64,000 nucleotides of DNA, from NCBI GenBank assembly GCA_040285855.1, contig JAUFOQ010000003.1, positions 1,798,001-1,862,000 of the forward strand. The letters run 5' to 3'. The translations under genes and the position numbers were made by a program. Below the pieces are notes generated by a model, which searched no databases, was not told where the DNA came from, and was given only the letters and a program-made list of their open reading frames with translations. Position 1 is the stretch's first letter. The number at the start of each line of letters is the position of its first letter. This document shows, piece by piece, positions 1-64,000 of the stretch. The stretch is from Eukaryota sp. GEM-RC1 (lineage: Eukaryota).

Positions 1-133
1 ACATATATTTTCTTCAATTTGAGAAAACTAAGCAGGATTTATTGTCCAAACTGAACATAATATCCTTACAAAACCAGACTTACATCTGAACAAAAACAAA
101 AACAACTATAAAGCCAACCACACACATCAAAAA

Positions 134-604
134 TCACGAACAATGCTGTCTAACATACTCCCGTACCTGCTCTTTGTACTTCTCCTGGTTATGTAAGAAA
201 AGCAACAGCCCTTTCTCATTTGCTGGGTCATCCAGATTTACTCCTTCGAGTAACTGTTGAATTCCCAGTAGGATATCCTTCACTCTAAGTGATGGGCGCC
301 ACTGTTTACCCTCTGCCAGAAGAGAAAGACAGACAGTACCTGAGGGGAAGATGTTAGGATGACATAGAGGTGGATCAAAGCGACACTTGGGAGGCATTTG
401 AGGATAATCTGATGGGAACTCCATTACTATAGGTAATAAGCCATTCTCCCAAATAGTGTTTTTTGGTCCAGGAATCTTGCACTTCCACTTCATGAGATTA
501 AGAGTGTTGTCGGGAAACTTTGTTGGTCTAGCAATAAAACCCGGAGGATGGTCACGTTTCCAAGATTTATATTCCTGTGTAAGACGGACAAGATGAAGTT
601 CCAT
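134..604 (-). CDS. UBC9: SUMO-conjugating enzyme E2 (Ubc9)
   Basis: WKRDHPPGFIARP, NLMKWKCKIPG, YPQMPPKCRFDPPLCHPNIFPSGTVCLSLL with active-site Cys; Ubc9-specific N-terminus. Confidence 0.93.
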   Translation of the reverse strand: MELHLVRLTQEYKSWKRDHPPGFIARPTKFPDNTLNLMKWKCKIPGPKNTIWENGLLPIVMEFPSDYPQMPPKCRFDPPLCHPNIFPSGTVCLSLLAEGKQWRPSLRVKDILLGIQQLLEGVNLDDPANEKGLLLFLHNQEKYKEQVREYVRQHCS

Positions 605-685
605 TATTCAGATTAAGTTGTTGATAAAACAGTCTGGGAAAGAAAAAGAAAACAGTAATTTGTTCCACCTACTACATTTAGAACA

Positions 686-2258
686 ATGACTCATCAAATA
701 CTTTATAGATCTAGAGAAGGAACAGGTGTTCTCACATGGAATGGCTCTGTTTTAGAAGACCTATCCTCCTTCAACTTTGTGGAAGACACTCTCGATTCTT
801 GTTGGTCTTCTGATGGTAGCTCTCTGTTTGTTTCTACCCCAGAAACCATCAATGTCTACTCAGGATCATCTCTATCCAATTTTGTTACTCTCTCTGTCCC
901 TAATTTGGCTGCATACACTCCTTCTCCCAGTGGTGCTTACGTAGCTTCCATCTCCCGACCCGTGCCAGCATCTTCTACTTCCCACAACTTCTTCATCCAC
1001 CGTATTTCGGATCAAAAAGTCCTATTCTCGTCTTTCGTCCCCAAATTCAATGTTGATCAATGGCCATACATCTCGTTCTCCGCTGATGAACGTTTTGCAG
1101 TCCTGACCTCCCCCCAAGCTGTTAGTTTCCTCTCCTTATCCTCATCTGATCAATTCTCACGTGTACTATACAACTTCTCCCCTCCCAATGGTAGCATCTT
1201 CAAAGCTACCATATCCCCCCTCCATTGGAACCTATCACGTGATCATCTTCATCAAACAGCATGAATCATCTGCTCACCTCCTACTCGTCCTTTCTATACC
1301 ATCTCTCTTGGCTCTGAGTGGTAAGCTAGGACCAACAATCCTCCATCGTTACGTCGTGGGTAATGCAAACGACATTGAAATCCACTGGTCTTACTCTAGA
1401 ACTCATCCTTTTGCAATTGTACTTGCTGCATTTGATGTAGATACATCGAATACGTCGTACCATGGCATTAACCGAGCTTTCTACGTTCCACTAGTTGGAT
1501 CCAAGAACTCTATCAAGAGGTTGTCTCTTCCTGATGGACCTACCCACTCAGTGACGATTCATCCAAAGACTAGTGAGATTTTAGTGTTGGCAGGGTTTAA
1601 TCCGTGTGTGGGTGTGTTTTTCGATCATCATGGCAATCAGAAAGACGTACACTTACCTAGAAGGAATCAATCAGAGGTCAAGTATTCCCCTGGTGGTTCT
1701 TTGATTGCTGTTGGAGGTTTTGGTAACCTTCGTAGTGGCTATTGCTTCTACAAAACCTATCCGGGAATCTCTGTTCATTCCGAGTGTCCAGAGATTGAGA
1801 ATGTCACGTCATGGTCTTGGTTAGTCAACGGAAGTGGATGTTTGATTGCCACGACTTGCCCGAGACTTCGCGTGGGTAACTTTTTAGGTATTTTAGGAAA
1901 CAATTGTGAAATGTTTGCTAAACGTGAGTTTGATGTGCTTTACACTGCCGTTATTAGACCCTTTAGAGGAGATGCTTCTCAATTAAACGATCTAGTTTTG
2001 CAAGTAGTTCACAAGCAAAAGAGTCACTCTGGTGCTTATCTACCTCCTTCGTTAAGAGACAAAGTTGTTGAGAGGACTACTACTTCTTTAGCTGAGTTGG
2101 GAGGGGAAGATATGACTGTGAAGAGGCAGGTGGTGTCTAGTTTACCTCCTGGTGTGTCTGAGCAGTATTTGAAGCCAAAAAATAGTAAGAAGAAGAAGAA
2201 GAAAGGTGGAAAAGGAGGTTCTGGAGAAATGGCTTTTGAGATTACTGAGTTTTCTTAA
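686..2258 (+). CDS. EIF2A: Eukaryotic translation initiation factor 2A (WD-propeller); split by a 1-nt shift at the C6 run near 1215
   Basis: ORFs 686..1264 and 1161..2258 join; motifs SYHG, DGPTHSV, GGFGNL, ATTCPRLRVGN, AYLPPSLR and Lys-rich tail. Confidence 0.85.
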
Positions 2259-2424
2259 TTCTTTTCAGATTTAGACCTGAAATAAATCTTATTTAAATTT
2301 TGTTTTCTGTTTTTTCAGGCTGCGAAGACAATATCACTTGGTTAGGGTTTCGTCACTTTGTACAGCAAAAGTATAGTGTATGATTTAGTTGTTCCTTCTT
2401 GTGATCACCTGTTATAATACATCC

Positions 2425-2780
2425 TTACAACTACTCTTTGTCCTTATCACTTCTAAATCTTTACTTGGAGTGAGGTTCTTTTAAATAAATTTGTACCTGA
2501 TACATGACTACAACTACTCTTTTAAATAGATTTTTTTCTTTTTTTCTATTTACCTTTATTATAAATGTAATAGATCAACCAACTAAAATTTGATATAGTT
2601 AAAACTACACCCGTCGCTATCAAACCTTACAACAGATGTGTCCTCATCAAACGAACTCACAGCTAATAAAGCTTTGGAGATGATTAGGGGGACTGTTTTA
2701 AAAACAGTAAAAACGATCCGATTCAACCATAACATATGATCAAAACGTTTGTTCATCCTATTTTTTACGATTTTTCCGAC
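2425..2780 (-). mobile_element. 3' remnant of RLE non-LTR retrotransposon (family B) and adjacent repeat
   Basis: 2556-2780 closely matches 5500-5730; 2425-2495 matches 6069-6135. Confidence 0.65.
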
Positions 2781-3049
2781 TCAAGCCAAAGCCAAGCCAG
2801 TTTGGAATTTTACAAGCCAAACCATGTAGCTCAAGACGTTGACAGCTCTAAGGAAGAATCAATATTTTTGAAATCAGAAGTAGTTATATATTTGTCTAAT
2901 AAAACCAACTGGATTATGTTCTGATATTGATCCTCACTCGTACTCCATTAATAATTGTTTTGAGTTATACCTGTATGCTCGACAATATTGTTGGAAACAA
3001 TGCTAGTGGTAGTGATCAAATACATTTTATTCGTGTGATCATTTGTTCA

Positions 3050-3690
3050 CAACAAAAACAAACAAATAATACTAAGACTAATCCAACTGACTTCACCCAA
3101 ATCCGGTAAAAGATTACGTTTTTCAACATTAATCTTCACACCAAACTTGTACAATTTCTCAATTATTCGAGTCGAGAGAAATAAAAAGGCATATTCCGGT
3201 AAAAGGAAAACACTACACGGTTCTTCCATTCAGCCATTCTAAACTTACGCTTCTTTTCTTTACACAGTTCTTCGAAATCCTTAAAAAATGTCAACATCCA
3301 GGACTAATCGATCCAAAAGAGAAACATCAAAAGGATGAAACACAAATTTGAAATGTGAGTTTCAATGTAATTCTTCTACTTGAGAGTCATACTTGGAGTG
3401 TTTGAGCTTTTAGCAGCTGTTAACGGATTAAGATCTGTTTACAAACATCTATTGTGGTACAATTCATAAATGATTGGATCGATGTAAGTCACGGAGTATG
3501 GATATCCGCTGCTTTTTAATCTGCAAGTTCATTTTCTGAAAGGTAATTCAAAACTGGTTCAACTTTGGAGTGAAGCCAGGTGCTTTAAACATGGAATAAC
3601 AAGAATCACGTACACCATCGGGAATCACTAAACGTAGATGAATAAAACAACGACAATTCATTAAATGACAAACAAAAGTCTATTGATGAC
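3050..3690 (-). mobile_element. 3' remnant of RLE non-LTR retrotransposon (family A)
   Basis: Near-colinear with 32016-32670 and 4740-5085; degenerate EPV..LSENE..D..AAKxKHSKY..F.PF..SLFGSI; TTTG-rich 3' tail on minus strand. Confidence 0.7.
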
Positions 3691-3918
3691 GAAGTCTTTT
3701 TTCATATTTATGAGGATAAGAAGCCGGTCTGGAGGTATCTACTTCGACTCCCAAGTTCGAATCTCGAAGGGCTACACACAGCAAAACCATCACATTACCA
3801 AAAGAAAAAACTGAAAAACAAAACAAAACAAACACAATGTAGCCTGGTATTTTTGCCCACGCAACAGTAAGAACCGTTGTACAGAAACAATTTTCTAGGA
3901 ATTGTCTTATTTATAATA

Positions 3919-4512
3919 CTGTCAACTACCGAATAGAGCCCCTGCCGATTAGAGCCCCAGAGCCAAGGGGCTCTAAAACAGAGCCCTACTGAATAGAGCC
4001 CTTATTTCCAAAACACATCACTAATTTAAACTAAAGATATTAAAATTAATAAACCGCTGTATTTAAGAAAAATGACTGGAACTAGTCCACATCAATTTTT
4101 CAACCATTGCTCTAAAATTTCATCCTTCAAAAGCAGGAATTCCAAACCACCGAGCCCGTCTTTCGGAACAGATACGTTCTCGAGCGCAAATGACCGTTGG
4201 GTTTAAATAAAAGATACTTACTGAGCTAAAAAGTGAAAAAGTAGAAAGCCACTGTGCTTTTAGAACCACTGAATTTCATTGATGAAGATGTTCTAGCTTA
4301 ATTTATCTGTAACTCATAAACTTGACCTGTAAAATGACTGAACAATCATTGTTTATTTAATCAAAAGTGAGCTTAAAAAACTACTGAATAGAGCCCTCAC
4401 TTATAGCGGCTCTAAAACAGAGCCCTCCCGAATAGAGCCCTACCGAATAGAGCCCCTATGTAATTTTTTGTGGCTCTAAATTAGAGCCCGGGCTCTATTC
4501 AGTAGTTGACAG
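3919..4512. mobile_element. Tc1/mariner-pogo type MITE
   Basis: 23-bp TIR CTGTCAACTAC(C/T)GAATAGAGCCC, TA on both sides, many subterminal GAATAGAGCCC repeats. Confidence 0.88.
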
Positions 4513-4514
4513 TA

Positions 4515-5085
4515 CATGTACATCATCACATTGAAACAATTCCTTTCCGTTCATAAGGCTGTCAGAGAAACGTTTAGATTTTATGGCTATGTTACCTGAA
4601 GTGTTATATATTAGAGTGGTACTATTGGACTTCCTGGAATTATTTCTCAAGTTCCCACGGTGTTTCAATTACATTTATCAGAAGAAGGTTGATGATGAAT
4701 GTGCGTCTTCTTAATATATTCAACTTTTACACTTACTTTAATTGTGTTTTTCGTCATTTGATTAATCGTCCATACTTTTTATTCATCTACGTTCACTTAT
4801 TCATGATGGGGCACGTGATTCTTGTTATTCCCTGTTTAAAAGCACATGGATTTAACACTAAAGTAGAACCGGTTTGGACTCACCTTTCAGAAAATGAATT
4901 AGCAGATCAAAAGGGTCTTCATACTTCGTGGCTTAAATCGAGTCAGTCATTAAAGGATTTTACCACATTAGATGTTTGTAACAAAATTTGTGTTAGTAGA
5001 TCTTCTTGTAATCTGGTAACAGCTGCTGAAAAGCTTAAGCATTCCAAGTATGACTCACAAGTAGAAGAATTTAATAGAAAATAGA
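4515..5085 (+). mobile_element. RLE non-LTR retrotransposon fragment (family A)
   Basis: CLKAHGFNTKVEPVWTHLSENEL..DFTTLDVC..AAEKLKHSKY, a restriction-like endonuclease region of CRE/NeSL/R2-type elements. Confidence 0.7.
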
Positions 5086-5499
5086 CTCTCTGTTGAGTCG
5101 CAAAGAATTGTCCACATCAATAGACGATATTCAATGGAAGAGATTCATGGTCAGAATGTGGGGGAAAGCGAATCCAGAAAATATTGATACAAACAGGTTG
5201 AGGATGAAAACCTTAAAGAATTACACGAGATTGATGGTGTGTTATTTGATTACATCATCAGATTGGTCATTATATGTACTTAGATGTTAAGCATTGTTGG
5301 GAGACTAGTTTTGATCTACCGCAGCTAATCTCCCTACGTACGTAGTCTCAACAAGACTAATTATAGTCACCGGTATAGAATCAACACTCTACACTACCTA
5401 TTGAATTCAAACAAATTTGGACACTAATACAAAAATGCTATACATGTATTCAGAACATTGACAAATCTATTGATGTTAATTTTCAAACAAATAGTAATT

Positions 5500-6050
5500 T
5501 TATTTATAATAAATGTAATAGATCAAACAACTAAAATTTGATATCATTAAAACAACACTCGTTGCTATCAAATCTTACAACAGCTTTGTCCTCATCAAAT
5601 GAACTCGCTGCCACTAAAGCTTTGGAGATGATTAGGGGAATTGTTTTAAAAACAGTAAAAACGATTCGATTCAACCATAACAAATGAACAGAACGTTTGT
5701 TCATCCTATTTTTTTTACGATTTTTCCGAAATCGTTTAAAATATTGAATGTACCTTTTCTAAACGTCCGTAAATTGAATCAGCAAAGGGCATAATTCGTA
5801 TTCAACATGTTTTACATGTTTTAAAGCCATCAATGGCTTCTTGTACTTATCCTGTTTGGCCTGTTCAGAAATGTCTAAAGGAGAAGTTTCAGACGAAGCG
5901 TTCTTTAAAGATGTCCTTTTACAAACATCCACTGACACTACATCAACAACAAACAATTTGTCTGAAGATGAAGGGACAACAACATCTGCTCTCCGTTTAC
6001 CAAAAAATTGGTTCTGTTTTCGACATTACAATTATTACTAGGTTCTAGAG
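5500..6050 (-). mobile_element. RLE non-LTR retrotransposon 3' fragment (family B)
   Basis: FVVDVVSVDVCK..SEQAKQDKY; homologous to 19200-19385 (+) and 2556-2780. Confidence 0.68.
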
Positions 6051-6285
6051 ATCTGTTATGGTACATGCTTACAACTGCTCTTTGTCCTTATCACTTCTAA
6101 ATCTTTACTTGGAGTGAGGATCTTTTAAATAGATTTGTAGTAAGAACTTAAGGTGAAGCATGTTGTTATAAATCTAATGTTATTCAACAACAGCAGACTG
6201 TTCCGATCGGCTGGCTGCTCTGTTGTTTTCTTTCAAAAAGGGAACTATATACTAACAGAGTCAAAAATGCACATATATTTATACC

Positions 6286-9012
6286 CTAAAACGATAACAA
6301 ATCGTCAAAACTCTGACTAACTTGCTGTTCTTCTCCTTTAAGACTATTAACACGTTCCTGCAGACAATCAAACACCAAGGATCCCAAATGAGAAGCGGGT
6401 GACTTAATGATAACTTCCACAGCTTTACTAGAGTCCTTCCTTATACCAAGTGAGCAGACTAAAGCAGAACCATCAACAGCTACACAAGCAAAACTAATTA
6501 CTTCTCGTTCAGCAGAACTTTGTGAGAAGATGACGTTCATTGAGCAATCAGAAATGATTTGTTTGATTTGATCGACAATGGGAGGTGCAAATGGCATTGG
6601 TAGATACATTAACTTCTTAAATGACTTGGAATCGTCAACAGATGACCAAGCAGTAATGAATTGAGCTTTACCAATCTTAGATTTTTCAAATAGTAAGAAT
6701 TGAGGAATTTCCACGTCTAAATCAAAAAGAAGGGTCCCTTGTCAGAAAATTTGATAGCTACTTGCAAGATTTTTGAATTTTTAATAGTCTGTTCATTAAG
6801 TTTCTTTCGTTGTGAGTTGTGGCCTATAAGTACAGAAACCGACTCTCGACTTCTTGGTGAAATATTTGAAATTTTGAAACTAGGATCGACAGCCAATCCC
6901 AGAACATTAACATTAAACTGCATTAAGAAATTTGAAACCACTAAACTTCCTACATTAGTCACAACCATAGTTAACACTGTTTTCCCTTCATTATTCTTTT
7001 CAAACTTACCATACACTTCAATTCCTTCCCCACTATATACCTTAGGCAAGTCAATCTTCTCTTCCTCTTTACTTTGTTGCTCTTCCACCACTCCTAACAG
7101 ATCCGTTGGTTTATCATCTAGGGACAACAAGTCAAGAATATCATCACCTCCAGATTTAGAAATGCTCACCTCATCCATATCGTCACCACCAATCAAATCA
7201 CCGGTGATTGTGACTCCTTCTTCATTTTGATCCATTAGTTTCCTTTCCTCCGCTGCCTTCAACAACTTAGGAGCAATTAGAATGGGATCCTTATGTAGTA
7301 AACAAGCCAAGGAACCAAGCTCCAACAATAACTTCTGAACCAACTCATGCTCTAAATAAAACACCTTGTCAGAGATCTCAGGTCTTTCAGCTAGAACAGC
7401 TCTTTTTGCCACGTCAGGACCTAACGACAACAGTCTCCAGTAAAGGAAACCTCGATCTCTAAGATCAGGATTGTCACTCTGATTGGTAGCAAACTCAAGA
7501 ACTCTCGACAACAGAGGCTTGATCTCGCGAGGTCTGCGGAGGAAGCATTTGACAGTTGCAGTGAGGATGGAGAGTTGGACTTCCGAAGGTTCCTCGTTGA
7601 ACCCATCAATGAACATTTCCATTAAATCTGAAATATTTGAAATTTTACCAGCTGCTTCTCCCACAATCCACGCCATCGAAGACTTAGCCTGAGGCTCATC
7701 AAGTGAAGTCAAATGAGAGCACAACTCGGTAATACAAGCTTCATAACGTGCAGGATACCGTCTAAAGATATCTCTCATGACCACTGTAATCTCTTGAACA
7801 ACGTGAGCAATCTTAGTCTTCATTAGAGACAAGAGAGCTTCCACGCAGAAAGTAGCACAATTACGTAGCTTAATAGCACATAGACCAATAGCACGGACTG
7901 ACTTTCGCACGAAATCAACGTCAACTTCCTTAGCATAGTCAGAAAACTCAGCTAAAATGGCGGCAATGTTATCATCAGTGGAAAGCAGAGTCAATACTTC
8001 TACCTTCTCCAGTTTAACATGGATAGGATCATTATACTTACAAAAGAACACCTTGTAGTGATCAGCTAATAACAGAGGATTCTGTGAGACAATTAGTAGG
8101 ACACAGCGGAGGACAATGTACTGAATCTCGTGGGTAGCAGACATTAAGGAGATTAAAGGTGGTGTGATCCTACGTTCAATGTTAAGAGCTTCAGCTCGAT
8201 GTAATAATTTTGAATATTTAAGTAATAATTTAACAGTGCCCAGGACTAAAGCTGAATTCCTGTGCTGGAGTCGAGGCATCAACCTCTCACATAACGTTTC
8301 AGCTTCCTCTTTTGACCCAGGATCATATTCTCGGATGACGTCAATAAGAGAAATCTGACCCCATTCAGTACAAGAATCCATGGCTGTTAGAAGAGACATC
8401 ACCACGGAGTAAGATAGAGAGAAGACAGAGGAAGGAGAAGGGTGGGAAGCAGCGATCTCAGCAAGGGCGGTAGCTGTGTTACTGATGACAACATGGTTCT
8501 CGTCGTTCAAGAGGTTAGCCAAAGTTTCCAAGAAACCTTGGTCCTCGATGAGTTCAGGAGAAATGTCGTAGACTTTAGCGACAGTAAGAGCAGCTGTTTT
8601 ACGAACATAGGGGTCTGTATCCTCAAGGCAAGAGCGTAGAGGTTCACAGAGGTATTCTGAGAGGGTGTTGACGCGAATGGAACCCATGGTTCTAATGGAG
8701 AGGGCTCTAATTAGAGGATTGTCGTGAGATGCGTCTTGGACAAAAGCGTTGACTGCGAGAAGAGCAAGGTCTTGTTTAGCTTGAGCATAGTTAGTTAGAA
8801 AAAGATAGACAAGTTTCTTGACTTCAAGATCATTGGTATTGATGGAGTGTAACATTTCCATGAAGAGACAGGATGCATCTTTGCCCACAGTCATTGCAGC
8901 AATGGTTTTTCGAACTGCTTCTTTTTTCTTGTTTGCATCAGGAGACATGAGTCCTTCACGTAGCTCCTCAAATTCCCCCCTTTCGAGGAAGTTCGTTGTA
9001 CTGTTCAGCCAT
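6286..9012 (-). CDS. AP1B1/AP2B1: AP-1/AP-2 adaptor complex beta subunit (trunk, hinge, appendage); 1-nt shifts near 8978 and 6725
   Basis: KKEAVRKTIAAMTVGKD, VKKLVYLFL, NPLIRALSIR, DPYVRKTAA, DNPDLRDRG; upstream ATG at 9012 (MAEQYNELPRKG); appendage in ORF 6286..6714. Confidence 0.93.
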
Positions 9013-9272
9013 TATTAAGAAAAGAAGAAGTGGGGATTGACAAAAATTGTTCGAATTCTCAACTCATCACTGCTAGTGCTAGAGCATCAGTTACACATCA
9101 AAACATAACAAGCTAGGTCATATGTCTTGCATACTAACTACTTTTCTGGTTTATCCAAAAAGGTAACCTTTATCTAGATGGCGTTTATGTGTTTCTCGCT
9201 TTCTTGATGGTGTTTCTCTCCATTAATCCTGTTCGACAGTTATCTTCTAGCTTGGCATAGAATTCGTCTTTA

Positions 9273-10467
9273 TTTATTTCTCCATATCTTGGACAGTAAA
9301 TACCGATTCTATCTCAATTTCATCAACACATCTTGGTCCAATGTTCAGGACGACTACTACACCAACTACCTCTCCACCACATCGTCTTAACAAGTCTATT
9401 GATGTTTTAACACCACCTCCAGTTGCAAGAACATCATCCACCAGGGATGGGAAAAAATATATTGTATTGCAATATATTGAAATAAATAATATTGCAATAT
9501 GTATTGCATCACTTCAGAGAGGCAATATATTTATTGCACCAAACTTTTATATTGCAATATAGCAATATATTTACAATATATTGTAAAATAACATGATGAG
9601 CTTTCGTGTACATTCAACATACCAGTACATCGATCTCCTTCATTCCTTCTACTTCTAATGCTCTTCAGAGGCTCTTCAGTAGAGCCAAACTGACTGTTGG
9701 GTGTTTGAGAACCCGTCTTTCGGCCGAATCCCTAGAAAAGCAACTCTTTCTACTCTATAACTGAACTCATTGAACAGAAAACATCGTAAGATCCATTGTC
9801 AACTCTCTCCCTTGTTCTTCTCGTTTCGAATAGACTGTTGTTTTTCAATAAACTTTCATTTATTTCTTGTTACTTCGGAAGACGATAACCTCATCATAGT
9901 TATAAACGTTAAAAGATGTATTTTATGGACTGAAATTCACTGAAAAATCAACCAAATATGGTACATTATGCCAACCATTATATTGCAATATATTGTAGAT
10001 ATTTATTGGGTCATTTCAGATACGCAATATATTTATTGCAATATTGTGCTTTCAGTTGATATTTATTGGAACCCATTTTCTATGAAATATTTATTGCAAT
10101 ATATTTTTTCATATCCCTGGTCATCCACTATGACAATTCTGCTTGTTTTTGAGTCAACTGAGTCCTTTGTCACTTCCAGAGTAACCTTTGAATACTCAGT
10201 ACATCAAGTCTGCTGGAACACAGTCTCTGCAGGTAACATCCCTCCCTTCCTAACCAAGATCAAAGGAATCGACAGTCTATCAGCTAAAATGCTTCCCAGA
10301 ATATATCCCCTGGAATCTATTGCAGCTATGGCATCGAATTGGAATTTTTCAATTTTGCCCAATAATTTACTTACCATTTCTGACCTGAGATCTGGGTCTC
10401 TAAAGTACGTAGATAAGTCGTAGAATGTGACACCTTTGAAATTATGGTAAATCTTGGTGTGAAACAT
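9273..10467 (-). pseudogene. APRT: Adenine phosphoribosyltransferase, interrupted by a hAT MITE
   Basis: GVTFYDLS, DAIAAIDSRGYILG, LILVRKGG, then RIVIVDD/[MITE]/VDDVLATGGG..RCGGEVVG. Confidence 0.85.
9442..10120. mobile_element. hAT-type MITE inside APRT
   Basis: Ends CAGGGATG...ATATCCCTG(G); 8-bp direct repeat TCATCCAC at 9434-9441 and 10121-10128; ATATTGCAAT subterminal repeats. Confidence 0.88.
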
Positions 10468-10891
10468 CAGATCTATGAATCCAGAAAAGAAAGATATCTG
10501 CGAAAGCTATTCATATAGCAAAACTGATCTTGTTTTGATATGCATTCCGTCTCGTTGGAGTTCCGCCTTCTTTAATGAAAGGTTTGGTTGGTAAAGAACA
10601 TCTGATACTACATACTTGGGACCAAGGTGACTGCTGTCACTTCTGCCTTCTTCTTCATCAATGTGCCGCCTAGATTGCTGTCTAATCATTCTTCAGATAC
10701 TACATCGCAGATGCTGTCTGGTGGGATAGTATATCCCGCCACACGGCAACCTTTTTTTAATTCAACAACTGTAAAAAAGTCATTTTCCAAGATCCAAATG
10801 GAGATGAGACTAGAGTTATTAAATAACTTGAGTTAGAGAGAAGGTTTTTCAAAACAAAATGATGTCATGGATATAATATATCCGATATATG

Positions 10892-11571
10892 CAGGGGTAC
10901 TCAAAATTGAATTGCCAATTCAGTTATTGCCAATCAATTAATTGCAATATTAATTGGTCGATCGTCATACCCCACCAATTAATTGGCAATTAATTGACCA
11001 ATTAACCAGTTATTGGTCTAATCAGTTTGTTATGAATATGGTGCAGAACAATTATTGAAATGCCAAAAGTCATCAATCTAGCTTTAAAAAATGTGTGTGA
11101 ACAAAAACTTTTTTCGAAATCTCATAAAGTGTGTCTACATAAGCCGATTCAGAAGAAGTGAAATCTTTTTTGATTTATGTATTTCAATTAACAAATTTAT
11201 ATAGCAATAACAAGACTCCACCAACATAACTGAAAACTTTTCAATAGTTAAAGTGTCGAACAATGGCTCTGCACAGCAATGCTGTCAATGTTGATAATGG
11301 TGAGAGAGACGGAAAGCGATCGACTTCTGTCAGCAGACATCCTCTTAAGGATAATAAAAGAAGGGAAGTTTTAACGAAGATTGGCGAAGCAATTTTGTAT
11401 GCGGAATACGATTGTATTTAGAATTTAGTATTATAATTTACGATTTTGTTTTCATCAACAATAACTGATTAATTGGTCAATTAATTGCCAATTAATTGCA
11501 CTAATTGCAATATTAATTGTTCCCATAATTTGAGAGCCAATTAATTGCCAATTCAATTTTGAGTACCCCTG
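10892..11571. mobile_element. hAT-type MITE
   Basis: 23-bp TIR CAGGGGTACTCAAAATTGAATTG; TSD GATATATG/GATCTATG (1 mismatch); CAATTAATTG subterminal repeats. Confidence 0.88.
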
Positions 11572-11591
11572 GATCTATGTATTGATAAAAC

Positions 11592-11752
11592 GAGACTAAA
11601 ACAAGTGCGAACTAATAGGTCTCAGTGAGACTAACGGCAATTTCTCTCACTAGAAATTACTCTCAGTTAGACTAAATCCGATATGTGACCCGCGAAAATG
11701 ACGTACGGTATTAGTCTCAGTGAGACTAATTGAAACAATCGGACCAGACTAT
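11592..11752. repeat. Cluster of palindromic TTAGTCTCA(G/C)TGAGACTAA motifs (probable TE subterminal remnant)
   Basis: Motif at 11618 and 11711; same motif at 17318 and 17361. Confidence 0.55.
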
Positions 11753-11799
11753 GAGTAAACTGAAATTTGTGGACACTTTCATCGGCAATCCTATTAACA

Positions 11800-13140
11800 A
11801 TGCCTTACACTCCGTCTAAATTAGAGAGACTCAAGGAAACCCTTCGCTTAGAAAACGAGAAGACGCGACTTGAGAATCGTATTCCCATGGTTTCGCCTAA
11901 AACTCCGATCTCTCAAGTATCTGGCAAATCTACTCCTGTGACATCCATCTCATCCACTCCAACATCACAAGTTTCTTCTTCACTTCCGGTTTTGGTTCAA
12001 AAAAGCAATACTCCCACAATCCTACCACCGCGGATCTCACCTTCGGAGGGCAGTGCCAACTCTATATTACCCATCGTCGCTCCTTCTCCCAAGAAATCTC
12101 TTCCCAACCCTTCTGATGACCTCTATGATTTCATTGCTCAATGTGAGAAAAAACGACAAGAAAAGGCTGAAAAGGCCAAGCTCCAGCGCAAGCTCCAACA
12201 GCAAGCTGAATATCGTAAAGAACTTGAACGTCACCAACAACTTCGTCAAAAGTCCCTTGAAAAAACGAAGATGGAGGAACTACAACAAGAAGTTGAAGCT
12301 CTCAAACACGCCCAATCTACCTCTGTTCAACGTCCTAAACCTGCTCATCGAAACAAACGATCATCTGATCTACTAAAGGATGTTACTCATCAATTGGATG
12401 ACCAGGTCTGTCAGAAGAAGATTGAAAGGAAGAAACAAATTGAGAGGGAAAAACAGGAGTTAGCGTTAATGCAGCAACAGCTACAACAAGAGTATGAAAT
12501 GGCTGAACGAAAGAAGAAAGAAAACGTGTGTAAGTATAGAAATGAATTGGATAAGCAGATGAAGGAAAAGAAGACTGTTAGTAGTATTAAGGAGGATCAG
12601 GTTGAATCTGATGAGTTCGTTAACAGGATTGAGCGGAATCATGAAGAATCTCTGGCGAAACAACGGAAACAATTTGAAAAATGGAATAAGATTTCATCTA
12701 CTTTGGAACCAATATTTGAGAAACTTTCACCTCAGAGTCATCAACGACTATCTGATTGGGCTCAAATGTCTGTGAATCATCGTAAGAATATTCAAAAATT
12801 CATTTGTCAAAAAGAAGCCCAAGCTAAGCAACAAAAGATTGAACAACAAAAACAAATGTTGTCTGTACTAAACGATCAAGTTCAAGAGCTTCAAAAGCGT
12901 AAGACACGTGTTCTAGAGGAAGAGCTTCACTATGGAATCAAAGTCGACCGTGATATTAAATTGGATAAGGAAATGTGTGAGAAGAAGAAGGCATTGGAGA
13001 TTGAAAAGAAGAGGCAGCAGAAGGCAGCGTTGGAACATCAAATTGAGGAGAAGAAGAAGCTTGCTGAGGGAAATGTGTCAATGGAAGAATTGAAAATTAA
13101 TCAACGGTATGTAAGAGAATTAATGCAAGATGCGGTTTAA
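11800..13140 (+). CDS. Coiled-coil protein with Ser/Pro-rich N-terminus (possibly cytoskeletal/flagellar)
   Basis: First ATG at 11800 in a 457-codon ORF; E/K/Q-rich helical composition. Confidence 0.7.
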   Translation: MPYTPSKLERLKETLRLENEKTRLENRIPMVSPKTPISQVSGKSTPVTSISSTPTSQVSSSLPVLVQKSNTPTILPPRISPSEGSANSILPIVAPSPKKSLPNPSDDLYDFIAQCEKKRQEKAEKAKLQRKLQQQAEYRKELERHQQLRQKSLEKTKMEELQQEVEALKHAQSTSVQRPKPAHRNKRSSDLLKDVTHQLDDQVCQKKIERKKQIEREKQELALMQQQLQQEYEMAERKKKENVCKYRNELDKQMKEKKTVSSIKEDQVESDEFVNRIERNHEESLAKQRKQFEKWNKISSTLEPIFEKLSPQSHQRLSDWAQMSVNHRKNIQKFICQKEAQAKQQKIEQQKQMLSVLNDQVQELQKRKTRVLEEELHYGIKVDRDIKLDKEMCEKKKALEIEKKRQQKAALEHQIEEKKKLAEGNVSMEELKINQRYVRELMQDAV

Positions 13141-13803
13141 TGAGAGGATGTTTATCTCATTGTATAATATTTTAGTATGGGCTTCAAGAACTTTTTTTTC
13201 TGATTTTTAATTCTTGTAATAAAATCAGTTGTTAGCATAGGGATTTGTAAGGAATGAAAACGAAATCGTTGTGATAGAAAGATTTACAATTGAGTTATTT
13301 TTGTAATTCTACTCTCAACATTGTCAGAACTCATTGTCTCAGTTCAAAGCAATCGACAAATGTACAGTATTACTTCAAATTCTTGAAATATTTAAAATGT
13401 CCAAGGGTGCCCATTCGTCTATGAAGGAAACCCATTTAAAAATATTGATTATTTTATAAAAGTATTTCGAAAGTACTTTTTATAACGAAAAAAATTGATC
13501 TCCGTATCCATAAAGATTCGAAGCTTTGCCAAGACTGTGTTCTTTTTGGCTGAAAATTTTATTATTCAGATGAAAACACTCTTTTTAAAATGTGGTGTTA
13601 CCTTTAAAACATGTCGAAAATAGAAATAGCAATAGCAAATGAAACAAATACAAATTTTGATTAGCAACATCTTTGGTGTGCACAGTTTGTTATTTTACCA
13701 ATATAATGTCTCTAACCGAAAAGTGATATCAACATTGAGTTTTGGGAAAAAGTTAACCCATTTTGCAGTCGAACTGCTGCACCAAACAATTTAACTGGTG
13801 CTA

Positions 13804-14279
13804 CACTCTTCACAGCAATGGGTCTGAATTAAAAAGTGGTCTGAATCACTTATTAGTCTGAATCAGACAAATTATTGTTTGACCAAGTTGGGAGTGTCCA
13901 TTATTCAGTGAAACTATGTTGTACATCCTTTTTTTACTATTCTTCCTAGACACTATGGTTGAATTCCCATATACAGCTCGTGTCATCCACTATTGGCACT
14001 TGTTTGAAAAATATCAATTCGGTCCGTAATCAAGTTTGAAGAGGAATTTGGACGGCGGATCATTCCTGTTTCTGGATTTCTCCGGTCTTATACCTCTATT
14101 TAAGGTGCCAACAACGATCCTGATGTAATACATAACATTTATGAAGACATAACATGGTTTCATGATCAAATAATTATTGAGTTTGTGATATTTGTTCAGT
14201 CTAATATTGTTATTTGTTTGGTACTGTTTCGATGGATATTCATAATTAGTCTGATTCAGAGTAATTGTTGTGAAGAGTG
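13804..14279. mobile_element. Tc1/mariner-type MITE inserted in a dispersed repeat
   Basis: TIR CACTCTTCACA(G/A)CAAT, TA TSD; paralogous empty site at 19745-19760. Confidence 0.88.
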
Positions 14280-14545
14280 TACATGTTTGAGAGTGTTTCC
14301 ATTGTGCATATGATTTGTTTTGTCACTTTGTAGAAATCTTTTTTTTTCAATGAAATTTTATTTGCGGCAACTAAATTTAACAAGGTCTATGACAAAATAA
14401 ACTAAACGTGGTCAGAATATCTGGCAATCAACTCAACAAAGCCAAATTCGACAAAGTACAAGCAAAGAACGAAGAATTACTGTACTAAAATCAGAATGGG
14501 AATGGAGCATAATGAGGTGCGTTTACCCAGAGTCTAAAATATCAA

Positions 14546-15601
14546 CTAATTGAAAACATCTAACGCCTGGTGCACTGCTGGTGGAATTGCCTGGTCATAT
14601 GAAGCCATCATAGTATCAATTTTTTTTTGATCGATTGACGTCTCCCTCATAAGAAAATGGTCAACATGCCGTAGATACACAGATTCTTCATCTTTGAGAA
14701 ATGCGTTCAGCTCATAGCAATAATCCCACAGCAATTCCGTTCGATCCTCTGGTTTAGCAGCGTGTAACGTGTCTAAAGTGGTTTTAAGAGTATGAATACG
14801 TTCTTGATACAGTTTCAATGGACGAAACTCATGAGTGATACGTCCAAGAGCAACAGGAAAGGAATGAATACTGTAGGCAAACTTTAAGTAGAAGGAATGA
14901 ACATAGTTACTGAAGAACTCGAGCAATTGGCTGAACTCGAATGGGTTATCTTCATAAAATGACTCCGCAATATTCAGGACTTTATGGATAACTGACAAAC
15001 ACTGCATCATTCTGGACGACACGTAGGAGGTAGCAATTGGAACTGTGGGGGGAACCTTGGTGTAGGTGAGATCAATGTTGGGGTCAAAGTCAGGGCGATT
15101 GGCAAAGTCAGTGTAAACTTTTTCCACGAAAGCCTCTGTAGCACGAACCTTTGGTGTTATATAAGACATGATGCGTTTTTGCAACATTTTAAGATCAAAA
15201 TCACCTATGAACAGCATGAGAGAAGGAAAAACCATGACTTCTTCAGCTGATCCATGTAGACCACTTAATGCTAAGTATTCATGCACCAATCGAAGGAAAA
15301 CATTAGCGTTCTTCTTATACTCTCCACACATTGCAGCATAAATAGACTTCAGTTGAGAGTGTTGATCTTTAATAGTCAGGACTCTGTCAACCAGAGGCGA
15401 CAGTTCGACGACAAAATCTGAGAGAGCCTCTTCTTCGCAATCACAGTGAAAAGAGAGGCAATAGTGTCCGATAAAGTCAAGATAAGGTTGAAGATCAGCA
15501 TTATTCCGAGGATATGATCGTAATAGATGCTGAAAAACGTCCATGGCTTTGTATATGACCAAATGCTGTCGCTTAAGTTCATCTGCGAGATCCAGATTCA
15601 T
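14546..15601 (-). CDS. Hemerythrin-like (HHE cation-binding) domain protein, copy 1
   Basis: ELKRQH..FHCDCEEE..KDQH..LHGSAEEVMVFP plus a degenerate second repeat; start set by comparison with copy 2. Confidence 0.75.
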   Translation of the reverse strand: MNLDLADELKRQHLVIYKAMDVFQHLLRSYPRNNADLQPYLDFIGHYCLSFHCDCEEEALSDFVVELSPLVDRVLTIKDQHSQLKSIYAAMCGEYKKNANVFLRLVHEYLALSGLHGSAEEVMVFPSLMLFIGDFDLKMLQKRIMSYITPKVRATEAFVEKVYTDFANRPDFDPNIDLTYTKVPPTVPIATSYVSSRMMQCLSVIHKVLNIAESFYEDNPFEFSQLLEFFSNYVHSFYLKFAYSIHSFPVALGRITHEFRPLKLYQERIHTLKTTLDTLHAAKPEDRTELLWDYCYELNAFLKDEESVYLRHVDHFLMRETSIDQKKIDTMMASYDQAIPPAVHQALDVFN

Positions 15602-15692
15602 CAGTGATTGGGAGATCAAGTTTTCTATTTTTGTTTGGTCGAATATCAAACACAGGTGTTTTAGTTCAAAACTTTCTGAGGGAGGTTGTTGC

Positions 15693-16651
15693 CAGAGGCT
15701 GTCAAAATTGAATTGGACTTCCAATTATTGCCAAGAAATTATTGTAATAATTGATTGGTGCCACTTACAGAATTGCCAATTAATTGCCAATTAACAGAGT
15801 TCACAAGAACACGAATTACAAGACTCGTTTTATTTGTAACACAGAATAAATATTTTAATCAGATTAGTGAGCTGAAAATTGGTAAGCATATTTCTGTTTC
15901 CCTTTTGACGACTTGTTTTGCGGCCAAAATCAAAATCAATCACTCTTTGCGCTCAATCAATCCTGAACTTACTATTGATTTAGCCAGAAAATTTAACTCT
16001 TTGAGACCTAAGTTCTTAAGTGATCTTGTAGAGGTTAATGACTCGAAATTGCCTTATCACGCGTTTTCATCAGCTAATTTTGGCGGTGTGGGTTTTTCTC
16101 GAGCTTCATACTTAACCAAAAATGTGTTTATTGGTGGAATGAAGAATTTTCTATTTGAATCTAAATCCCGATACGGCTTTTTGTTTAATGAAAATCTCAT
16201 TCAGTCTACTCCTTGGTTAGTTTCGTTAGTCCCAGTTATTGACGATTTGGATTTGGACACTTGGAATAGCTGTCTTCCTTCTCATTTACCCAGTATTCCT
16301 GAAAAATCTACATTGTCTCCCCCCTTATGTGTGGTCAAACTTCAGAATAAGCTTTTGAAGGCAATTGAAAACCTGGATTTTGAAAATCGTTTTAGTATTA
16401 CTAAAATTAATAATCCTGTTTTTGCTGCTTTCTTAAATGACATTAAGAATTCAACTTGTTTGAACACTCAACAACCACGTCCTTTTGGTTTGCATCTGTC
16501 TGATGAGGCTTGGAAATTAAATATGCGATTGCGTTTAGGTTTGTTTATATAAATTGGTTAATTGGGTTCAAATAATTGCAATTATTGCAATTATTGATTG
16601 GTACGTTTTGTGATGACAAATTCATTGCCAATTCAATTTTGACAGCCCCTG
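15693..16651. mobile_element. hAT-type non-autonomous element carrying a retrotransposon fragment
   Basis: TIR CAG(A/G)GGCTGTCAAAATTGAATTGG; perfect 8-bp TSD GTTGTTGC; internal ORF 15755..16552 (GGVGF..WKLNMRLRLGL) homologous to 18414-19040. Confidence 0.88.
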
Positions 16652-17126
16652 GTTGTTGCTCCCCCTCCTCCTTTTCAAGTGAACTTGAAAGTCATTGACC
16701 CTATATACGCACCATTGTTCTAATGGTAAATTACTCTGTTTTGCAGTGGGCACACGTCGTGAATTCTACAGTGTTTCCTTCAATTACTTCGTTAGTGTCT
16801 CTCATCGACACGTATTTCTAATATTACTTGTGTCATGGCAAAGGTTTTTTATTTCGCTAAACAATTTTGAAGCGGTACCCGTCACATCAACTCTGTTTCT
16901 TGTTTTCTCGGATCTGAAAACAGGATGAATGTGCTAGATCGTCATCAGTAATACGGTTAAGTAAATGAGTGATGATCAACATTTTTATCTCAACAGACTA
17001 GGTGGATTAATGATATTTAGATACACGTTCAACATCAGCTTTGTAATTTTTGCGATGAGCAATTATCTGGAAAACAACTCTATTCAAATTCCATGACTGT
17101 AAACCATAACTGAACAATGTTAAAGC

Positions 17127-17385
17127 TAGGGATGGCTTCCGGCCCACTTTTCACTTTCGGCCCGGACATGCCCTTCTGGCCGGCCGGCTTTGGCCCACTT
17201 TATTTCTGGGTCAGCCAGCTTTGGCCCAAATGCACGGAAGGAATATTTAGTCTCAGTTCAAAATTCTGTTTTGTGTCCTTTTCAACATTTTAGAGGCAAC
17301 TTTCGCCAGTAAAAATTGGTCTCAGTGTGACTAATTTATGAATTGAAACCAGGCTATGAATTAGTCTCACTGAGACTAACAGTTG
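17127..17385. mobile_element. Truncated hAT-like left end and MITE remnant
   Basis: TAGGGATG followed by repeated TT(C/T)GGCCC motifs; no matching right end found. Confidence 0.4.
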
Positions 17386-18399
17386 TCACCAATGTACTGG
17401 TTCAAACTGTGTAAATCGTTTGTGATTTGGTTTCTTGTTGGTTGTTTATGTTCACAAACTCTGTGCTGAATTGACTTCAACAATAGTTTATAGTAGATTC
17501 TTACCTAGAACTGCAATGTTATAATTCAACACATCAGGCAATATTAATCGCTTGCCGAAAATGTTGTACTGCAGCGTTTTCTTTAAAACGGAAGAAGGAG
17601 GAGCAGAAGCAAACAAACTAGGATCAAAAGCAGATTGTAATTGGATATAAGTATCTGTAGAGGAGATTATTTTTATTTGGTAAGAATTACTAGGTCAGGA
17701 CATGTATGAATACAAAGAGGTGGAAAAATCTAAAGACCAAAAGAAATCCAGGCTACAATTCATTAATTGCAAATAATTGAAATTAATTATATCTATAGTA
17801 TCAATACGATAACAGACAGTATTATCAATCAGCATTTGTATCTGTAGTTACTGGTATTGAATTCAGTAACGTTGTCTCATGCAAGTTGATTTGATACGGG
17901 TTCCGTTAGAGAACTCAAAGATTCTCCTAGTTACCCTAAGATGCTATTATGACTATAATGAACTAACAATCAATTCTATTGACTTGTTGAGTTTTTTGCT
18001 TTTTGAATATCATACACTAAGCACGTGTTGACTATATCGTTTGTTTGATACTGTTATTAATGCATGTGGCATATTGATGTATTGTTATATTTTTGTTCTA
18101 TTTATAATACAGTGTACAAGTAACATTACGAAATAGGGCATGTGGTCCTGTAATATATTGAAAACCAAGGTTTCGTCACTTCACCGTATAATAGGGTTCC
18201 AATACAAGCAGGTCCCAATACAAGCAAAAAAATGTGTTTGCTTGTATTATATATAAAGTTGCTTGTATTGGGACACCTACGATATGTGAAAATACAGTGC
18301 CTTCTTGTTGAATATTGGGGACGACGACATACTAGTAGTGTGGCTGACAAGAAACTATAAAATGAATTTAACTAAGTATTAAAGTTGAAATTGAAAAAC

Positions 18400-19385
18400 A
18401 CTTAAAATTCTTCATGCTCAAAATTTGTTATTTTGCAATAATTACTCATCTTTTAAGGTCCCTTGCTCCTGAGTTATCGTATGATTTCGGTAAAATTCGC
18501 ACAGACTTTCTTTCATTTCTTCTTCAAGTCAACCCCACCATTTCAAATAACCACACATTTTGCAGTCCGTATCTGGGAGGTTTGAGATTTTCAACTTCTA
18601 AACGGTTGACTAAAGGAGCCTTCATTGATGGTGGAAAGAATTTTGTATTCGAGAATTGTACTCTATTTCTATCAAAACTTTTCATCTCGAAAGTACTTGT
18701 AGCTTTTATCTTACTCATCTCCGTGGTGAAATAGGAAATGTTTCTCCTGAGTAATGGCCATCTTGTTTTCCTGTTGATATCAATGAAATTCCATGTCGAA
18801 ACGTTTTGTCTCTAAAGTTTGCTTTAAAAAAGCTACAAAATCATTTATTAAGGTTAAATATATTAGATTTTACCTCTGCTAAGGAAAAAAATCCAGCTTT
18901 CACAATTATTGTTATTGATTTAAAGGAGAGTTCTGCTGTGGCACTAATTAAACAAATTCCACAAGTACTTATATGGTTTATTATTAACTGGTCATCAATG
19001 GACCACTACAATGAGATTTCATTGTTGTTTATGGCCATATATAGTTTGCCAAATGATCTTCAATGTAGCTGTGGAAAACAATTAACGTTTTCTCGTTTGT
19101 TAAGTTGTAATCGCTACATAAGTTATCGAACGTGTATGCATGATGCTGTAAGAGACCAAATACATGCTAAGTGTAAGTCTTACAAAATTGAGTCATTTGT
19201 TTGAACCACTTCTAAGATAGAACCTAATAATAATTGTAATGACGAAAAACAGAACCATTTTTTGGTAAACGGAGAGCAGTTGTTATCCCTTCTTCTTCAG
19301 ACAAATTGTTTGTTGTCGATGTAGTGTCAGTAGAAGTTTGTAAAAAGACATCTTTAAAGAACGCTTACTCTGAAACTTCTTAAAC
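18400..19385 (+). mobile_element. Degenerate RLE non-LTR retrotransposon (post-RT region, zinc knuckle, endonuclease; family B)
   Basis: YLGGLRF, CSCGKQ..C..MHDAVRDQI..EP, VVDVVSVEVCK; frameshifts and stops. Confidence 0.72.
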
Positions 19386-19539
19386 AACTTTGTCATAATT
19401 GATTTACAAAATTTAGGCATCGCGGAACAAAGAACAAATCAAACGGTTGTGCCAAATTGATAAGTTAAATCTCTTAGTCTGAGACTTATACATAGATCCA
19501 AAATCAGTTAAAAACTGAGAAGCCTTTTCACCAATACTA

Positions 19540-19800
19540 CCAAAAATAGAAATAGCAAATGAAACAAATACAAATTTTGATTAGCAACATCTTTGGAGTA
19601 CATATTAATTTTACGTTTTTCATTTTGTTGTTTTACCATTATACTAGTAATGTCTCAAACCGAAAAGTGATATCAACGTTGAGTTTTGGGGAAAATGCTG
19701 ACCTGTTTTGCAGTCGAAGTAATACACCAAACAATTTAACTTGTGCTACATATTTGAGAGTGATTCCCTTGTGCATATGATTTGTTTTGTCACTTTGTAG
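19540..19800. repeat. Dispersed repeat (empty-site copy of 13620-13803 + 14280-14335)
   Basis: High nucleotide similarity to both flanks of the 13804-14279 MITE. Confidence 0.8.
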
Positions 19801-20485
19801 AATTCAGAATCGAAAGTTCGTTCTTTCACTGAAAATCTCTGGTAAGTGTACGAATTCCAGGAGTAATCGTAACTCTGAGTATTCCAGGAATTACTGTAGT
19901 AATCGTAATTGTATGAATTGCAACAACCCAGTAATTGAAGTAATTGAAGCAAAAATCTGTCTTTTTCCTCTTTCAATGTCTTCCAGTGTTACTTATCTAA
20001 CCTCCGCTTATACTGGCATTCACAGTCAGCAAAAGACAGATTTTTGCTTACATGTTCAACAGTCCTTGCTGATTTTGATACATTCTCACTTGTTGAAGCT
20101 TCGTCTCCAGACTTCGCTTGAATTGCACCATGATGCACCAGGTCTACGTCTTCTTAGTTTAAAGCAAGAGTAGTTTTCTTTCTTTGATAATGTTGGCTTT
20201 GTAAGCCATTGTTTTTTTTTGAATCTGCTTTTCTAGCAGCCAAGATCTTTCTTCAAACAACGACCTTCCATTTAGTTTTTGAAGATCTTTCTCCACTGTT
20301 TTCATTTGCTTCTCTTTTTGGAACAGAGATTCAGTCTGCTTTTCTGTACATTTACGATTTCGATCAAGTTTATGAATTGCTTAGAATCTCTCAGGACTGG
20401 AAATTTCATTAGAGAATCTAAAGGACTTGGAGTTTGTGAACAAGTCTTCTGTTTACTTTCCTCGTCTTAAACAACTTCATTTTAC

Positions 20486-21629
20486 GTGTACATCCTTCTA
20501 TTTCCATTAATCGAATTATTGAAAGAAAATACAACAGCGACAAGTATTGATCTGTGTGAAAATTGCATCGGAGATGAAGGTGCTTTAGCATTGGCGGATG
20601 TGCTAAAAGTTAATACTACGTTGACAAGTCTGAATCTGAGTGAAAACGCTATTGAAGCTGAAGGGATTAACGCATTGGCAGAAGCATTAACAGTGAATAC
20701 GACAGTTACAAGCATTGATCTGGGTTTCAACTCTATTGGAAATGAAGGTGCTAACCAATTGGCAGAAGCAACATTAACAACTATTAATCTCTTTAGCACT
20801 TCCATTGGAGATGAAGGTGCTAGAGATTTGGCACAGGCTTTAAAACTCAATACTACATTAACAAATATCAATCTGGGAGAAAATATTATTGGATCTGACG
20901 GTGCTAGGGGATTGGCAGAATCATTAAAACTCAATACTACATTAACAAGTGTTGATCTTTGTGGGAACACTATCAGAGCTGAAGGTGCTAGAGCATTGGA
21001 ATGGCTTGAAAATCAATGCTACAGTAAGCGCTCTAGACTTGGGTTGCAATGACATAGGAGTTGAAGGAGCTTCAGCGCTGTCGGAGGCGTTAAACACTAA
21101 CACAACAGTTACAAGTGTTAATCTGAGTTACAACTCTATTGAAAATGAAGGCGCTACAATTATAGCAAATACATTAAAACTCAATACTACGGTGTCAAGT
21201 GTTGATCTGAGCGGAAACTATTTCACGGTAGAAGGTGCTAGAGTATTGGCACATGCGTTCAAAGTTAATGAGTCAGTAACAGTTATTAATCTGAGTTACA
21301 ACTCCTTTGGATATGAAGGTGCTAAAGCATTAGCAGAGGTGTTAAAATTCAATGAATCGGTGACAAATATTGATCTGAGTTACAACTCCATTGGAGATGA
21401 AGGTGCTAAAGCATTAGCAGAGGTGCTAAAAGTAAACGGTGTATTGAAACGTGTAGATCTGAGTGGAAATGTTTTTGGTGATGAAGGTGTTATGGCCTTG
21501 GCAGATACGTTGAAGATCAATACGATATTGACAACTGTTAATCTGAGTTACAACTCCATTGGAGAGGAAGGTGCTAAGGTATTAACCGAGGTGTTAAAAA
21601 TCAATAGTAATGTTAAAGTATTTCTCTAA
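20486..21629 (+). CDS. Ribonuclease-inhibitor/NLRC3-like leucine-rich repeat protein (28-aa repeats); 1-nt shift near 21000
   Basis: Repeated NTTLTSLNLSxNxIGDEGAxALAEAL units across ORFs 20486..21052 and 20949..21629. Confidence 0.88.
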
Positions 21630-21788
21630 ATTTTTCCCAGTTCCTTGAACCTCAAAACTCCACTAAATACTTGTCTATTTTTCAACGTTTAATGAAGTTT
21701 TAATAAACTTCTGTGTGGGTTGCTTTCACCTCATAATTTGACGGCTGGAATGAGAACTCATATTTGGTTAAGTCCATAGAATTGTACT

Positions 21789-23320
21789 TAGACCTGTGCA
21801 ATCGACTCAGATAGTCGACTAAGTCGACTCCGCTACATCAGTCGACTCATGTCATATATTACAGCAATTTGTGTATTTAGTGTGGATAAAGAATTAGTGT
21901 GGATTTTAATTAGTGTGGTCCACACTAATTCTAATTTTCTTGCTTTTTTATAGTGTTAATTTTGGACTTAATTAGTGTGGATTTTATTATTCTATCAATG
22001 ATGTGTGAAAATAAGACCTGAAGGCACCAATAGTAAACTGATAAACTCTTCTCCTATTCAACATTTTTTAACATGGTACTAGGCCTGGAAAACATGAATG
22101 CAAAAAGATTTATCTGCCCCCAACACCACCACTACTACAACCCGCAGATTCTTTTGCCATTTCAAAAATCAAGGCAAAATGATTAAAGAAATGGAACACT
22201 AAGAAAAGAGAATTGATAAACAACCGCAGTTCTTCTAGATCGGGAAGGGTTAGACATCCTGGAAAACAATTCTTTCTTGAATTAGCTGAAGAATGTATCA
22301 ATGAAGTCAATGCAGAAGTTGACTATAATGGTATTTCATATGCTCGTACAGCCATGGTTTGAGCTTGAACACAACTGGTCGCCTGATTAATTTAATAACG
22401 CAGTAAACGATTTGTTGTAATAGTGAATTAGAATTGTCACATTGGTAGTAAATAAAAAGAATATTGAAAGAACTTCTATAGATTTGTAGTGTTCCAAGAA
22501 TATACACAACACCAACTACAGTTATAATAACGCCGTTTTAAAACATATTTCAATCCACACTAAATCTTTTTTCAGAAAATTAGTGTGGTCCACACTATTT
22601 TTATTAAATTATAATTAGTGTGGATTATAATTAGTGTGGTCCACACTAATTCTAATTTCTACGAGCTGAAAAATGCAATGAAAATTAGTGTGGTCCACAC
22701 TAATTAAACCAAATGCTGTACATTGTAGTACCACTAATTCCAATTCCAATTCCATGTGGCGATGAACTTTCTCAATACTTCAGTGATCCACTGGCCGTCA
22801 TAAACCAATCCGGTTCTTTGGTGGCACCAAAGTAAAGGCCGCTATCCAATTCTCCGTAATTTGGTTGAAGAATTTTTGGCAATTCAGACGACCTCAGTAC
22901 CATGTAAGCGCCTCTCTTCTCAAAAAATAGGTTATATAGTTTCAAGCAAGCGTTGTCCATTGAGTGACGAAAATATTAGAGCATCTGCATGTTTGCAGTC
23001 ATGGAGCATCTTTCTTGGTGATGAATTTGGTTATAGCTACTTCAGTACTTATACACTTTATTTGTGATGATCTACTAATAGCTTTTCCTATAAAAATGTC
23101 CTGCATTTTGCCCGTTTTATAGACGAATGAATTTCAATGAGTGGGCTATAGTTACTGTCGTTACTCAATAGTCGACTCGAGTCGACTCAAAGCCGAGTCG
23201 AGTCGACTCAGATAAATAATTAGTCGAGTCGAGTCGACTACACGATTCGTAGAGCCGAGTCGAGTCGACTCAGATAAATTTCTAGTCGAGTCGAGTTGAG
23301 TCGAGTCGTGCACAGGTCTA
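21789..23320 (+). mobile_element. hAT deletion derivative with transposase dimerisation-domain remnant
   Basis: TIR TAGACCTGTGCA; near-TSD ATTGTACT/ATGTACT; GTCGACTC subterminal arrays; 22760-23010 reads ELSQY..PVLWW..YPIL..FLAIQTTSVPC..KRCPLSDENI..CLQSW. Confidence 0.88.
21862..22718. mobile_element. Tc1/mariner-type MITE nested in the hAT element
   Basis: Imperfect TIR CAGCA(A)TTTG..TTAGTGTGGA, TA on both sides, AATTAGTGTGGTCCACACTAATT palindromes at both ends. Confidence 0.75.
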
Positions 23321-23542
23321 ATGTACTCATTATTACTGAGGCTTCAACATTGTACATATCTGAAACCATACCTGGAAAATACAAGTGGAAAAAAGGAACA
23401 TAGGAAGGGTTTCGATCACACGTTTTTATTCATGATCAAATAACTTAATGGACAATCATCGTCAGACGAATATCAAACATAAGTTCTTTATTGCAATTCA
23501 GAAAATAATTGTTACACTGTATGATCCTCCCCCAACACAGGT

Positions 23543-23995
23543 TCACTCGGGGGGTATTGTTTCTTCAAGGTACGGGAATTGTGTTACCATTGAACCTTTA
23601 GACCAAGACATAAACACTGTAGCGCTTTCAGCATTAATTGAAACACACCTTTCGCTCAAGACATCATCTAAACTGGAAAGCAAAGTACATTTAATAGCAT
23701 CGATAGTTACAGTCATGTCTCCCAAAATAAGAGGATCAGATCCTTTGAAGAAAAACGGACATTACCAGTCATCTGTTGTAATAGTACCAATTGACAACTC
23801 AAGAGAAAAAATCAGCCAATGTCCAAAGCATCTTCCAGCGCTCTAGCACCTTCATCTCCAATAGAGTTTTGAGTCAGATCAATTAGGGCAACTGTAGTAT
23901 TAACTGTGAATGCCTCTGCCAATTCTCTTGTACCTTTATTTCCAATAGGGTTTATCCACAGATCAATATGTGTAAGTGTATCATTGCTTTTTAAC
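23543..23995 (-). pseudogene. LRR protein fragment
   Basis: NDTLTHIDLWINPIGNKGTRELAEAFTVNTTVALIDLTQNSIGDEGARAL followed by stops. Confidence 0.65.
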
Positions 23996-24227
23996 GAGAG
24001 TCAGGATTAATGAGTCAGTTGTGTCGGTTTCATGCAATTCAATTATCTAGAATTCAATTCAGAGTTCTATGGATGCAACTTCTGTCATTGAAGTACTATG
24101 TACAGTGTAGTAATTCTCCCAAACATTCTCTCAATATCTGAACTTATTGAACATCGCAGTATACCAAAAGATCTCCGTTCTCATGTTTTCAAGATGCCCT
24201 TCCTCTCAATGAGGCTTACTTGGTGCC

Positions 24228-25533
24228 ATGACTGTACGACTCTCTCTACTTATCACTGCCGTTCTTATTCTCCTTCAGGTGATCGAAACTCACTCTTCCG
24301 AATGGCATGTAATGTTTCCTGATCTACCACCCTTTCCGAACTCCGATATAGACACGTTTTATGGTCGGTTATCATCTATTGTGAACAAAACATCTCCTGC
24401 TCCCATTGAAGATGATCATCAGAATGATGATCCACCTAGTCCTTCCGATCCTCTTCCAGAAGATCCTGTTATTCCTGACACTGGAGATCCTACACCTGTT
24501 GAACCTGTAGACAAAGATCAAGACGAAGATTCATCTGATTCTGTAGACAATGAAGATCCTACACCTGTTGAACCTGTAGACGAAGATCAAGACCAAGATT
24601 CATCTGATTCTGTAGACACTGGAGATCCTACACCTGTTGAACCTGTAGACGAAGATCAAGACCAAGATTCATCTGATTCTGTAGACACTGGAGATCCTAC
24701 ACCTGTTGAACCTGTAGACGAAGATCAAGACCAAGATTCATCTGATCCTGTCGATGATTCTGATTCCAATACCGGACCTTTTGATCCTCACACAGACTTA
24801 GCTCCTCCCCCATGGTCGTCTATAGACGTCGAAGTTCATCACCAATGGCTGTACATTCAACTCCCCTGCAGCGAATCACTCCTATGTCATTGCATACTCT
24901 CACGACAAGGGAAAGGCTTTCGAGGAGCACACTCTTGAGTCAAACGTCCTCAACATTACTGCCGATCCAGGATCTGCTGTCCACATCAAAGTTCGTTCCA
25001 CCTTTGAAGAGTTTAGCTCATCCTACTCATCACTACAAGTATTCCACGTTCCTCTTCCCGCTCCTTCTTCTATGAGTGTTTCTGTGGAATATGGAAGCTC
25101 TGTCCCATCCATCAAAGCATCCTGGAGCTGTGTTCCCAAGGCGTCCTTCTATTACGTGTCACTTTTCAATGATGACTCTCTTCTACAGAACAAATCTTCC
25201 AATGAATGTTTCCTCGTCTTTGAAGAAGATCTCGAACCAGACCAAAAGCTTTCGGTAGTCATTCAGGGCGTAAGTTCAGCTGAAGTAGTTGGAGTTTCCT
25301 CAAGTCCCTTCTTCTTTGAACTACATCCTCCCGTTGTTAAAAACACTCCTCGTTTTGGAGACAACTCTGCTATCTTGATGGTGGGAGGTCTTTTATTGGG
25401 AGCATCATTGGCTGGACTTTTGACTGGTTGTTATGTAAGAAGAAGTCGTCATCGCCGACGTTTGATCAGTCGTCAATATATTGTAAGCGTCCCTCTAACT
25501 CCTCTAGATACTCCTCAAAATATTGAAGAGTAG
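24228..25533 (+). CDS. Type I membrane surface protein: signal peptide, acidic 23-aa repeats, beta-rich (FN3-like) ectodomain, TM helix; frameshifted
   Basis: MTVRLSLLITAVLILLQV leader; four DTGDPTPVEPVDEDQDQDSSDSV-type repeats; ILMVGGLLLGASLAGLLTGCYV followed by RRSRHRRR. Confidence 0.7.
24477..24755 (+). repeat. 69-bp coding tandem repeat (x4)
   Basis: GATCCTACACCTGTTGAACCTGTAGAC recurs every 69 bp. Confidence 0.9.
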
Positions 25534-26335
25534 TTCATTTATAATAAAAGTGTTTTTGTGTTAGAAAAGGTGTTTCAATTGCACATATACTTTTCCAATG
25601 CATTGGTGTCAATAACTGCAACTTAACAACACAAGATCCTTTAGAATTGAATGCTTTCAAGAATGTACACTCAAAGGAAGAAAGTTGACTCTCCATCCCT
25701 TGGAGAGGTTGTTGACTAGCTGAGGATCACGAACTTTGTTGTGATTCTTGTGATTTTCGGAATCAGCTACACATTTTGTTATCATCACTTTTTATTACGT
25801 GTATTTGTACTCATCTAATGTATATCATAAATAAAACAGATATTTCTTGATAAAGATGACAATCTTTCATTTACCAGACACACAAATACAAGTAACCTTC
25901 AACATTAGACAACTCAAACATAAAACAAACACCAAATCCCTAGAAAACTGGGGGAAAAGATAGCCCATTGCGAAATCATTTGGTAATAAACATCACAATG
26001 AATTCAAATTACAAATCAAATCTGAATACACACATCATGACGTTATCACGTTGTTGCAATGATGCAGACTACTCAATAGTCTGAAAAATGTACAAATGAA
26101 TACTGAATTCAAACCAAAGATCTGTAATCAATTCTGGTCCAACAGATGTAAACATACTAACCTGAAAAGAAACCTCGAATTAACATACTAACCAATACTT
26201 ACCAACAAGTTGAACCTTCAAAGGTGATATAAGAAGATATACACATACTCATACTTGATGGCCATCAGCGATCTGTTCAAACAAATACAACATTATTTGA
26301 ATTAAACAGAGACTAAAAAGACATTAATTAATCGA

Positions 26336-27615
26336 TTAAATATTCAATGAGTTAAACATAAGCAATCCAGATACATATGGATGATTTAACAACTTTTCAA
26401 ACGATTTGTTTCGAATGATCTGATTTTGATCTGATTCAAGTTCAATTACGGTATCCTTCTCAATAAACTCATCACGGAACTCCTCCAAAAGTTGAGGTGA
26501 TAGGAATTGAGATCGTTCATTCGGATCATCCCACCTTAGTCTAAATACGTTAGACAGAGTGCATCGGATACTGTTTGGGAAAGAATTGAAGAGGAAAAGG
26601 AAATCAATTGCTTGTTCTCGACCAAAATCATCATTAGTTAAGGAGATTTCGTAGTTCTGTAAATCAATACAGTCAAATAAATCAAAGTGATGTGAGTCGG
26701 AGTCGAACTCAGGACCAATCGGTATGTCATTCACAAATGAAAAGTGTCCCTCAACAATTGATAATCCTTTACAGACACCAATTGTAACAGTTTCATGTTG
26801 AAATCTCCACCGACAACAACAGGATAATTAGAAAAGGTAGTAAACACTTCACACATCTTCAATAAAGTAACAGTGTAACAAAGTTTCTCTTTGGTCATTC
26901 TTTTACCATGGTAATTCCAGAAAATAAATCTATCTTCTGTAATAGAATGTTCTACTAACAAGACAATAGATCGATCTAGAACTGTTCCAATGTAGCTAGC
27001 ATTTACATCAATACCCTGTTCACGGAACAAATCAGAAAACCTACAAACTCTTTTCTGATCATTGTAACATAGGGCGATATCTCCATTAGCTGGCAGGTCC
27101 AACTGTTCCAGAACATTGAAAATTGAAGAGAGAATGGTGGAAGAAGAACGGTTGGTTGATCCCATAACTCTTTTAGAAACTCCAGTATAAGAACCAGGAA
27201 AAAAGTCTGGGTTAAGAATCTTATTGACAATGTGGTTCACACTAGCTCCTTCTTGTATGAAGAGAACGTCTGGAGGTCTAGCTGAGAGAACTTCCGTGAT
27301 GAGTTTGTCTGTGAGTTGTTTTTGATCATGAGAAAGGCGATCACCGATGTTCCATGAACCAATGGTATAAGAATGAGAATACGAACGACCAAAGGAGGAC
27401 AGAGTATTAGAACAAGAATTCTGGGACTTGTAGTTCGAAATGGGAGATATTGTGAGATTAGACAGATCATCAAGGACTTCTGTGAAACGATTACTTGGAA
27501 GTGGTGATGAAATAGTGTTGTTTAAGATGTCTTGTTCATATGTAATGGGAAGTGGTGTGTATGAAGTGGTGTTTCTCTTTGATCTAAACAGCCCGCAACA
27601 AAGAGAGTTGCCCAT
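26336..27615 (-). CDS. Endonuclease/exonuclease/phosphatase (EEP) family protein with N-terminal acylation motif; 1-nt shift near 26740
   Basis: MGNSLCCG start; IGSWNI, DVLFIQE, NYHG, VVVGGDFN, AIDFLF, LNHPYV. Confidence 0.72.
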
Positions 27616-28087
27616 CAATAGAAAAAGTGGCTTTCTCTTTACTCTACACGAAATTAATACAGTAACTGTCAATGGTTTGAGACACATGCCTTGACTACCG
27701 CAGTTGATAGTATTTTATCTTGAGTCATTTGGGTAAGTCAAGGCAAACTTGGAAATGACTTTGATCAAATCAATCGACTTTTGACCTGAATCGTTTGATA
27801 GTTGTAGCTTCATACAAACAATTTTTATACACCATTTCCTCTAAAAAGATAAGGAATAGTCTACACCAATCTAGCAATCGGAACGGGTTCCAAATTCGAT
27901 AAAAGGGAAAAATATTCTGTAAAATTGAAATTATCAAACATGGGTCTAGAACAATGTGCGCAAATCTTTGGTACGTACTGATTTTGTTTATCCGTACCGA
28001 TGTGATTTGATTTCATTTGAAGCCTATTTATGAATGACCTAAAATGATTTACAAATACAAATATTGGAGTGGATGTTTATTCCCTCG

Positions 28088-28971
28088 TAGACCTGTGCAC
28101 GACTCGACTCGACTCAACTCGACTAGAAATTTATCTGAGTCGACTCGACTCGGCTCTACGAATCGTGTAGTCGACTCGACTCGACTAATTATTTATCTGA
28201 GTCGACTCGACTCGGCTTTGAGTCGACTCGAGTCGACTATTGAGTAGCGACAGTAACAATAGCCCAATCATTGAAATTCATTCGTCTAAATAAATGCAAA
28301 ATGCAGGATTTTTTTATAACAAGAAACAAGAAAAGCTATTAGTATACAGTCTATAAGTACTGAAGTAGCCTATAACGCAAATTCATCACCAAGAAAGATG
28401 CTCCATGACTGCAAACATGCAGATGCTCTAATATTTTCGTCACTCAAAGAACGAGAAAACTCATGGTGGGGTACGATTCTCCCGAAATAGCTTCAGTGAC
28501 AGCGAAGAACGGTTTAAGCAGTTCTAGGCCTTGATTGAGAGTAGATTTCTCATCTGGAGAAAGAGCTGAATTCTACAGGTCTTTGTTGGAGGTAAACACT
28601 CAAAGAGCAGAAACAAGAAACTGGTTTAACAGAAATCATTTGAGCACTACATGTAGTAACGTTGTTAGTATACTACACTTGATTTTTTTTAACCACAAAG
28701 ACGAAAGTCAATTGGTGTTGTTTCAGTATTCAATCTTGAACTATTTAATGGAAGATAATATATATAAACCACATGTGGGATAATTTGATGCAACGTAATA
28801 AATGACTTGAGTCGACTCGACTCGGCTCAGACATTGTTTAAGTCGACTCGACTCGACTTGGGAAAGAGATGAGTCGACTCGACTCAACTGCACTTTTTTA
28901 CGAGTCGACTCGACTCAACTGATGTAGCGGAGTCGACTTAGTCGACTATTTGAGTCGATTGCACAGGTCTA
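28088..28971 (-). mobile_element. hAT non-autonomous element (same family as 21789-23320, opposite orientation)
   Basis: TIR TAGACCTGTGCA; perfect 8-bp TSD TTCCCTCG; 28088-28446 is the reverse complement of ~22960-23320. Confidence 0.92.
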
Positions 28972-28991
28972 TTCCCTCGTCAAACATAGTA

Positions 28992-29838
28992 CAGTCTACC
29001 CTGGATATAGTGCGCTACTTTATATAGTGCGCCCTGGATGTAGTGTCGCATTTTTCACTGCCAGACATTTTGTCTCCTCCAACTCTGTTGGTATATCATA
29101 TCTCCTTCTGTCGTGCCATGTTCTCTTTTGGTGCATTCCATCACTTTTGTTATAGTCTTCTTCCATCAATAAACTTCATCGCGTTATCCTTTCTCAATAT
29201 GAGACTACATCAATAGTTGCTTCCGTGATCTTTGTGGACGTTACTCTTTATATGAGACAACTTCTTTTCTTCAATGAGAGCATCTCAGTTTTTCTCTTTG
29301 ACATCTCCTCTCTCTATTGATATAGAAGGAACAGATGTCATTAACAATGCATTGGGTGTCCATTTTGCTGATATTGAGAAGAATTCTGAGAATCACCTCT
29401 TCCTCAGAGAATGGTGGGCTTTTAATGGGTTTGAGGTGCTTCAGTACTTTGTACGCACCACTTCCTGTCGTAAGTTACTTGAAAACTACGCTTGTGAGGT
29501 TTTGGGAACCGTCTGACCTTTTCACAACTTCACTCTTATCTTCATCATGTTGAATCGGCAGAGAACTAAGTGTTGCTAAGTCAATGGATTAGGAATCTGG
29601 ATGTACACACTTTCACGGCAAACCACCCTCATAAAATTACACGAACACTACTCCCGGTCTTCAGCTGTTCCGAAACCGTGACCTTGCTCATCTTCTAGAC
29701 AAACGTACTGAGAACCTAGTTTATAAACAATAAAGACCATAGATGCAATGATCATCGTGCACAAGCATTTTACTCTATATAGTGCGCTTTTGGATATAGT
29801 GCGTACCAAAATGAGCGCACTATATCCAGGGTAGACTG
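28992..29838. mobile_element. pogo/Tigger-type non-autonomous element
   Basis: Perfect 25-bp TIR CAGTCTACCCTGGATATAGTGCGCT, TA TSD, subterminal ATAGTGCGC repeats. Confidence 0.9.
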
Positions 29839-30501
29839 TACTATTGCAATTGACTTCTGTGCATTCTAATAGTTTAGACACAAATTTTTCGGTTTTTGGG
29901 CTCTTTGTTATGGTATATTTCGTAGTACTCACTCGTTTATTGCAATGTAAGTTTAAGATGATATTGTATGTGATTGCTAATTTTATGTGATTCCTGAGCT
30001 TCGTGTGAACTAATGTCATTTTGGAAAAGTTGTGGCCATCAATGATGTACCCCAAATTTGACTGAGTGTAACAATCGTGATCTTGATATCCTGAGCCATG
30101 TCTAACAGTTGAATACATGACGATGGTAACTGTTAAAATCTCACATGTCAAAATAGTAATAATGTATTTTAGTCGGTCAAAGTACAGTACCGGTACGGAA
30201 CATTTGCGTTCCATGGTCTAGAAAATCAATTTGCAAATAATCTTAGAAGACATGATCTATCCTGCAAGTCAAAATGTCAATTGATCATCCCATTTTCACT
30301 GCAATGCTTCCACAACTACAGTTGGATCGCCGTTAAAAGTCCATCAACAGTGTTTACTGTATGTATTCAATACCGTTGCCCAATAAAAGAAAGCCCACAT
30401 TAAATAAAATTGAGTACAAATGTGAACAGAAAAGAAATCTTTTTGACAGAAAATAAACAACTCTTGATGGATCAAGGGTGCTATTTACAATAAAATATAA
30501 A

Positions 30502-31557
30502 CTAATTGAAAACATCTAACGCCTGTTGCACTGCGGGTGGAATAGTCTGGTCATATGACGCCAGCATAGTATCAATTTGTTTTTGATCAATTGAAGTCTC
30601 CCTTATAAGAAAATGATCAACATGTCGTAGATACACAGATTCCTCGTCTTTCAGAAACGCGTTCAGCTCATAGCAATAATCCCATAGCAATTCCTCTCGG
30701 CCTTCTGGTTTGGCAGCCTGTAACGCGTCTAGAATGGTTTTAAGAGTCTGAATACGCTTTTGATACAGTTTCAATGGACGAAACTCGTGAGTGATACGTC
30801 CAAGATTTACAGGAAATGAATGTATACTGTACGCGAACTTCAAATAGAAGGAATGAACATAGTTACTGAAAAACTGGAGCAATTGGCTGAACTCAAAAGG
30901 TGTTTCATCATAAAATGACTCTGCAATATTCAGGACTTTATAGATCACCGCCGTACACTGCGTCATCCTGGACGAAACATAAGAGGGAACAATGGGAACT
31001 GTAGGGGGAACCTTGGTGTAGGTCAGATCAATGTTAGGGTCAAAGTCAGGGCGATTGGCAAAGTCAGTGTAGGCTTCTTCCACAAAAGCCTCTAAAGCAC
31101 GAACCTTTGGTGTTACATAAGACAGCATGCGTTTTTGCAACATTTCAAGATCAAAGTCTCCAATAAACACCATGAGAGAGGGAAAAACCATGGATTCTTC
31201 AGCTGATCCATGTAGACCACTTAATGCTACGTATTCATGAACCAATTCAAGGAAAACAGTATGGTTCTTCCGGTACTCTTCACACATAGAAGCGTGAAGC
31301 GACTTCAGTTTGGCGTGTTGATCCTTAATAGTCAGTACTCTGTCAACAAGAGGCGACAGTTCGACTACATAATCTGAGAGAGCCTCTTCTTCACAATCAC
31401 AGTGGAAAGAGAGGCAATAGTGACCGATAAAGTCAAGATAAGGTTGAAGGTCGGCACCATTCTGTGGATATGATCGTATTAGATGCTGAAAAACATCCAT
31501 GGCTTTGTATATGACCAAATGCTGTCGCTTAAGTTCATCTGCGAGATCCAGATTCAT
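30502..31557 (-). CDS. Hemerythrin-like (HHE) domain protein, copy 2
   Basis: Colinear close paralog of 14546..15601 with the same H/E motifs; upstream homology extends ~430 bp. Confidence 0.78.
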   Translation of the reverse strand: MNLDLADELKRQHLVIYKAMDVFQHLIRSYPQNGADLQPYLDFIGHYCLSFHCDCEEEALSDYVVELSPLVDRVLTIKDQHAKLKSLHASMCEEYRKNHTVFLELVHEYVALSGLHGSAEESMVFPSLMVFIGDFDLEMLQKRMLSYVTPKVRALEAFVEEAYTDFANRPDFDPNIDLTYTKVPPTVPIVPSYVSSRMTQCTAVIYKVLNIAESFYDETPFEFSQLLQFFSNYVHSFYLKFAYSIHSFPVNLGRITHEFRPLKLYQKRIQTLKTILDALQAAKPEGREELLWDYCYELNAFLKDEESVYLRHVDHFLIRETSIDQKQIDTMLASYDQTIPPAVQQALDVFN

Positions 31558-32015
31558 CAGTGATTGGGAGATCCAGTTTTCTATTTTTGTTTAGTCGAAG
31601 ATCAAAACTCGGTGTTTTAGTTCAAAATTGTCTTCTGAGCCACAATTGTTCTCTTCTCCCTTCTGAAATGAACTTGGAAGTCATAGACCCCATATTCGCT
31701 CCATCGTTCTAATGATAAATTACTCTGAATCGCAGTAGGCACACGTCTATAATTCTACAGTGTTTCTCTCAATTACTTCGTTAGTGGCCCTCATCTATAT
31801 GTATTTTTTATTACTTGTGTCATGTTAGAGGAATTTCAGTTCACTAAACAATTTTGAAGCGGTAGCCCTTTAACATCAACCCTGTTTCTCGTTTTCTCGG
31901 ATCTGAAGTGCGGATGAATGTGCTAGGGAGCGTCACGTTCAGTAATACATGTTAAGTAAATCAGAATTTTCTCTCAACATTCTAGGTGGATTGACGACAG
32001 TGACACAAAATGAAA

Positions 32016-32670
32016 TGCAAAAACAAACAAATAATACTAAGATTAAATCCAAACGACTTCATCACCACCCGGTAAAAGATTACGTTTTTCAACATTAACC
32101 TTCACACCAATCTTGTACAATTTCTCAATTTATTGAGAGAAATAGAAAGGCATATTCCGAGAAATGGACAACACTACACGGTTTTTCCATTCAGCCGTTC
32201 TAAACTTACGCTTCTTCTCTTCACACAGTTCATCGTAATCCTTGAAAAATTGTTCACCAGCAGGAATAATCGATCCAAAAAGAGAAACAGCAAAAGGTCG
32301 AAACACAAATTTGGAATATGAGTTTCGATTTAATTCCTCCACTTGAGAGACATACTTGGAGTGTTTGAGCTTGGCAGCAGCTGTTAACGGATTAAAAGAA
32401 GAATCTAATATACTAATCCTTCTAACACATGATTTGTTACAAACATGTACTGTAGAAAAATCCATTAATGATTGACTCGATTTAAGCCACGGAGTATGGA
32501 GATCCCCTCTTTTTTTATCAGTAAATTCATTTTCTGAAAGGTGATTCAAAACTGGTTCAACTTTAGAGTCAAAACCATCTGCTTTAAAGATGGATTAGCA
32601 AGAATCACGTACACCATCATGAAATACTGCACGTAGATGAATAAAATAACGACAATTAATTGACGAAAAA
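32016..32670 (-). mobile_element. RLE non-LTR retrotransposon 3' fragment (family A)
   Basis: HLSENEF..DFSTVHVC..AAAKLKHSKY..FVFRPFAVSLFGSI..EWKNRVVLSI; 3' end shared with the copy at 3050. Confidence 0.75.
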
Positions 32671-32760
32671 CATCATTAGCTCCACAAAAACAAGTTGAAG
32701 AAGTTGTTATAGTATTGTGTTATAACTACAATGTAGTTGCGCTGAATAGCAGACCAAAAA

Positions 32761-32834
32761 TGCCACCCCGCGGATTTGAACCACGGACCTTACGATCTTC
32801 AGTCGTACGCTCTAACCATCTGAGCTAGGGCGGC
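32761..32834 (-). tRNA. trnF-GAA: tRNA-Phe (GAA)
   Basis: GCCGCCC/GGGTGGC acceptor stem, TAGCTCAGATGG D-arm, TACGA-CTGAAGA-TCGTA anticodon arm, GGTTCAAATCC T-arm, downstream T5 terminator. Confidence 0.96.
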
Positions 32835-33962
32835 TTCTTCAAAACATGTTACAAAAAAAAATGGTGTCGAAAAATACTGGTGGAAAATAATGTTGGTGTA
32901 TTTGTCAGGAGACTCAAAAATTGCGCCATTTTATTTCGGTATATTATAGTATATAAACAAATATCAACTTTCTCCGAAAAATGATGGTGGGAAATAATGT
33001 TGGTGCTCTGGCTGAGATTTTTGCCAAAAAAACGATTTATTCGGTCCAACATTTTTCGGAACACGTTACTGTATTTTCAAAAACGTTGGGTGGAAAAACA
33101 GTGAATCATCTTTTCCCAAAAAGGACATTTCTTCTGCCACCATTAGGCAAACTTCTAAGAACCCATTGTGGAAGCTTGTCACAGTCAAGGTTATCAAGAA
33201 AGAACTTGCGGATATCAGGTGTAATGGTTGTCAACCATAGAGATGGACTATGCCAAAGAGGAAGGAAAACAAGACGAAGTGACGAGTAACATAGTTTGTG
33301 ACACCGTCTATTGTTGAGTTAGATGTTTGTACAACAGGATATATAATTTAGATTCGATAATGTTTTCAATCACTTTTCTGGGGATTCAGGTATCGGGCTG
33401 AGGTATTCGGTATTTTGGTATTTTGGTAGGTATTAGGTATTCTTTTTATTGGTATATAGGTATCCACAACTATGATCTAAATGTATATGAGATTTTGCCT
33501 TTCCATTTTTTTCAATTTTGATTTTGTCATCTTATACGGTCTTTGTCGGTACTTAGACTGACAAATATCATGCGGAAATGGATTAACAAATTCAAAAATG
33601 AAATTTGTTCTATCCCCTTAAAAAGCAGATTTTCAAAGAATTAACGATTTAAACATCTCCCAAATGAGCTGAGGTCAAGAAGTGACTTCTAAGCCAATAT
33701 AAAAAAATTGCATCAACTTCTAACAATGATACAAAAAATTAATCCTCAACTCGTTAAAAGATCTACAAAAATTGAGAGAGATCGAAGGGGCCGAAGATCT
33801 CAAGAGATGTGTTTTTTTAAAAAAATGCAAGAATTCGAATTCTCCACATCAACACGGATTTTGGTCCTAAGCATCTTAGAATTAATTGATTTTCTTAAAC
33901 CTAATGGACCAGTAATACCAAAAAGTGTAATTAATTTTAAATGAAACGAAAAACATAATGAG

Positions 33963-34719
33963 CTTTACATCAGCAACGACAAAAAATATATATACTTATT
34001 GTATTGTTTATTTTTTGATCGAACAATAAATATATTGTCCAATCAAATATTGTATTGTATTGTAGGTATATTGTGAGAAAAAACAATAAATAACAATACA
34101 ATATTTCTGCTTTATTGAAAGCTGTTATCAATCTGAATAATTGCTTTTTACACGTGCAACTTCACTTTCTGCTTCCCAAGTCCTAACATAGGACCCTGTA
34201 TGCTGATTTCTGGTAGTAGGAAATGCCAAAATTGACTTTGGGACTTTAAAATCGATTAGGACGATCAGTGAGAGTGATCTGTGTTCTACTAAAAAAGTTG
34301 TCAATGTCTTAACTGGACGAGAGTGTGAATAATAGATCATTTGTGCTGTCTGGTTCTAAAGAGTCTGAGCTCTGTTAATTTCCTTTAATTGTTGCTCAGA
34401 AGACAGACCATCACAATTTTGGGTAATATTAATTTATACAAGTTCGTTCATCAGAGGATTCCTAATGAACAACTGGGGGTTACACATCTTCCAATAGTTT
34501 GGTTCTAATGTGAAGAACAATGACGTTGTCAGATATGTCATTCTTGTTATAGTTGCACAAAATGACAAATATTGTATTGTGTTATTGTACAATATACTGT
34601 TTATTGTGGACTCGAACAATTAATATATTGTTGCAAAAACACAATACAATAAAATACTAATATCACAATATATTGTATTGTAACAATACAATATATTGTT
34701 TGTCGTTGCTGATATAAAG
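33963..34719. mobile_element. TIR non-autonomous element (superfamily unclear)
   Basis: Inverted ends CTTTA(C/T)ATCAGCAACGACAAA; ATTGTATTG subterminal repeats; no clear TSD. Confidence 0.65.
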
Positions 34720-34963
34720 GACTCCACATCACTGTGGAAAACTTACCTAAATCCATGAAGCAATCTAATTGACATCATCCATGGTGTCGTCGTAATGTTT
34801 TTGTGGCAGCTCCAATTGGCTTTTTAAGAGCTCGTCACCGTTAAAAGATCCCCTAACGGACAATCAATACACATAGCACGTCCAGAAACGGTTGAAGTGC
34901 AAGTAAGTGCCAATCCTATCGACACTGTGATAATCTTGTGAAATTTCTTCCAGTTTTACTAGT

Positions 34964-37900
34964 ATGGGCTTCCTCTTTAAAAAGTAGTAAAAAGGAATCC
35001 ACTACTACCTCAGATACTCAACAACTCCAACCTCCACCAACTGATGAATTACAGGAAATTTTTCTCGAGCTCTTAGATGACTTAATGATTCAGGGAACAC
35101 AGCGCACTCAAATGCTTTCTATGCCTGACAAAACTAAATGGACTATCATACTTTCAAACCGTTCATTGGAAGACTTACAAAAACGCTCCACCAAAACTGA
35201 TGAACAACCAGAATTCCTTTCATCTGCACTTCAAGCTGAACCCAATGTATCTTATGCTCGTACTCTTCGTGTTAAACTCTCTACTGGTCAGCAGAAGTGG
35301 CTTCAATCCTTTCTGGCATTCAATAATGGCCTTAAAGCAATAACAAAATCATTAACTTTTGCAAACGACGTACTTCTGTCGTCCCTTCATGGTGATGGTT
35401 CTGTTCTTCCCTGACCAGATTGAACTTCAACTTGAATTACTGCTCTGCGTACGAGCTCTTGTTAACGCTGAGTACTCTAGCAAGGTTGTTATCTGTGATC
35501 AAGCTCTGGTTAATCAAGTCTTGGCTTCTTTATATTGCCCTAAATACACTCAATCACTTTCACGAATGCCTCTGGTTGGAAAGAAGATCATTACGGCCTT
35601 GGAAATTGTTACTGCTGTTTGTTTATTGTCTTCTAGTGGCTTTTTATCAGTCTTGGAGGCTACTGGTGAGTCACAATCTGGTGATCTTTCTGGTTCAACA
35701 TCTTGGCACTGGCGAGACCTCTGTAATTTAATTAGTTTTTCGTCTCTTGATGTCAAGCTTATGGCGCTTATTTTTATTAATTCACTGTTATCTAAAGTTG
35801 AAGCTCTACATCATCGAATTTCTCTCAGGAAATCAATTCTATCTGCTGGACTAGGATTGTTGTTGGATGATCTGGGGAAGCTCAACAGTGATCTCAATTA
35901 TCACGTGTCGTTGTTTTTAGTAGCTCAAAATGATGACGAGGATGATTTAGCTGCAGAAAAGGAAGTTTTGAAGTTTCATGAGTTTTCGAGAACATCCTCA
36001 ATCGCCACCCAAGTTTCGTTACTTGATCAAGGAGAACTTCCCAAACTAGACTGTTCGGTCCAAGTTTCGTCCAAGCTATTTTTATCAAATAAGTTCACTC
36101 TAACAGAGATAACTGGTGATGTCATTAGTACTTCAGAGATTCCTGATGAAAGGCCATCAGAATCAACTAGAGACGATGTAAAACCACATGAATCACCTGT
36201 TGGTAAAACTCCTAAACGTCCACCTCCACCAGTTCCTTCTGATCAAACTAAGTCCCTTACTGAGACCTCTTCTTCAACTAGTTCCTCTTCTGTAGATCTC
36301 TCACCAAAACGACCATGTCCTCCCCCACCACCTCTCCCTAATGCATCGGCTATTGTTCCTCCTCCTCTTCCGGGAACGTCTGGTCCTCCCCCGCCACCAC
36401 TTCCTGGCATGTCCGGACCTCCTCCGCCACCACTTCCTGTTGCTAAACCTGGTCCACCTCCACCTCCTCTTCCTGGAATGTCTGGACCTCCTCCGCCACC
36501 ACTTCCTGTTGCTAAACCTGGTCCACCTCCACCTCCTCTTCCTGGAATGTCTGGATCTCCACCTCCACCACCCATGCCAGGTGCTTCTACAGTTCCTCCT
36601 CCACCCCTCCCTGGAATGTCTGGACCTCCACCTCCTCTCCCTGGTCTAAACCTAGGCGTCCCTCAACTAGGAGTCCAAAAGAAGAAAGAACCTAAACCTC
36701 CCATACCAGTTAAATCCTTCCATTGGGACAAGATCAACCCACGTTCTCTTAAGGAATCCTCCATCTTCTCTACCTTAGATTCTAACAATATTCCCCTCCA
36801 ACGGAATGAACTATACCAAATGTTCTGTCTAAAGAAACCAGCCACGTCTTCCTCGTCCACGTCTTCTCCTAAGCCTTCACCATCCCAATCATCTCCTATA
36901 GTGTCGTTGTTAGGTGGACAACGGTCAAAAACCATTGCTATTGTATTGATTACTCTGCGTACAGATTTTGATCTGATTGCATCTGCTCTAATGTCGTTTG
37001 ATTCGTCTGTTATTACTAGCGATCGTGCTAAAATGCTACTTACAGCTCTGCCCACACAAGAAGAAATTGAATTAATACGAAATTTTGACGGAAACACCGA
37101 GAAACTAGACACTGCAGAGAAATTCATATTCAAAGTCATGGATATACCCAGACTCTCAGAACGACTCGAGTGTTTATCTTTCCAAAAGAAACTTCCAGAG
37201 TATCTTCAGAACATCGAAGACCTTTGTACCAGACTTAAAGATTTCTGCTATTCTCTCTTGTCCTCCTCCAAGTTCTCCACCTTACTAGAGACAGTTCTAG
37301 CCATTGGAAATGCCCTGAATGCTGGTAGTTTCAAAGGGGGAGCAACTGCCTTTAAACTGGAGTCTTTATTGAAATTACCTGATACGAAAGGTTTGAATAA
37401 TACGACGCTGCTTCATTATCTAGTAGAGCTGCTTACCACTCACAAGGAGTTTCTGGCTAAATCAATTCATTTATGGTATGAAGATTTAAAATATTTAGAT
37501 AGTTTTGAGAGAGAATCGTTGGGAGTAGCTAAATCTGACATGGGAGATGCTAGGAAGATGATGGTGGTTGTTGAAGAAGCTTTGTCGGGAGAGTTTTCCA
37601 ATGATGGAAATGATATGTTTGAACTGAAGTTGAAGCAATTTCATGATGAAGTTTCAGCTTATTTTGGAAGAGTTTCAGAGTTGGTTCAAGAGACGGAGAA
37701 ACTTGCTACGGAGGCTGTTGAATATGTTGGAGAGAATCCAAAGAAATTTGAACTTGAAAATCTAACTAAAATTTTGATTGAGTTTAAGTCGTTGTTTAAA
37801 AAGGCATTAGAAGAGGTCAAAAAGCAACGGGAGAGTCAGAAATCACGAGAAAGTTCCAGAGAAAGCTCTCCAGCCAAAGCTCGTAGTTCTATTAGTGCAG

Positions 37901-38039
37901 AGTCTAATATTAAACCAAGTCCTCTTGCTTCTAGACTGGGACCAAAGGAGTTAATCCCGCAGCCAATGGACTGCTGGATTCTCTGCTAGGAGAATTGAAG
38001 TCTGGAAAGGCTTTTGCCAAGCGTAAGCCTATGAGCTAA
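34964..38039 (+). CDS. Diaphanous-related formin (GBD/FH3, FH1 polyproline, FH2, DAD); several 1-nt shifts
   Basis: FLELLDDL..MPDKTKW (GBD); PPPPPLPG repeats; VKSFHWDKI, LAIGNALNAG..GFKL-like (TAFKLESLLKL), TLLHYL; terminal GLLDSLLGELKSGKAF DAD in a shifted frame ending TAA 38039. Confidence 0.92.
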
Positions 38040-38145
38040 GTTTTAACGTAGGTTGTTGTGTATTTTTTGTGTTGTATTTTGCCTTTTTGTATATGTTAGT
38101 TTCGTAAAGAAACTATAAATTTATTTATTTTGGATTTTTTATGAG

Positions 38146-39067
38146 AAAAGGAAAATTAACAAGTCAGACAACATTGGGTAAATTGACAGAACTCTTTGAG
38201 AGAGTGTAACAGCTCCATCGTCGTCAGAGTTGTTCTCGGTCTCTTCTGAGCCCTAAGGCTGACACGACAGGTGTTTGTATTCTTGGATATCTTGATATAG
38301 ATTGTCTTGTTGAGTAGCTCAACACAACAATTTAAGAAGTAATTTCAATAGATTAGCTTTTATTATGATATGCATTTTTGTACCCTCCATCAATACACTG
38401 TTGTATTTCAATAGATTATTTCACCCTGAACAAACAAAAATCAATAATGGCTGTATCTTCAACACAAAAATGTGTAATTACAATGATGCAAATAATTTTT
38501 GTTGTTTCACTGAGCTTTTCTTACATCACTCACTATCACTGATAGCCTCAACCTGCTCATTATTGACATTAAGTGGATTTGGTTCAACAATTCGGCGTAC
38601 TGTGTCCACACTCCACAAATGTTTGTTGTAATTGAGAAACAACTGTTTCTCTAATGATGCATTGAAAGACTGTGTCGACAAAGACCGATAGTTGGTCCAG
38701 CTTGACATCTACATTTATGACGAATCAGTAACTAATTACACATTTTTGTGTTGAAGATACAGCCATTATTGATTTTTGTTTGTTCAGGGTGAAATAATCT
38801 ATTGAAATACAACAGTGTATTGATGGAGGGTACAAAAATGCATATCATAATAAAAGCTAATCTATTGAAATTACTTCTTAAATTGTTGTGTTGAGCTACT
38901 CAACAAGACAATCTATATCACGATATCCAAGAATACAAACACCTGTCGTGTCAGCCTTAGGGCTCAGAAGAGACCGAGAACAACTCTGACGACGATGGAG
39001 CTGTTACACTCTCTCAAAGAGTTCTGTCAATTTACCCAATGTTGTCTGACTTGTTAATTTTCCTTTT
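38146..39067. repeat. Long inverted repeat (335-bp arms, 252-bp spacer)
   Basis: 38146-38480 is the reverse complement of 38733-39067 with no indel and one mismatch seen. Confidence 0.95.
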
Positions 39068-39314
39068 GTTACCACTAAGCTAATAGCGCTATTAGCTTAG
39101 TGGTAACAAAAGGTCTGCTGCTCTTCAAAGGTCGAAGGTTCGAGTCCGGGTGAGGTCAAACAAGTAATAGTATGTCCTAAAACATGGACCACACAGAGGT
39201 GAGCTATTTCCTGGAGGTACTGCTAAGCTGGTAGCGTAAGAAAGACCCGACGAAGGGCACCAGCAAACCTTTTGTTACCACTAAGCTAATAGCGCTATTA
39301 GCTTAGTGGTAACA
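39062..39314 (+). mobile_element. tRNA-derived (A-box/B-box) 206-bp unit with 33-bp TIRs and palindromic junctions
   Basis: Perfect palindromes 39062-39113 and 39273-39314; A box TAGCTTAGTGG 39093, B box GGTTCGAGTCC 39137. Confidence 0.65.
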
Positions 39315-39447
39315 CTTTTTCATTTTTATTGACAAAGAAACAACGCCTTTGTTGCGCAATTACAGTACTGGTACAGGAATTGAGTTTACCAATAGATACA
39401 TGAAGTCTAAACTAAATAATGCAACAACATGTCCTCTATTTTTGTTC

Positions 39448-39848
39448 TTATGTCCAGGACGATCCATCTTCGGTGTAGATTTCTCTTCCAAAGGGCCATA
39501 CGCTTAGCTTAGCTAATCTCCAGTTGGCTATCCCGAACGGAATTGTGATGATAAGTAAGAAGAAGAAGATTGCAAAAGAAGATGAATTAGTGGAATCCAA
39601 AAGAAGAAAATTAAATTAATTACATTGAACACTGTAGTTAAAACGTCCTGATCTGAGTCAGCAATTGGCTTAATTCTTCGCCCAAAGGGTAGTAAGGCAA
39701 CAAAGGCAAATCGAACCATTTGGTAAGCAAAAGGAAGACCAATAATAGTTATGGCTAAGAAGAAAGCAGCAATAAGATATTCAATGAAGAACGCCCACCC
39801 AATTAGGATAACCCAGACAATATTGAGGAATAGCTGTTTACCATTCAT
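39448..39848 (-). CDS. yccF: YccF-domain inner-membrane-type protein (two repeats); 1-nt shift near 39575
   Basis: LNIVWVILIGW..ITIIGLPFAYQ..ALLPFGR and second repeat IITIPFGIANWRLAKLSVWPFGR. Confidence 0.85.
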
Positions 39849-39979
39849 TTTGGAAATTATTGAGAATGACTAGAAGAATTGATAGTTCGCAGATCACAGA
39901 AGTAGAACTCATATACCAGTAAGCTCTACTTCCATTCCACTTCATCTCCCTTCTCTCACTACATGAAAGAATGTTCTGT

Positions 39980-40278
39980 TGAACGTTTCCAGAACTCCCG
40001 AAGCTCTTTTCAACCCTGCCAAACCTGATTTATGATTGCTCTTAGCTATTATTTACCTGAACCTGCCATGATTGGTCTTGAATCTCCCGCTATTCATGAA
40101 CAAACCTACAAGTCTATCATGAATCGACAAACGTATGGAGAAGGAAATGATCAACCAAGCTCCTCCTGCTGTAAAGATTAAGATTGTTGCTCCCCCAGAA
40201 AGAAAGTACTCTGTATAGATTGGAGGTTCCATTTTGTCATCTTTGACCACCTATGAATCTATGTGGATTACTCGTGAA
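39980..40278 (+). pseudogene. ACT: Actin C-terminal pseudogene fragment
   Basis: [65 protein letters not shown]; internal deletion, W-to-stop, truncated. Confidence 0.88.
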
Positions 40279-41100
40279 CATGTTATACCCTCTATGTGTA
40301 TTGATTGTCCGTTAGGGGATTTTCCCTGTGTTCGGTAGTTCGACTCCGTTTTAAATGATAGTTCAGATAAATATGAGTTTGTGCTGGAATAAATCACCTA
40401 TATCTATAGTAAATCGCAACTCAAAGTGACATTCAAGTTACAATATTTACTACTTCGACAACTGCTCAATATCGATGAATTGATTTAGTTTCAGATATTG
40501 GGGTCTTGTAGTGTGTTCCTTGTTATAAAGATACTAGTATGTCATTGTGCTCATTTTCAACATCTTTCATAAATCATGTATATCTTATAGTTTTCAACAA
40601 ATGTTGTATCACCAAATGTTGTTGTTACAAATGTTGTCAGTTTCAGTATGTCAAGATGTCACTGTAGACAACATCTATAAATAGTGTGAATTTATATTTG
40701 AGTCTAATTGCTTGGAGAGATGTCTATGGATACTTGTGTCCTGAGATCTCTCTCCTTCTTCTTTTCATCAACCAAACACGATCACGTGTTTAAGGATATG
40801 CCAAGAGAACATATTTTCTCGAGGCGTTCCTTTGTTCTACCTTTGTTACATGGTTTGTTTACTCACTTTTCGTCACTCAAACACGATCACGTGTTTAAGG
40901 ATGTGCCAAGAGAACATATTTTCTCGAGGCGTTCCTTTTTCTCTCATGGATTCTCGAATTATTCTATGTTGTTTCTTCTTTTGTTGTTGTTAGGGAAAGT
41001 CTTGAGTTCGTCTCAGTCGTTGTTTTGTTTTTACGATCATAAAGTCAGCACTTGTATGGTTTTTCTACAATCAAGTCTCCAGTCATCACAATTTCTCCGT

Positions 41101-41142
41101 GATTTGACTATGGACGGAGACATAGAGTCAAACCCTGGCCCA
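41101..41142 (+). other. 2A (StopGo) ribosome-skipping peptide
   Basis: DLTMDGDIESNPG/P fits the D(V/I)ExNPGP consensus, preceded by FLR. Confidence 0.9.
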
Positions 41143-41600
41143 GAAATTGCTTTTGGTGGTATTAGTCCTCTGGGTGATGAAACATGGCTAGAATCTTCAC
41201 ATTTAAATTTTGGGCATCACTTGATAGCACAAAAGTACCCTTTGCTGCAGAGATTATAGGAGATTTCGACCCTATGGAGTTTGGCAGCGCTATACGAAAT
41301 CAAGATAATTTGGCTGATGTTTCTGTAACCATTAAATCTAACAATGTTGGTAAAGTGTTGGTAGTAGTGCCTATTAATGATGCTATAACTGCATTATTTC
41401 CTGGAAGTCATTGGGGACTTGCTATTTACGATCTTGCTTTGAGTCATTTGTATTTCGCAGATTCCCTTAATGGAAAAATGTTCTTAAATTCAACCAAAGA
41501 ACATGTAGCACGTGCTAGCAATCTTTTTATCCTCACAATCTAAGTGTACCACAACAAAACAATGACTATGATTGTGGAATTTTTGTTTTATATTGTGATT
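41143..41600 (+). pseudogene. Ulp1/SENP8-like C48 protease domain 1 (spread over several reading frames)
   Basis: ETWLESSHL, VVVPIND..GSHWGLAIYD..YFADSL and, in a shifted frame, VPQQNNDYDCGIFVLY. Confidence 0.75.
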
Positions 41601-42890
41601 GAAACCTTGTATAAAAGCTTCAATAACCAGCTTTTGAATCAAGTTGATTTGCAGCATAAACTTCCAATATTGGCGGAGAAAGTGCAATCACTGCAAGAAT
41701 TGATCAATAACAACGACCCAGAAACTGAGCCAAAACAATTAGAAGACGCAAAGAATGACTATCAAAATGCCGTCAATCAGTTGATAGTTATTGATTTGAA
41801 GTATAAACTTGCAATATTGGCGGAGAAAGTGCAATCACTGCAAGAATTAATCAGCAACAACGACCCAAAAACTCAGGTAAAGCATTTAGAAAAGGCACAG
41901 AATGACTATCAAAATGCCATCAATCAGTATTACACAGAATACAATCGGTTGTTAGGTTTAAGTCATTGTACCGCATTCACCACATGTCAATTCGATTTAT
42001 CTTATCAAACTTTTGATCCCACAGTATACAGGACTATGTTAAATAATGAAATACGGAAATACCTAGGGTTACCTACTGACGTTCATTCAACCCAATCTCA
42101 ACAACAAATGAATATATCTGTTGGTACTTCTGCGATATCCGAACCTTCAACACTTATGTCATCTCCTGATGAAATTCCAGATTCAAATCCCAATGCTCTG
42201 ACACAAAGTGAATTACAACAGGTTTCAGAGGCAATCCAATCTTTGTCACCTGATGGTTGGATTGTGGACGATTGTGTTAATTGGTACTCTCAACATTTGA
42301 TGGAGATATATGGAGTTGATTTAAACGTCTTTGTAACTCCTGGATCTGTTCAATCATTTTTAGTTCATGAAAATCAATCTCTTCACGAGTTTTTCATCAA
42401 CAAGATTCTTCAGGAAAATTCTAGATATCTGTTTCTTCCTATAAATGACGCATTGATTAACGAAAGTTCTGGTATACATTGGGGTTTGATTGTAATCGAT
42501 ACACATGATGAACTTTTCATCTTTCTCGATCCTCTTTATGATGTTGAAGATCACAGACAAGATGTTGGTAAAAATTTATATGAAATTAATTCTTTTTTGA
42601 ATCAAGTTATTTCGAAAGTAGATGAAACTCTTCATCAACTCAATTATCGACTCATTATTGTTCCAGTGATAGAGAAGCAAACACCAAATGATTGTGGAAT
42701 TTATGTTCTTGAGTATATGAGAGGACTTTTAGAACTTCTCACTTCACATGAATTATCAGATCAACCTCTTATTCAAGCTGCTGGTATATTGTTGCAAAAC
42801 TCTATCAATGCTCAAGAGAGTAGGCAAGTAATAAAATTGTATCTTCAATCTTTACAACCAACTATAGTTCCACCTACACTTCCTCAGTAA
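41544..42890 (+). CDS. Helical repeat region plus Ulp1/SENP8-like C48 protease domain 2
   Basis: DGWIVDDCVNWY, LFLPIND..SGIHWGLIV..FLDPL, KQTPNDCGIYVLEY (H-D-C triad); duplicated ~49-aa LAEKVQSLQELI repeat. Confidence 0.82.
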   Translation: MYHNKTMTMIVEFLFYIVIETLYKSFNNQLLNQVDLQHKLPILAEKVQSLQELINNNDPETEPKQLEDAKNDYQNAVNQLIVIDLKYKLAILAEKVQSLQELISNNDPKTQVKHLEKAQNDYQNAINQYYTEYNRLLGLSHCTAFTTCQFDLSYQTFDPTVYRTMLNNEIRKYLGLPTDVHSTQSQQQMNISVGTSAISEPSTLMSSPDEIPDSNPNALTQSELQQVSEAIQSLSPDGWIVDDCVNWYSQHLMEIYGVDLNVFVTPGSVQSFLVHENQSLHEFFINKILQENSRYLFLPINDALINESSGIHWGLIVIDTHDELFIFLDPLYDVEDHRQDVGKNLYEINSFLNQVISKVDETLHQLNYRLIIVPVIEKQTPNDCGIYVLEYMRGLLELLTSHELSDQPLIQAAGILLQNSINAQESRQVIKLYLQSLQPTIVPPTLPQ

Positions 42891-43261
42891 CAACATTGTA
42901 GATCGGACACTGGAAAGAAAAAATCTCCCAAAACTAATCAACCTGCTGGGAAAGAAATAAATCTTCTGAAACTTCTGAAAGTACTACACGTCTGTCATCT
43001 CGTCGTAAAACTCTAGAAGTAACTAATAAAAGTTCATCAAGTTATTCTTCAACATCTGACACATCCGTAAAAAACTCTAAAGCACGACGGCTAGAACGGA
43101 AACCAAAAAGTGTCATTCGTCAGTAATTCATCGTCCACAAGAACAAGTTTCTAAACGTCAACAGAGACTGTATAATCAATCTAGTGGTTGTACAAAATTC
43201 CCTAAAACTGACGAAGAATGTCAAAGCTCGCAAGTAGTTGAAGGTTCAACTGGTTCTTTGA

Positions 43262-46200
43262 ATGAATTTCCTGAAATTCCAGTTGTTAAAGGAAAAAAGG
43301 AAAAAGAATCAAGAATTCCATTTATTGACATTGCAACTGATACTGTTGTTGATGACTCCCCTTCCTACAGTTTTTATAATTGATATTGAAACAAGAAATA
43401 TCAATGAGAGAATTCCTTCAAGAGTGAACAAAGAATTGAATGAACATCGTAAAACAGAAAAAGAGTCTTTGAAACAGAGAAGATCTTTAATGAATGATTT
43501 TGAGAAAGAAGCTCACGACTTTGATTTTCTCTCAGAACAACAAATCATCATGATCTCTGTCATTATTGCAAAACTACAACCCGATGGTAAGTTACAATTT
43601 GACAACTCAATCGTTCTTTACACTGACTACAACTATAAAATCAAATTCAGTGAATCAGAAACACCAGCTTTTAAATTAGATCTTTTGGACTTCCCAAATG
43701 AAAACGAATAATTGGTTACATACGCTAATATTGTTAATCAATATAAACCAAATGCTTTTATTGGACATAACATTTTCAATTTTGATTTGCCCATAATTGA
43801 CAATAGAATGTGGGCTCTTGACCTTCCTCTTTTAACAAATCCAAATCCAATTCAGTTGCCTTTACATAGTAGATGGCTGGATATCATAAAAGATCACAAT
43901 GGTTTTACAGTTTTGGATACCTTTTTGTTTGCAAAGAAGTATATTGGTCTCAAGTATGGTTGTAGTCTAGCCAATTTATCTTGGAATTTACTTTCTGAAC
44001 CCAAATTGAAATTGGATAAAGACTTGGACCACTTACTCCCAGTTGATTGTTTAAGAAGTGATAAAAGAATGAAAACGCTAATCAACTACTGTCTTCATGA
44101 TTCAATTTTGGCGTTTAAATTGTTTATTTTATTTCAAAAAGACAAAATTGTTTTTCAATCATGGGCTTCTATTAAAACGTCAGTTGTTAGTGTGGTAAAA
44201 CATCAAGAAGTTCAAGATGCAATGCTTTTAGGATCTCAGTTCTACAATGCGTTAAGACAACAGACTACAATGTGTGTTAAAGAATATCTGTTGGCTCGCT
44301 ATCGTCTTGGACAAGATTTGTCTAAGTTTGATTACAAGTTATTTTATCATACAATGCTTTCAATTAGAAATCTTTCATCTAAAGTTCATAACTTTAAAAT
44401 TCCAAATAATTGTCCTATACGAACGATTGATACAGATCTTCGTGATTTTGTTGCTGGAGAAGGTATTTATACTGCCAATTCAAACTATCCTGGATATAAG
44501 CACTGTGTTACTGATACATTTGGCACATGTCATTTACCAGAACTTGATCTTGATCATATCAGCAGAGCTTTTGAATACACTACTCAGTATGAAATGTGGC
44601 CTGCGTTTGAACTAAATATTCGTCGCAATTATGAGTTGTACATTAAAAGATTTATCAATACAGTAATGGGTAAGAAAGAGTTTGAAAAGGGAATGAAAGA
44701 GAGTCGTAATTTAGTTTTAGGTCCAGAACTTGCAAGACTAACAGGACGTGAAGCTCAAAAATTCACTAGTTACTTCAGATGTCGATTAAAGATGTTGAAA
44801 GACCAGATTTTGTATCGACCTAGAGATGAAGCCTTACAGTATATTAATTCTTTTAACTCTGCCACTCACCCTGAAAATGTTAAGTTTATTGATGAAGTTT
44901 CTAAAGTTTTTAATGACGATTTCAGTATGTTAATATTTGAACAGATCAATTCCCTAATGGCTGATAAAATTCCACAATTACTTCAAAGATTTAACATCAT
45001 ATTTCCTACTTCAATCACTGCTAACGACAATGAAACTGTAGACGTTCATAATTTACTTTACACAGTTCAGGAGTATCCACTTCATTTTCTAAGAAATTCT
45101 CTTCAAATCTCAGATTACTTGGAATCCAAGGGTGCTAAGTTGTATAATGTAATTCCTCTAAGTTTAGAGAATACTCCTTGTTTTTTCCCAATAGATACCA
45201 GAACTCTTTGGGGACTGGCTAAGCACTGTTTTGGATATAAGAATAATGACAAGAAGATTGGTCCTTTACATTCAAAAGTGACTAATTACATGTCTGCTGG
45301 TCAGATCATCAACATGACCCATTCTCAACAACAAGATTACTGGAAAAGATGGTTTAACTATGATGACAGAAGTTTTCACAAAGCCAATTTTGAATTCAAC
45401 AACTATGCTGTAACTGATGGAATTTCGATTTGTTTTCAATTTGTGAGAAAGGATCTGAAAGGAATGAAATGTAAACCTGATTCAAGTAAAGCTTCAGTAA
45501 AAGTACAATATTTCAATGAATGTGATAGGTCTGATTTTATTTCTAAACAAATGGTTTATGTGGACATTGGAAAGAGAGATATGCTACAACTTGCATCTAA
45601 ATCAAATAGGGAAACTCAAAATCCTCTAAAAAAATACAACTTTTTACGATTGACATATGCTGAGTGGTCTAGAGTTTCAAGAAAGCACAAAAGAATCCAC
45701 CAGTACCTTGTTAGAAGGAGATCAGGTACTACTACCGTGAGAGCAGGTGATGATATTCCAATAACTGTGACAATGAAAATTGAGAAATGGAACACTTGGT
45801 TAAGTGAAGAACAGGATTCTAAAACTGTTAATTACACTAAATTTAGAAAGTTTATTCTGGCTAAATGTATTCACTACAATGCAACTAAAGACTTCTATGC
45901 TTTGCATATATGGAGGATTCACAAAATCCAAAATCATGTCCATAAGCAAAAGACAGAGTCTAAATTGGTTAACAGCATTGTAAAAACTTTTGGTAGCCGT
46001 GACAAAATCGTACTATGTATTGGTGATTTAGGCCAGAAGCCAATCACCAACTTAAAGCACAGTCCACCATCCAGAACTAAGACTTGGACTTCATTCTTTC
46101 AGAGAAATGGTTTTCTAACAGTGTTGAATGATGAGAGAAACACTTCGTCCAAGTGTCCAGAATGTCATGAAGATGTTTTTGAAACTTCTATTGAGGTTGT

Positions 46201-46444
46201 CAACCCAAAGCCAAAATCAAGAGAGAAGAGAGAATGGATTCACCCCCATGGCTTACTAGAGTGTAAGAGTGAACATTGTCTGGGAGAAGTCAAGAAGCGA
46301 TTGAAGGGGGATAAGATAGGGCATACAGTGCCCAGTCAAATGTATTGGAATCGCAACAAGATGGCTTGCTTGAACATGATGAACATGTTCGAGCATTGGA
46401 TGAATGGTAGTGATGAGAGAGTAGAGTATCTGAGTAGAAATTAG
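43262..46444 (+). CDS. PolB-type DEDDy 3'-5' exonuclease fused to Fanzor1-like (TnpB-derived) RuvC nuclease; one in-frame TAA at 43709
   Basis: Exo motifs IIDIET, IGHNIFNFDLP, YCLHD; Fanzor motifs LYNVIPL..PIDT, VTDGIS, VYVDIGKRD, LCIGDLG, NDERNTSSKCPEC..CKSEHC, WNRNKMACLNM. Confidence 0.88.
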
Positions 46445-46520
46445 TTTTATTTTTGTTAGCTGGCCGGTGAAACCCGGCCATATTTGGTTAAGTCCATTGT
46501 TATTTGTCATACCCTCATGA
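46445..46520 (+). ncRNA. Candidate Fanzor omegaRNA scaffold / right end
   Basis: GC-rich hairpin TGGCCGG-TGAAAC-CCGGCCA (46461-46480) 16 nt after the Fanzor stop in otherwise AT-rich DNA; position matches known Fanzor/TnpB loci; extent unknown. Confidence 0.5.
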
Positions 46521-47580
46521 ACATTGTTCGAAAACACACATGTGATTCAAAAAAAGTGACGTGTGGACACGGTGTCACTGAAATGGTGTGAATTGACCAC
46601 TTCAATCTTTTCCAGAAATTTAGAATTATTAGAACGTTTACTTTTCTTTTATCTAACGCTTTGTTATCTCTTGGTAGACCGATTGAGAATACGGTAGGTG
46701 AAAATTTCCAAATAGGCAATCTGGACTTTGAGGATATTGATCATTAGATGTAGGTACAATGTAGTATCGTTGTCAATAAACACCAGCTTCATAGAAAACA
46801 TGTACTACTACTAAGTACTGTAGTAGTCTGTATGTTGTTTATAAAATTTTGTTGATCAAAAATATGTCTTTTCAAGATTTACAGTTCTGCTTTCATTTCA
46901 AACTGACAATGTCTCTAGATTCAATCCAGATATTGAGAAATAAGATAACGAATTAAATTACCGCCATCTGCAAGAAATTATATTCATGAGTGTTGATCAA
47001 TAAAGATCGTTTTATCAGTAATGAAGTTTTACAGGTCGTAGTGGAAGAGTAAATTTGTTTTTCCACTCAAACCAATGTATAGATATGATGATTTCATTTT
47101 GTCCAAGTTGTTTGGTTAAAAATACTTTTCAGAATTGAGTAGTTCGTTTCAAAGTTTGTTTTAATGGATTGTATTTATAATTAATAATTATGTTGTGTGT
47201 TGGTCTCAGCATATAAATCTGCTTTTTAACAGCCAGAAGTTCGTGAAAAGTAACGACAAAGGTAGAGTTCATGTTTTCTGTTTAAGTCAATCATTGTCCA
47301 AGAGTATGGTGTCAATCTTTAACAAAATATCTCTAGATACTGAAAAATTCTTGAATCACTAAATGGTGTACACGTGTCAAGGATGACGTCATCAAGACAT
47401 AGTGTGGAGTAGTTTAAAACTAAAAGGTATATTGTTCTTACAATCTGATGAAGAAATAATTTGATAAACTATGAAAAAACTGAACTTTATGGAGCGCTTG
47501 AACAACTGCTCTTGAACAGAAAGATATTAAATAAATCAAAAATCTCAGCAAAGTCGACTAATATTAAAAATCAACTCCAC

Positions 47581-49734
47581 TTAAAACCTAACATGACCCC
47601 TACCTCGTCCTCTTCCACCTCTACCTCTAAAACCTCCTCCACTTCCACCACCTCTTCTTGGATGTCCTTGGAAGAAATCTTGTCCACGATCTTGTAATCT
47701 ACTGGAGAAGTTGCCTCTACGCTTATGTCCGTCATTTCTGGGCTTGGGTTTAGTCTTTGGCTGTTGAGATTCATCTTCTTCATTAATCCAATTAAGTCTC
47801 TTCATGAAAGCCATTGGATCTCGGAAAACCTCGCTTGAATCGCTAATGACACTTGAGCGATCAAACTCGTGATCAGACTCCCGACTTTTTGGAATTTTAT
47901 TTTTGGAAGATTCTTTGCAAATTTCAGCGACATCGACTTCATCATCAATGCTTTCTAAATCATCGACAAACTCTTGATCTTCTTCGTCTGACAATAAATC
48001 ACCTTCAGACAGACTCTGTAACTTGATTTGATTTTTGACCTTTGCGACAGTTGGATCTTCTTGGTCAATCAAATGTGATGACGTTTTTGATTGACTCAAA
48101 AGAGGCAAGTTAGTTGAAGAATGGAAGCATGGCTTGGGAACCTGTCGTTCCAAAACTTGAAAAGTTGAAATATTTTCAGAATTTAACTGTCGAACCGATT
48201 CACTCTCGCCCCAAAAAGCATCAAAAAGATAATTTTGACTTGGAATCGGAGACGTCATCGGTCTTGCAGAGTCCTGAAGAACTGAAACACGGCTTTTCAC
48301 CGGTTCATCAGTTAAATCCACTCCCAGATGTTTGACAATCAAACTACACACATAACTAGACTCGCGTGATACGATTGGAGGACAAGGTCTCAACAAATTA
48401 CACAACTCATCAGGAATCATTGGTTGTTTAGTAATAATTTGATACAAATGCTGACGTGGACAAACGTAGGTTAAACTCTCATCTTCTGACCTTGCCGTGC
48501 TGTCTCTCCACTCAAATAGAACAGAAACTAGAGGGTGGAGGGAAGGGGGAAGATCAGCGAAGAGAGGATCTTCACGCCAATGTTCTGGGTCAAAAATAGA
48601 GTTTTCCCATCGAATCAAGGAGATGTCACGTGATCGCTCGAATAAAACTTGAATAAAAGAGTTTTCAGGATCGTTTTGGTGTAATGAAAGCAGGCAAATG
48701 TTCTTTAAACCTAATAGAAAATGACTTTCTGACCTGGCAAGTGAAATTGAAGAAGGAGATAGGGGTCGGATTCTCCAATCAATCATTTTTGATTGAGATT
48801 TGGGTAATTCAACCGAAAAGTGTTTTTTAACTAATTTAGATAACGAATTTTCTTTAAAATTTAAAATATTCACAGCCTGATGAAGGTCCATTAAATTAAC
48901 CATGTACAGACCAAAATCCTTCTGTAAATGAGGTAGACTATTCTCACAGTAAAACATTACTTTTAATAAATTGGGATTAGTAAAAGGTTCTAAAAGTAAA
49001 TGCATATAAGTGCGTAAAGCCACTGTATCCAATAGATAATCTTCATTATCCATGGTAATTGACATTAGACATACGAAGCCATAGAAGGACCGTAGTGAAT
49101 GTTGAGCTAAAGAGACAGCAATGGAACCTCCATCAACAGCCTTCTTGTTGAGAATAGCAACAAGAGCTTTGAGGTCAGTTTCAGTATCAATCCAATGGAG
49201 TGGGGATTCATGAAGTGGAGAGATATTGGGAGAATCAGTGAAGGAGAACCAATGCTGAGTAGGGTTGAGTACGAGGAGAGGGGAAGCGAAAGGGTGGGGG
49301 TATGAGCCATCAGGAAGTGGTGTAAGATGGAACTTGACCTTGGGGACAAAGACTTTGGAGGCATTGTTGACGTCAGCAGAGTGAGCAGGTTGTTGGGGGG
49401 TCGAAGATGGATCTGGAGCTGAGAAAGAGGTAAACTCACCATGACGTTGTTGCCTATGAGGGGCTTTCAGAGCCTCAATGGCGGTGGTGATTTCTTCATT
49501 CAGAGTAGCAAATAGATCTGAAATGTCGTGATAAGAATTTATTGATTGCTCTGTGAAAAGTGTGGATGATCTAGGAGAAAACTTAGAGACAATAGAGTTG
49601 GAAAGACTAAGTATTTCATCTGAAGTTTCAGTAGTGGCTTGTCTAAAGTTTGGATCAACTCTGGCAAGTTTGTAGTCTGTTCCAGAGGGCAAGGAATTGG
49701 CCTTTGCAACACATTGCGAAGCGGCCTTGCGCAT
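47581..49734 (-). CDS. RRP6: Exosome component RRP6/EXOSC10 homolog (PMC2NT, RNase D-fold, HRDC, RGG tail) with degenerate active site
   Basis: YPHPF, HWIDTE..L, QHSLRSFYGFVCLM, FTNPNLLKV, LQKDFGLYMVNL, DWRIRPL, WRDSTARSEDESLTYV; true start may be ~49787 via a shift. Confidence 0.9.
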   Translation of the reverse strand: MRKAASQCVAKANSLPSGTDYKLARVDPNFRQATTETSDEILSLSNSIVSKFSPRSSTLFTEQSINSYHDISDLFATLNEEITTAIEALKAPHRQQRHGEFTSFSAPDPSSTPQQPAHSADVNNASKVFVPKVKFHLTPLPDGSYPHPFASPLLVLNPTQHWFSFTDSPNISPLHESPLHWIDTETDLKALVAILNKKAVDGGSIAVSLAQHSLRSFYGFVCLMSITMDNEDYLLDTVALRTYMHLLLEPFTNPNLLKVMFYCENSLPHLQKDFGLYMVNLMDLHQAVNILNFKENSLSKLVKKHFSVELPKSQSKMIDWRIRPLSPSSISLARSESHFLLGLKNICLLSLHQNDPENSFIQVLFERSRDISLIRWENSIFDPEHWREDPLFADLPPSLHPLVSVLFEWRDSTARSEDESLTYVCPRQHLYQIITKQPMIPDELCNLLRPCPPIVSRESSYVCSLIVKHLGVDLTDEPVKSRVSVLQDSARPMTSPIPSQNYLFDAFWGESESVRQLNSENISTFQVLERQVPKPCFHSSTNLPLLSQSKTSSHLIDQEDPTVAKVKNQIKLQSLSEGDLLSDEEDQEFVDDLESIDDEVDVAEICKESSKNKIPKSRESDHEFDRSSVISDSSEVFRDPMAFMKRLNWINEEDESQQPKTKPKPRNDGHKRRGNFSSRLQDRGQDFFQGHPRRGGGSGGGFRGRGGRGRGRGHVRF

Positions 49735-49790
49735 GGAAGAATTACTGTTTTGTTGTAATTTCCTTCGATATCCAGACTTTTAATCATTGA

Positions 49791-51029
49791 ATGCAGCTAC
49801 TCATCTTTTATGGGCTTGTAGCAACATTAACTTCCTTCATTTGCTCCCTTCTGGAAGCCTCTTTTCTCTCTCTCGATACAACCTTTATTGAAGGCGAAAG
49901 ACAAAACGAATCTAACAACAAACGAAGAAAAACCTTAGCTGAGACAGCTCATCACATGCAACAGAATCAAAATCGACCATTAGCAGCTATACTCACTTGT
50001 AACACTATTGCAAATACGATAGGAGCAACGGGCTTCGGTGCAGAGGTTGAACTTCTATGGCCAGGAGAACGCTTCTATGGAGTTCCAGCTTCCGTTGTTG
50101 CTGCTGCTCTTTTCACTCTCATTGTTCTTCTCTTTGCCGAGATCCTTCCTAAAACTCTTGGTGCTCTATACTACAAGTCTTGTCTTGGATTAACAGTGAG
50201 AACTATCCAATTTTTGACTGTTTTAGTGTACCCCATGGTCTGGATCTGTGATAAACTAGCCAAAATGTTTCCAATGCCTGCCCCAGCCTCCGTCTCTCGC
50301 GATGAACTCTTCACAATGGTCCAAAAGTGCTCAGATGGAGGTGAGATGTCAGAGAAAGAAGTTGGAATCATTAGACATCTCTTCTGCCTTAGAACTATCA
50401 AAGTAGCTGACATTTGCACTCCTAGAACTGTTATCACTGGTTTTCCTGCTCATTACACTGTAAAGCAGGCTCTTGAAACTAAGGCTTTTATTCAGTTCTC
50501 TAGAATTCCGGTATTTCGATCCTTCCCAGATGATTGTATTGGCTATGTGTTGTCCTCTTCTTTACTTAACAAGGCGGCAGTTGGGGAGTACCAGACGTGT
50601 GTTACTGGTTTTACTCGTGATTTACATCCTATTTCAGAACATTTATCGGTGGCTGAAGCTACAGAGAAGTTTCTAGATACAAAACAACACATGATGAGAG
50701 TGATTGGTGAGTTTGAGGAGACAGTAGGGCTCATCACGTTAGAGGATTGCCTGGAGACGTTGTTGGGGGTTGAAGTGGTGGATGAGATGGATGTTGTTGT
50801 TGATTTGAGAGATTATGCTAAGAGAGTAGCTAAAGATCGAAGTTCTAGACTTGCTGATGCTACCATTGGGATGCCTTTCCATTCAGAAGAATCAGAGAAA
50901 GTCAAGGAGGGGGTTTCTGACGAGTGTCGTAGAGATTCTATTGCTGGAGTTTTGAGTCTGCGGAGAGGTTCAACTGTAGAGAATGAGAATGATGATCACG
51001 TGTATCAGTTCAAATCCAATGAGAAGTAA
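49791..51029 (+). CDS. DUF21/CNNM + CBS-pair membrane protein (CorC/HlyC family, metal transport)
   Basis: SFICSLLEASFLSL, AILTCNTIANT, FAEILPKTLG, DICTPR, FSRIPV, GLITLEDCLETLLGVEVVDE. Confidence 0.9.
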   Translation: MQLLIFYGLVATLTSFICSLLEASFLSLDTTFIEGERQNESNNKRRKTLAETAHHMQQNQNRPLAAILTCNTIANTIGATGFGAEVELLWPGERFYGVPASVVAAALFTLIVLLFAEILPKTLGALYYKSCLGLTVRTIQFLTVLVYPMVWICDKLAKMFPMPAPASVSRDELFTMVQKCSDGGEMSEKEVGIIRHLFCLRTIKVADICTPRTVITGFPAHYTVKQALETKAFIQFSRIPVFRSFPDDCIGYVLSSSLLNKAAVGEYQTCVTGFTRDLHPISEHLSVAEATEKFLDTKQHMMRVIGEFEETVGLITLEDCLETLLGVEVVDEMDVVVDLRDYAKRVAKDRSSRLADATIGMPFHSEESEKVKEGVSDECRRDSIAGVLSLRRGSTVENENDDHVYQFKSNEK

Positions 51030-51212
51030 GTGGATTTAGTTTATTTTAGAGTATTTTGGGGTGAAATGGGTCTATCTAGATTTAAAGTATGTGTGATTTT
51101 ATCAAAAGATTGTTGTTTCATTATTGCGAATTGTTTTCCAATTTTCTAAAAATAACTAAATAAATAGTCTGTTTTATTTCTCAAAGAACAGTTGGTGGTA
51201 AATCACAGATAC

Positions 51213-51774
51213 CAGGGATGTCTAAAAAATGAACCGTAAATTAATTTCCTTAACCAATCCAACCCGTTAATTAACTTCCGTAACAATTCAAAACCGTATA
51301 TTAATTTCCGTAATTTATCAGAAAGCCATAAATGACGTCCTGGAAGCGCATAAATACTGTAATTTCAATACCCAAATCTTTTGCTCCAACATTACACCTT
51401 ACTATCAAATAATAATTTCTATCTATTCTTCAGAGCTGGATCAAATTTGAACTTGTGTCTTGCGTTTCCATACTTTCCTTATATGCTCAAACACTGTAAC
51501 GAGTCCTTATCTCTTGTAGTAATCCACACTTAAGCAGGTTCTGATCTTCCATTGCATCATTTGTAATTACATTCGTGACGTTTCGAGTGCATAAATTTTT
51601 GAATATTTGAGATTGATTTTAATGTGTATGGATTTTATTAGTAACAATTTCCGTAAATTAATTTCCAACACAATTCAAAACCGTAAATTAATTTCCTTAA
51701 TTCTCAATTTAGGATATTTTATGGAACCAAAATTAAAAATAAATTTACGGGGAAATTAATTTTTGACAGCCCTG
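51213..51774. mobile_element. hAT-type MITE
   Basis: Ends CAGGGATGTC...GACAGCCCTG; flanks ACAGATAC/GTAGATAC; CCGTAAATTAATTTCC subterminal repeats. Confidence 0.8.
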
Positions 51775-52142
51775 GTAGATACATCAAACCATTTTAAAAA
51801 TACTACATATTGACAAGAGTTTGAAGTTGATGATGATCCTTGCTTATTGGTGCAGATTAAATCTATAGGTAAATCTGTGATTTTCTCTTACCAAATGAAG
51901 AATTGAGATTGAAAGACTAATAATATATGTTTTTCATTTCTGAAAAGTTGATAACACTACAATAGTGAATAAAAGCAATAGTACAACTCATATCACTGGT
52001 AATTTAGTAAGCTGTATCAATAAGTAAACCTTTTCTGTGTAAGAGTAGTTATATTACCCAGAGTCTGGTTGGGTCCCAGACCCAACCTCTACATTCATGT
52101 GAATCAAAAATTAACTTCAAAATCCTTACCAACACTTCTACT

Positions 52143-55108
52143 ATGACTTCCGAACCCGAGCTCGAAGCTGGTCTCATTGTTCAACTAAAGTTCCAGCACT
52201 ATAAAAGTGTCACAATCAGTCTGATCCCACTTTGGCTGGTGATGCTCTTCGTGGGGGTCGCAACTCTCTTGTCTTTGTTGCCCTTGGAGTCTTTATCAAT
52301 CTATTAGCCCGCTTCTCCTCTAGTTCGTTGGCTCAACTCTCAGCAAAACTACTTTCAGTAATTGCCTACTTTATATACCTACTCTTTCAGTTCTCATTTT
52401 TCTTCACCTCCATTTCCTTCTCCTCTCTAGTCTGGCTTTTCTACTTCTCTTTGTTCTCAGCTGGAACAGCCACACTCCTTTTCCTTTCTTCCGATCTCAC
52501 CTCTCTCTTTCCAGTTGAAGCCCTATACCTCTTAGAAAAGGCTCTCTTTGCCATCTCATTTCTCTCCTCCATCCCTGCAGCTCTTCTTATCGACGCCTTC
52601 TTCCTCTCAAGATTCCTCATCAATACTTCTCTTTCTGCACCCCTATCTCTCATCATTGTGATCGTCTTCGTTCTATCTCTTATATCTGGTAAGACTTCTT
52701 CTTTTAGGCCTGACCAACCAATCTTTAATAAGGTGCAACAGATGGTGGTAGATGCGTTGATTTATGTTTTGCCGGTTGTTTCTTTGGTTATTCATGGACC
52801 ATTGTATAATTTAAGAGGTTTTGTGTTGATTCTCAGTCTAAGTAGTGTTGTTCATTACTATTTTGGGTCAAAAAGAGTTCAGAAAGTCTTGAGAAGTCCT
52901 CAAAATATTGAAAATTTCATGTTGTCAATATTTTCTGAAATCAATTTTGGTCTATTTTTCCGCTTTATTCTTCCCTTTTCCATAGTAACCGGCTTGTTTC
53001 CAGGTTTATTCTCTGAGAAACTATCAAACTTCCGTGTTTTCCTCATAGTAATCATATTAATCACACTAATTCCTCTTCTTCTAAACCTTGTCAATCGTAG
53101 CAAATCATCATCCAGCCCATCCCAATCAAAATTGATTGCTGTCCTCACGGGAGTCCTCGTTTCCCTCCTCACCTTTGCTTTCTTTGGAGCAACTTCCCCT
53201 TCATCAGCCTTCTTTGTTACCTTTTTAGGTTCCTGTCTAATTGGTTTTTTGTTCCTGTTTGTATTCGAGTGTTCAGTTAATAATACTTTAAAGAGACATT
53301 TGAATCTCATTACTGTTTTTTCAATTGGAGCTGTTTATGCCCTTGGAGTGATCAAGAGTTGGCTCTACTTTAGTCACTTAGAATTGATTGATGGATTCGT
53401 CATTATGTTGATTCCTGTCCCAGTAGCAGTTTCCATTGGATTGTTAATCAAGTTTTCTTTCGAGGATGAAGATGGCGAGGACACTCATGTAAATGATTTG
53501 TTGGTCTTGATTTTGAGCGCATCTTTGACTTTTGTAGAAAGTCTCTTAAAGTCTTTACCTCATGAACATGCTTTGTTGCCTTCGGTTTTTGTTCTTTTAA
53601 CAAGTGCAATCTTCTGTTTCTTAGCAGTCTACCCAAAGCTCAGGACCAAAATCACCCCAATCACACGTGCTTTTTTGATCTCTTTAGGAATCGCAAAACT
53701 TATTCTCGCCATTCCTGTTTATGGACTGTTTGGTGACGTTTTTGATTGGTTCTTGAGAGTGACCGTTCTCACAATCACTGTGATTGGGTCAATAACTGAC
53801 TTGGAAAAGGTTGCAACCACTTATGAACTTGTCACTCAACGCTTCTTCTTTTCCTTCCTCGCTTCGTTCTGTGTTTCGTTAGTTCTACTTCCAGCTTTGT
53901 TCTTTAACTTTACTGGAGATCCGTTAACAATGAAAGGGTTTTTCTATTCCTTAATTGGAGCTTCTTTTGGATTCTTTTTTATTTCTACTTTTAGTTTCTT
54001 ACCTTCTTTTGCTACTTTTGAAAGATTTGGAGATGCTGGTCTTGAAGTTATTAAAAAAATTCGTAAAGTTTCAATTATTGTACTTTTGGTTGTTGCTTGT
54101 TTGTTTATGATCCATTTTGCCACTCCTGCGTATTACATGGATTCAGTGGAATTCTCTAAAGCTTTTATTCTATTTGGATTATTTGTTGCATTTCTAAATA
54201 TTTGTAAATTTGGATCTAAATTTTCAGATCGCTTTTCAAGACCACTGTTTAAATCACCACGATTTAATATTTCTGTTAAATTTTTAAATTCTGTGGTATT
54301 TTGCTGGGTTGTCTATAAGCATCTAGTATTTGAACAGGAAATTGAACTCGCGTTCTCACTTTTAATTCTATTTGGCCTTTTCTTCTCAGTATTGGCTTTA
54401 TTCTCGTCTCTCCCACATTATTTTTCAAATATTTACATTTCAATTATTCCAAATTTCTTTTCTTATTGGATTTCCAGTGTTTGCTTCGTTCTTTCGTTAT
54501 TTAAAGCCAATTACTTCCCACTATTAGTAACATCCGCTTTGATTATGTACTCATTACAAGTTCTTTCAAGTAAAACATTGAAAAAATCAAAACAAATATC
54601 TGAAGAATTAATTGATATTTGTCTAATCTTAAGTAACATTGAATTAATTTCCCTCTTTGTCGTCTGTACTTGTTTTGTTACAGTATTTTTCACTGGCTTT
54701 TCAGTAGAAGTTTTTCTAATTGCCTTTATTATGGCTCTCATGGATCCCTTTGATAACAGTGAGTATTCATTTACAGATTACGCTAAAATTGTATTGAATT
54801 TCATTCCACTAGCAGGAATTCTGTCGTTTGTTTTTGACTTGGATATGTTTGTGTCACGGTACTTGCTGAATCTGTCTATTTTGATTGGTCTTTCGATTTG
54901 GGACATGTTTATTATTAATTTTTATTTATTTGAATCCAAAAAGATCAACCAAATTGTTGTATTTTCCAGCAGTTTATTGTGTTTGATTGCCGCCATTTTA
55001 ACAAAGTCTTCAACGATAGTTATTTTTTCTGTGCTTGTTGTTGTTAAAACTATTACCGTTTTACTGCGAAACCGTGAAACTCTAGTTTTAAACACTCGAT
55101 CAGATTAA
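52143..55108 (+). CDS. Large polytopic membrane protein (weak resemblance to the NEF1 family); shift near the 5' end
   Basis: 958-codon hydrophobic ORF with over 20 apparent TM segments; ATG at 52143 lies in another frame; family assignment tentative. Confidence 0.7.
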
Positions 55109-55409
55109 TAAACAATTTAGATTTGACACATCATTATAAATATTTTATATACAGTCTTTTTTATATTTCGAGATTTCATTCATTGATTGAAGTCTGTAAC
55201 TACTCCAAATATTGATATTTCAATACAATTTCAAGAATCATTGAACGTTTCTTTTACTACATCACGTTTACAGATTTGAGAAGGAATGAAGTTGACTTTT
55301 TTACAGTAAAAACAGAATTTTAAAGTTTGAATTGGTGTATTCATGTTCAGTAAGTAAGTTGATAGTGATGAGTAGACATACAGGAAACGGTAATAATTCA
55401 ATTAATTAA

Positions 55410-57668
55410 TTAAGCAATATATTCATAGATGGGATTATTCCGAGCTACTATACCGAATTCATTCTCGTTCAATTCCTTAGTACAATAATCTTCCTCTTGA
55501 AGTGACTCCAATGTCTGCTTAAAGAAATCCCGATCAATAATGAACTTATTAATTAAAATATCTTGAACTCGCTGCTTCAGTTCAATAAAGGAAACACGGC
55601 GATCTGTTTTCAAAACTCTTACAATGGCTGCCCTTAGCGAAACAGTTCTGGATGCTGCCAGAACTGATTTTTCCTAATTGTTGAAAGTACATCAGACGTT
55701 GGAAGTAAGGAAAGTGTGGGCATCGAAGGTTTAAACTTTGGATTAAGTAAAAACACATCTTGAGGAGCAAATTGTGCATCATCTTTGGTTGTTGGTTTCT
55801 TGCTGATTTTACCAATCACCATAGTCTCGTACTTGCAATTTAGACACCTACCTGTTGTGTTAGAGGCAGTTCTACAGACACTACAAAGTTTAGACTTTTT
55901 GTTACACTTTCTTTGTAACAATAGTGTTAAAACGTCATCTAATGTTTTTTCATCCACTCCAGACTCTTGTAATAAATAGTGGTAAGAAACTACAAACTTA
56001 GGGTGTGACCTTAATAACAATAAGACCTGGGCTTGTGGTAGCAAGCACCGGACAGTTACAGGAGAACCATACAAGGAAGTCTGTAAGTGAACAATAGAGG
56101 TTGCAGGAATTAAAGTAAGATTTCGAGCAGGAAACTTGCTATCGTAGAATGTACGAAGGTTCTCCCACGTGGATTCGAACTGTGGTAAGAGGCGGCAAGA
56201 ACCAAGATCTAAAGTCCAATCTTTTGTTGAACCAATAATGACTGACAATTGTTGAACTCCTGGAGTTGGAAAGTTGAGTTGAGAACTAAGTTCTTTAGAT
56301 ACATTCTTAACGTCACTAATCATTTGAGTTGCAGTTCCAAATTCATCTTCAAAAGTGGTTTTAAATTTGTTCAACACTATCTCTTCCCTTGCGAACTTCT
56401 CTTCTGTATAATCTTGGGATAAAAGTCTATTCTGTAACAAAAGACTATGTGTTGTATAGAAAGCGTCAGGTGAGGGAAGAAAGGGAATTAGGCAAAAAAC
56501 TGACTCAAATAAAACAACAAATTCATCGTCAGAGATTTGACTTTCAGTAGCACATAGCAAATGGTGGACATAGTGAATCAAAACTATTGCTATATCCTCA
56601 TAATGATCAGTTTTAAACACTTCACGGAAAGTCTTTTCTGCAAGCTCAGAAAAAACCAAGTTACGAAGAAAACACTTTGGAACAACTTCATTAAAGTACA
56701 ACTGACAAAAGGAAATTAGAGGTTTAACAAAATCTTCGACAACTTTCCTATTATTGAGCTGTAAACGTGGCACTTCTGATTGAGTCAAAAATGATACTAT
56801 CGCTCCCTTAACTAATGATTCGAACTGATTGTGAAACTCTGCAAAGGGTGGATTAAACCATAGAATTGTTCCAAAAACTTTAAATTTTGTTCAGAATCAA
56901 TGTTAATAATCCAGTTTTGAATAATTTGAGGATCATCAAAGAAACTTGGAACATAAGGTATTAACATCGTATTATGTACAATTTCCTTTGTTTCCTTTAA
57001 AAATCTATTCTGTAACTTGAGTTCACACAGATTTTGAACAAGAGACATTGAATCATGAACCTCTTGAACATACTCATGCAATGGGCGTTGAATATCTTGG
57101 GCAGCCTTTGCGGTATAGTAGGATGTAAGAAACTCTAGAAAAGGAAGTTCAAAGATCTCACGGAAGAGAGATTGGTTCTTAATTGAAAGGAGGAGGTTCA
57201 CAGTGGTATCCAGGGTATTGTCTTCGTCAACAAAGAGATTAAGGATGTTTGAGAGTCTATTTTTGAGAGATTCTTTGATCTTTTGGTTGAGATCGGAGTG
57301 GCCGTTATACCCGAGTAAGCCGTCGAGGAAGGAAGACTTACAGTCGTCTGCAGTTATGTTGACCAGGGAGAAGAGACTGAATATGTGATGAGCGCTGTTA
57401 AGGACTACTTGCCATCTTTCAGCAAGAGTTGGTAGAAGCGTGATTCTTCCTTTATGCTGGAGAAGATACTCACGAGAGGATTGTCCGAAAAGCAACATTC
57501 TTTCTCCCAGAAAGTCCTGAAGTCTATTCCCTCCAGTGGAAGTTAAGAGAGAATGGACTTTGTCGTGAATAAGACGATAAGAAACACCAGACTTCTTCTT
57601 TTCTAGGATTCCTATTACAGCAGGATCAAAGGAGTAGTTCCAGTCATAAAAAGGGAAGATCTGCGCAT
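55410..57668 (-). CDS. Divergent cullin, copy 1 (frameshifted)
   Basis: FELPFLEFLTSYY, DAFY..LLQNRLL, QMISD, FYDSKFPARNLT, AAIVRVLKTDR..LESL..EDY neddylation domain. Confidence 0.82.
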
Positions 57669-58544
57669 TCGATTGAAAAATTTGAAATTCTAATTTTGGT
57701 TTACACTGAAACCGAAACCAATTCTAAATATCGATATGCTTATTTAGATAGCACTAATATTCATCACCTTATTGAACTCCTTCAAAGTGAAATTAGTGTA
57801 CACCACATTATTAATGTGTGTTCATCCACAAACAATTTGTTTCGATGTGTGTTTATTCTATATACTAGTAACGTGAAACTTTATATAGTGTAGGTCCTTA
57901 TAGTTTTTCTATGAACAGTTTTGACTAACATTAATTAACGAGGGTCAAACTATTACTTTGAAGTAAGTGTATACGAGTTTTGTCAGACTAATCTTAATTA
58001 CACCAAATGTTGTAGAACTAGGTAAGTGACCGTCAAAAGAGTTCGTCGGATAGGATTTGATCCGTGCTCTTTTACTTTTAGATTTATAATGAAATTTCTT
58101 TGATAGAATTAACAGTAATCCCAAGAAGTGTCAATCAAAGAGTTCGTTTTCGCTCCTTCACATCGTTAATAGTGTACTGTTACAAGATTCTGTTAATAGG
58201 TACTTTTAAAATCATCGACAAATCCAAATAGAGTTTCAAAATTTGTAAGATGATCAACATCAATGCATTAACTTTGTTTGGTTTTAACCACTTGTACTGA
58301 TAGACCATTAACAGTGCGTCTCGATTTCTTTGTTGTTGCAGAATGTTGCAGATACGACGTCATAGGTCTTCTCTAATAGGAGTAGTTTTCAGGAAATAAT
58401 GGAATGGTATTAACCTATTGTTACTGTTCTCTATTATGTGGTATTACAGATGTATGATATGATAATTAAACCAATAGTTGAAATGTATTATTTGAAAAAT
58501 GATTATGAAAATGAAGAAGCTTTGTGATCCAATTAACTATTTAA

Positions 58545-60728
58545 TTAGGCAATATACTCATATATGGGATTCTTTTGATCCAAAATACCGAATTCATTCT
58601 CGTTTAATTCCTTAGTACAATACTCCCGTTGTTGAAGTGACTCCAGCGTATTTTTAAAGAATTCACGTTCAATCGCGAACTTATTAATCAAAATATCTTG
58701 AACTCGTTGCTTTAAATCTGTAAAGGAAACACGGCGATCTGTTTTCAATACTCTGACAATTGATGCTTCCAAAACATGTCTACGTGATTCCATCAGAGCT
58801 GGATTTTCTTTAGTTGAGGAATGATCAGCAGAACCTTGAATTAAAGAGATTAGCTGCGCTGATGTCCTGAATTTTGGATTCAACACAAAGAGATCTTTTG
58901 GAGTAAATTCAACTTTACCAGGAGTTTTTTTGTGTGCTTTTCTAAAGATTAAAGATTGTCCATTAGACTTAAATGGCAACATACTCAACAAAACATTGTT
59001 TAAACTAATGTCATCAACACGTAATTCTTGCTGGAGAGAACTGTATGATTGAGCAAATTTAGGATCAGGTCTTAATAACAGCAACACTTGGGCTTGAGGA
59101 AGGTAGCAACGAATAGTCACTGGGGGACCATATATGGAAGTTTGTAAGTGAACAACTGATTTAGTAGGGATCAGGGTCAATCGACGTGATTGAAACTTAT
59201 TTGTGTAAAACGTTCGAAGGTTCTCCCACGTGGATTCGAACTGTGGTAAGAGGCGGCAAGAACCAGAATCCAATCGCCAGTCTTTTGATGAACCGACAAT
59301 GACTGACAATTGTTGAACTCCTGGAGTTGGAAAGTTGAGTTGAGAATTAAGTTCAGTAGAAACATTCTTAACGTCACCAATCATTTGAGTTGCCGCGCTG
59401 AATTCATCTTCAAAAGTGGTTTTAAATTTGTTCAACACTATTTCTTCCCTTGCGAACTTCTCTTCTGTATATTCTTGGGTCAAAAGTCTATTCTGCAGCA
59501 GCCCGACATGTGTTGTATAGAAAGCGTCAGGTGAGGGGAGAAAGGGAATTAGACAAAAACTGACTCAAATAATACAACAAATTCATCGTCAGATATTTGG
59601 CTTTCAGTAGCACATAGCAAATGGTGGACATAGTGAATCAAAACTATTGCTATAGACTCGAACTGTTTAGTTTTAAACACTTCACGGAAAGTCTTTTCTG
59701 CAACCTCAGCAAAGACCAAGTTTCGAAGAAAACACTTTGGAACAACAACACTAAAGTATAACTGACAAAAGGTAATTAGAGGTTTAACAAAATCTTCGAC
59801 AACTTTCCTATTATTTAGTTGCTTATTTGGAACTTCTGATTGAGTCAGGAATGACACTAAAGCTGTCTCAACTAATGATTCGAACTGGGTGTGGAACTCT
59901 GCAAAAGGGTGGATTAAACCATAGAATTGTTCCAAAAAGATTAAATTCTGTTCATAATCAATGTTCATAATCCAGTTTTGAATAATTTGAGGATCATCAA
60001 AAAACTTGGAACATAAGGTATTAACATTGTGTTTTCAACAATTTCTTTTGTTTCCTTCAAAAATCTATTCTGTAACTTGCGTGCGGACAGATTTTGAACT
60101 TCTTCCATTGAATCATGTACTGATTTGACATACCCATGTAAAGGACGTTGAATATCTTGGGCAGCCTTTGCGGTATAGTAAGACGTAAGAAACTCTAGAA
60201 AAGGAAATTCAAAGATCTCACGGAAGAGAGATTGGTTCTTAATTGAAAGGAGGAGGTTCACAGTGGTATCCAGAGTATTGTCTTCGTCAACAAAGAGATT
60301 AAGGATGTTTGAGAGTCTATTTTTGAGAGATTCTTTGATCTTTTGGTTGAGATCGGAGTGGCCGTTATACCCAAGTAAGCCGTCGAGGAAGGAAGACTTA
60401 CAGTCGTTTGAAGTTATTCGAACAAGAGAGAAGAGACTGAATATGTGATGAGCGCTGTTGAGAAACATTTGCCATCTTTCAGCAAGAGTTGGTAGAAGCG
60501 TGGCTTCTCCTTTATGTTGCAGAAGATACTCACGAGAGGATTGTCCGAAAAGCAACATTCTATGGCCTAAGAAATCCCGTAGTCTATTCCCTCCAGTAGC
60601 AGTTAAGAGAGAATGGACTTTGTCATGAATCTCACGATAAGAAACACCAGACTTCTTGTTCTCAAGGATTCCTATTACAGCAGGATCAAAGGAGTAGTTC
60701 CAGTCATAAAAAGGGAGGAACTTCGCAT
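58545..60728 (-). CDS. Divergent cullin, copy 2 (frameshifted)
   Basis: Tandem paralog of copy 1; RHVLEASIVRVLKTDRR..LESLQQREY C-terminal winged-helix. Confidence 0.84.
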
Positions 60729-61190
60729 AGCTGGCAAATTTGAAGATTTGAAATCCTTATACTTTTGAGATGATTCTGTTTGCTAATTTCGAGTGAGACC
60801 TTCACCGTGTGTCAAACTGTAGGTCTCTTTTCTAGGTAATGGCGGAAATCATGTATTTGAAATGAAATCTACAACTTTTAGATTTGGGGAAAGAATTCCA
60901 TTTTTTAAAATGATGTTACTTTGAGTACAATCTGTCGCAAACATATATACTCAAAAGGTGGGATATCAGTTGATAGAAGACGGTAAAATATGGGGTTATA
61001 TCGCAAAATCGAGAAAATAAACGATGCACGAAGTATATTTTAGGTGAAAATATACTGTAGAAAATATACTGTAGATGAATTAAAGTATGAATATAAATGT
61101 CTCTTCAAAACTGAGAATTTCGTCAAATGATCCAATGCCAGTAAATCTGTGATTCACTAGAATAAATTCAAAAAATACTAAAAACTAAAC

Positions 61191-63003
61191 TTACTTACTC
61201 TTCTTTTTCTTCTTCTCTTCACTACTCTGCCTTCTCTTCCTAAACCTTTCCGCTATTAAATCAACACATTCAGAGTTTTGCTCCTTTGCTTTACCTTTTC
61301 TCTTAGACTTCTCCTTCATCAACTTAGTCATTCCCTCAGTCTTCTTAAACTCGGGAACTGTCGGATCCACTGAAAAGTCAGGGTTATCATAGACTGCAGA
61401 GAACCTATCATCATCAAGATTAATCGAAGAATCCTTATGTTTACTAGCAATCTTATCCTTCATCTTCTGTCTCTTGGACTTCTTACTACTCTCTTCTGTT
61501 AGTTTTACATTGCTCTTCTTGTTCTTCTTGGGGTCATCGGAGAAGGTCAGGAGAGCAATCTCGGCCTGTTTCTCAATTGAAGGAGCTTCGGTTGGTAATG
61601 AATCGCCATCATCTTCAGGACCAGATTCATCGGAAACCTGCTCGTCATCATCCGAGAAGAGATCAGTTTGATCGGATTTGGTAGTCTTGATTGTAAATGA
61701 GCTCTGCTTGTCACCAAACTTATCTGTCTTGTCTTTCATGAAATCAATTGCTTCATCATCAGAGTCAGATTCAACAATCATTTCCAAATCACCTTCTGAT
61801 TGATCCTTACCACCTTCCATATCCCCTAACAAAACCTCTCTAATAGCTTTCCTTCTCAACTGTCGTGTCCGCTCCTTACTTTCTTCAGAAATCTTGAGAG
61901 ACACGTCATCACTTCTCCACTTCTCGTGTAGGTACAATATCATACTCAATTTCAAAAGCCAAATCCTTTCCATCAAACTCCTCTTCTTCTTCTGAAGTAT
62001 CAGCAACTAAATCATCATAGTCTGCTTCTTCGACTTCAGCTTTAGAAACTTTCTTGTGGAGAATCATTCGACTTGGGATATCTTCAGAATCCCATGAAAT
62101 TTTAATATTTGTCTGTTCGAGAGGTGTTGACACCGATTCAGTTGGAATATACTTCACTGGAACATCAGCCGCTGCATCTCTGACCATTCTCCCTTCAAAG
62201 GAAACCTCACCAGGAATGAACCTGAGATCAATGGTATTACCAGTTTGACCAATGGTAGATCGATCCATCTCGGAATAGAGAACAAGAGCGGTAGGGACAT
62301 CTTCACATTCAATAACAGCAAAATAATACCTCATTTTGGAGATTTCGTATCTTCTAATAGCCTCCTGCATGGCTTCTTCATCATTGTTGACTTCCTCTCC
62401 CATGTCTTCCTTGATTTCGTCAAGGTCATCGAGCTCAGGACCATGGACTTCTTCAGCAGCCAGTCGTTCCATTCCATAGTCAGAGACGTAAATGGTAACA
62501 GAAGTGACGAGGGAAGGTTGAGAAGCAAATGAGCGGGCAAGAGAGAGGAGGTCGACAGCAGAAACGGCGTTCCAGTCTAAATGACAAACAGCAAGTCTGT
62601 TGGTTTCTTCTCCTTCTGAAAGAGTAGGGACAGTGGAGGGTTGGAGATCATCAAGGTCTTCTTGAAGAGGTTCTGTGGTTTGGTTGGAGAGAACGTCAGT
62701 GGCATCAAAGTTTTCCATGTCGGACTCTTCGTCTGAGGATTCTCCAAAACCATATTTGGTGGGATCAGCGACAGCTGCATCTTCTTCTGGATCTGACATG
62801 TCATAGTACTTTTTGAGATCATCGAACTTTTCATTCATGACAGGACGTCCATAACTGTCAACTGAGGTAACAGTTGTATAGTCTTCATCTTTCATTGCAT
62901 CAGCAAAACGCTTGTCGATTTTCACCTTGTTTTTCTTGTTCTTAACGGATTTGAATTTAGGATCAGCATGTACATGAGCGAAACGGGGGTCTGTTATAGT
63001 CAT
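61191..63003 (-). CDS. ESF1: Pre-rRNA processing protein ESF1 (with NUC153); shift near 61915
   Basis: DPRF..KIDKRF, ETNRLAVCHLDW, MRYYFAVIEC, IDLRFIP, DDRFSAVYDNPDFSVDPT..FKKTEGM. Confidence 0.92.
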
Positions 63004-63100
63004 GAAAGTTTTGAGGAGAAGTCTGAATAGACAAGTGGAGAACAAAATTCTTGAGTTCATTCACAACCTCTTGTTCACTGTAAAATAAGTTCATGACAGC

Positions 63101-64000
63101 ATGACATTCCCCATCTCAGTCACTTCTTTAATCAACAACTTCCTTGATAACCCAAGTACAGAACCTGAGTTTCTGGAGAAAATGTCTTTTATAAACAAAA
63201 AGTATTTTGATGGTCAATTGATGCCTCAGATTGATGTATCGCCATCACCCCCTGCTAATTCTTCTCCCTTTTTAGTTGAAGATATCATTGAGGATCCTGT
63301 CGATGTCACTTCTGATTCAGAATCTCCCACAGTCATATCTCCTTCTACTTCTCCTGAAGTCGTTTCTACTTCTTCCTACCAACCTCCCTACCAACCTGTC
63401 TTCAAAACTCTTTCCCTACAAGACGTTACTGGAATCAACGCCATCCTGCCCTTTACATCTTCCTACTTCCAACCCTCTGCTCTCCAATCAGTCATCCTCA
63501 ACCACCTCTCTACTGTTCGCTCTCTCACTTCCCATTCTACTGGTCTTCTGGTTTTAGCCACAGCTCTAGGGAAAACCATCATCACTATTCTCGATCTCGA
63601 ACAACAACTCCTCTCCTCTCCTTTCTCTACTCTTACTTGCTACCCAATGATAGAATGGGAGCCTTGCATGTACTTTACTAAGCAGTTTAAGTGTTTGTTT
63701 TTGGTACATTCCACTGTTATTCAGGAGTCAGCTTTCGCAAAGTTTAAACGGCATTTTAAACAGAAATACACTTGTTTAAACAATAGCCATTTTAAGTTTT
63801 TTTCTAGTGAATCTCCTGATTTTTCAGAATCTGAATCAAATTCTACTCTTTTCGTGTTTTGTCTATGGCAATCGTTTTCCAATCTTCCTGATTACTTCGT
63901 TCAATCAATCACACATTTGATTGTCGATGAAGTCCATCACATCATCGCCCCCACCTACGCCTCTTTCCTTTCTGATATTCGATCTGTTGCTAAATCTCTT
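63101..64000 (+). CDS. Superfamily-2 helicase (ResIII/DEAH-like), 3' partial
   Basis: Open frame from ATG 63101 to window end: GLLVLATALGKT (motif I), CLFLVHS (Ia), LIVDEVHHIIAPTY (II). Confidence 0.82.
   Translation, partial: MTFPISVTSLINNFLDNPSTEPEFLEKMSFINKKYFDGQLMPQIDVSPSPPANSSPFLVEDIIEDPVDVTSDSESPTVISPSTSPEVVSTSSYQPPYQPVFKTLSLQDVTGINAILPFTSSYFQPSALQSVILNHLSTVRSLTSHSTGLLVLATALGKTIITILDLEQQLLSSPFSTLTCYPMIEWEPCMYFTKQFKCLFLVHSTVIQESAFAKFKRHFKQKYTCLNNSHFKFFSSESPDFSESESNSTLFVFCLWQSFSNLPDYFVQSITHLIVDEVHHIIAPTYASFLSDIRSVAKSL

What the first reader, a model, noticed from the sequence alone, without database searches (positions are those of the whole stretch)
40279..46516. Fanzor element with an unusual polyprotein: 2A - two deSUMO/deNEDD proteases - proofreading exonuclease - RNA-guided nuclease
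Seen: five same-strand ORF blocks from 40708 to 46444 that join through a few frameshifts and in-frame TAAs into ~1,800 codons. In order they carry a hydrophobic leader, a 2A motif, two C48 protease domains, a Ser/Lys-rich linker, a DEDDy exonuclease and a Fanzor1-type core with zinc finger, followed by a GC hairpin. No transposase, RT, Rep/helicase or capsid motif is visible. Known: Fanzors are eukaryotic TnpB-derived omegaRNA-guided nucleases carried by diverse transposons. Inference: a new Fanzor architecture coupling guided DNA targeting, end processing and removal of ubiquitin-like marks; this copy may be decaying. I know of no description of this combination but cannot run a search to confirm novelty.
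Basis: partly seen in the sequence, partly recalled or inferred. Interest (0 to 1): 0.95.

Follow-up and report, generated by a model that had tools for sequence, protein, structure and literature searches.

The report
Fanzor fused to proofreading exonuclease
A broken copy of a multi-copy mobile element in a single-celled eukaryote encodes a Fanzor1 protein (a predicted RNA-guided DNA cutter) joined directly to a DNA-polymerase-type proofreading exonuclease, a pairing kept in relatives from three protist isolates and not found in my literature searches; the extra enzyme likely trims the cut DNA end so that the element can be copied into the break.

Summary
Observation confirmed, with corrections. 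A 6.24-kb element (40279-46519), flanked by CATG and inserted in an actin relic, reads leader - 2A - C48 protease x2 - Ser/Lys linker - family-B proofreading exonuclease - Fanzor1 (about 1,900 codons, 6 frameshifts, 2 stops). Sequence and fold identify the C-terminus as Fanzor1. Relatives named from three protist isolates, down to about 30% identity, keep the exonuclease fused to the Fanzor with its catalytic residues invariant. None of 128 other Fanzor-like hits has it. The exonuclease-Fanzor fusion is therefore the conserved core. RuvC-III is Asn family-wide, a form shown to be active in GtFz1. No transposase; the ends are short direct repeats, Crypton-like. Best model (inferred, untested): guided cut, trimming of the displaced 3' tail back to the insertion junction, then homing. 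The frameshifts may be assembly errors, because host genes in the window are broken the same way. I found no report of this fusion. New variant of Fanzor1.

The parts
40150..40278 (+). Target: 3' part of an actin pseudogene (in-frame stop, internal deletion); its last codons continue right of the element
   Evidence: Pfam Actin E 1.7e-10, profile positions 351-395 of 410; translations
40279..40282 (+). CATG at left junction (target-site duplication or recombination core; predicted part of the TAM)
40281..40292 (+). Left copy of a 12-nt direct repeat (TGTTATACCCTC) shared with the right end
   Evidence: only two matches in the window, with the pattern taken from them; 9 of 17,849 CATG pairs, this one included, reach 11/12
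40283..40719 (+). Left end and 5' non-coding region; no recombinase or transposase remnant seen in six frames; 32 nt of it recur at 34845-34876 (-)
40720..41118 (+). Leader with a 35-codon tandem duplication and a hydrophobic Leu-rich stretch (about 40966-40998)
   Evidence: end of leader plus 2A matches P0180 and P0054 at E 4e-5 and 8e-5
41119..41142 (+). 2A / StopGo motif D-I-E-S-N-P-G|P (skipping activity predicted, not tested)
   Evidence: related motif in P0008, P0022/25, P0038/188/189, P0054, P0180
41143..41610 (+). C48 (Ulp1/SENP8-like) protease 1; His about 41409, Cys 41573; three frameshifts
41644..41928 (+). 49-codon tandem duplication, likely helical spacer
   Evidence: 88% identity
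42230..42760 (+). C48 protease 2; His about 42477, Cys 42693
   Evidence: Pfam PF02902 E 7e-9; SENP8 best PDB hit E 1e-4; four sister proteins at 90-95%
42888..42890 (+). In-frame TAA specific to this copy (Gln in P0195, P0198)
42891..43363 (+). Ser/Lys-rich linker with three frameshifts; the one near 42950 is shared with both sister models that cover it
43364..44149 (+). Family-B DNA polymerase-type 3'-5' exonuclease (DEDDy): D/E at 43382/43388, D 43784, Y 44087, D 44099; TAA at 43709 (Leu in P0001, P0008)
   Evidence: Pfam PF03104; model pLDDT 90.8; top 17 VIA rows all family-B polymerases, Z 14.4-19.8
44150..46444 (+). Fanzor1: WED TDG motif 45413, RuvC-I D 45563, RuvC-II E 46133, zinc finger from 46154, RuvC-III N 46355
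46445..46519 (+). Predicted omegaRNA scaffold: 75 nt from the stop codon through the right CATG; hairpin 46461-46481; right repeat copy 46505-46516
   Evidence: length matches the 75-nt SpuFz1 scaffold (PMC10432273); not shown to be expressed
46516..46519 (+). CATG at right junction
46520..46534 (+). Predicted 14-15-nt guide (right flank, actin relic)
   Evidence: inference from the Fanzor1 rule

Best explanation
This is a broken copy of a multi-copy Fanzor1 element whose conserved core is a family-B proofreading exonuclease fused directly to the Fanzor, and the exonuclease likely trims the 3' DNA tail left by the predicted RNA-guided cut so that host recombination would copy the element back into the break. 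Steps: (1) Shown: the architecture, its conservation in relatives, intact exonuclease residues, and a D-E-N RuvC triad. (2) Inferred from SpuFz1/GtFz1: an omegaRNA made of the 75-nt right end plus 14-15 nt of flank guides a cut at the element-free allele, about 14-17 nt past a TAM that includes CATG. The TAM must reach further 5' than CATG, or the element would cut its own right junction. (3) Inferred: that cut leaves the non-target strand with a 3' tail that does not match the element's left end. The fused exonuclease removes it back to the junction, and the end then primes copying from an occupied allele (homing). (4) Inferred: moves to new sites need a recombinase in trans, most likely Crypton-type, given short direct repeats and no inverted repeats. 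(5) Inferred: the 2A sheds the leader and protease cargo from the nuclease. The C48 proteases are optional cargo that would remove NEDD8/SUMO-type marks from host silencing or repair proteins.
For: Fusion: P0001 and P0008 read through the window's stop; P0022, P0028 and P0178 hold the whole exonuclease plus Fanzor in one model. In the model the exonuclease (residues 12-275) abuts the first Fanzor strand (277/278, equal to SpuFz1 residue 18), so it is attached at the WED/TAM side. Selection: ExoI D/E, ExoII D and ExoIII Y/D are invariant in 10 of 10 aligned rows from 7 lineages at 31-40% identity, similar to the 32-54% of the Fanzor part. Specificity: 6 of 150 search hits carry the exonuclease, all in the family; 0 of the 128 others. 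DNA-type enzyme: the top 17 structural matches are family-B polymerases, above the best RNA exonuclease (Z 12.6). Active nuclease plausible: N at RuvC-III is active in GtFz1, and D606N raises SpuFz1 activity (PMC11423790 passages). Cut geometry: non-target strand cut after base 16-17 in SpuFz1 and 14-17 in GtFz1 (PMC10432273 section 8). Precedent: T4 43Exo contributes to intron homing (PMC12153337 passage); Pol delta proofreading chews back invading 3' ends (PMC10868807 passage). Cryptons lack TIRs, have 4-6-bp terminal direct repeats and in oomycetes carry C48 peptidases (PMC3212892 passages).
Against: No biochemical, expression or empty-site data. No sister DNA could be fetched, so ends, TSD and omegaRNA rest on one copy. 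The predicted scaffold folds no better than shuffles (z -0.8 to -1.8) and has no Rfam match. No recombinase was found, and none could be searched genome-wide. Relatives are automated gene models that can skip breaks or fuse neighbours: P0180 lacks ExoI and P0177 carries a DEAH helicase. The actin relic is shorter than expected at the junction (profile match stops at 395 of 410), so CATG may not be a clean duplication. Engineered fusion of a 5' exonuclease (T5) lowered SpuFz1 editing (PMC13434818 passage); that is a different polarity, but it shows an added nuclease need not help. This copy has two stops that sisters lack.
Confidence: 0.5

Rival explanations
1. Cut-and-scar: the exonuclease widens the break so that repair deletes the target, destroying element-free alleles or rival DNA instead of promoting clean homing.
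For: SpuFz1 leaves 5' overhangs that a 3'-5' exonuclease would enlarge. The actin relic around the insertion carries deletions, one apparently at the junction.
Against: The deletions also lie far from the junction and cannot be dated. Target destruction gives the element less direct gain than copying. Fusion at the TAM-side N-terminus fits trimming of the retained end.
Confidence: 0.17
2. Transposase-free mobility: guided cutting plus trimming is itself enough to copy the element to new, partly matching sites by host repair, with no recombinase in trans.
For: No transposase family in this copy or in the 28 relatives scanned with Pfam, counting repeats. At least 18 clustered protein records, on at least 5 contigs among the 15 listed. 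Variable 5' modules resemble the unclassified MCi-2 family (PMC3627910 section 12).
Against: Non-autonomous Fanzor elements mobilised in trans are common (PMC10530073 section 7). Copying to an unrelated site needs homology that the flanks do not give. Precise CATG ends and an end repeat suggest a recombinase substrate.
Confidence: 0.12
3. The exonuclease matures the omegaRNA 3' end, trimming the read-through transcript to a 14-15-nt guide.
For: Fanzor1 guides end 14-15 nt past the scaffold, and some 3' trimming must occur.
Against: The fold is clearly family-B DNA proofreading type rather than RNase T/ERI/ISG20 type. Fanzors without the domain make mature guides in yeast.
Confidence: 0.09
4. 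Passenger relic: a polymerase fragment and proteases were captured once (from a virus or host gene) and ride along with no coupling to the nuclease; the protease part may even be a separate ORF.
For: Proteases are dispensable in some lineages. The protease frame stops at the same place in 3 of 3 copies that cover the junction.
Against: Exonuclease catalytic residues are invariant across lineages about 30% identical, and the domain is not seen separated from the Fanzor in any model that spans the junction. 5 of 15 sister models also share a break at a purine run where this copy is intact, so shared breaks can be systematic errors.
Confidence: 0.12

Closest known systems
Fanzor1 nucleases SpuFz1 (Spizellomyces punctatus, 8GKH), PpFz1 (Parasitella parasitica, 9CF0), GtFz1 (Guillardia theta, 9CER)
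   Same: Whole-domain fold (VIA Z 25.6 to PpFz, 24.6 to SpuFz, 19.8 to GtFz, rmsd 3.8-4.2 A over 516-595 residues), TDG motif, E just before the zinc finger, about 75 nt between stop and end, Asn at RuvC-III as in GtFz1.
   Different: Those are stand-alone proteins of about 600-800 aa; Spu-1 has 30-nt inverted repeats. Here an exonuclease is fused at the N-terminus, with a 2A and proteases upstream, and the ends are direct repeats. RuvC-I reads D-I-G here (D-P-G in most family members).
Crypton elements (CryptonS/CryptonF of oomycetes) and the MCi-2/MCi-5 Fanzor families of Mucor circinelloides
   Same: [quoted passage not shown] Fanzor1 in TIR-less elements with variable 5' parts (PMC3627910).
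   Different: No tyrosine recombinase here. In Cryptons the C48 is described as an additional protein, not a 2A-linked part of a Fanzor reading frame. MCi-2 has 11-12-bp TSDs.
T4 td intron homing (I-TevI with 43Exo and DexA)
   Same: An endonuclease cut followed by 3'-5' exonuclease action, including a family-B proofreading domain, during homing (PMC12153337 passage).
   Different: Phage, protein-guided, and the exonuclease is a separate phage protein; here it is fused to an RNA-guided nuclease.
2A-bearing non-LTR retrotransposons (L1Tc, Ingi, APE-type elements of animals)
   Same: 2A motif near the start of a transposon reading frame (PMC3708506 and PMC4981915, search listing and start of abstract only).
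   Different: Those are retroelements. No RT or APE here, and I found no paper placing a 2A in a Fanzor element.
Cas2-DEDDh (PDB 8FYC)
   Same: A DEDD exonuclease fused to a CRISPR-related protein; listed at Z 12.1. Its role in trimming 3' overhangs is recalled, not read here.
   Different: DnaQ-type, bacterial, acts in spacer acquisition, not fused to the guided nuclease.

Membership tests
Fanzor1 | RuvC-I Asp, [TS]S-xx-C4 zinc finger, RuvC-III R-D (Bao and Jurka motif) | tested here: met
   D 45563, T-S-S-K-C with CPEC and a second Cys pair; RuvC-III is R-N, not R-D, the accepted active variant of GtFz1
Fanzor1 | Alternative RuvC-II Glu close before the zinc finger | tested here: met
   E 46133, seven residues before the first Cys
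Fanzor1 | TDG motif in WED and Fanzor1-type REC/WED fold | tested here: met
   TDG at 45413; top 7 Foldseek and VIA rows are Fanzor1 structures
Fanzor1 | DPG signature in RuvC-I | tested here: inconclusive
   D-I-G in this subfamily, D-L-G in P0022, D-P-G in 7 of the 9 family rows shown
Fanzor1 | omegaRNA from the right end with flank-derived guide | not testable with these tools
   75-nt stop-to-end distance and a hairpin fit; no sister DNA or RNA reads available
Fanzor1 | TAM- and guide-dependent dsDNA cleavage | not testable with these tools
   needs biochemistry
Family-B polymerase proofreading exonuclease (DEDDy) | ExoI DxE, ExoII N-x3-F-D, ExoIII Y-x3-D and PolB-type fold | tested here: met
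Family-B DNA polymerase (whole enzyme; Polinton or virus) | Palm/fingers polymerase domain after the exonuclease | tested here: not met
   the Fanzor begins 2-5 residues after the exonuclease; no polymerase or capsid region remains
C48 / Ulp1 peptidase | His-Asp-Cys triad, oxyanion Gln, W motif | tested here: met
   both domains; Gln is five rather than six residues before Cys in protease 2 and in P0025
SENP8/NEDP1 deneddylase versus SUMO protease | Substrate specificity | tested here: inconclusive
   profile scores SENP8 E 1.9e-10 and SENP2 E 4.6e-10
Class A 2A/StopGo peptide | D-[VI]-E-x-N-P-G-P motif | tested here: met
   two relatives' lineages have His for Glu
Class A 2A/StopGo peptide | Ribosome skipping | not testable with these tools
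   needs a reporter assay
Crypton | No TIRs, 4-6-bp direct repeats at termini | tested here: met
   no terminal inverted repeat; CATG at both ends; one copy only
Crypton | Tyrosine recombinase encoded by the element | tested here: not met
   no such family in Pfam, PHROG or NCBIfam scans or in six frames of the 5' region; not filed as a Crypton, at most a non-autonomous look-alike
DDE/TIR transposon | Terminal inverted repeats and DDE transposase | tested here: not met
Nuclease-dead TnpB derivatives (TldR-like; name recalled) | Loss of RuvC catalytic residues | tested here: inconclusive
   D and E kept; N at the third site does not inactivate Fanzor1 in published tests, but activity of this family is untested

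The most novel reading that the evidence does not exclude
A transposase-free class of eukaryotic mobile element. An RNA-guided Fanzor cuts, its fused proofreading exonuclease tailors the end, 2A-released proteases strip SUMO/NEDD8 marks from host repair or silencing factors, and host recombination alone copies the element to new sites.
Probability: 0.12. Interest if true: 0.92.

Novelty: new variant of a known kind. Interest (0 to 1): 0.72.

Why it matters
Fanzors are thought to help their elements by homing, but what happens to the DNA end after the cut is untested in eukaryotes. A natural, conserved fusion of a catalytically intact proofreading exonuclease to Fanzor1 points to 3' tail removal as a limiting step, and one point mutant can test that. 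It is also a naturally evolved nuclease-exonuclease pair, of a kind genome engineers build by hand, and could shift editing towards templated repair or defined deletions. The 2A and the C48 cargo show a DNA element using virus-like polyprotein expression. Limits: the family was found only in three related protist isolates, and no activity is shown.

Tried and rejected
No whole genome is held for this window, so sister loci, their ends and a mobilising recombinase could not be searched. No sequencing run was listed; this says nothing about expression or about the frameshifts. No related loci in metagenome contigs (0 of 249 pattern matches) or viral contigs (0 of 401). Search for longer proteins matching protease 2: none among 599 candidates, weak evidence. 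A homolog search with the whole protease ORF could not be made, so the distribution of protease 1 and the leader is poorly known. ESM Atlas: no usable hit for P0180; the exonuclease part matched PF03104 clusters at 0.93. Exonuclease versus phage genomes: no match. Rfam: none. Earlier scan notes: nothing relevant. Rejected readings: (a) alternative genetic code, because sisters have different residues (Gln, Leu) at the two TAAs and host ORFs of 700-960 codons are open in the standard code; (b) nuclease-dead Fanzor, because of published D-E-N activity; (c) programmed -1 frameshift near 42950, because I saw no canonical slippery heptamer in frame by eye and downstream folding is unremarkable (z -0.53), though it is not excluded; (d) Polinton or virus, because there is no polymerase core or capsid; (e) helicase partner (P0177), seen once and likely a chimeric gene model. 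Two rough probabilities printed (frameshift rate, run context) rest on by-eye inputs and are not used.
Full report
OBSERVATION. The sequence 40279-46519 has CATG at both ends. The left flank is the 3' part of an actin pseudogene (Pfam Actin E 1.7e-10, profile 351-395 of 410), and actin-like codons continue on the right. Three-frame translation and a read-through with X at each break give about 1,908 positions in seven segments, with six frameshifts and two in-frame TAA stops. The order is leader, 2A motif, C48 protease 1, duplicated spacer, C48 protease 2, Ser/Lys linker, exonuclease, Fanzor. The last 3 kb has no frameshift. There are no terminal inverted repeats. A 12-nt direct repeat overlaps both CATGs; 9 of 17,849 CATG pairs in the window, this one included, match as well. 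Flanking genes are eukaryotic (eIF2A, beta-adaptin, formin, cullin, ESF1, and an RRP6-like gene by its domain set). I do not assign the window to a source.

THE NUCLEASE IS FANZOR1. The only PDB sequence hits are SpuFz1 and PpFz1. An AlphaFold2 model of exonuclease plus Fanzor (mean pLDDT 85.4, pTM 0.76) has the seven Fanzor1 entries as its top Foldseek hits (E 7e-27 to 5e-18). VIA aligns residues 277-1038 to PpFz (Z 25.6, rmsd 3.9, 595 aligned) and 278-1040 to SpuFz residues 18-633. The TDG motif, RuvC-I Asp, the Glu before the zinc finger and the zinc finger are present. RuvC-III is Asn. Among the 150 search hits, all 10 family rows that reach the motif have N (12 other family rows are fragments). 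Among the 128 others, 87 have D, 4 have N and 37 could not be scored. One cluster member, P0018, has D. Xu et al. (PMC11423790, passages) report that GtFz1 cuts with N there and that SpuFz1 D606N is more active, so this is no sign of inactivity.

IT IS A FAMILY. The ORF falls in a cluster of 18 protein records, 17 named by NCBI from Eukaryota sp. GEM-RC1 (about 89-97% identical), with 11 more from TZLM1-RC (about 50%). A search of 1.84 billion representatives returned 755 hits at E <= 0.001. I looked up 10 of the best: all are named from GEM-RC1 (1), TZLM1-RC (2) or TZLM3-RCL (7). A genome paper describes GEMRC and TZLM3-RCL as Skoliomonas metamonads with MinION-based assemblies (bioRxiv 10.1101/2023.05.03.539051, passages and section 16); that TZLM1-RC is S. 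litria is recalled. I assigned 22 of the 150 hits to the family by rank and similarity; sources of the rows not looked up are unknown. In a quick, unrooted tree of 73 rows, the 13 family rows included form one side of a branch with SH-aLRT 100 (fragments and lower-ranked rows left out).

WHAT IS CONSERVED. P0001 and P0008 read through the stop at 43709, and P0022, P0028 and P0178 hold the full exonuclease and Fanzor in one model. The exonuclease's five catalytic residues are invariant in 10 of 10 aligned rows from 7 lineages. Its identity between lineages (31-40%) is like that of the Fanzor part (32-54%). A profile finds it in 6 of the 150 hits, all family, and in 0 of the 128 others. Folded alone (pLDDT 90.8), its top 17 matches among 48,161 chains are family-B DNA polymerases (Z 14.4-19.8), above RNA exonucleases (12.6 or less). 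Its donor (cellular or viral) is unresolved. The upstream part varies: leader-2A-C48-exonuclease-Fanzor (P0180, P0054), C48-2A-linker-exonuclease-Fanzor (P0025 with P0022), 2A directly before the exonuclease (P0189, P0038, P0008), and no 2A in models that may be N-terminally incomplete (P0028, P0185). Two proteases are seen only in this copy. Protease 2 has four sister records; protease 1 is closest to the single proteases of P0180 and P0054. These relatives are automated models and can skip breaks or fuse neighbours.

DECAY OR ASSEMBLY ERROR. The two stops are specific to this copy. I placed all six frameshifts at short base runs, but only the last is pinned by a sister sequence. Host genes in the window show the same kind of short-range out-of-frame junction (nine junctions shown; tiny introns not formally excluded). 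Five of 15 sister models break at one purine run near 46316 where this copy is intact. Against a clean polyprotein, both sister models that span the junction after protease 2 stop where this copy stops. That could be a systematic error, an inherited lesion or a real boundary; it lies where P0025 has its 2A. No reads were available to decide.

MECHANISM. Exactly 75 nt separate the stop codon from the end of the right CATG, the scaffold length reported for SpuFz1 (PMC10432273 section 7). The 3' TSD is part of the scaffold in known Fanzor1s (PMC13565253 and PMC10711439). So the guide would be the flank from 46520, and the TAM would include CATG plus at least one base that differs between the two junctions. 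Fanzor1 cuts the non-target strand 14-17 nt past the TAM. For homing, that strand's 3' end must prime synthesis into the element, but it carries a tail that does not match the element. A proofreading-type exonuclease tethered at the WED/TAM side is suited to remove it, as 43Exo helps T4 intron homing and Pol delta chews back invading ends (passages). This step is inference, and the scaffold fold itself is not statistically unusual. With no transposase and short direct repeats, mobilisation in trans by a Crypton-type recombinase is the nearest precedent, and oomycete Cryptons also carry C48 peptidases (PMC3212892 passages). The element itself lacks the recombinase, so I do not file it as a Crypton. 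Protease substrate is unresolved. I put 0.9 on the fusion being real and selected, and 0.5 on the trimming-for-homing model.

NOVELTY. Ten full-text searches, judged from listings, showed no natural Fanzor-exonuclease, Fanzor-C48 or Fanzor-2A description. Term searches found no 'exonuclease' in the main text of PMC10530073, PMC10711439, PMC13565253 or PMC3627910. They also found none of six terms in the held supplements of PMC10530073, PMC10711439 and PMC10432273, where one scanned file was not searched. Two 2A surveys have no 'Fanzor' or 'transposase' (PMC12846837, PMC12338488), and the genome paper has no 'Fanzor'. Also read as passages: PMC13434818, PMC6338049 and bioRxiv 10.64898/2026.06.03.729735. 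Sections read: PMC3627910 6 and 12, PMC10530073 7, PMC13565253 21, PMC10711439 28. Repbase, subscription journals and bioRxiv supplements were not searched. Each part is known, C48 cargo in transposons is known, and the D-E-N triad is known; the fused, conserved exonuclease is the new feature. Verdict: real, a new variant of Fanzor1, interest 0.72.

Noticed in passing
window 34845-34876 (-): 32 nt, 31 identical to the element's left-end sequence 40292-40323, isolated upstream of the formin gene: a likely relic of another copy's left end.
   Followed up: partly
window 33963-34719: 757-bp AT-rich stretch bounded by 29-nt inverted repeats (93%), MITE-like.
   Followed up: no
window 659-2258, 6286-9011, 34896-37989, 55634-60756, 61191-63060: eIF2A, beta-adaptin, formin, two cullin-like copies and ESF1 are each split by short-range frame changes, suggesting an indel-prone assembly.
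   Followed up: partly
window 55634-57723 and 58545-60756 (-): Tandem cullin-family paralogs, 88% identical at DNA level, about 10 kb from an element carrying SENP8-like proteases; probably coincidence.
   Followed up: no
window 14546-15724 and 30502-31590 (-): Two paralogous genes; the first has a weak hemerythrin-domain hit.
   Followed up: no
window 15755-16552 (+): 265-codon ORF with no Pfam hit that by eye resembles the tail of a non-LTR retroelement protein (recalled resemblance).
   Followed up: no
window 39528-39869 (-): Small YccF-domain membrane gene, a family described from bacteria, next to the actin relic.
   Followed up: no
protein P0177 (2027 aa): DEAH-box helicase joined to a complete exonuclease-Fanzor; seen once, either a chimeric gene model or a captured helicase.
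   Followed up: partly
protein P0008: Sister 92-95% identical in the exonuclease-Fanzor part but with a different 2A (55% to this copy's) directly upstream: a subfamily with a swapped 5' module.
   Followed up: partly

Follow-up and report, generated by a model that had tools for sequence, protein, structure and literature searches.

The window, by which we mean the whole 64-kb stretch of DNA analysed, holds a copy of a mobile element whose polyprotein, broken here into pieces, has the domain order 2A, Ulp1, Ulp1, exonuclease, Fanzor1 (Table 1). The first protease domain carries the expected His (SHWGL, 41406), Asp (FADSL, 41454), and Cys (DCGIF, 41570) motifs. Pfam gave no match when the window pieces of this domain were searched alone, and it called protease 1 of the sister protein P0035 a Peptidase_C48. 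A basic, Ser-rich linker separates the second protease from the exonuclease, in which the motifs DIET (43382), GHN..NFD (43763), and YC..D (44087) were found and whose four acidic residues are kept both in the window and across subfamilies that are 21 to 55% alike. Fanzor1 is fused behind this PolB-type DEDDy exonuclease in the window (43364-46444) and also in P0022, P0040, P0048, P0072, and P0192.

Table 1. Positions of the element's features in the window
Feature	Position	Strand	Basis or detail
Possible left end	40292..40323	+	32-mer, 97% match at 34876-34845 (- strand), ending at 40292
Leader frame, 119 codons from first ATG	40720..41076	+	later ATGs at 40726, 40798, 40966, 41056
Hydrophobic run MLFLLLLLL ("signal-like" stretch)	40966..40992	+	hydropathy of Met starts
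Class A 2A/StopGo peptide, DLTxDG type	41077..41142	+	21/22 identical to P0027, 18/22 to P0035
Ulp1/C48-type protease 1	41143..41596	+	in three frames; aligns with protease 1 of P0035
Two 138-nt repeats between the proteases	41644..41928	+	49-codon spacing, family D1, 88% identity
Ulp1/C48 protease 2	42243..42734	+	Pfam PF02902, E 7e-9; His/Asp/Cys motifs present
PolB-type DEDDy 3'-5' exonuclease	43364..44101	+	Pfam PF03104; stop at 43709
Fanzor1 nuclease	44500..46444 (start approximate)	+	profile matches to PDB Fanzor1 structures
Candidate omega-RNA scaffold and right end	46445..46497	+	GC hairpin 46461-46480, then 19-mer ending at 46497

When a profile of eight family sequences was compared to the PDB, two of the three matches with E values below 1 were Fanzor1 structures, SpuFz1 (8gkh_P, E 1.3e-18) and PpFz1 (9cf0_P, E 5.3e-16). 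The RuvC residues are an Asp at 45563, an alternative Glu at 46133, six residues before CxxC (46127-46165), and an Asn at 46355. This alternative position of the RuvC-II Glu, six residues before CxxC, is described as a Fanzor signature (PMC10711439), and an Asn as the third catalytic residue is reported to be compatible with activity in GtFz1 (PMC11423790). The idea that the Asn of the triad marks a dead nuclease was rejected, since the active GtFz1 has Asn as well. The RuvC-I motif reads DIG in the window, DLG in P0022, and DPG in P0040, P0192, P0043, and P0045.

The GC hairpin of the candidate scaffold had a fold z score of -1.92, with 9 of 200 shuffles folding as well, and Rfam gave no match. 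The 19-mer at the right end recurs at 21759-21777; this match and that at 34845-34876 are isolated and lie in orientations incompatible with one element. Both flanks of the possible ends (40280-40291 and 46498-46516) contain TGTTAT and ATACCCTC, perhaps as an imperfect target duplication or a guide region, and a broken actin fragment (39950-40279) ends just before the possible left end. No long inverted repeats around the element were found in the window, and no transposase Pfam match was found in the element ORFs or the sister proteins. Other features of the window include perfect inverted repeats of 335 nt that enclose 252 nt (38146-39067), probably a non-autonomous transposon; two copies of a 47- to 52-nt perfect palindrome within inverted arms (39062-39314); two related hemerythrin-like ORFs with weak Pfam matches (14546-15724 and 30502-31590); and duplicated cullin fragments (55634-60756).

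The polyprotein frame of the window copy is interrupted by about six frame changes and by stop codons at positions 42888 and 43709. It changes about 32 codons past the skip site described below, where P0027 continues in one frame. Several of the frame changes sit in homopolymer runs, and sisters share the location of two breaks (P0027; P0028 and P0034). Similar frame changes occur at ten junctions of overlapping host ORFs in the window, five of them without a candidate short intron. The host ORFs concerned include formin (35356), adaptin (6717), cullins (56812-60034), ESF1 (61909), and eIF2A (1107), with several of the changes at homopolymers, which suggests residual assembly indels. The named sister records are described as coming from assemblies of Nanopore data with short-read correction (bioRxiv 2023.05.03.539051). 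Taken together, the homopolymer breaks, the recurring breaks, the changes in host ORFs, and the Nanopore origin indicate that assembly error may account for part of the damage. Both stops may be real, and the broken copy may make no product.

The 2A motif and its predicted activity

A search of all six frames of the window for D[VI]ExNPGP/ExNPGP gave a single match, at 41098-41142. The peptide reads RDLTMDG-DIESNPG/P, with RDLTMDG encoded by 41098-41118 and the core octamer by 41119-41142; FLRDLTMDGDIESNPG/P ends at 41142, and the predicted skip point falls between Gly (41137-41139) and Pro (41140-41142). A chance match was ruled out by the expectation for the core in the window, which is 3.3e-5; with the upstream (R/K)DLTx(D/E)G added, a motif that was picked post hoc, the expectation is 1.6e-12. 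The class A core D(V/I)ExNPG/P and the Gly that precedes it are both present, as is the upstream motif of the DLTxDG class, with Phe where the usual Trp stands.

A sequence-only reading of this DNA had placed two peptides here, a signal-like leader and a 2A directly before protease domain 1. Both MLFLLLLLLGKVLSSSQS (from 40966) and LQSSQFLRDLTMDGDIESNPG/P (41077-41142) were found where that reading had them, within one stop-free frame (40708-41259). The placing before protease 1 is also borne out: in the window copy the 2A shares its frame with the first 32 protease 1 codons, and the Ulp1-type domain begins just past the skip site with LGDETWL (41170-41190). In the gene models P0027, P0035, and P0192 the frame continues from the motif through the whole domain.

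The window peptide fits motif 4 of Li et al. 2026 apart from the Phe for Trp; this motif, WV(R/K)DLTx[acidic]G, is linked in that paper to Asp and Ser in the core (PMC12846837). According to the same source, a tested example of motif 4 was almost 100% active in reticulocyte lysate and a core variant with His for Glu, although rare, was >95% active (PMC12846837). The last 15 residues of the window peptide are identical at 14 of 15 positions to the picornavirus entry A42 in Table S2 of Rao et al. 2025, where the activity of A42 is given as N/A (PMC12338488). The same study lists an activity of 0.6 for PnPV 2A1, an iflavirus 2A of the DLTxDG class, and reports 14 of 17 class A peptides as active (PMC12338488). 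In a library of 1602 peptides, only 18.64% of cells were reported in the active gate (Baral et al., bioRxiv 2026.09.24.754024), and the motif by itself has been described as no guarantee of activity (Odon 2013). We predict with good confidence that the window 2A is active.

Related copies and the positions of their 2A motifs

The proteins nearest to those of the window (88 to 97% identity) are labelled Eukaryota sp. GEM-RC1, and more distant relatives come from TZLM1-RC and TZLM3-RCL, which are free-living metamonads. One isolate has at least 18 related gene models, and the first cluster of sisters is represented by the 15 of its 18 members that were listed. HMMER was run against 1.84 billion representatives at an E value of 0.001, and the best 150 of 1052 matches were used. 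The 203 proteins classed comprised 133 other Fanzor-like matches and 70 members of this family. Among the 70 were three models of the window itself as well as 16 representatives assigned on the basis of score and domain overlap, the rest being the named sisters. Fragments that start downstream of any 2A site make up most of the 70; an NPGP-ended 2A motif was found in 9 of the 70, and, among the matches listed, NPGP occurred in none of the 133 other Fanzor-like proteins. Related loci were looked for in metagenome contigs, viral contigs, and phages, and none were found.

Eight subfamilies were distinguished by exonuclease identity, which is about 21 to 55% between them; the exonuclease tree (FastTree, 12 rows) has weak deep nodes and served for grouping only, not for the order of events. 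2A motifs occur in five of the eight, at exonuclease identities of only about 21 to 42%, in three metamonad isolates, in several versions and at varied positions, and in every case upstream of the nuclease. A 2A stands before two proteases in the P0035 type and in the window type (window and P0027), although P0008 of the window type has a different 2A directly before its linker and exonuclease. The P0192 type has a 2A before one protease, in a single 1192-aa frame that runs through to the Fanzor end. The 2A of the P0072 type (P0072, P0200, and P0201) precedes the exonuclease and has His in place of the core Glu, and that of the P0022 type (P0022 and P0025) follows the Ulp1 Cys motif. The most distant versions share 9 to 14 of 22 identities, and Trp occupies the motif-4 register in P0008, P0192, and P0072. 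Conservation in sister copies had been proposed earlier as a check on the motif, and its recurrence across divergent subfamilies and three isolates, in differing versions and positions, supports the claim that a 2A stands at the head of a protease-Fanzor polyprotein. With sister proteins from three metamonad isolates carrying it, the 2A is a family trait of these elements.

No 2A was seen in models of the P0040, P0048, and P0057 types. The P0040-type models start 139 to 365 aa before the exonuclease, the P0048-type models 65 to 98 aa before it, and the P0057-type models 3 aa before it. P0189, of the P0040 type, starts 1070 aa before it; this is an exonuclease-Fanzor model behind a DEAH-type helicase, either a host-gene insertion or a gene-model fusion. 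These three types may be truncated or may be true negatives, and since no 2A was seen in three of the eight subfamilies, the 2A is possibly dispensable. The AlphaFold model of P0192 is poor (mean pLDDT 43.5, with residues 1-530 below 50), and an ESM Atlas search with this protein gave no usable match.

Comparison of individual copies points to exchange of parts. The exonuclease of P0008 is 95% identical to that of the window, yet P0008 has another 2A and no protease. P0035/P0030 match the window at 61% in protease 2 and at 18 of 22 positions in the 2A, and at only 27% in the exonuclease. These mixes of 2A, protease, and exonuclease suggest that modules have been swapped between elements.

The leader and the possible role of the 2A

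We lean towards a reading in which the element is a multi-copy protist mobile element, a canonical 2A/StopGo heads its protease-exonuclease-Fanzor1 polyprotein, and this 2A would likely release a short, variable leader, with the enzyme part starting at the same Pro. Ribosomes skipping at the 2A would shed the leader and give the enzyme part a fixed Pro N terminus, and the enzyme start would then be independent of the start codon or 5' sequence of any one copy. The leader would be translated from upstream ATGs and would itself be dispensable. Elements could also exchange 5' modules (the leader, one or two Ulp1 domains) with the 2A as the joint; in copies of the TZLM1-RC lineage, the 2A would instead part protease from nuclease. 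Because the 2A is constant while the parts before and after it vary, a fixed Pro start with module exchange is the simplest interpretation. The Ulp1 domains might counter SUMO-based silencing or process the polyprotein, and the exonuclease might trim the ends left by cutting, so that the element is copied more readily. More tentatively, metamonad Fanzor DNA elements as a whole might make their RNA-guided nuclease as a 2A-processed polyprotein, StopGo having been gained repeatedly from RNA viruses as joints for swapping leaders and SUMO-protease modules and a catalytically complete exonuclease chewing the ends that Fanzor cuts.

The leader frame of the window has no stops, versus three and three in the other two frames; it is as open in 8 of 5000 shuffles, a count that rises to 42 of 5000 when one repeat unit is left out, and it carries a 73-nt direct repeat, at a spacing of 105 nt, in frame. 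A frame more open than chance and a repeat that keeps the frame suggest that translation starts within 40720-40798. The ATG at 40966, previously taken as the head of the leader, is the fourth in frame, behind those at 40720, 40726, and 40798. A weak TATA-like box, TATAAATA, lies at 40676; no such box stands out before 16 host ORFs, and it is therefore given little weight. Leader lengths across the family copies range from 0 to 226 aa. No similarity above shuffles was found between the leaders of the window and P0027 or between subfamilies, although sister leaders are automatic gene models in which predicted introns or sequence errors could mimic unrelatedness. The same was true when frame changes were allowed, so the possibility that the sister leaders are frame-shifted readings of the window leader DNA was rejected. 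An ESM Atlas search with the leader gave only leads below 0.9.

One alternative, which we judge unlikely, is that the leader is a signal or anchor and that the 2A splits the product, skipped chains remaining cytosolic or nuclear and unskipped chains going to the ER. Sea-urchin NLR 2A signal sequences are a described precedent for such dual targeting (PMC4981915). The run at 40966 has a hydrophobic core of at least eight residues (LFLLLLLL, 40969-40992) and is among the 3 of 2172 Met positions in the six frames of the window that are so hydrophobic, and by a simple hydropathy score P0027 and P0192 begin signal-like as well. However, this Leu run has no basic n-region, the DNA around it is 48% T, a share that places it in the top 0.8% of 90-nt windows, and both other frames over it score equally hydrophobic; upstream of it lie three ATGs in the same frame, which is more open there than in shuffles; and the leaders share no homology, with five of the eight (P0008, P0035, P0072, P0200, and P0201) not starting signal-like. 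The mean hydropathy of the 60 aa before the 2A is positive in 8 of 8 sequences scored, but it is also positive before the internal 2A of P0025, so this measure does not discriminate. The case for a signal-like leader is thus weak, although the Leu run is real. Of the earlier proposal that the 2A releases the enzymes from a membrane-targeting leader, the part that stands is the 2A heading the enzyme part; membrane targeting is not established.

Somewhat less probable again is that the 2A mainly limits the nuclease dose, some ribosomes stopping there so that less Fanzor than mRNA or guide RNA is made, as a form of self-restraint. The position of the 2A upstream of the nuclease in all cases fits such a role, which has been put forward for non-LTR elements (PMC3708506), but motif-4 peptides are reported among the most efficient tested (PMC12846837). 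Dose control is compatible with leader release and may act alongside it. A 2A without a role, left as an inactive relic or carried along as a hitch-hiker after a single capture from a virus or retroelement, would accord with the broken window copy, the three subfamilies that show no 2A, and the inactive 2A-like relics described in non-LTR elements (PMC3708506), but we consider this very improbable, as the core is kept in at least five distinct versions whose flanks change (9 to 14 of 22 identities) and the motif lies at different domain borders in three isolates. Family-wide use of StopGo in these elements would also explain why N termini are mis-called in database models of these nucleases.

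Comparison with known systems

Natural StopGo is described as largely viral, with scattered cellular cases, chiefly in retroelements. In the openly available papers searched, a 2A was found neither for a Fanzor nor for a DNA transposon, and nothing was found that joined StopGo and TnpB. Judged by title, the work retrieved for Fanzor and Ulp1 was unrelated, and judged by title and abstract, the literature joining Fanzor and a 2A peptide was engineering only. Natural transposon 2A-like sequences were non-LTR only, among the matches listed. A word search of the available text of Fanzor papers gave no mention of an exonuclease, and the available supplements of Rao et al. 2025 contained no entry for GEM-RC, TZLM, Skoliomonas, or Ulp1 (PMC12338488). 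The window motif would place a recoding element of known type in a new kind of host, behind a putative signal peptide. If true, this would be the first natural StopGo use in a DNA transposon or for an RNA-guided nuclease, and family-wide use in Fanzor DNA elements would extend StopGo to a new mobile-element class and to metamonad ribosomes. The family offers several natural 2A variants for testing. Its natural fusions of Fanzor to an exonuclease or a protease, of which at least one model (P0192) is unbroken, bear on the spread of eukaryotic RNA-guided nucleases and on genome editing.

Like class A 2A peptides of RNA viruses (DLTxDG; PMC12846837), the window peptide has the D(V/I)ExNPG/P core with its preceding Gly, (R/K)DLTxDG, and the core Ser, and near-identical entries are listed for picorna-like viruses (Rao et al. 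2025). Unlike the viral DLTxDG peptides, it has Phe for Trp and a predicted activity, and it is carried by a DNA element of a protist nuclear genome. APE-type non-LTR retrotransposons (L1Tc, Ingi, CR1, and Rex1) are likewise described with a 2A near the N terminus of a single long ORF, behind a short leader (PMC3708506). The cargo here is instead Ulp1, DEDDy exonuclease, and Fanzor1, and the position of the 2A varies among Fanzor subfamilies, whereas it is nearly fixed in the non-LTR elements (PMC3708506). No Pfam match to reverse transcriptase or APE domains was found in five element ORFs or 15 sister proteins, and the identity of the element as a non-LTR retrotransposon was rejected for this reason. 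The window copy resembles the 2A-like signal sequences of sea-urchin NLRs in having a hydrophobic stretch upstream of the 2A (PMC4981915), and it differs from them in three respects: about 60 residues separate the run from the skip site, the run probably does not stand at the N terminus, and it is not conserved. Like the known Fanzor1 proteins SpuFz1, PpFz1, and GtFz1, the nuclease has the alternative RuvC Glu six residues before the zinc finger, with Asn third, as in the active GtFz1. Unlike them, it follows Ulp1 proteases and a PolB-type exonuclease in one fusion protein and shows DIG for DPG in the window subfamily, and no transposase was found in the element.

Follow-up and report, generated by a model that had tools for sequence, protein, structure and literature searches.

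Fanzor1 omegaRNAs and the D-E-N catalytic triad have already been described (PMC10432273, PMC11423790), and the first stem-loop (SL1) has 7 bp in all three Fanzor1 RNAs of solved structure (PMC11423790). The RNA of SpuFz1, from the Spu-1 elements of Spizellomyces punctatus (PMC10432273; PDB 8gkh), starts just past the stop codon; its 7-bp SL1 bears a 6-nt loop and is directly preceded by a C (C7), which is contacted, while C6, two bases before the stem, pairs with G20, the last base of the loop. A 6-nt linker then leads to a stem that opens with UGG, the scaffold is 75 nt long, and the element is bounded by 30-nt inverted repeats (PMC10432273). The smallest scaffold known is that of PpFz1 from Parasitella parasitica, which consists, in about 55 nt, of SL1, a 7-nt linker and a 4-bp second stem (PMC11423790). 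GtFz1 from Guillardia theta (PMC11423790; PDB 9cer) is active with a D-E-N triad and uses a 150-nt RNA with four stems, whose SL1 has a 7-nt loop; neither inverted repeats nor a transposase are reported for it. The elements CRe-1, -2 and -3 of Chlamydomonas and MCi-2 of Mucor (PMC3627910) have no standard terminal repeats, variable 5' parts, target duplications of 7–19 bp or 11–12 bp and extra foreign bases inside the 5' duplication; CRe has Helitron2 ends, and an exonuclease, Ulp1 or 2A module is not part of the available description of these elements.

The locus compared here with these systems lies in a stretch of 64,000 nucleotides of Eukaryota sp. GEM-RC1, which was analysed as a whole (the window; all coordinates are window positions on the + strand). 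An earlier note, based on the letters of the DNA, had proposed a candidate omegaRNA downstream of the stop codon of a Fanzor gene. We regard the candidate RNA as something to be expected in a system of this known kind, here in an uncommon variant.

The gene upstream of the candidate RNA is indeed a Fanzor, and more precisely a Fanzor1 according to its structure-database matches. It is an open frame of 910 codons (43712–46444), which encodes the second half of an exonuclease domain and then the Fanzor1 part. SpuFz1 (the best match) and PpFz1 lead the matches in the PDB, and a family profile adds GtFz1, which is more distant in sequence (E-values of 1.8e-26 for SpuFz1 versus 5.5e-8 for GtFz1). 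The profile matches to the three Fanzor1 structures span the region from WED to RuvC-III, and the front part of the profile matches the exonuclease domains of DNA polymerase delta and herpesvirus polymerases. Two structure predictions gave pLDDT values of 30.9 and 29.2, too low to be used. Alignment with SpuFz1 and PpFz1 gives the catalytic triad as D618 (at 45563), E808 (at 46133) and N882 (at 46355). The glutamate is of the relocated type, before a C4 zinc finger (CPEC and CxxxxC, cysteines at 46154 and 46262), and the WED domain carries the TDG motif described in PMC10711439 (T568, at 45413). At the sequence level, these features establish the gene as a Fanzor1 with a D-E-N triad.

Unlike SpuFz1, the window family has an Asn as third catalytic residue. 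A nuclease-dead (TldR-like) reading of this Asn is ruled out, because GtFz1 is active with the same residue; SpuFz1 even gains activity upon the D606N substitution (PMC11423790). Asn is likewise found at RuvC-III in the unrelated Fanzor1 proteins P0077, P0091 and P0139. A reassignment of the stop codon, by which the frame would run through the downstream hairpin, is also ruled out: with the standard code, long frames of the host stay open, and the relatives end at the same place.

The three stems that the earlier note had listed past the stop all exist. The first, at 46461–46480, starts 16 nt past the Fanzor1 stop and is a perfect 7-bp helix with six G–C pairs, closed by the loop UGAAAC. Among 2782 20-nt segments sampled from the window, 1 folds as well as this hairpin (−12.9 kcal/mol), GC-rich 7-bp stems number two in all on the + strand of the window, this one included, and a comparable stem appears in 3 of 4000 dinucleotide shuffles of 46445–46610. 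Taken as a whole, these 166 nt are not significantly structured (z −1.58, 16 of 200 shuffles). The two weaker stems, at 46556–46578 (−6.0; 41 of 2782 segments as good) and 46584–46599 (−3.1; 54 of 2782), form no local hairpins when the whole region is folded, their bases pairing at longer range. Both are unremarkable and probably outside the element. Their proposed role as parts of the RNA is not supported; with the boundary that we favour, 46556–46599 is flanking DNA.

Since its size, shape and position match those of Fanzor SL1, the hairpin at 46461–46480 likely starts the guide RNA, and it is very probably the SL1 of the Fanzor1 omegaRNA; the idea that the scaffold starts near the end of the open frame is supported by the same geometry and position. 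The predicted 5' leader (46457–46460) is based on the sequence, on the SpuFz1 contacts and on the published RNAs. C46460 corresponds to the C that directly precedes the stem in the SpuFz1 and PpFz1 RNAs, and G46459 is complementary to C46473, the last base of the loop, so that the locus resembles SpuFz1 in the predicted start of its RNA just past the stop, in its 7-bp stem and 6-nt loop, in the C at −1, in the complementarity of base −2 to the last loop base and in the UGG that opens the next stem. It differs from SpuFz1 in that the leader–loop pair is G–C instead of C–G. Read by eye, the SL1 loop of GtFz1 also ends with GAAAC and its stem contains CCGG, as in the window hairpin. We also observed a 12-bp hairpin at 46367–46395 (−16.0 kcal/mol; 0 of 2782 sampled segments are as stable), which lies within the last 26 Fanzor codons, 60 nt upstream of the SL1 hairpin; it may be a product of repeated Asn-Met codons or a mark of omegaRNA 5' processing.

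When the tables of published RNAs are read by eye, the pattern of 7 bp, a 6-nt loop with U first and a C–G leader–loop pair is shared by five RNAs of S. punctatus (two of which have a bulged base within the stem), two of P. parasitica and that of Dishui Lake virus; the rows of Torulaspora and Batrachochytrium show no clear fit. A viral test set comprised 80 Fanzor1 loci, of which the stop was located in 76 and 54 distinct right ends were kept. A descriptor of SL1 (a stem of 7 bp, a loop of 6 nt and a last loop base that pairs with base −2) is present in 39 of these 54 right ends, compared with 41 of 212 among the control stretches, and its viral matches sit 103–127 nt before the end of the element. 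In 29 viral rows, which had been chosen for the motif, compensatory changes occur at all seven stem pairs. The SL1 of giant-virus right ends (L003–L077), which covaries strongly and lies about 103–127 nt before the end, combines a UCA leader, 7 bp and a loop of the UNNNCG type, and is often within the open frame. Once U as first loop base and C at −1 are added, the descriptor gives three matches in the 128 kb of both window strands, one of which is the hairpin 16 nt past the Fanzor1 stop; when C at −1 is not imposed, 18 matches are obtained in both strands. Near the end of the open frame, there is no second SL1-like candidate.

The giant-virus Fanzor1 loci (L001–L160) share the SL1 geometry of the window and a similar distance from the RuvC-III codon to the start of the stem (106 nt in the window, 92–104 nt in 38 of 39 viral loci). 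They differ in their invariant UCA leader, in a linker of 9–15 nt, in a shared terminal repeat ending with TA and in their D-E-D triad: no viral locus of the Asn type was found, and in a second set of 80 loci Asp is present in 76 of the 76 scored. Position −3 is A in the window and U in all 29 selected viral rows, partly by construction, and the leader–loop pair is C–G in 39 of 39 viral matches versus G–C in the window hairpin. This swapped pair (G46459/C46473) may have covaried truly in a lineage that has diverged, or its two bases may be complementary by chance. If true, it would be a natural covariation of a SpuFz1 contact beside the active site, in a family that carries Asn at that active site.

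A search with a covariance model speaks against the assignment as SL1. Model R1, built from the selected viral SL1 rows and representing one narrow viral clade, does not report the window hairpin on the + strand, even in a search of 600 nt. A search of Rfam returned no meaningful match, which is uninformative since five viral Fanzor1 loci gave none either.

The right end of the element is outlined by two kinds of junction signals, which are unrelated to each other and coincide at 46497/46498. The stretch 46479–46497 (19 nt) is identical to 21759–21777, w­ith no significant flanking homology; the second site belongs to the 3' flank of a gene with leucine-rich repeats, and a MITE starts 11 nt after it. 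A match of at least 16 nt is reached in 0 of 300 shuffles, but 92 of 385 real 166-nt segments of the window have a match of at least 19 nt elsewhere, because the window is rich in repeats. Among the 95 maximal exact matches in the window, 19 are isolated (at least 19 nt, with dissimilar ungapped flanks), and only two of these 19 are without longer gapped homology: 46479–46497 and 40292–40323. Each lies directly inside one of two 12-bp direct repeats that look like a target duplication. The left copy (40281–40292) is where an actin fragment breaks off, and the right copy (46505–46516) is identical to it at 11 of 12 positions; the intervening bases 46498–46503 exactly copy the first six bases of the left repeat, as a 6-nt stutter. 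A comparable 12-mer is found in 22 of 1764 control windows, and 47 of 1245 score equally by local alignment, figures that overstate the case since the repeat was picked out by eye. The stretch 40292–40323 is a 32-nt inverted copy of 34845–34876, which is likely a host exon, and is itself likely filler at the left junction.

As far as these junction signals can tell, the inserted DNA would extend from about 40293 to 46497, with a duplicated target, and we consider a right junction at 46497 to be probable; 46498–46516 is then predicted to be the start of the flank and of the guide. The earlier note had placed the boundary between scaffold and guide near 46497–46516 or further downstream. The nearer position is better supported, the 19-nt match ending at 46497 and the duplication-like repeat starting at 46498. 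No terminal inverted repeat was found between the left region and the right end, in contrast with Spu-1 and like what is described for GtFz1; the absence of standard terminal repeats, the apparent target duplication, the foreign bases at the 5' duplication and the variable 5' part also recall CRe and MCi-2, the Helitron2 ends of CRe not being found here. Scans of metagenome contigs, viral contigs and phages gave no sister loci, and no sister-copy sequence came from an antisense-frame search across the 3' end or from a comparison of translated fetched proteins with the 3' flank.

Several other interpretations of the flanks were rejected. A decayed whole copy at 21759 finds no support in anchored alignments of the flanks, which lack significance (237 and 251 of 2000 shuffles), nor is this the empty site of the window insertion, the DNA upstream of 21759 being unlike the left flank of the element. 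Resumption of the actin sequence past the right repeat is, by eye, unconvincing. The decayed actin fragment itself covers 39960–40281 and stops at the left repeat. The MITE-like element next to 21759 (21789–23320) has terminal repeats and a degenerate 7–8-bp target duplication, and related ends are seen at 28088 and 28971.

If the right end is at 46497, the scaffold is about 40 nt long or its tail was captured. The reading that we favour, with a probability of a little less than one half (about 0.47), combines an SL1 at 46461–46480, an element end at about 46497 and a scaffold of some 40 bases, behind which the flank supplies the guide. The RNA would then comprise the leader, SL1, a 4-nt linker (UAUU) and a 3-bp stem (UGG/CCA, 46485–46496; −1.1 kcal/mol). 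The closest model for such an RNA is PpFz1, but about 40 nt is below every natural scaffold that has been published (about 55 nt in PpFz1, 75 nt in SpuFz1), and the linker of 4 nt is shorter than in the fungal RNAs (6–7 nt) and in 38 of 39 viral loci (9–15 nt). If 46481–46497 is native, then 21759–21777 is a stray terminal fragment. As a matter of fact, 46479–46497 may either be the native last bases of the element or DNA captured at the right junction, and the symmetry with the left end may speak for a capture of host DNA rather than for scaffold.

According to this second possibility, which we hold to be rather unlikely, SL1 is indeed the hairpin, but it is also where the native element ends, and 46479/46483–46497 is host DNA copied from 21759–21777. 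The scaffold of this copy would then be truncated and dead, or that of the family would be little more than SL1, the 15–17 captured nucleotides guiding to 21763–21777. The 19-nt match starts right where the stem ends, a similar orphan copy, of a likely host exon 5.4 kb distant, is present at the left junction, and the donors of both tails are within 25 kb, in cis. The match also consists of CATA plus 15 nt, which is the TAM and guide length of SpuFz1. Xu et al. consider that the region past SL1 may be unconstrained (PMC11423790), and the last stem of Fanzor1 RNAs incorporates bases of the target site (PMC10711439). However, none of the published Fanzor1 RNAs compared is without a second stem, the site at 21759 is not the empty site of the element, and a self-target with a perfect match should be cut. 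An unlikely reading, and the main rival to a right end at 46497, is that of a much longer scaffold, in which SL1 and the 4-nt linker are followed by a 7-bp closing stem (46485–46491/46593–46599) around an 85-nt hairpin, the guide starting at about 46600. This is the centroid structure of 46454–46600 (z −1.92, 10 of 200 shuffles), it equals the short model in energy (−42.4 versus −42.6), folding is better for the sense strand (−27.0) than for the antisense strand (−18.9), and structure and GC content drop past 46600 (z +0.42). Its length is compatible with that of the viral scaffolds from SL1 to the end (103–127 nt), and the RNA of GtFz1 reaches 150 nt (PMC11423790). The long irregular hairpin that holds the weaker stems (46499–46599) has z values of −1.0 to −1.9, but its downstream (inner) part, taken by itself, lacks significance (z −1.03), 7-bp matches that include one G–U pair are not rare within 120 nt (we estimate the chance at 0.1–0.3), and both the 19-nt match and the 12-bp repeat would have to be coincidences inside the scaffold.

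Most improbable is that the hairpin is not part of an omegaRNA but an end signal of the DNA or of the transcript, for instance a 3' palindrome of the Helitron type or a hairpin that resembles a terminator. Helitrons have 3' hairpins and some carry Fanzor1 (PMC3627910). A T-rich run follows the stem 46461–46480, and the hairpin is missed by model R1. In Helitron1, the 3' hairpin is followed by CTRR; here there is none, 46481–46500 containing no CT dinucleotide. No asymmetric inverted repeat of the Helitron2 type to the left region was found, nor any Rep/Pif1 domain in the neighbouring frames or in the 20 family proteins scanned, and the geometry and position of the hairpin, the sole SL1-like candidate near the end of the frame, fit SL1.

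On the favoured reading of a short scaffold, and by analogy with SpuFz1, PpFz1 and GtFz1, the RNA would be trimmed from a transcript that continues past the end of the open frame, down to the leader, SL1, the linker, the 3-bp stem and about 15 nt of flank. SL1 would dock on the RuvC/TNB surface, with G46459 pairing with the loop base C46473, and the complex would cut the empty allele of the insertion site, whose repair would copy the element back, a homing mode reviewed in PMC13565253. It may be, more tentatively, that the fused 3'–5' exonuclease trims the cut ends, that insertion by break repair leaves the filler pieces and the duplication of about 12 bp, and that 2A skipping frees the nuclease from the polyprotein. 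In the window copy, the exonuclease half is interrupted, and therefore a downstream start or the protein of another copy would be needed. A bolder and very unlikely scheme is that the element spreads without a transposase of its own, with the smallest known scaffold, little more than SL1: the cut would be trimmed by the exonuclease and repaired by copying of the element, and each new insertion could capture, behind the hairpin, nearby host DNA of guide length (here CATA and 15 further bases, from a site 25 kb distant), which would reprogram the nuclease in a manner similar to spacer acquisition.

The Fanzor1 gene belongs to a family of composite proteins. The PolB-type 3'–5' exonuclease domain (43262–44110; Exo I Asp at 43382, with Exo II and Exo III motifs) is split in the window copy by an in-frame stop (43709–43711), and the part upstream is frameshifted. 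Many sister records are fragments likewise, which may result from decay or from assembly errors; intact relatives (P0013, P0005 and P0197 among them) have about 1200 aa with the exonuclease domain, versus 638 aa for SpuFz1. A frame for a Ulp1-family (C48) protease (41544–42890; Pfam PF02902, E 7e-9) precedes the exonuclease-Fanzor, as in the relatives P0197, P0016 and P0054. Further upstream is the motif D-I-E-x-N-P-G-P (41101–41142), which we take to be a 2A-like ribosome-skipping motif. It is present in 17 of the 92 family proteins, i.e. those assigned to the clade by id. Among these 92, Asn is found in 36 of the 37 that keep the RuvC-III motif, which makes it a family trait; the exonuclease motif and RuvC-III occur in one chain in 11 proteins, and the Exo II motif in 31. 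Pfam confirmed PF03104 in 9 of 10 and again 9 of 10 family proteins scanned.

At least 18 named Eukaryota sp. GEM-RC1 records are 87–97% identical to the window protein, and relatives with 29–59% identity come from the assemblies TZLM1-RC and TZLM3-RCL; this is a multi-copy family, in keeping with a mobile element. Loci of its copies are marked by, among others, the NCBI proteins KAL0246508.1, KAL0244593.1, KAL0226007.1, KAL0220299.1 and KAL0227631.1. When 1.84 billion representatives were searched with a profile, 2123 matches were obtained; among the matches listed, 19 of the 20 representatives looked up are from the three assemblies and the remaining one is an ordinary unnamed Fanzor. The ESM Atlas returned only generic viral Fanzor-like clusters at 0.89, which we consider as a lead. 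Pfam detected no transposase domain in the neighbouring frames or in the family proteins scanned, and neither a transposase nor a reverse transcriptase was seen in the window and the fetched proteins. The window contains decayed repeated frames without Pfam match (15755–16552, 4578–5084 and 32130–32594), which presumably resemble the ends of CRE-type non-LTR retrotransposons and might supply reverse transcriptase in trans. In one family member, P0194 (2027 aa), the exonuclease-Fanzor is preceded by a fused DEAD/DEAH helicase, tentatively a captured host gene or cargo.

That a Fanzor gene is followed by an omegaRNA is to be expected, the setting found here less so. The literature that we searched mentions no natural exonuclease-Fanzor fusion, although members could be listed in the supplementary ortholog tables of Saito, Jiang and Yoon; it likewise contains no Fanzor work with Ulp1 or 2A, or on metamonads, and no title on a TnpB with a DEDD exonuclease. 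The word "exonuclease" is absent from the main text of PMC10432273, PMC10530073, PMC10711439 and PMC13565253, and the genome preprint on the GEM-RC1 and TZLM assemblies contains neither "fanzor" nor "tnpb". In other settings, DnaQ-like exonucleases occur in the polyproteins of LTR retrotransposons (PMC6338049), DEDDh nucleases are mentioned in P and piggyBac elements (PMC3627910), and the pairing of a Fanzor with an exonuclease is one that engineers make deliberately (PMC13434818). The natural fusion of Fanzor1 with a 3'–5' exonuclease occurs in many subfamilies of three related protist assemblies, with no transposase seen. How Fanzors that lack terminal repeats spread can be tested directly in this family, and the genomes required are public. 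The scaffold, if it really is about 40 nt long, would be below the smallest natural Fanzor1 scaffold that we found reported, which is relevant to compact editors.

Last, we note other features of the window. The genes 14546–15724 and 30502–31590 are 89% identical and have a weak hemerythrin match. A perfect 335-nt inverted repeat (38146–38480/38733–39067) belongs to a feature that spans 38146–39314, where it is followed by two copies of a perfect palindrome of 42–52 nt around a stretch that resembles a tRNA T arm, with no Rfam or tRNA call.
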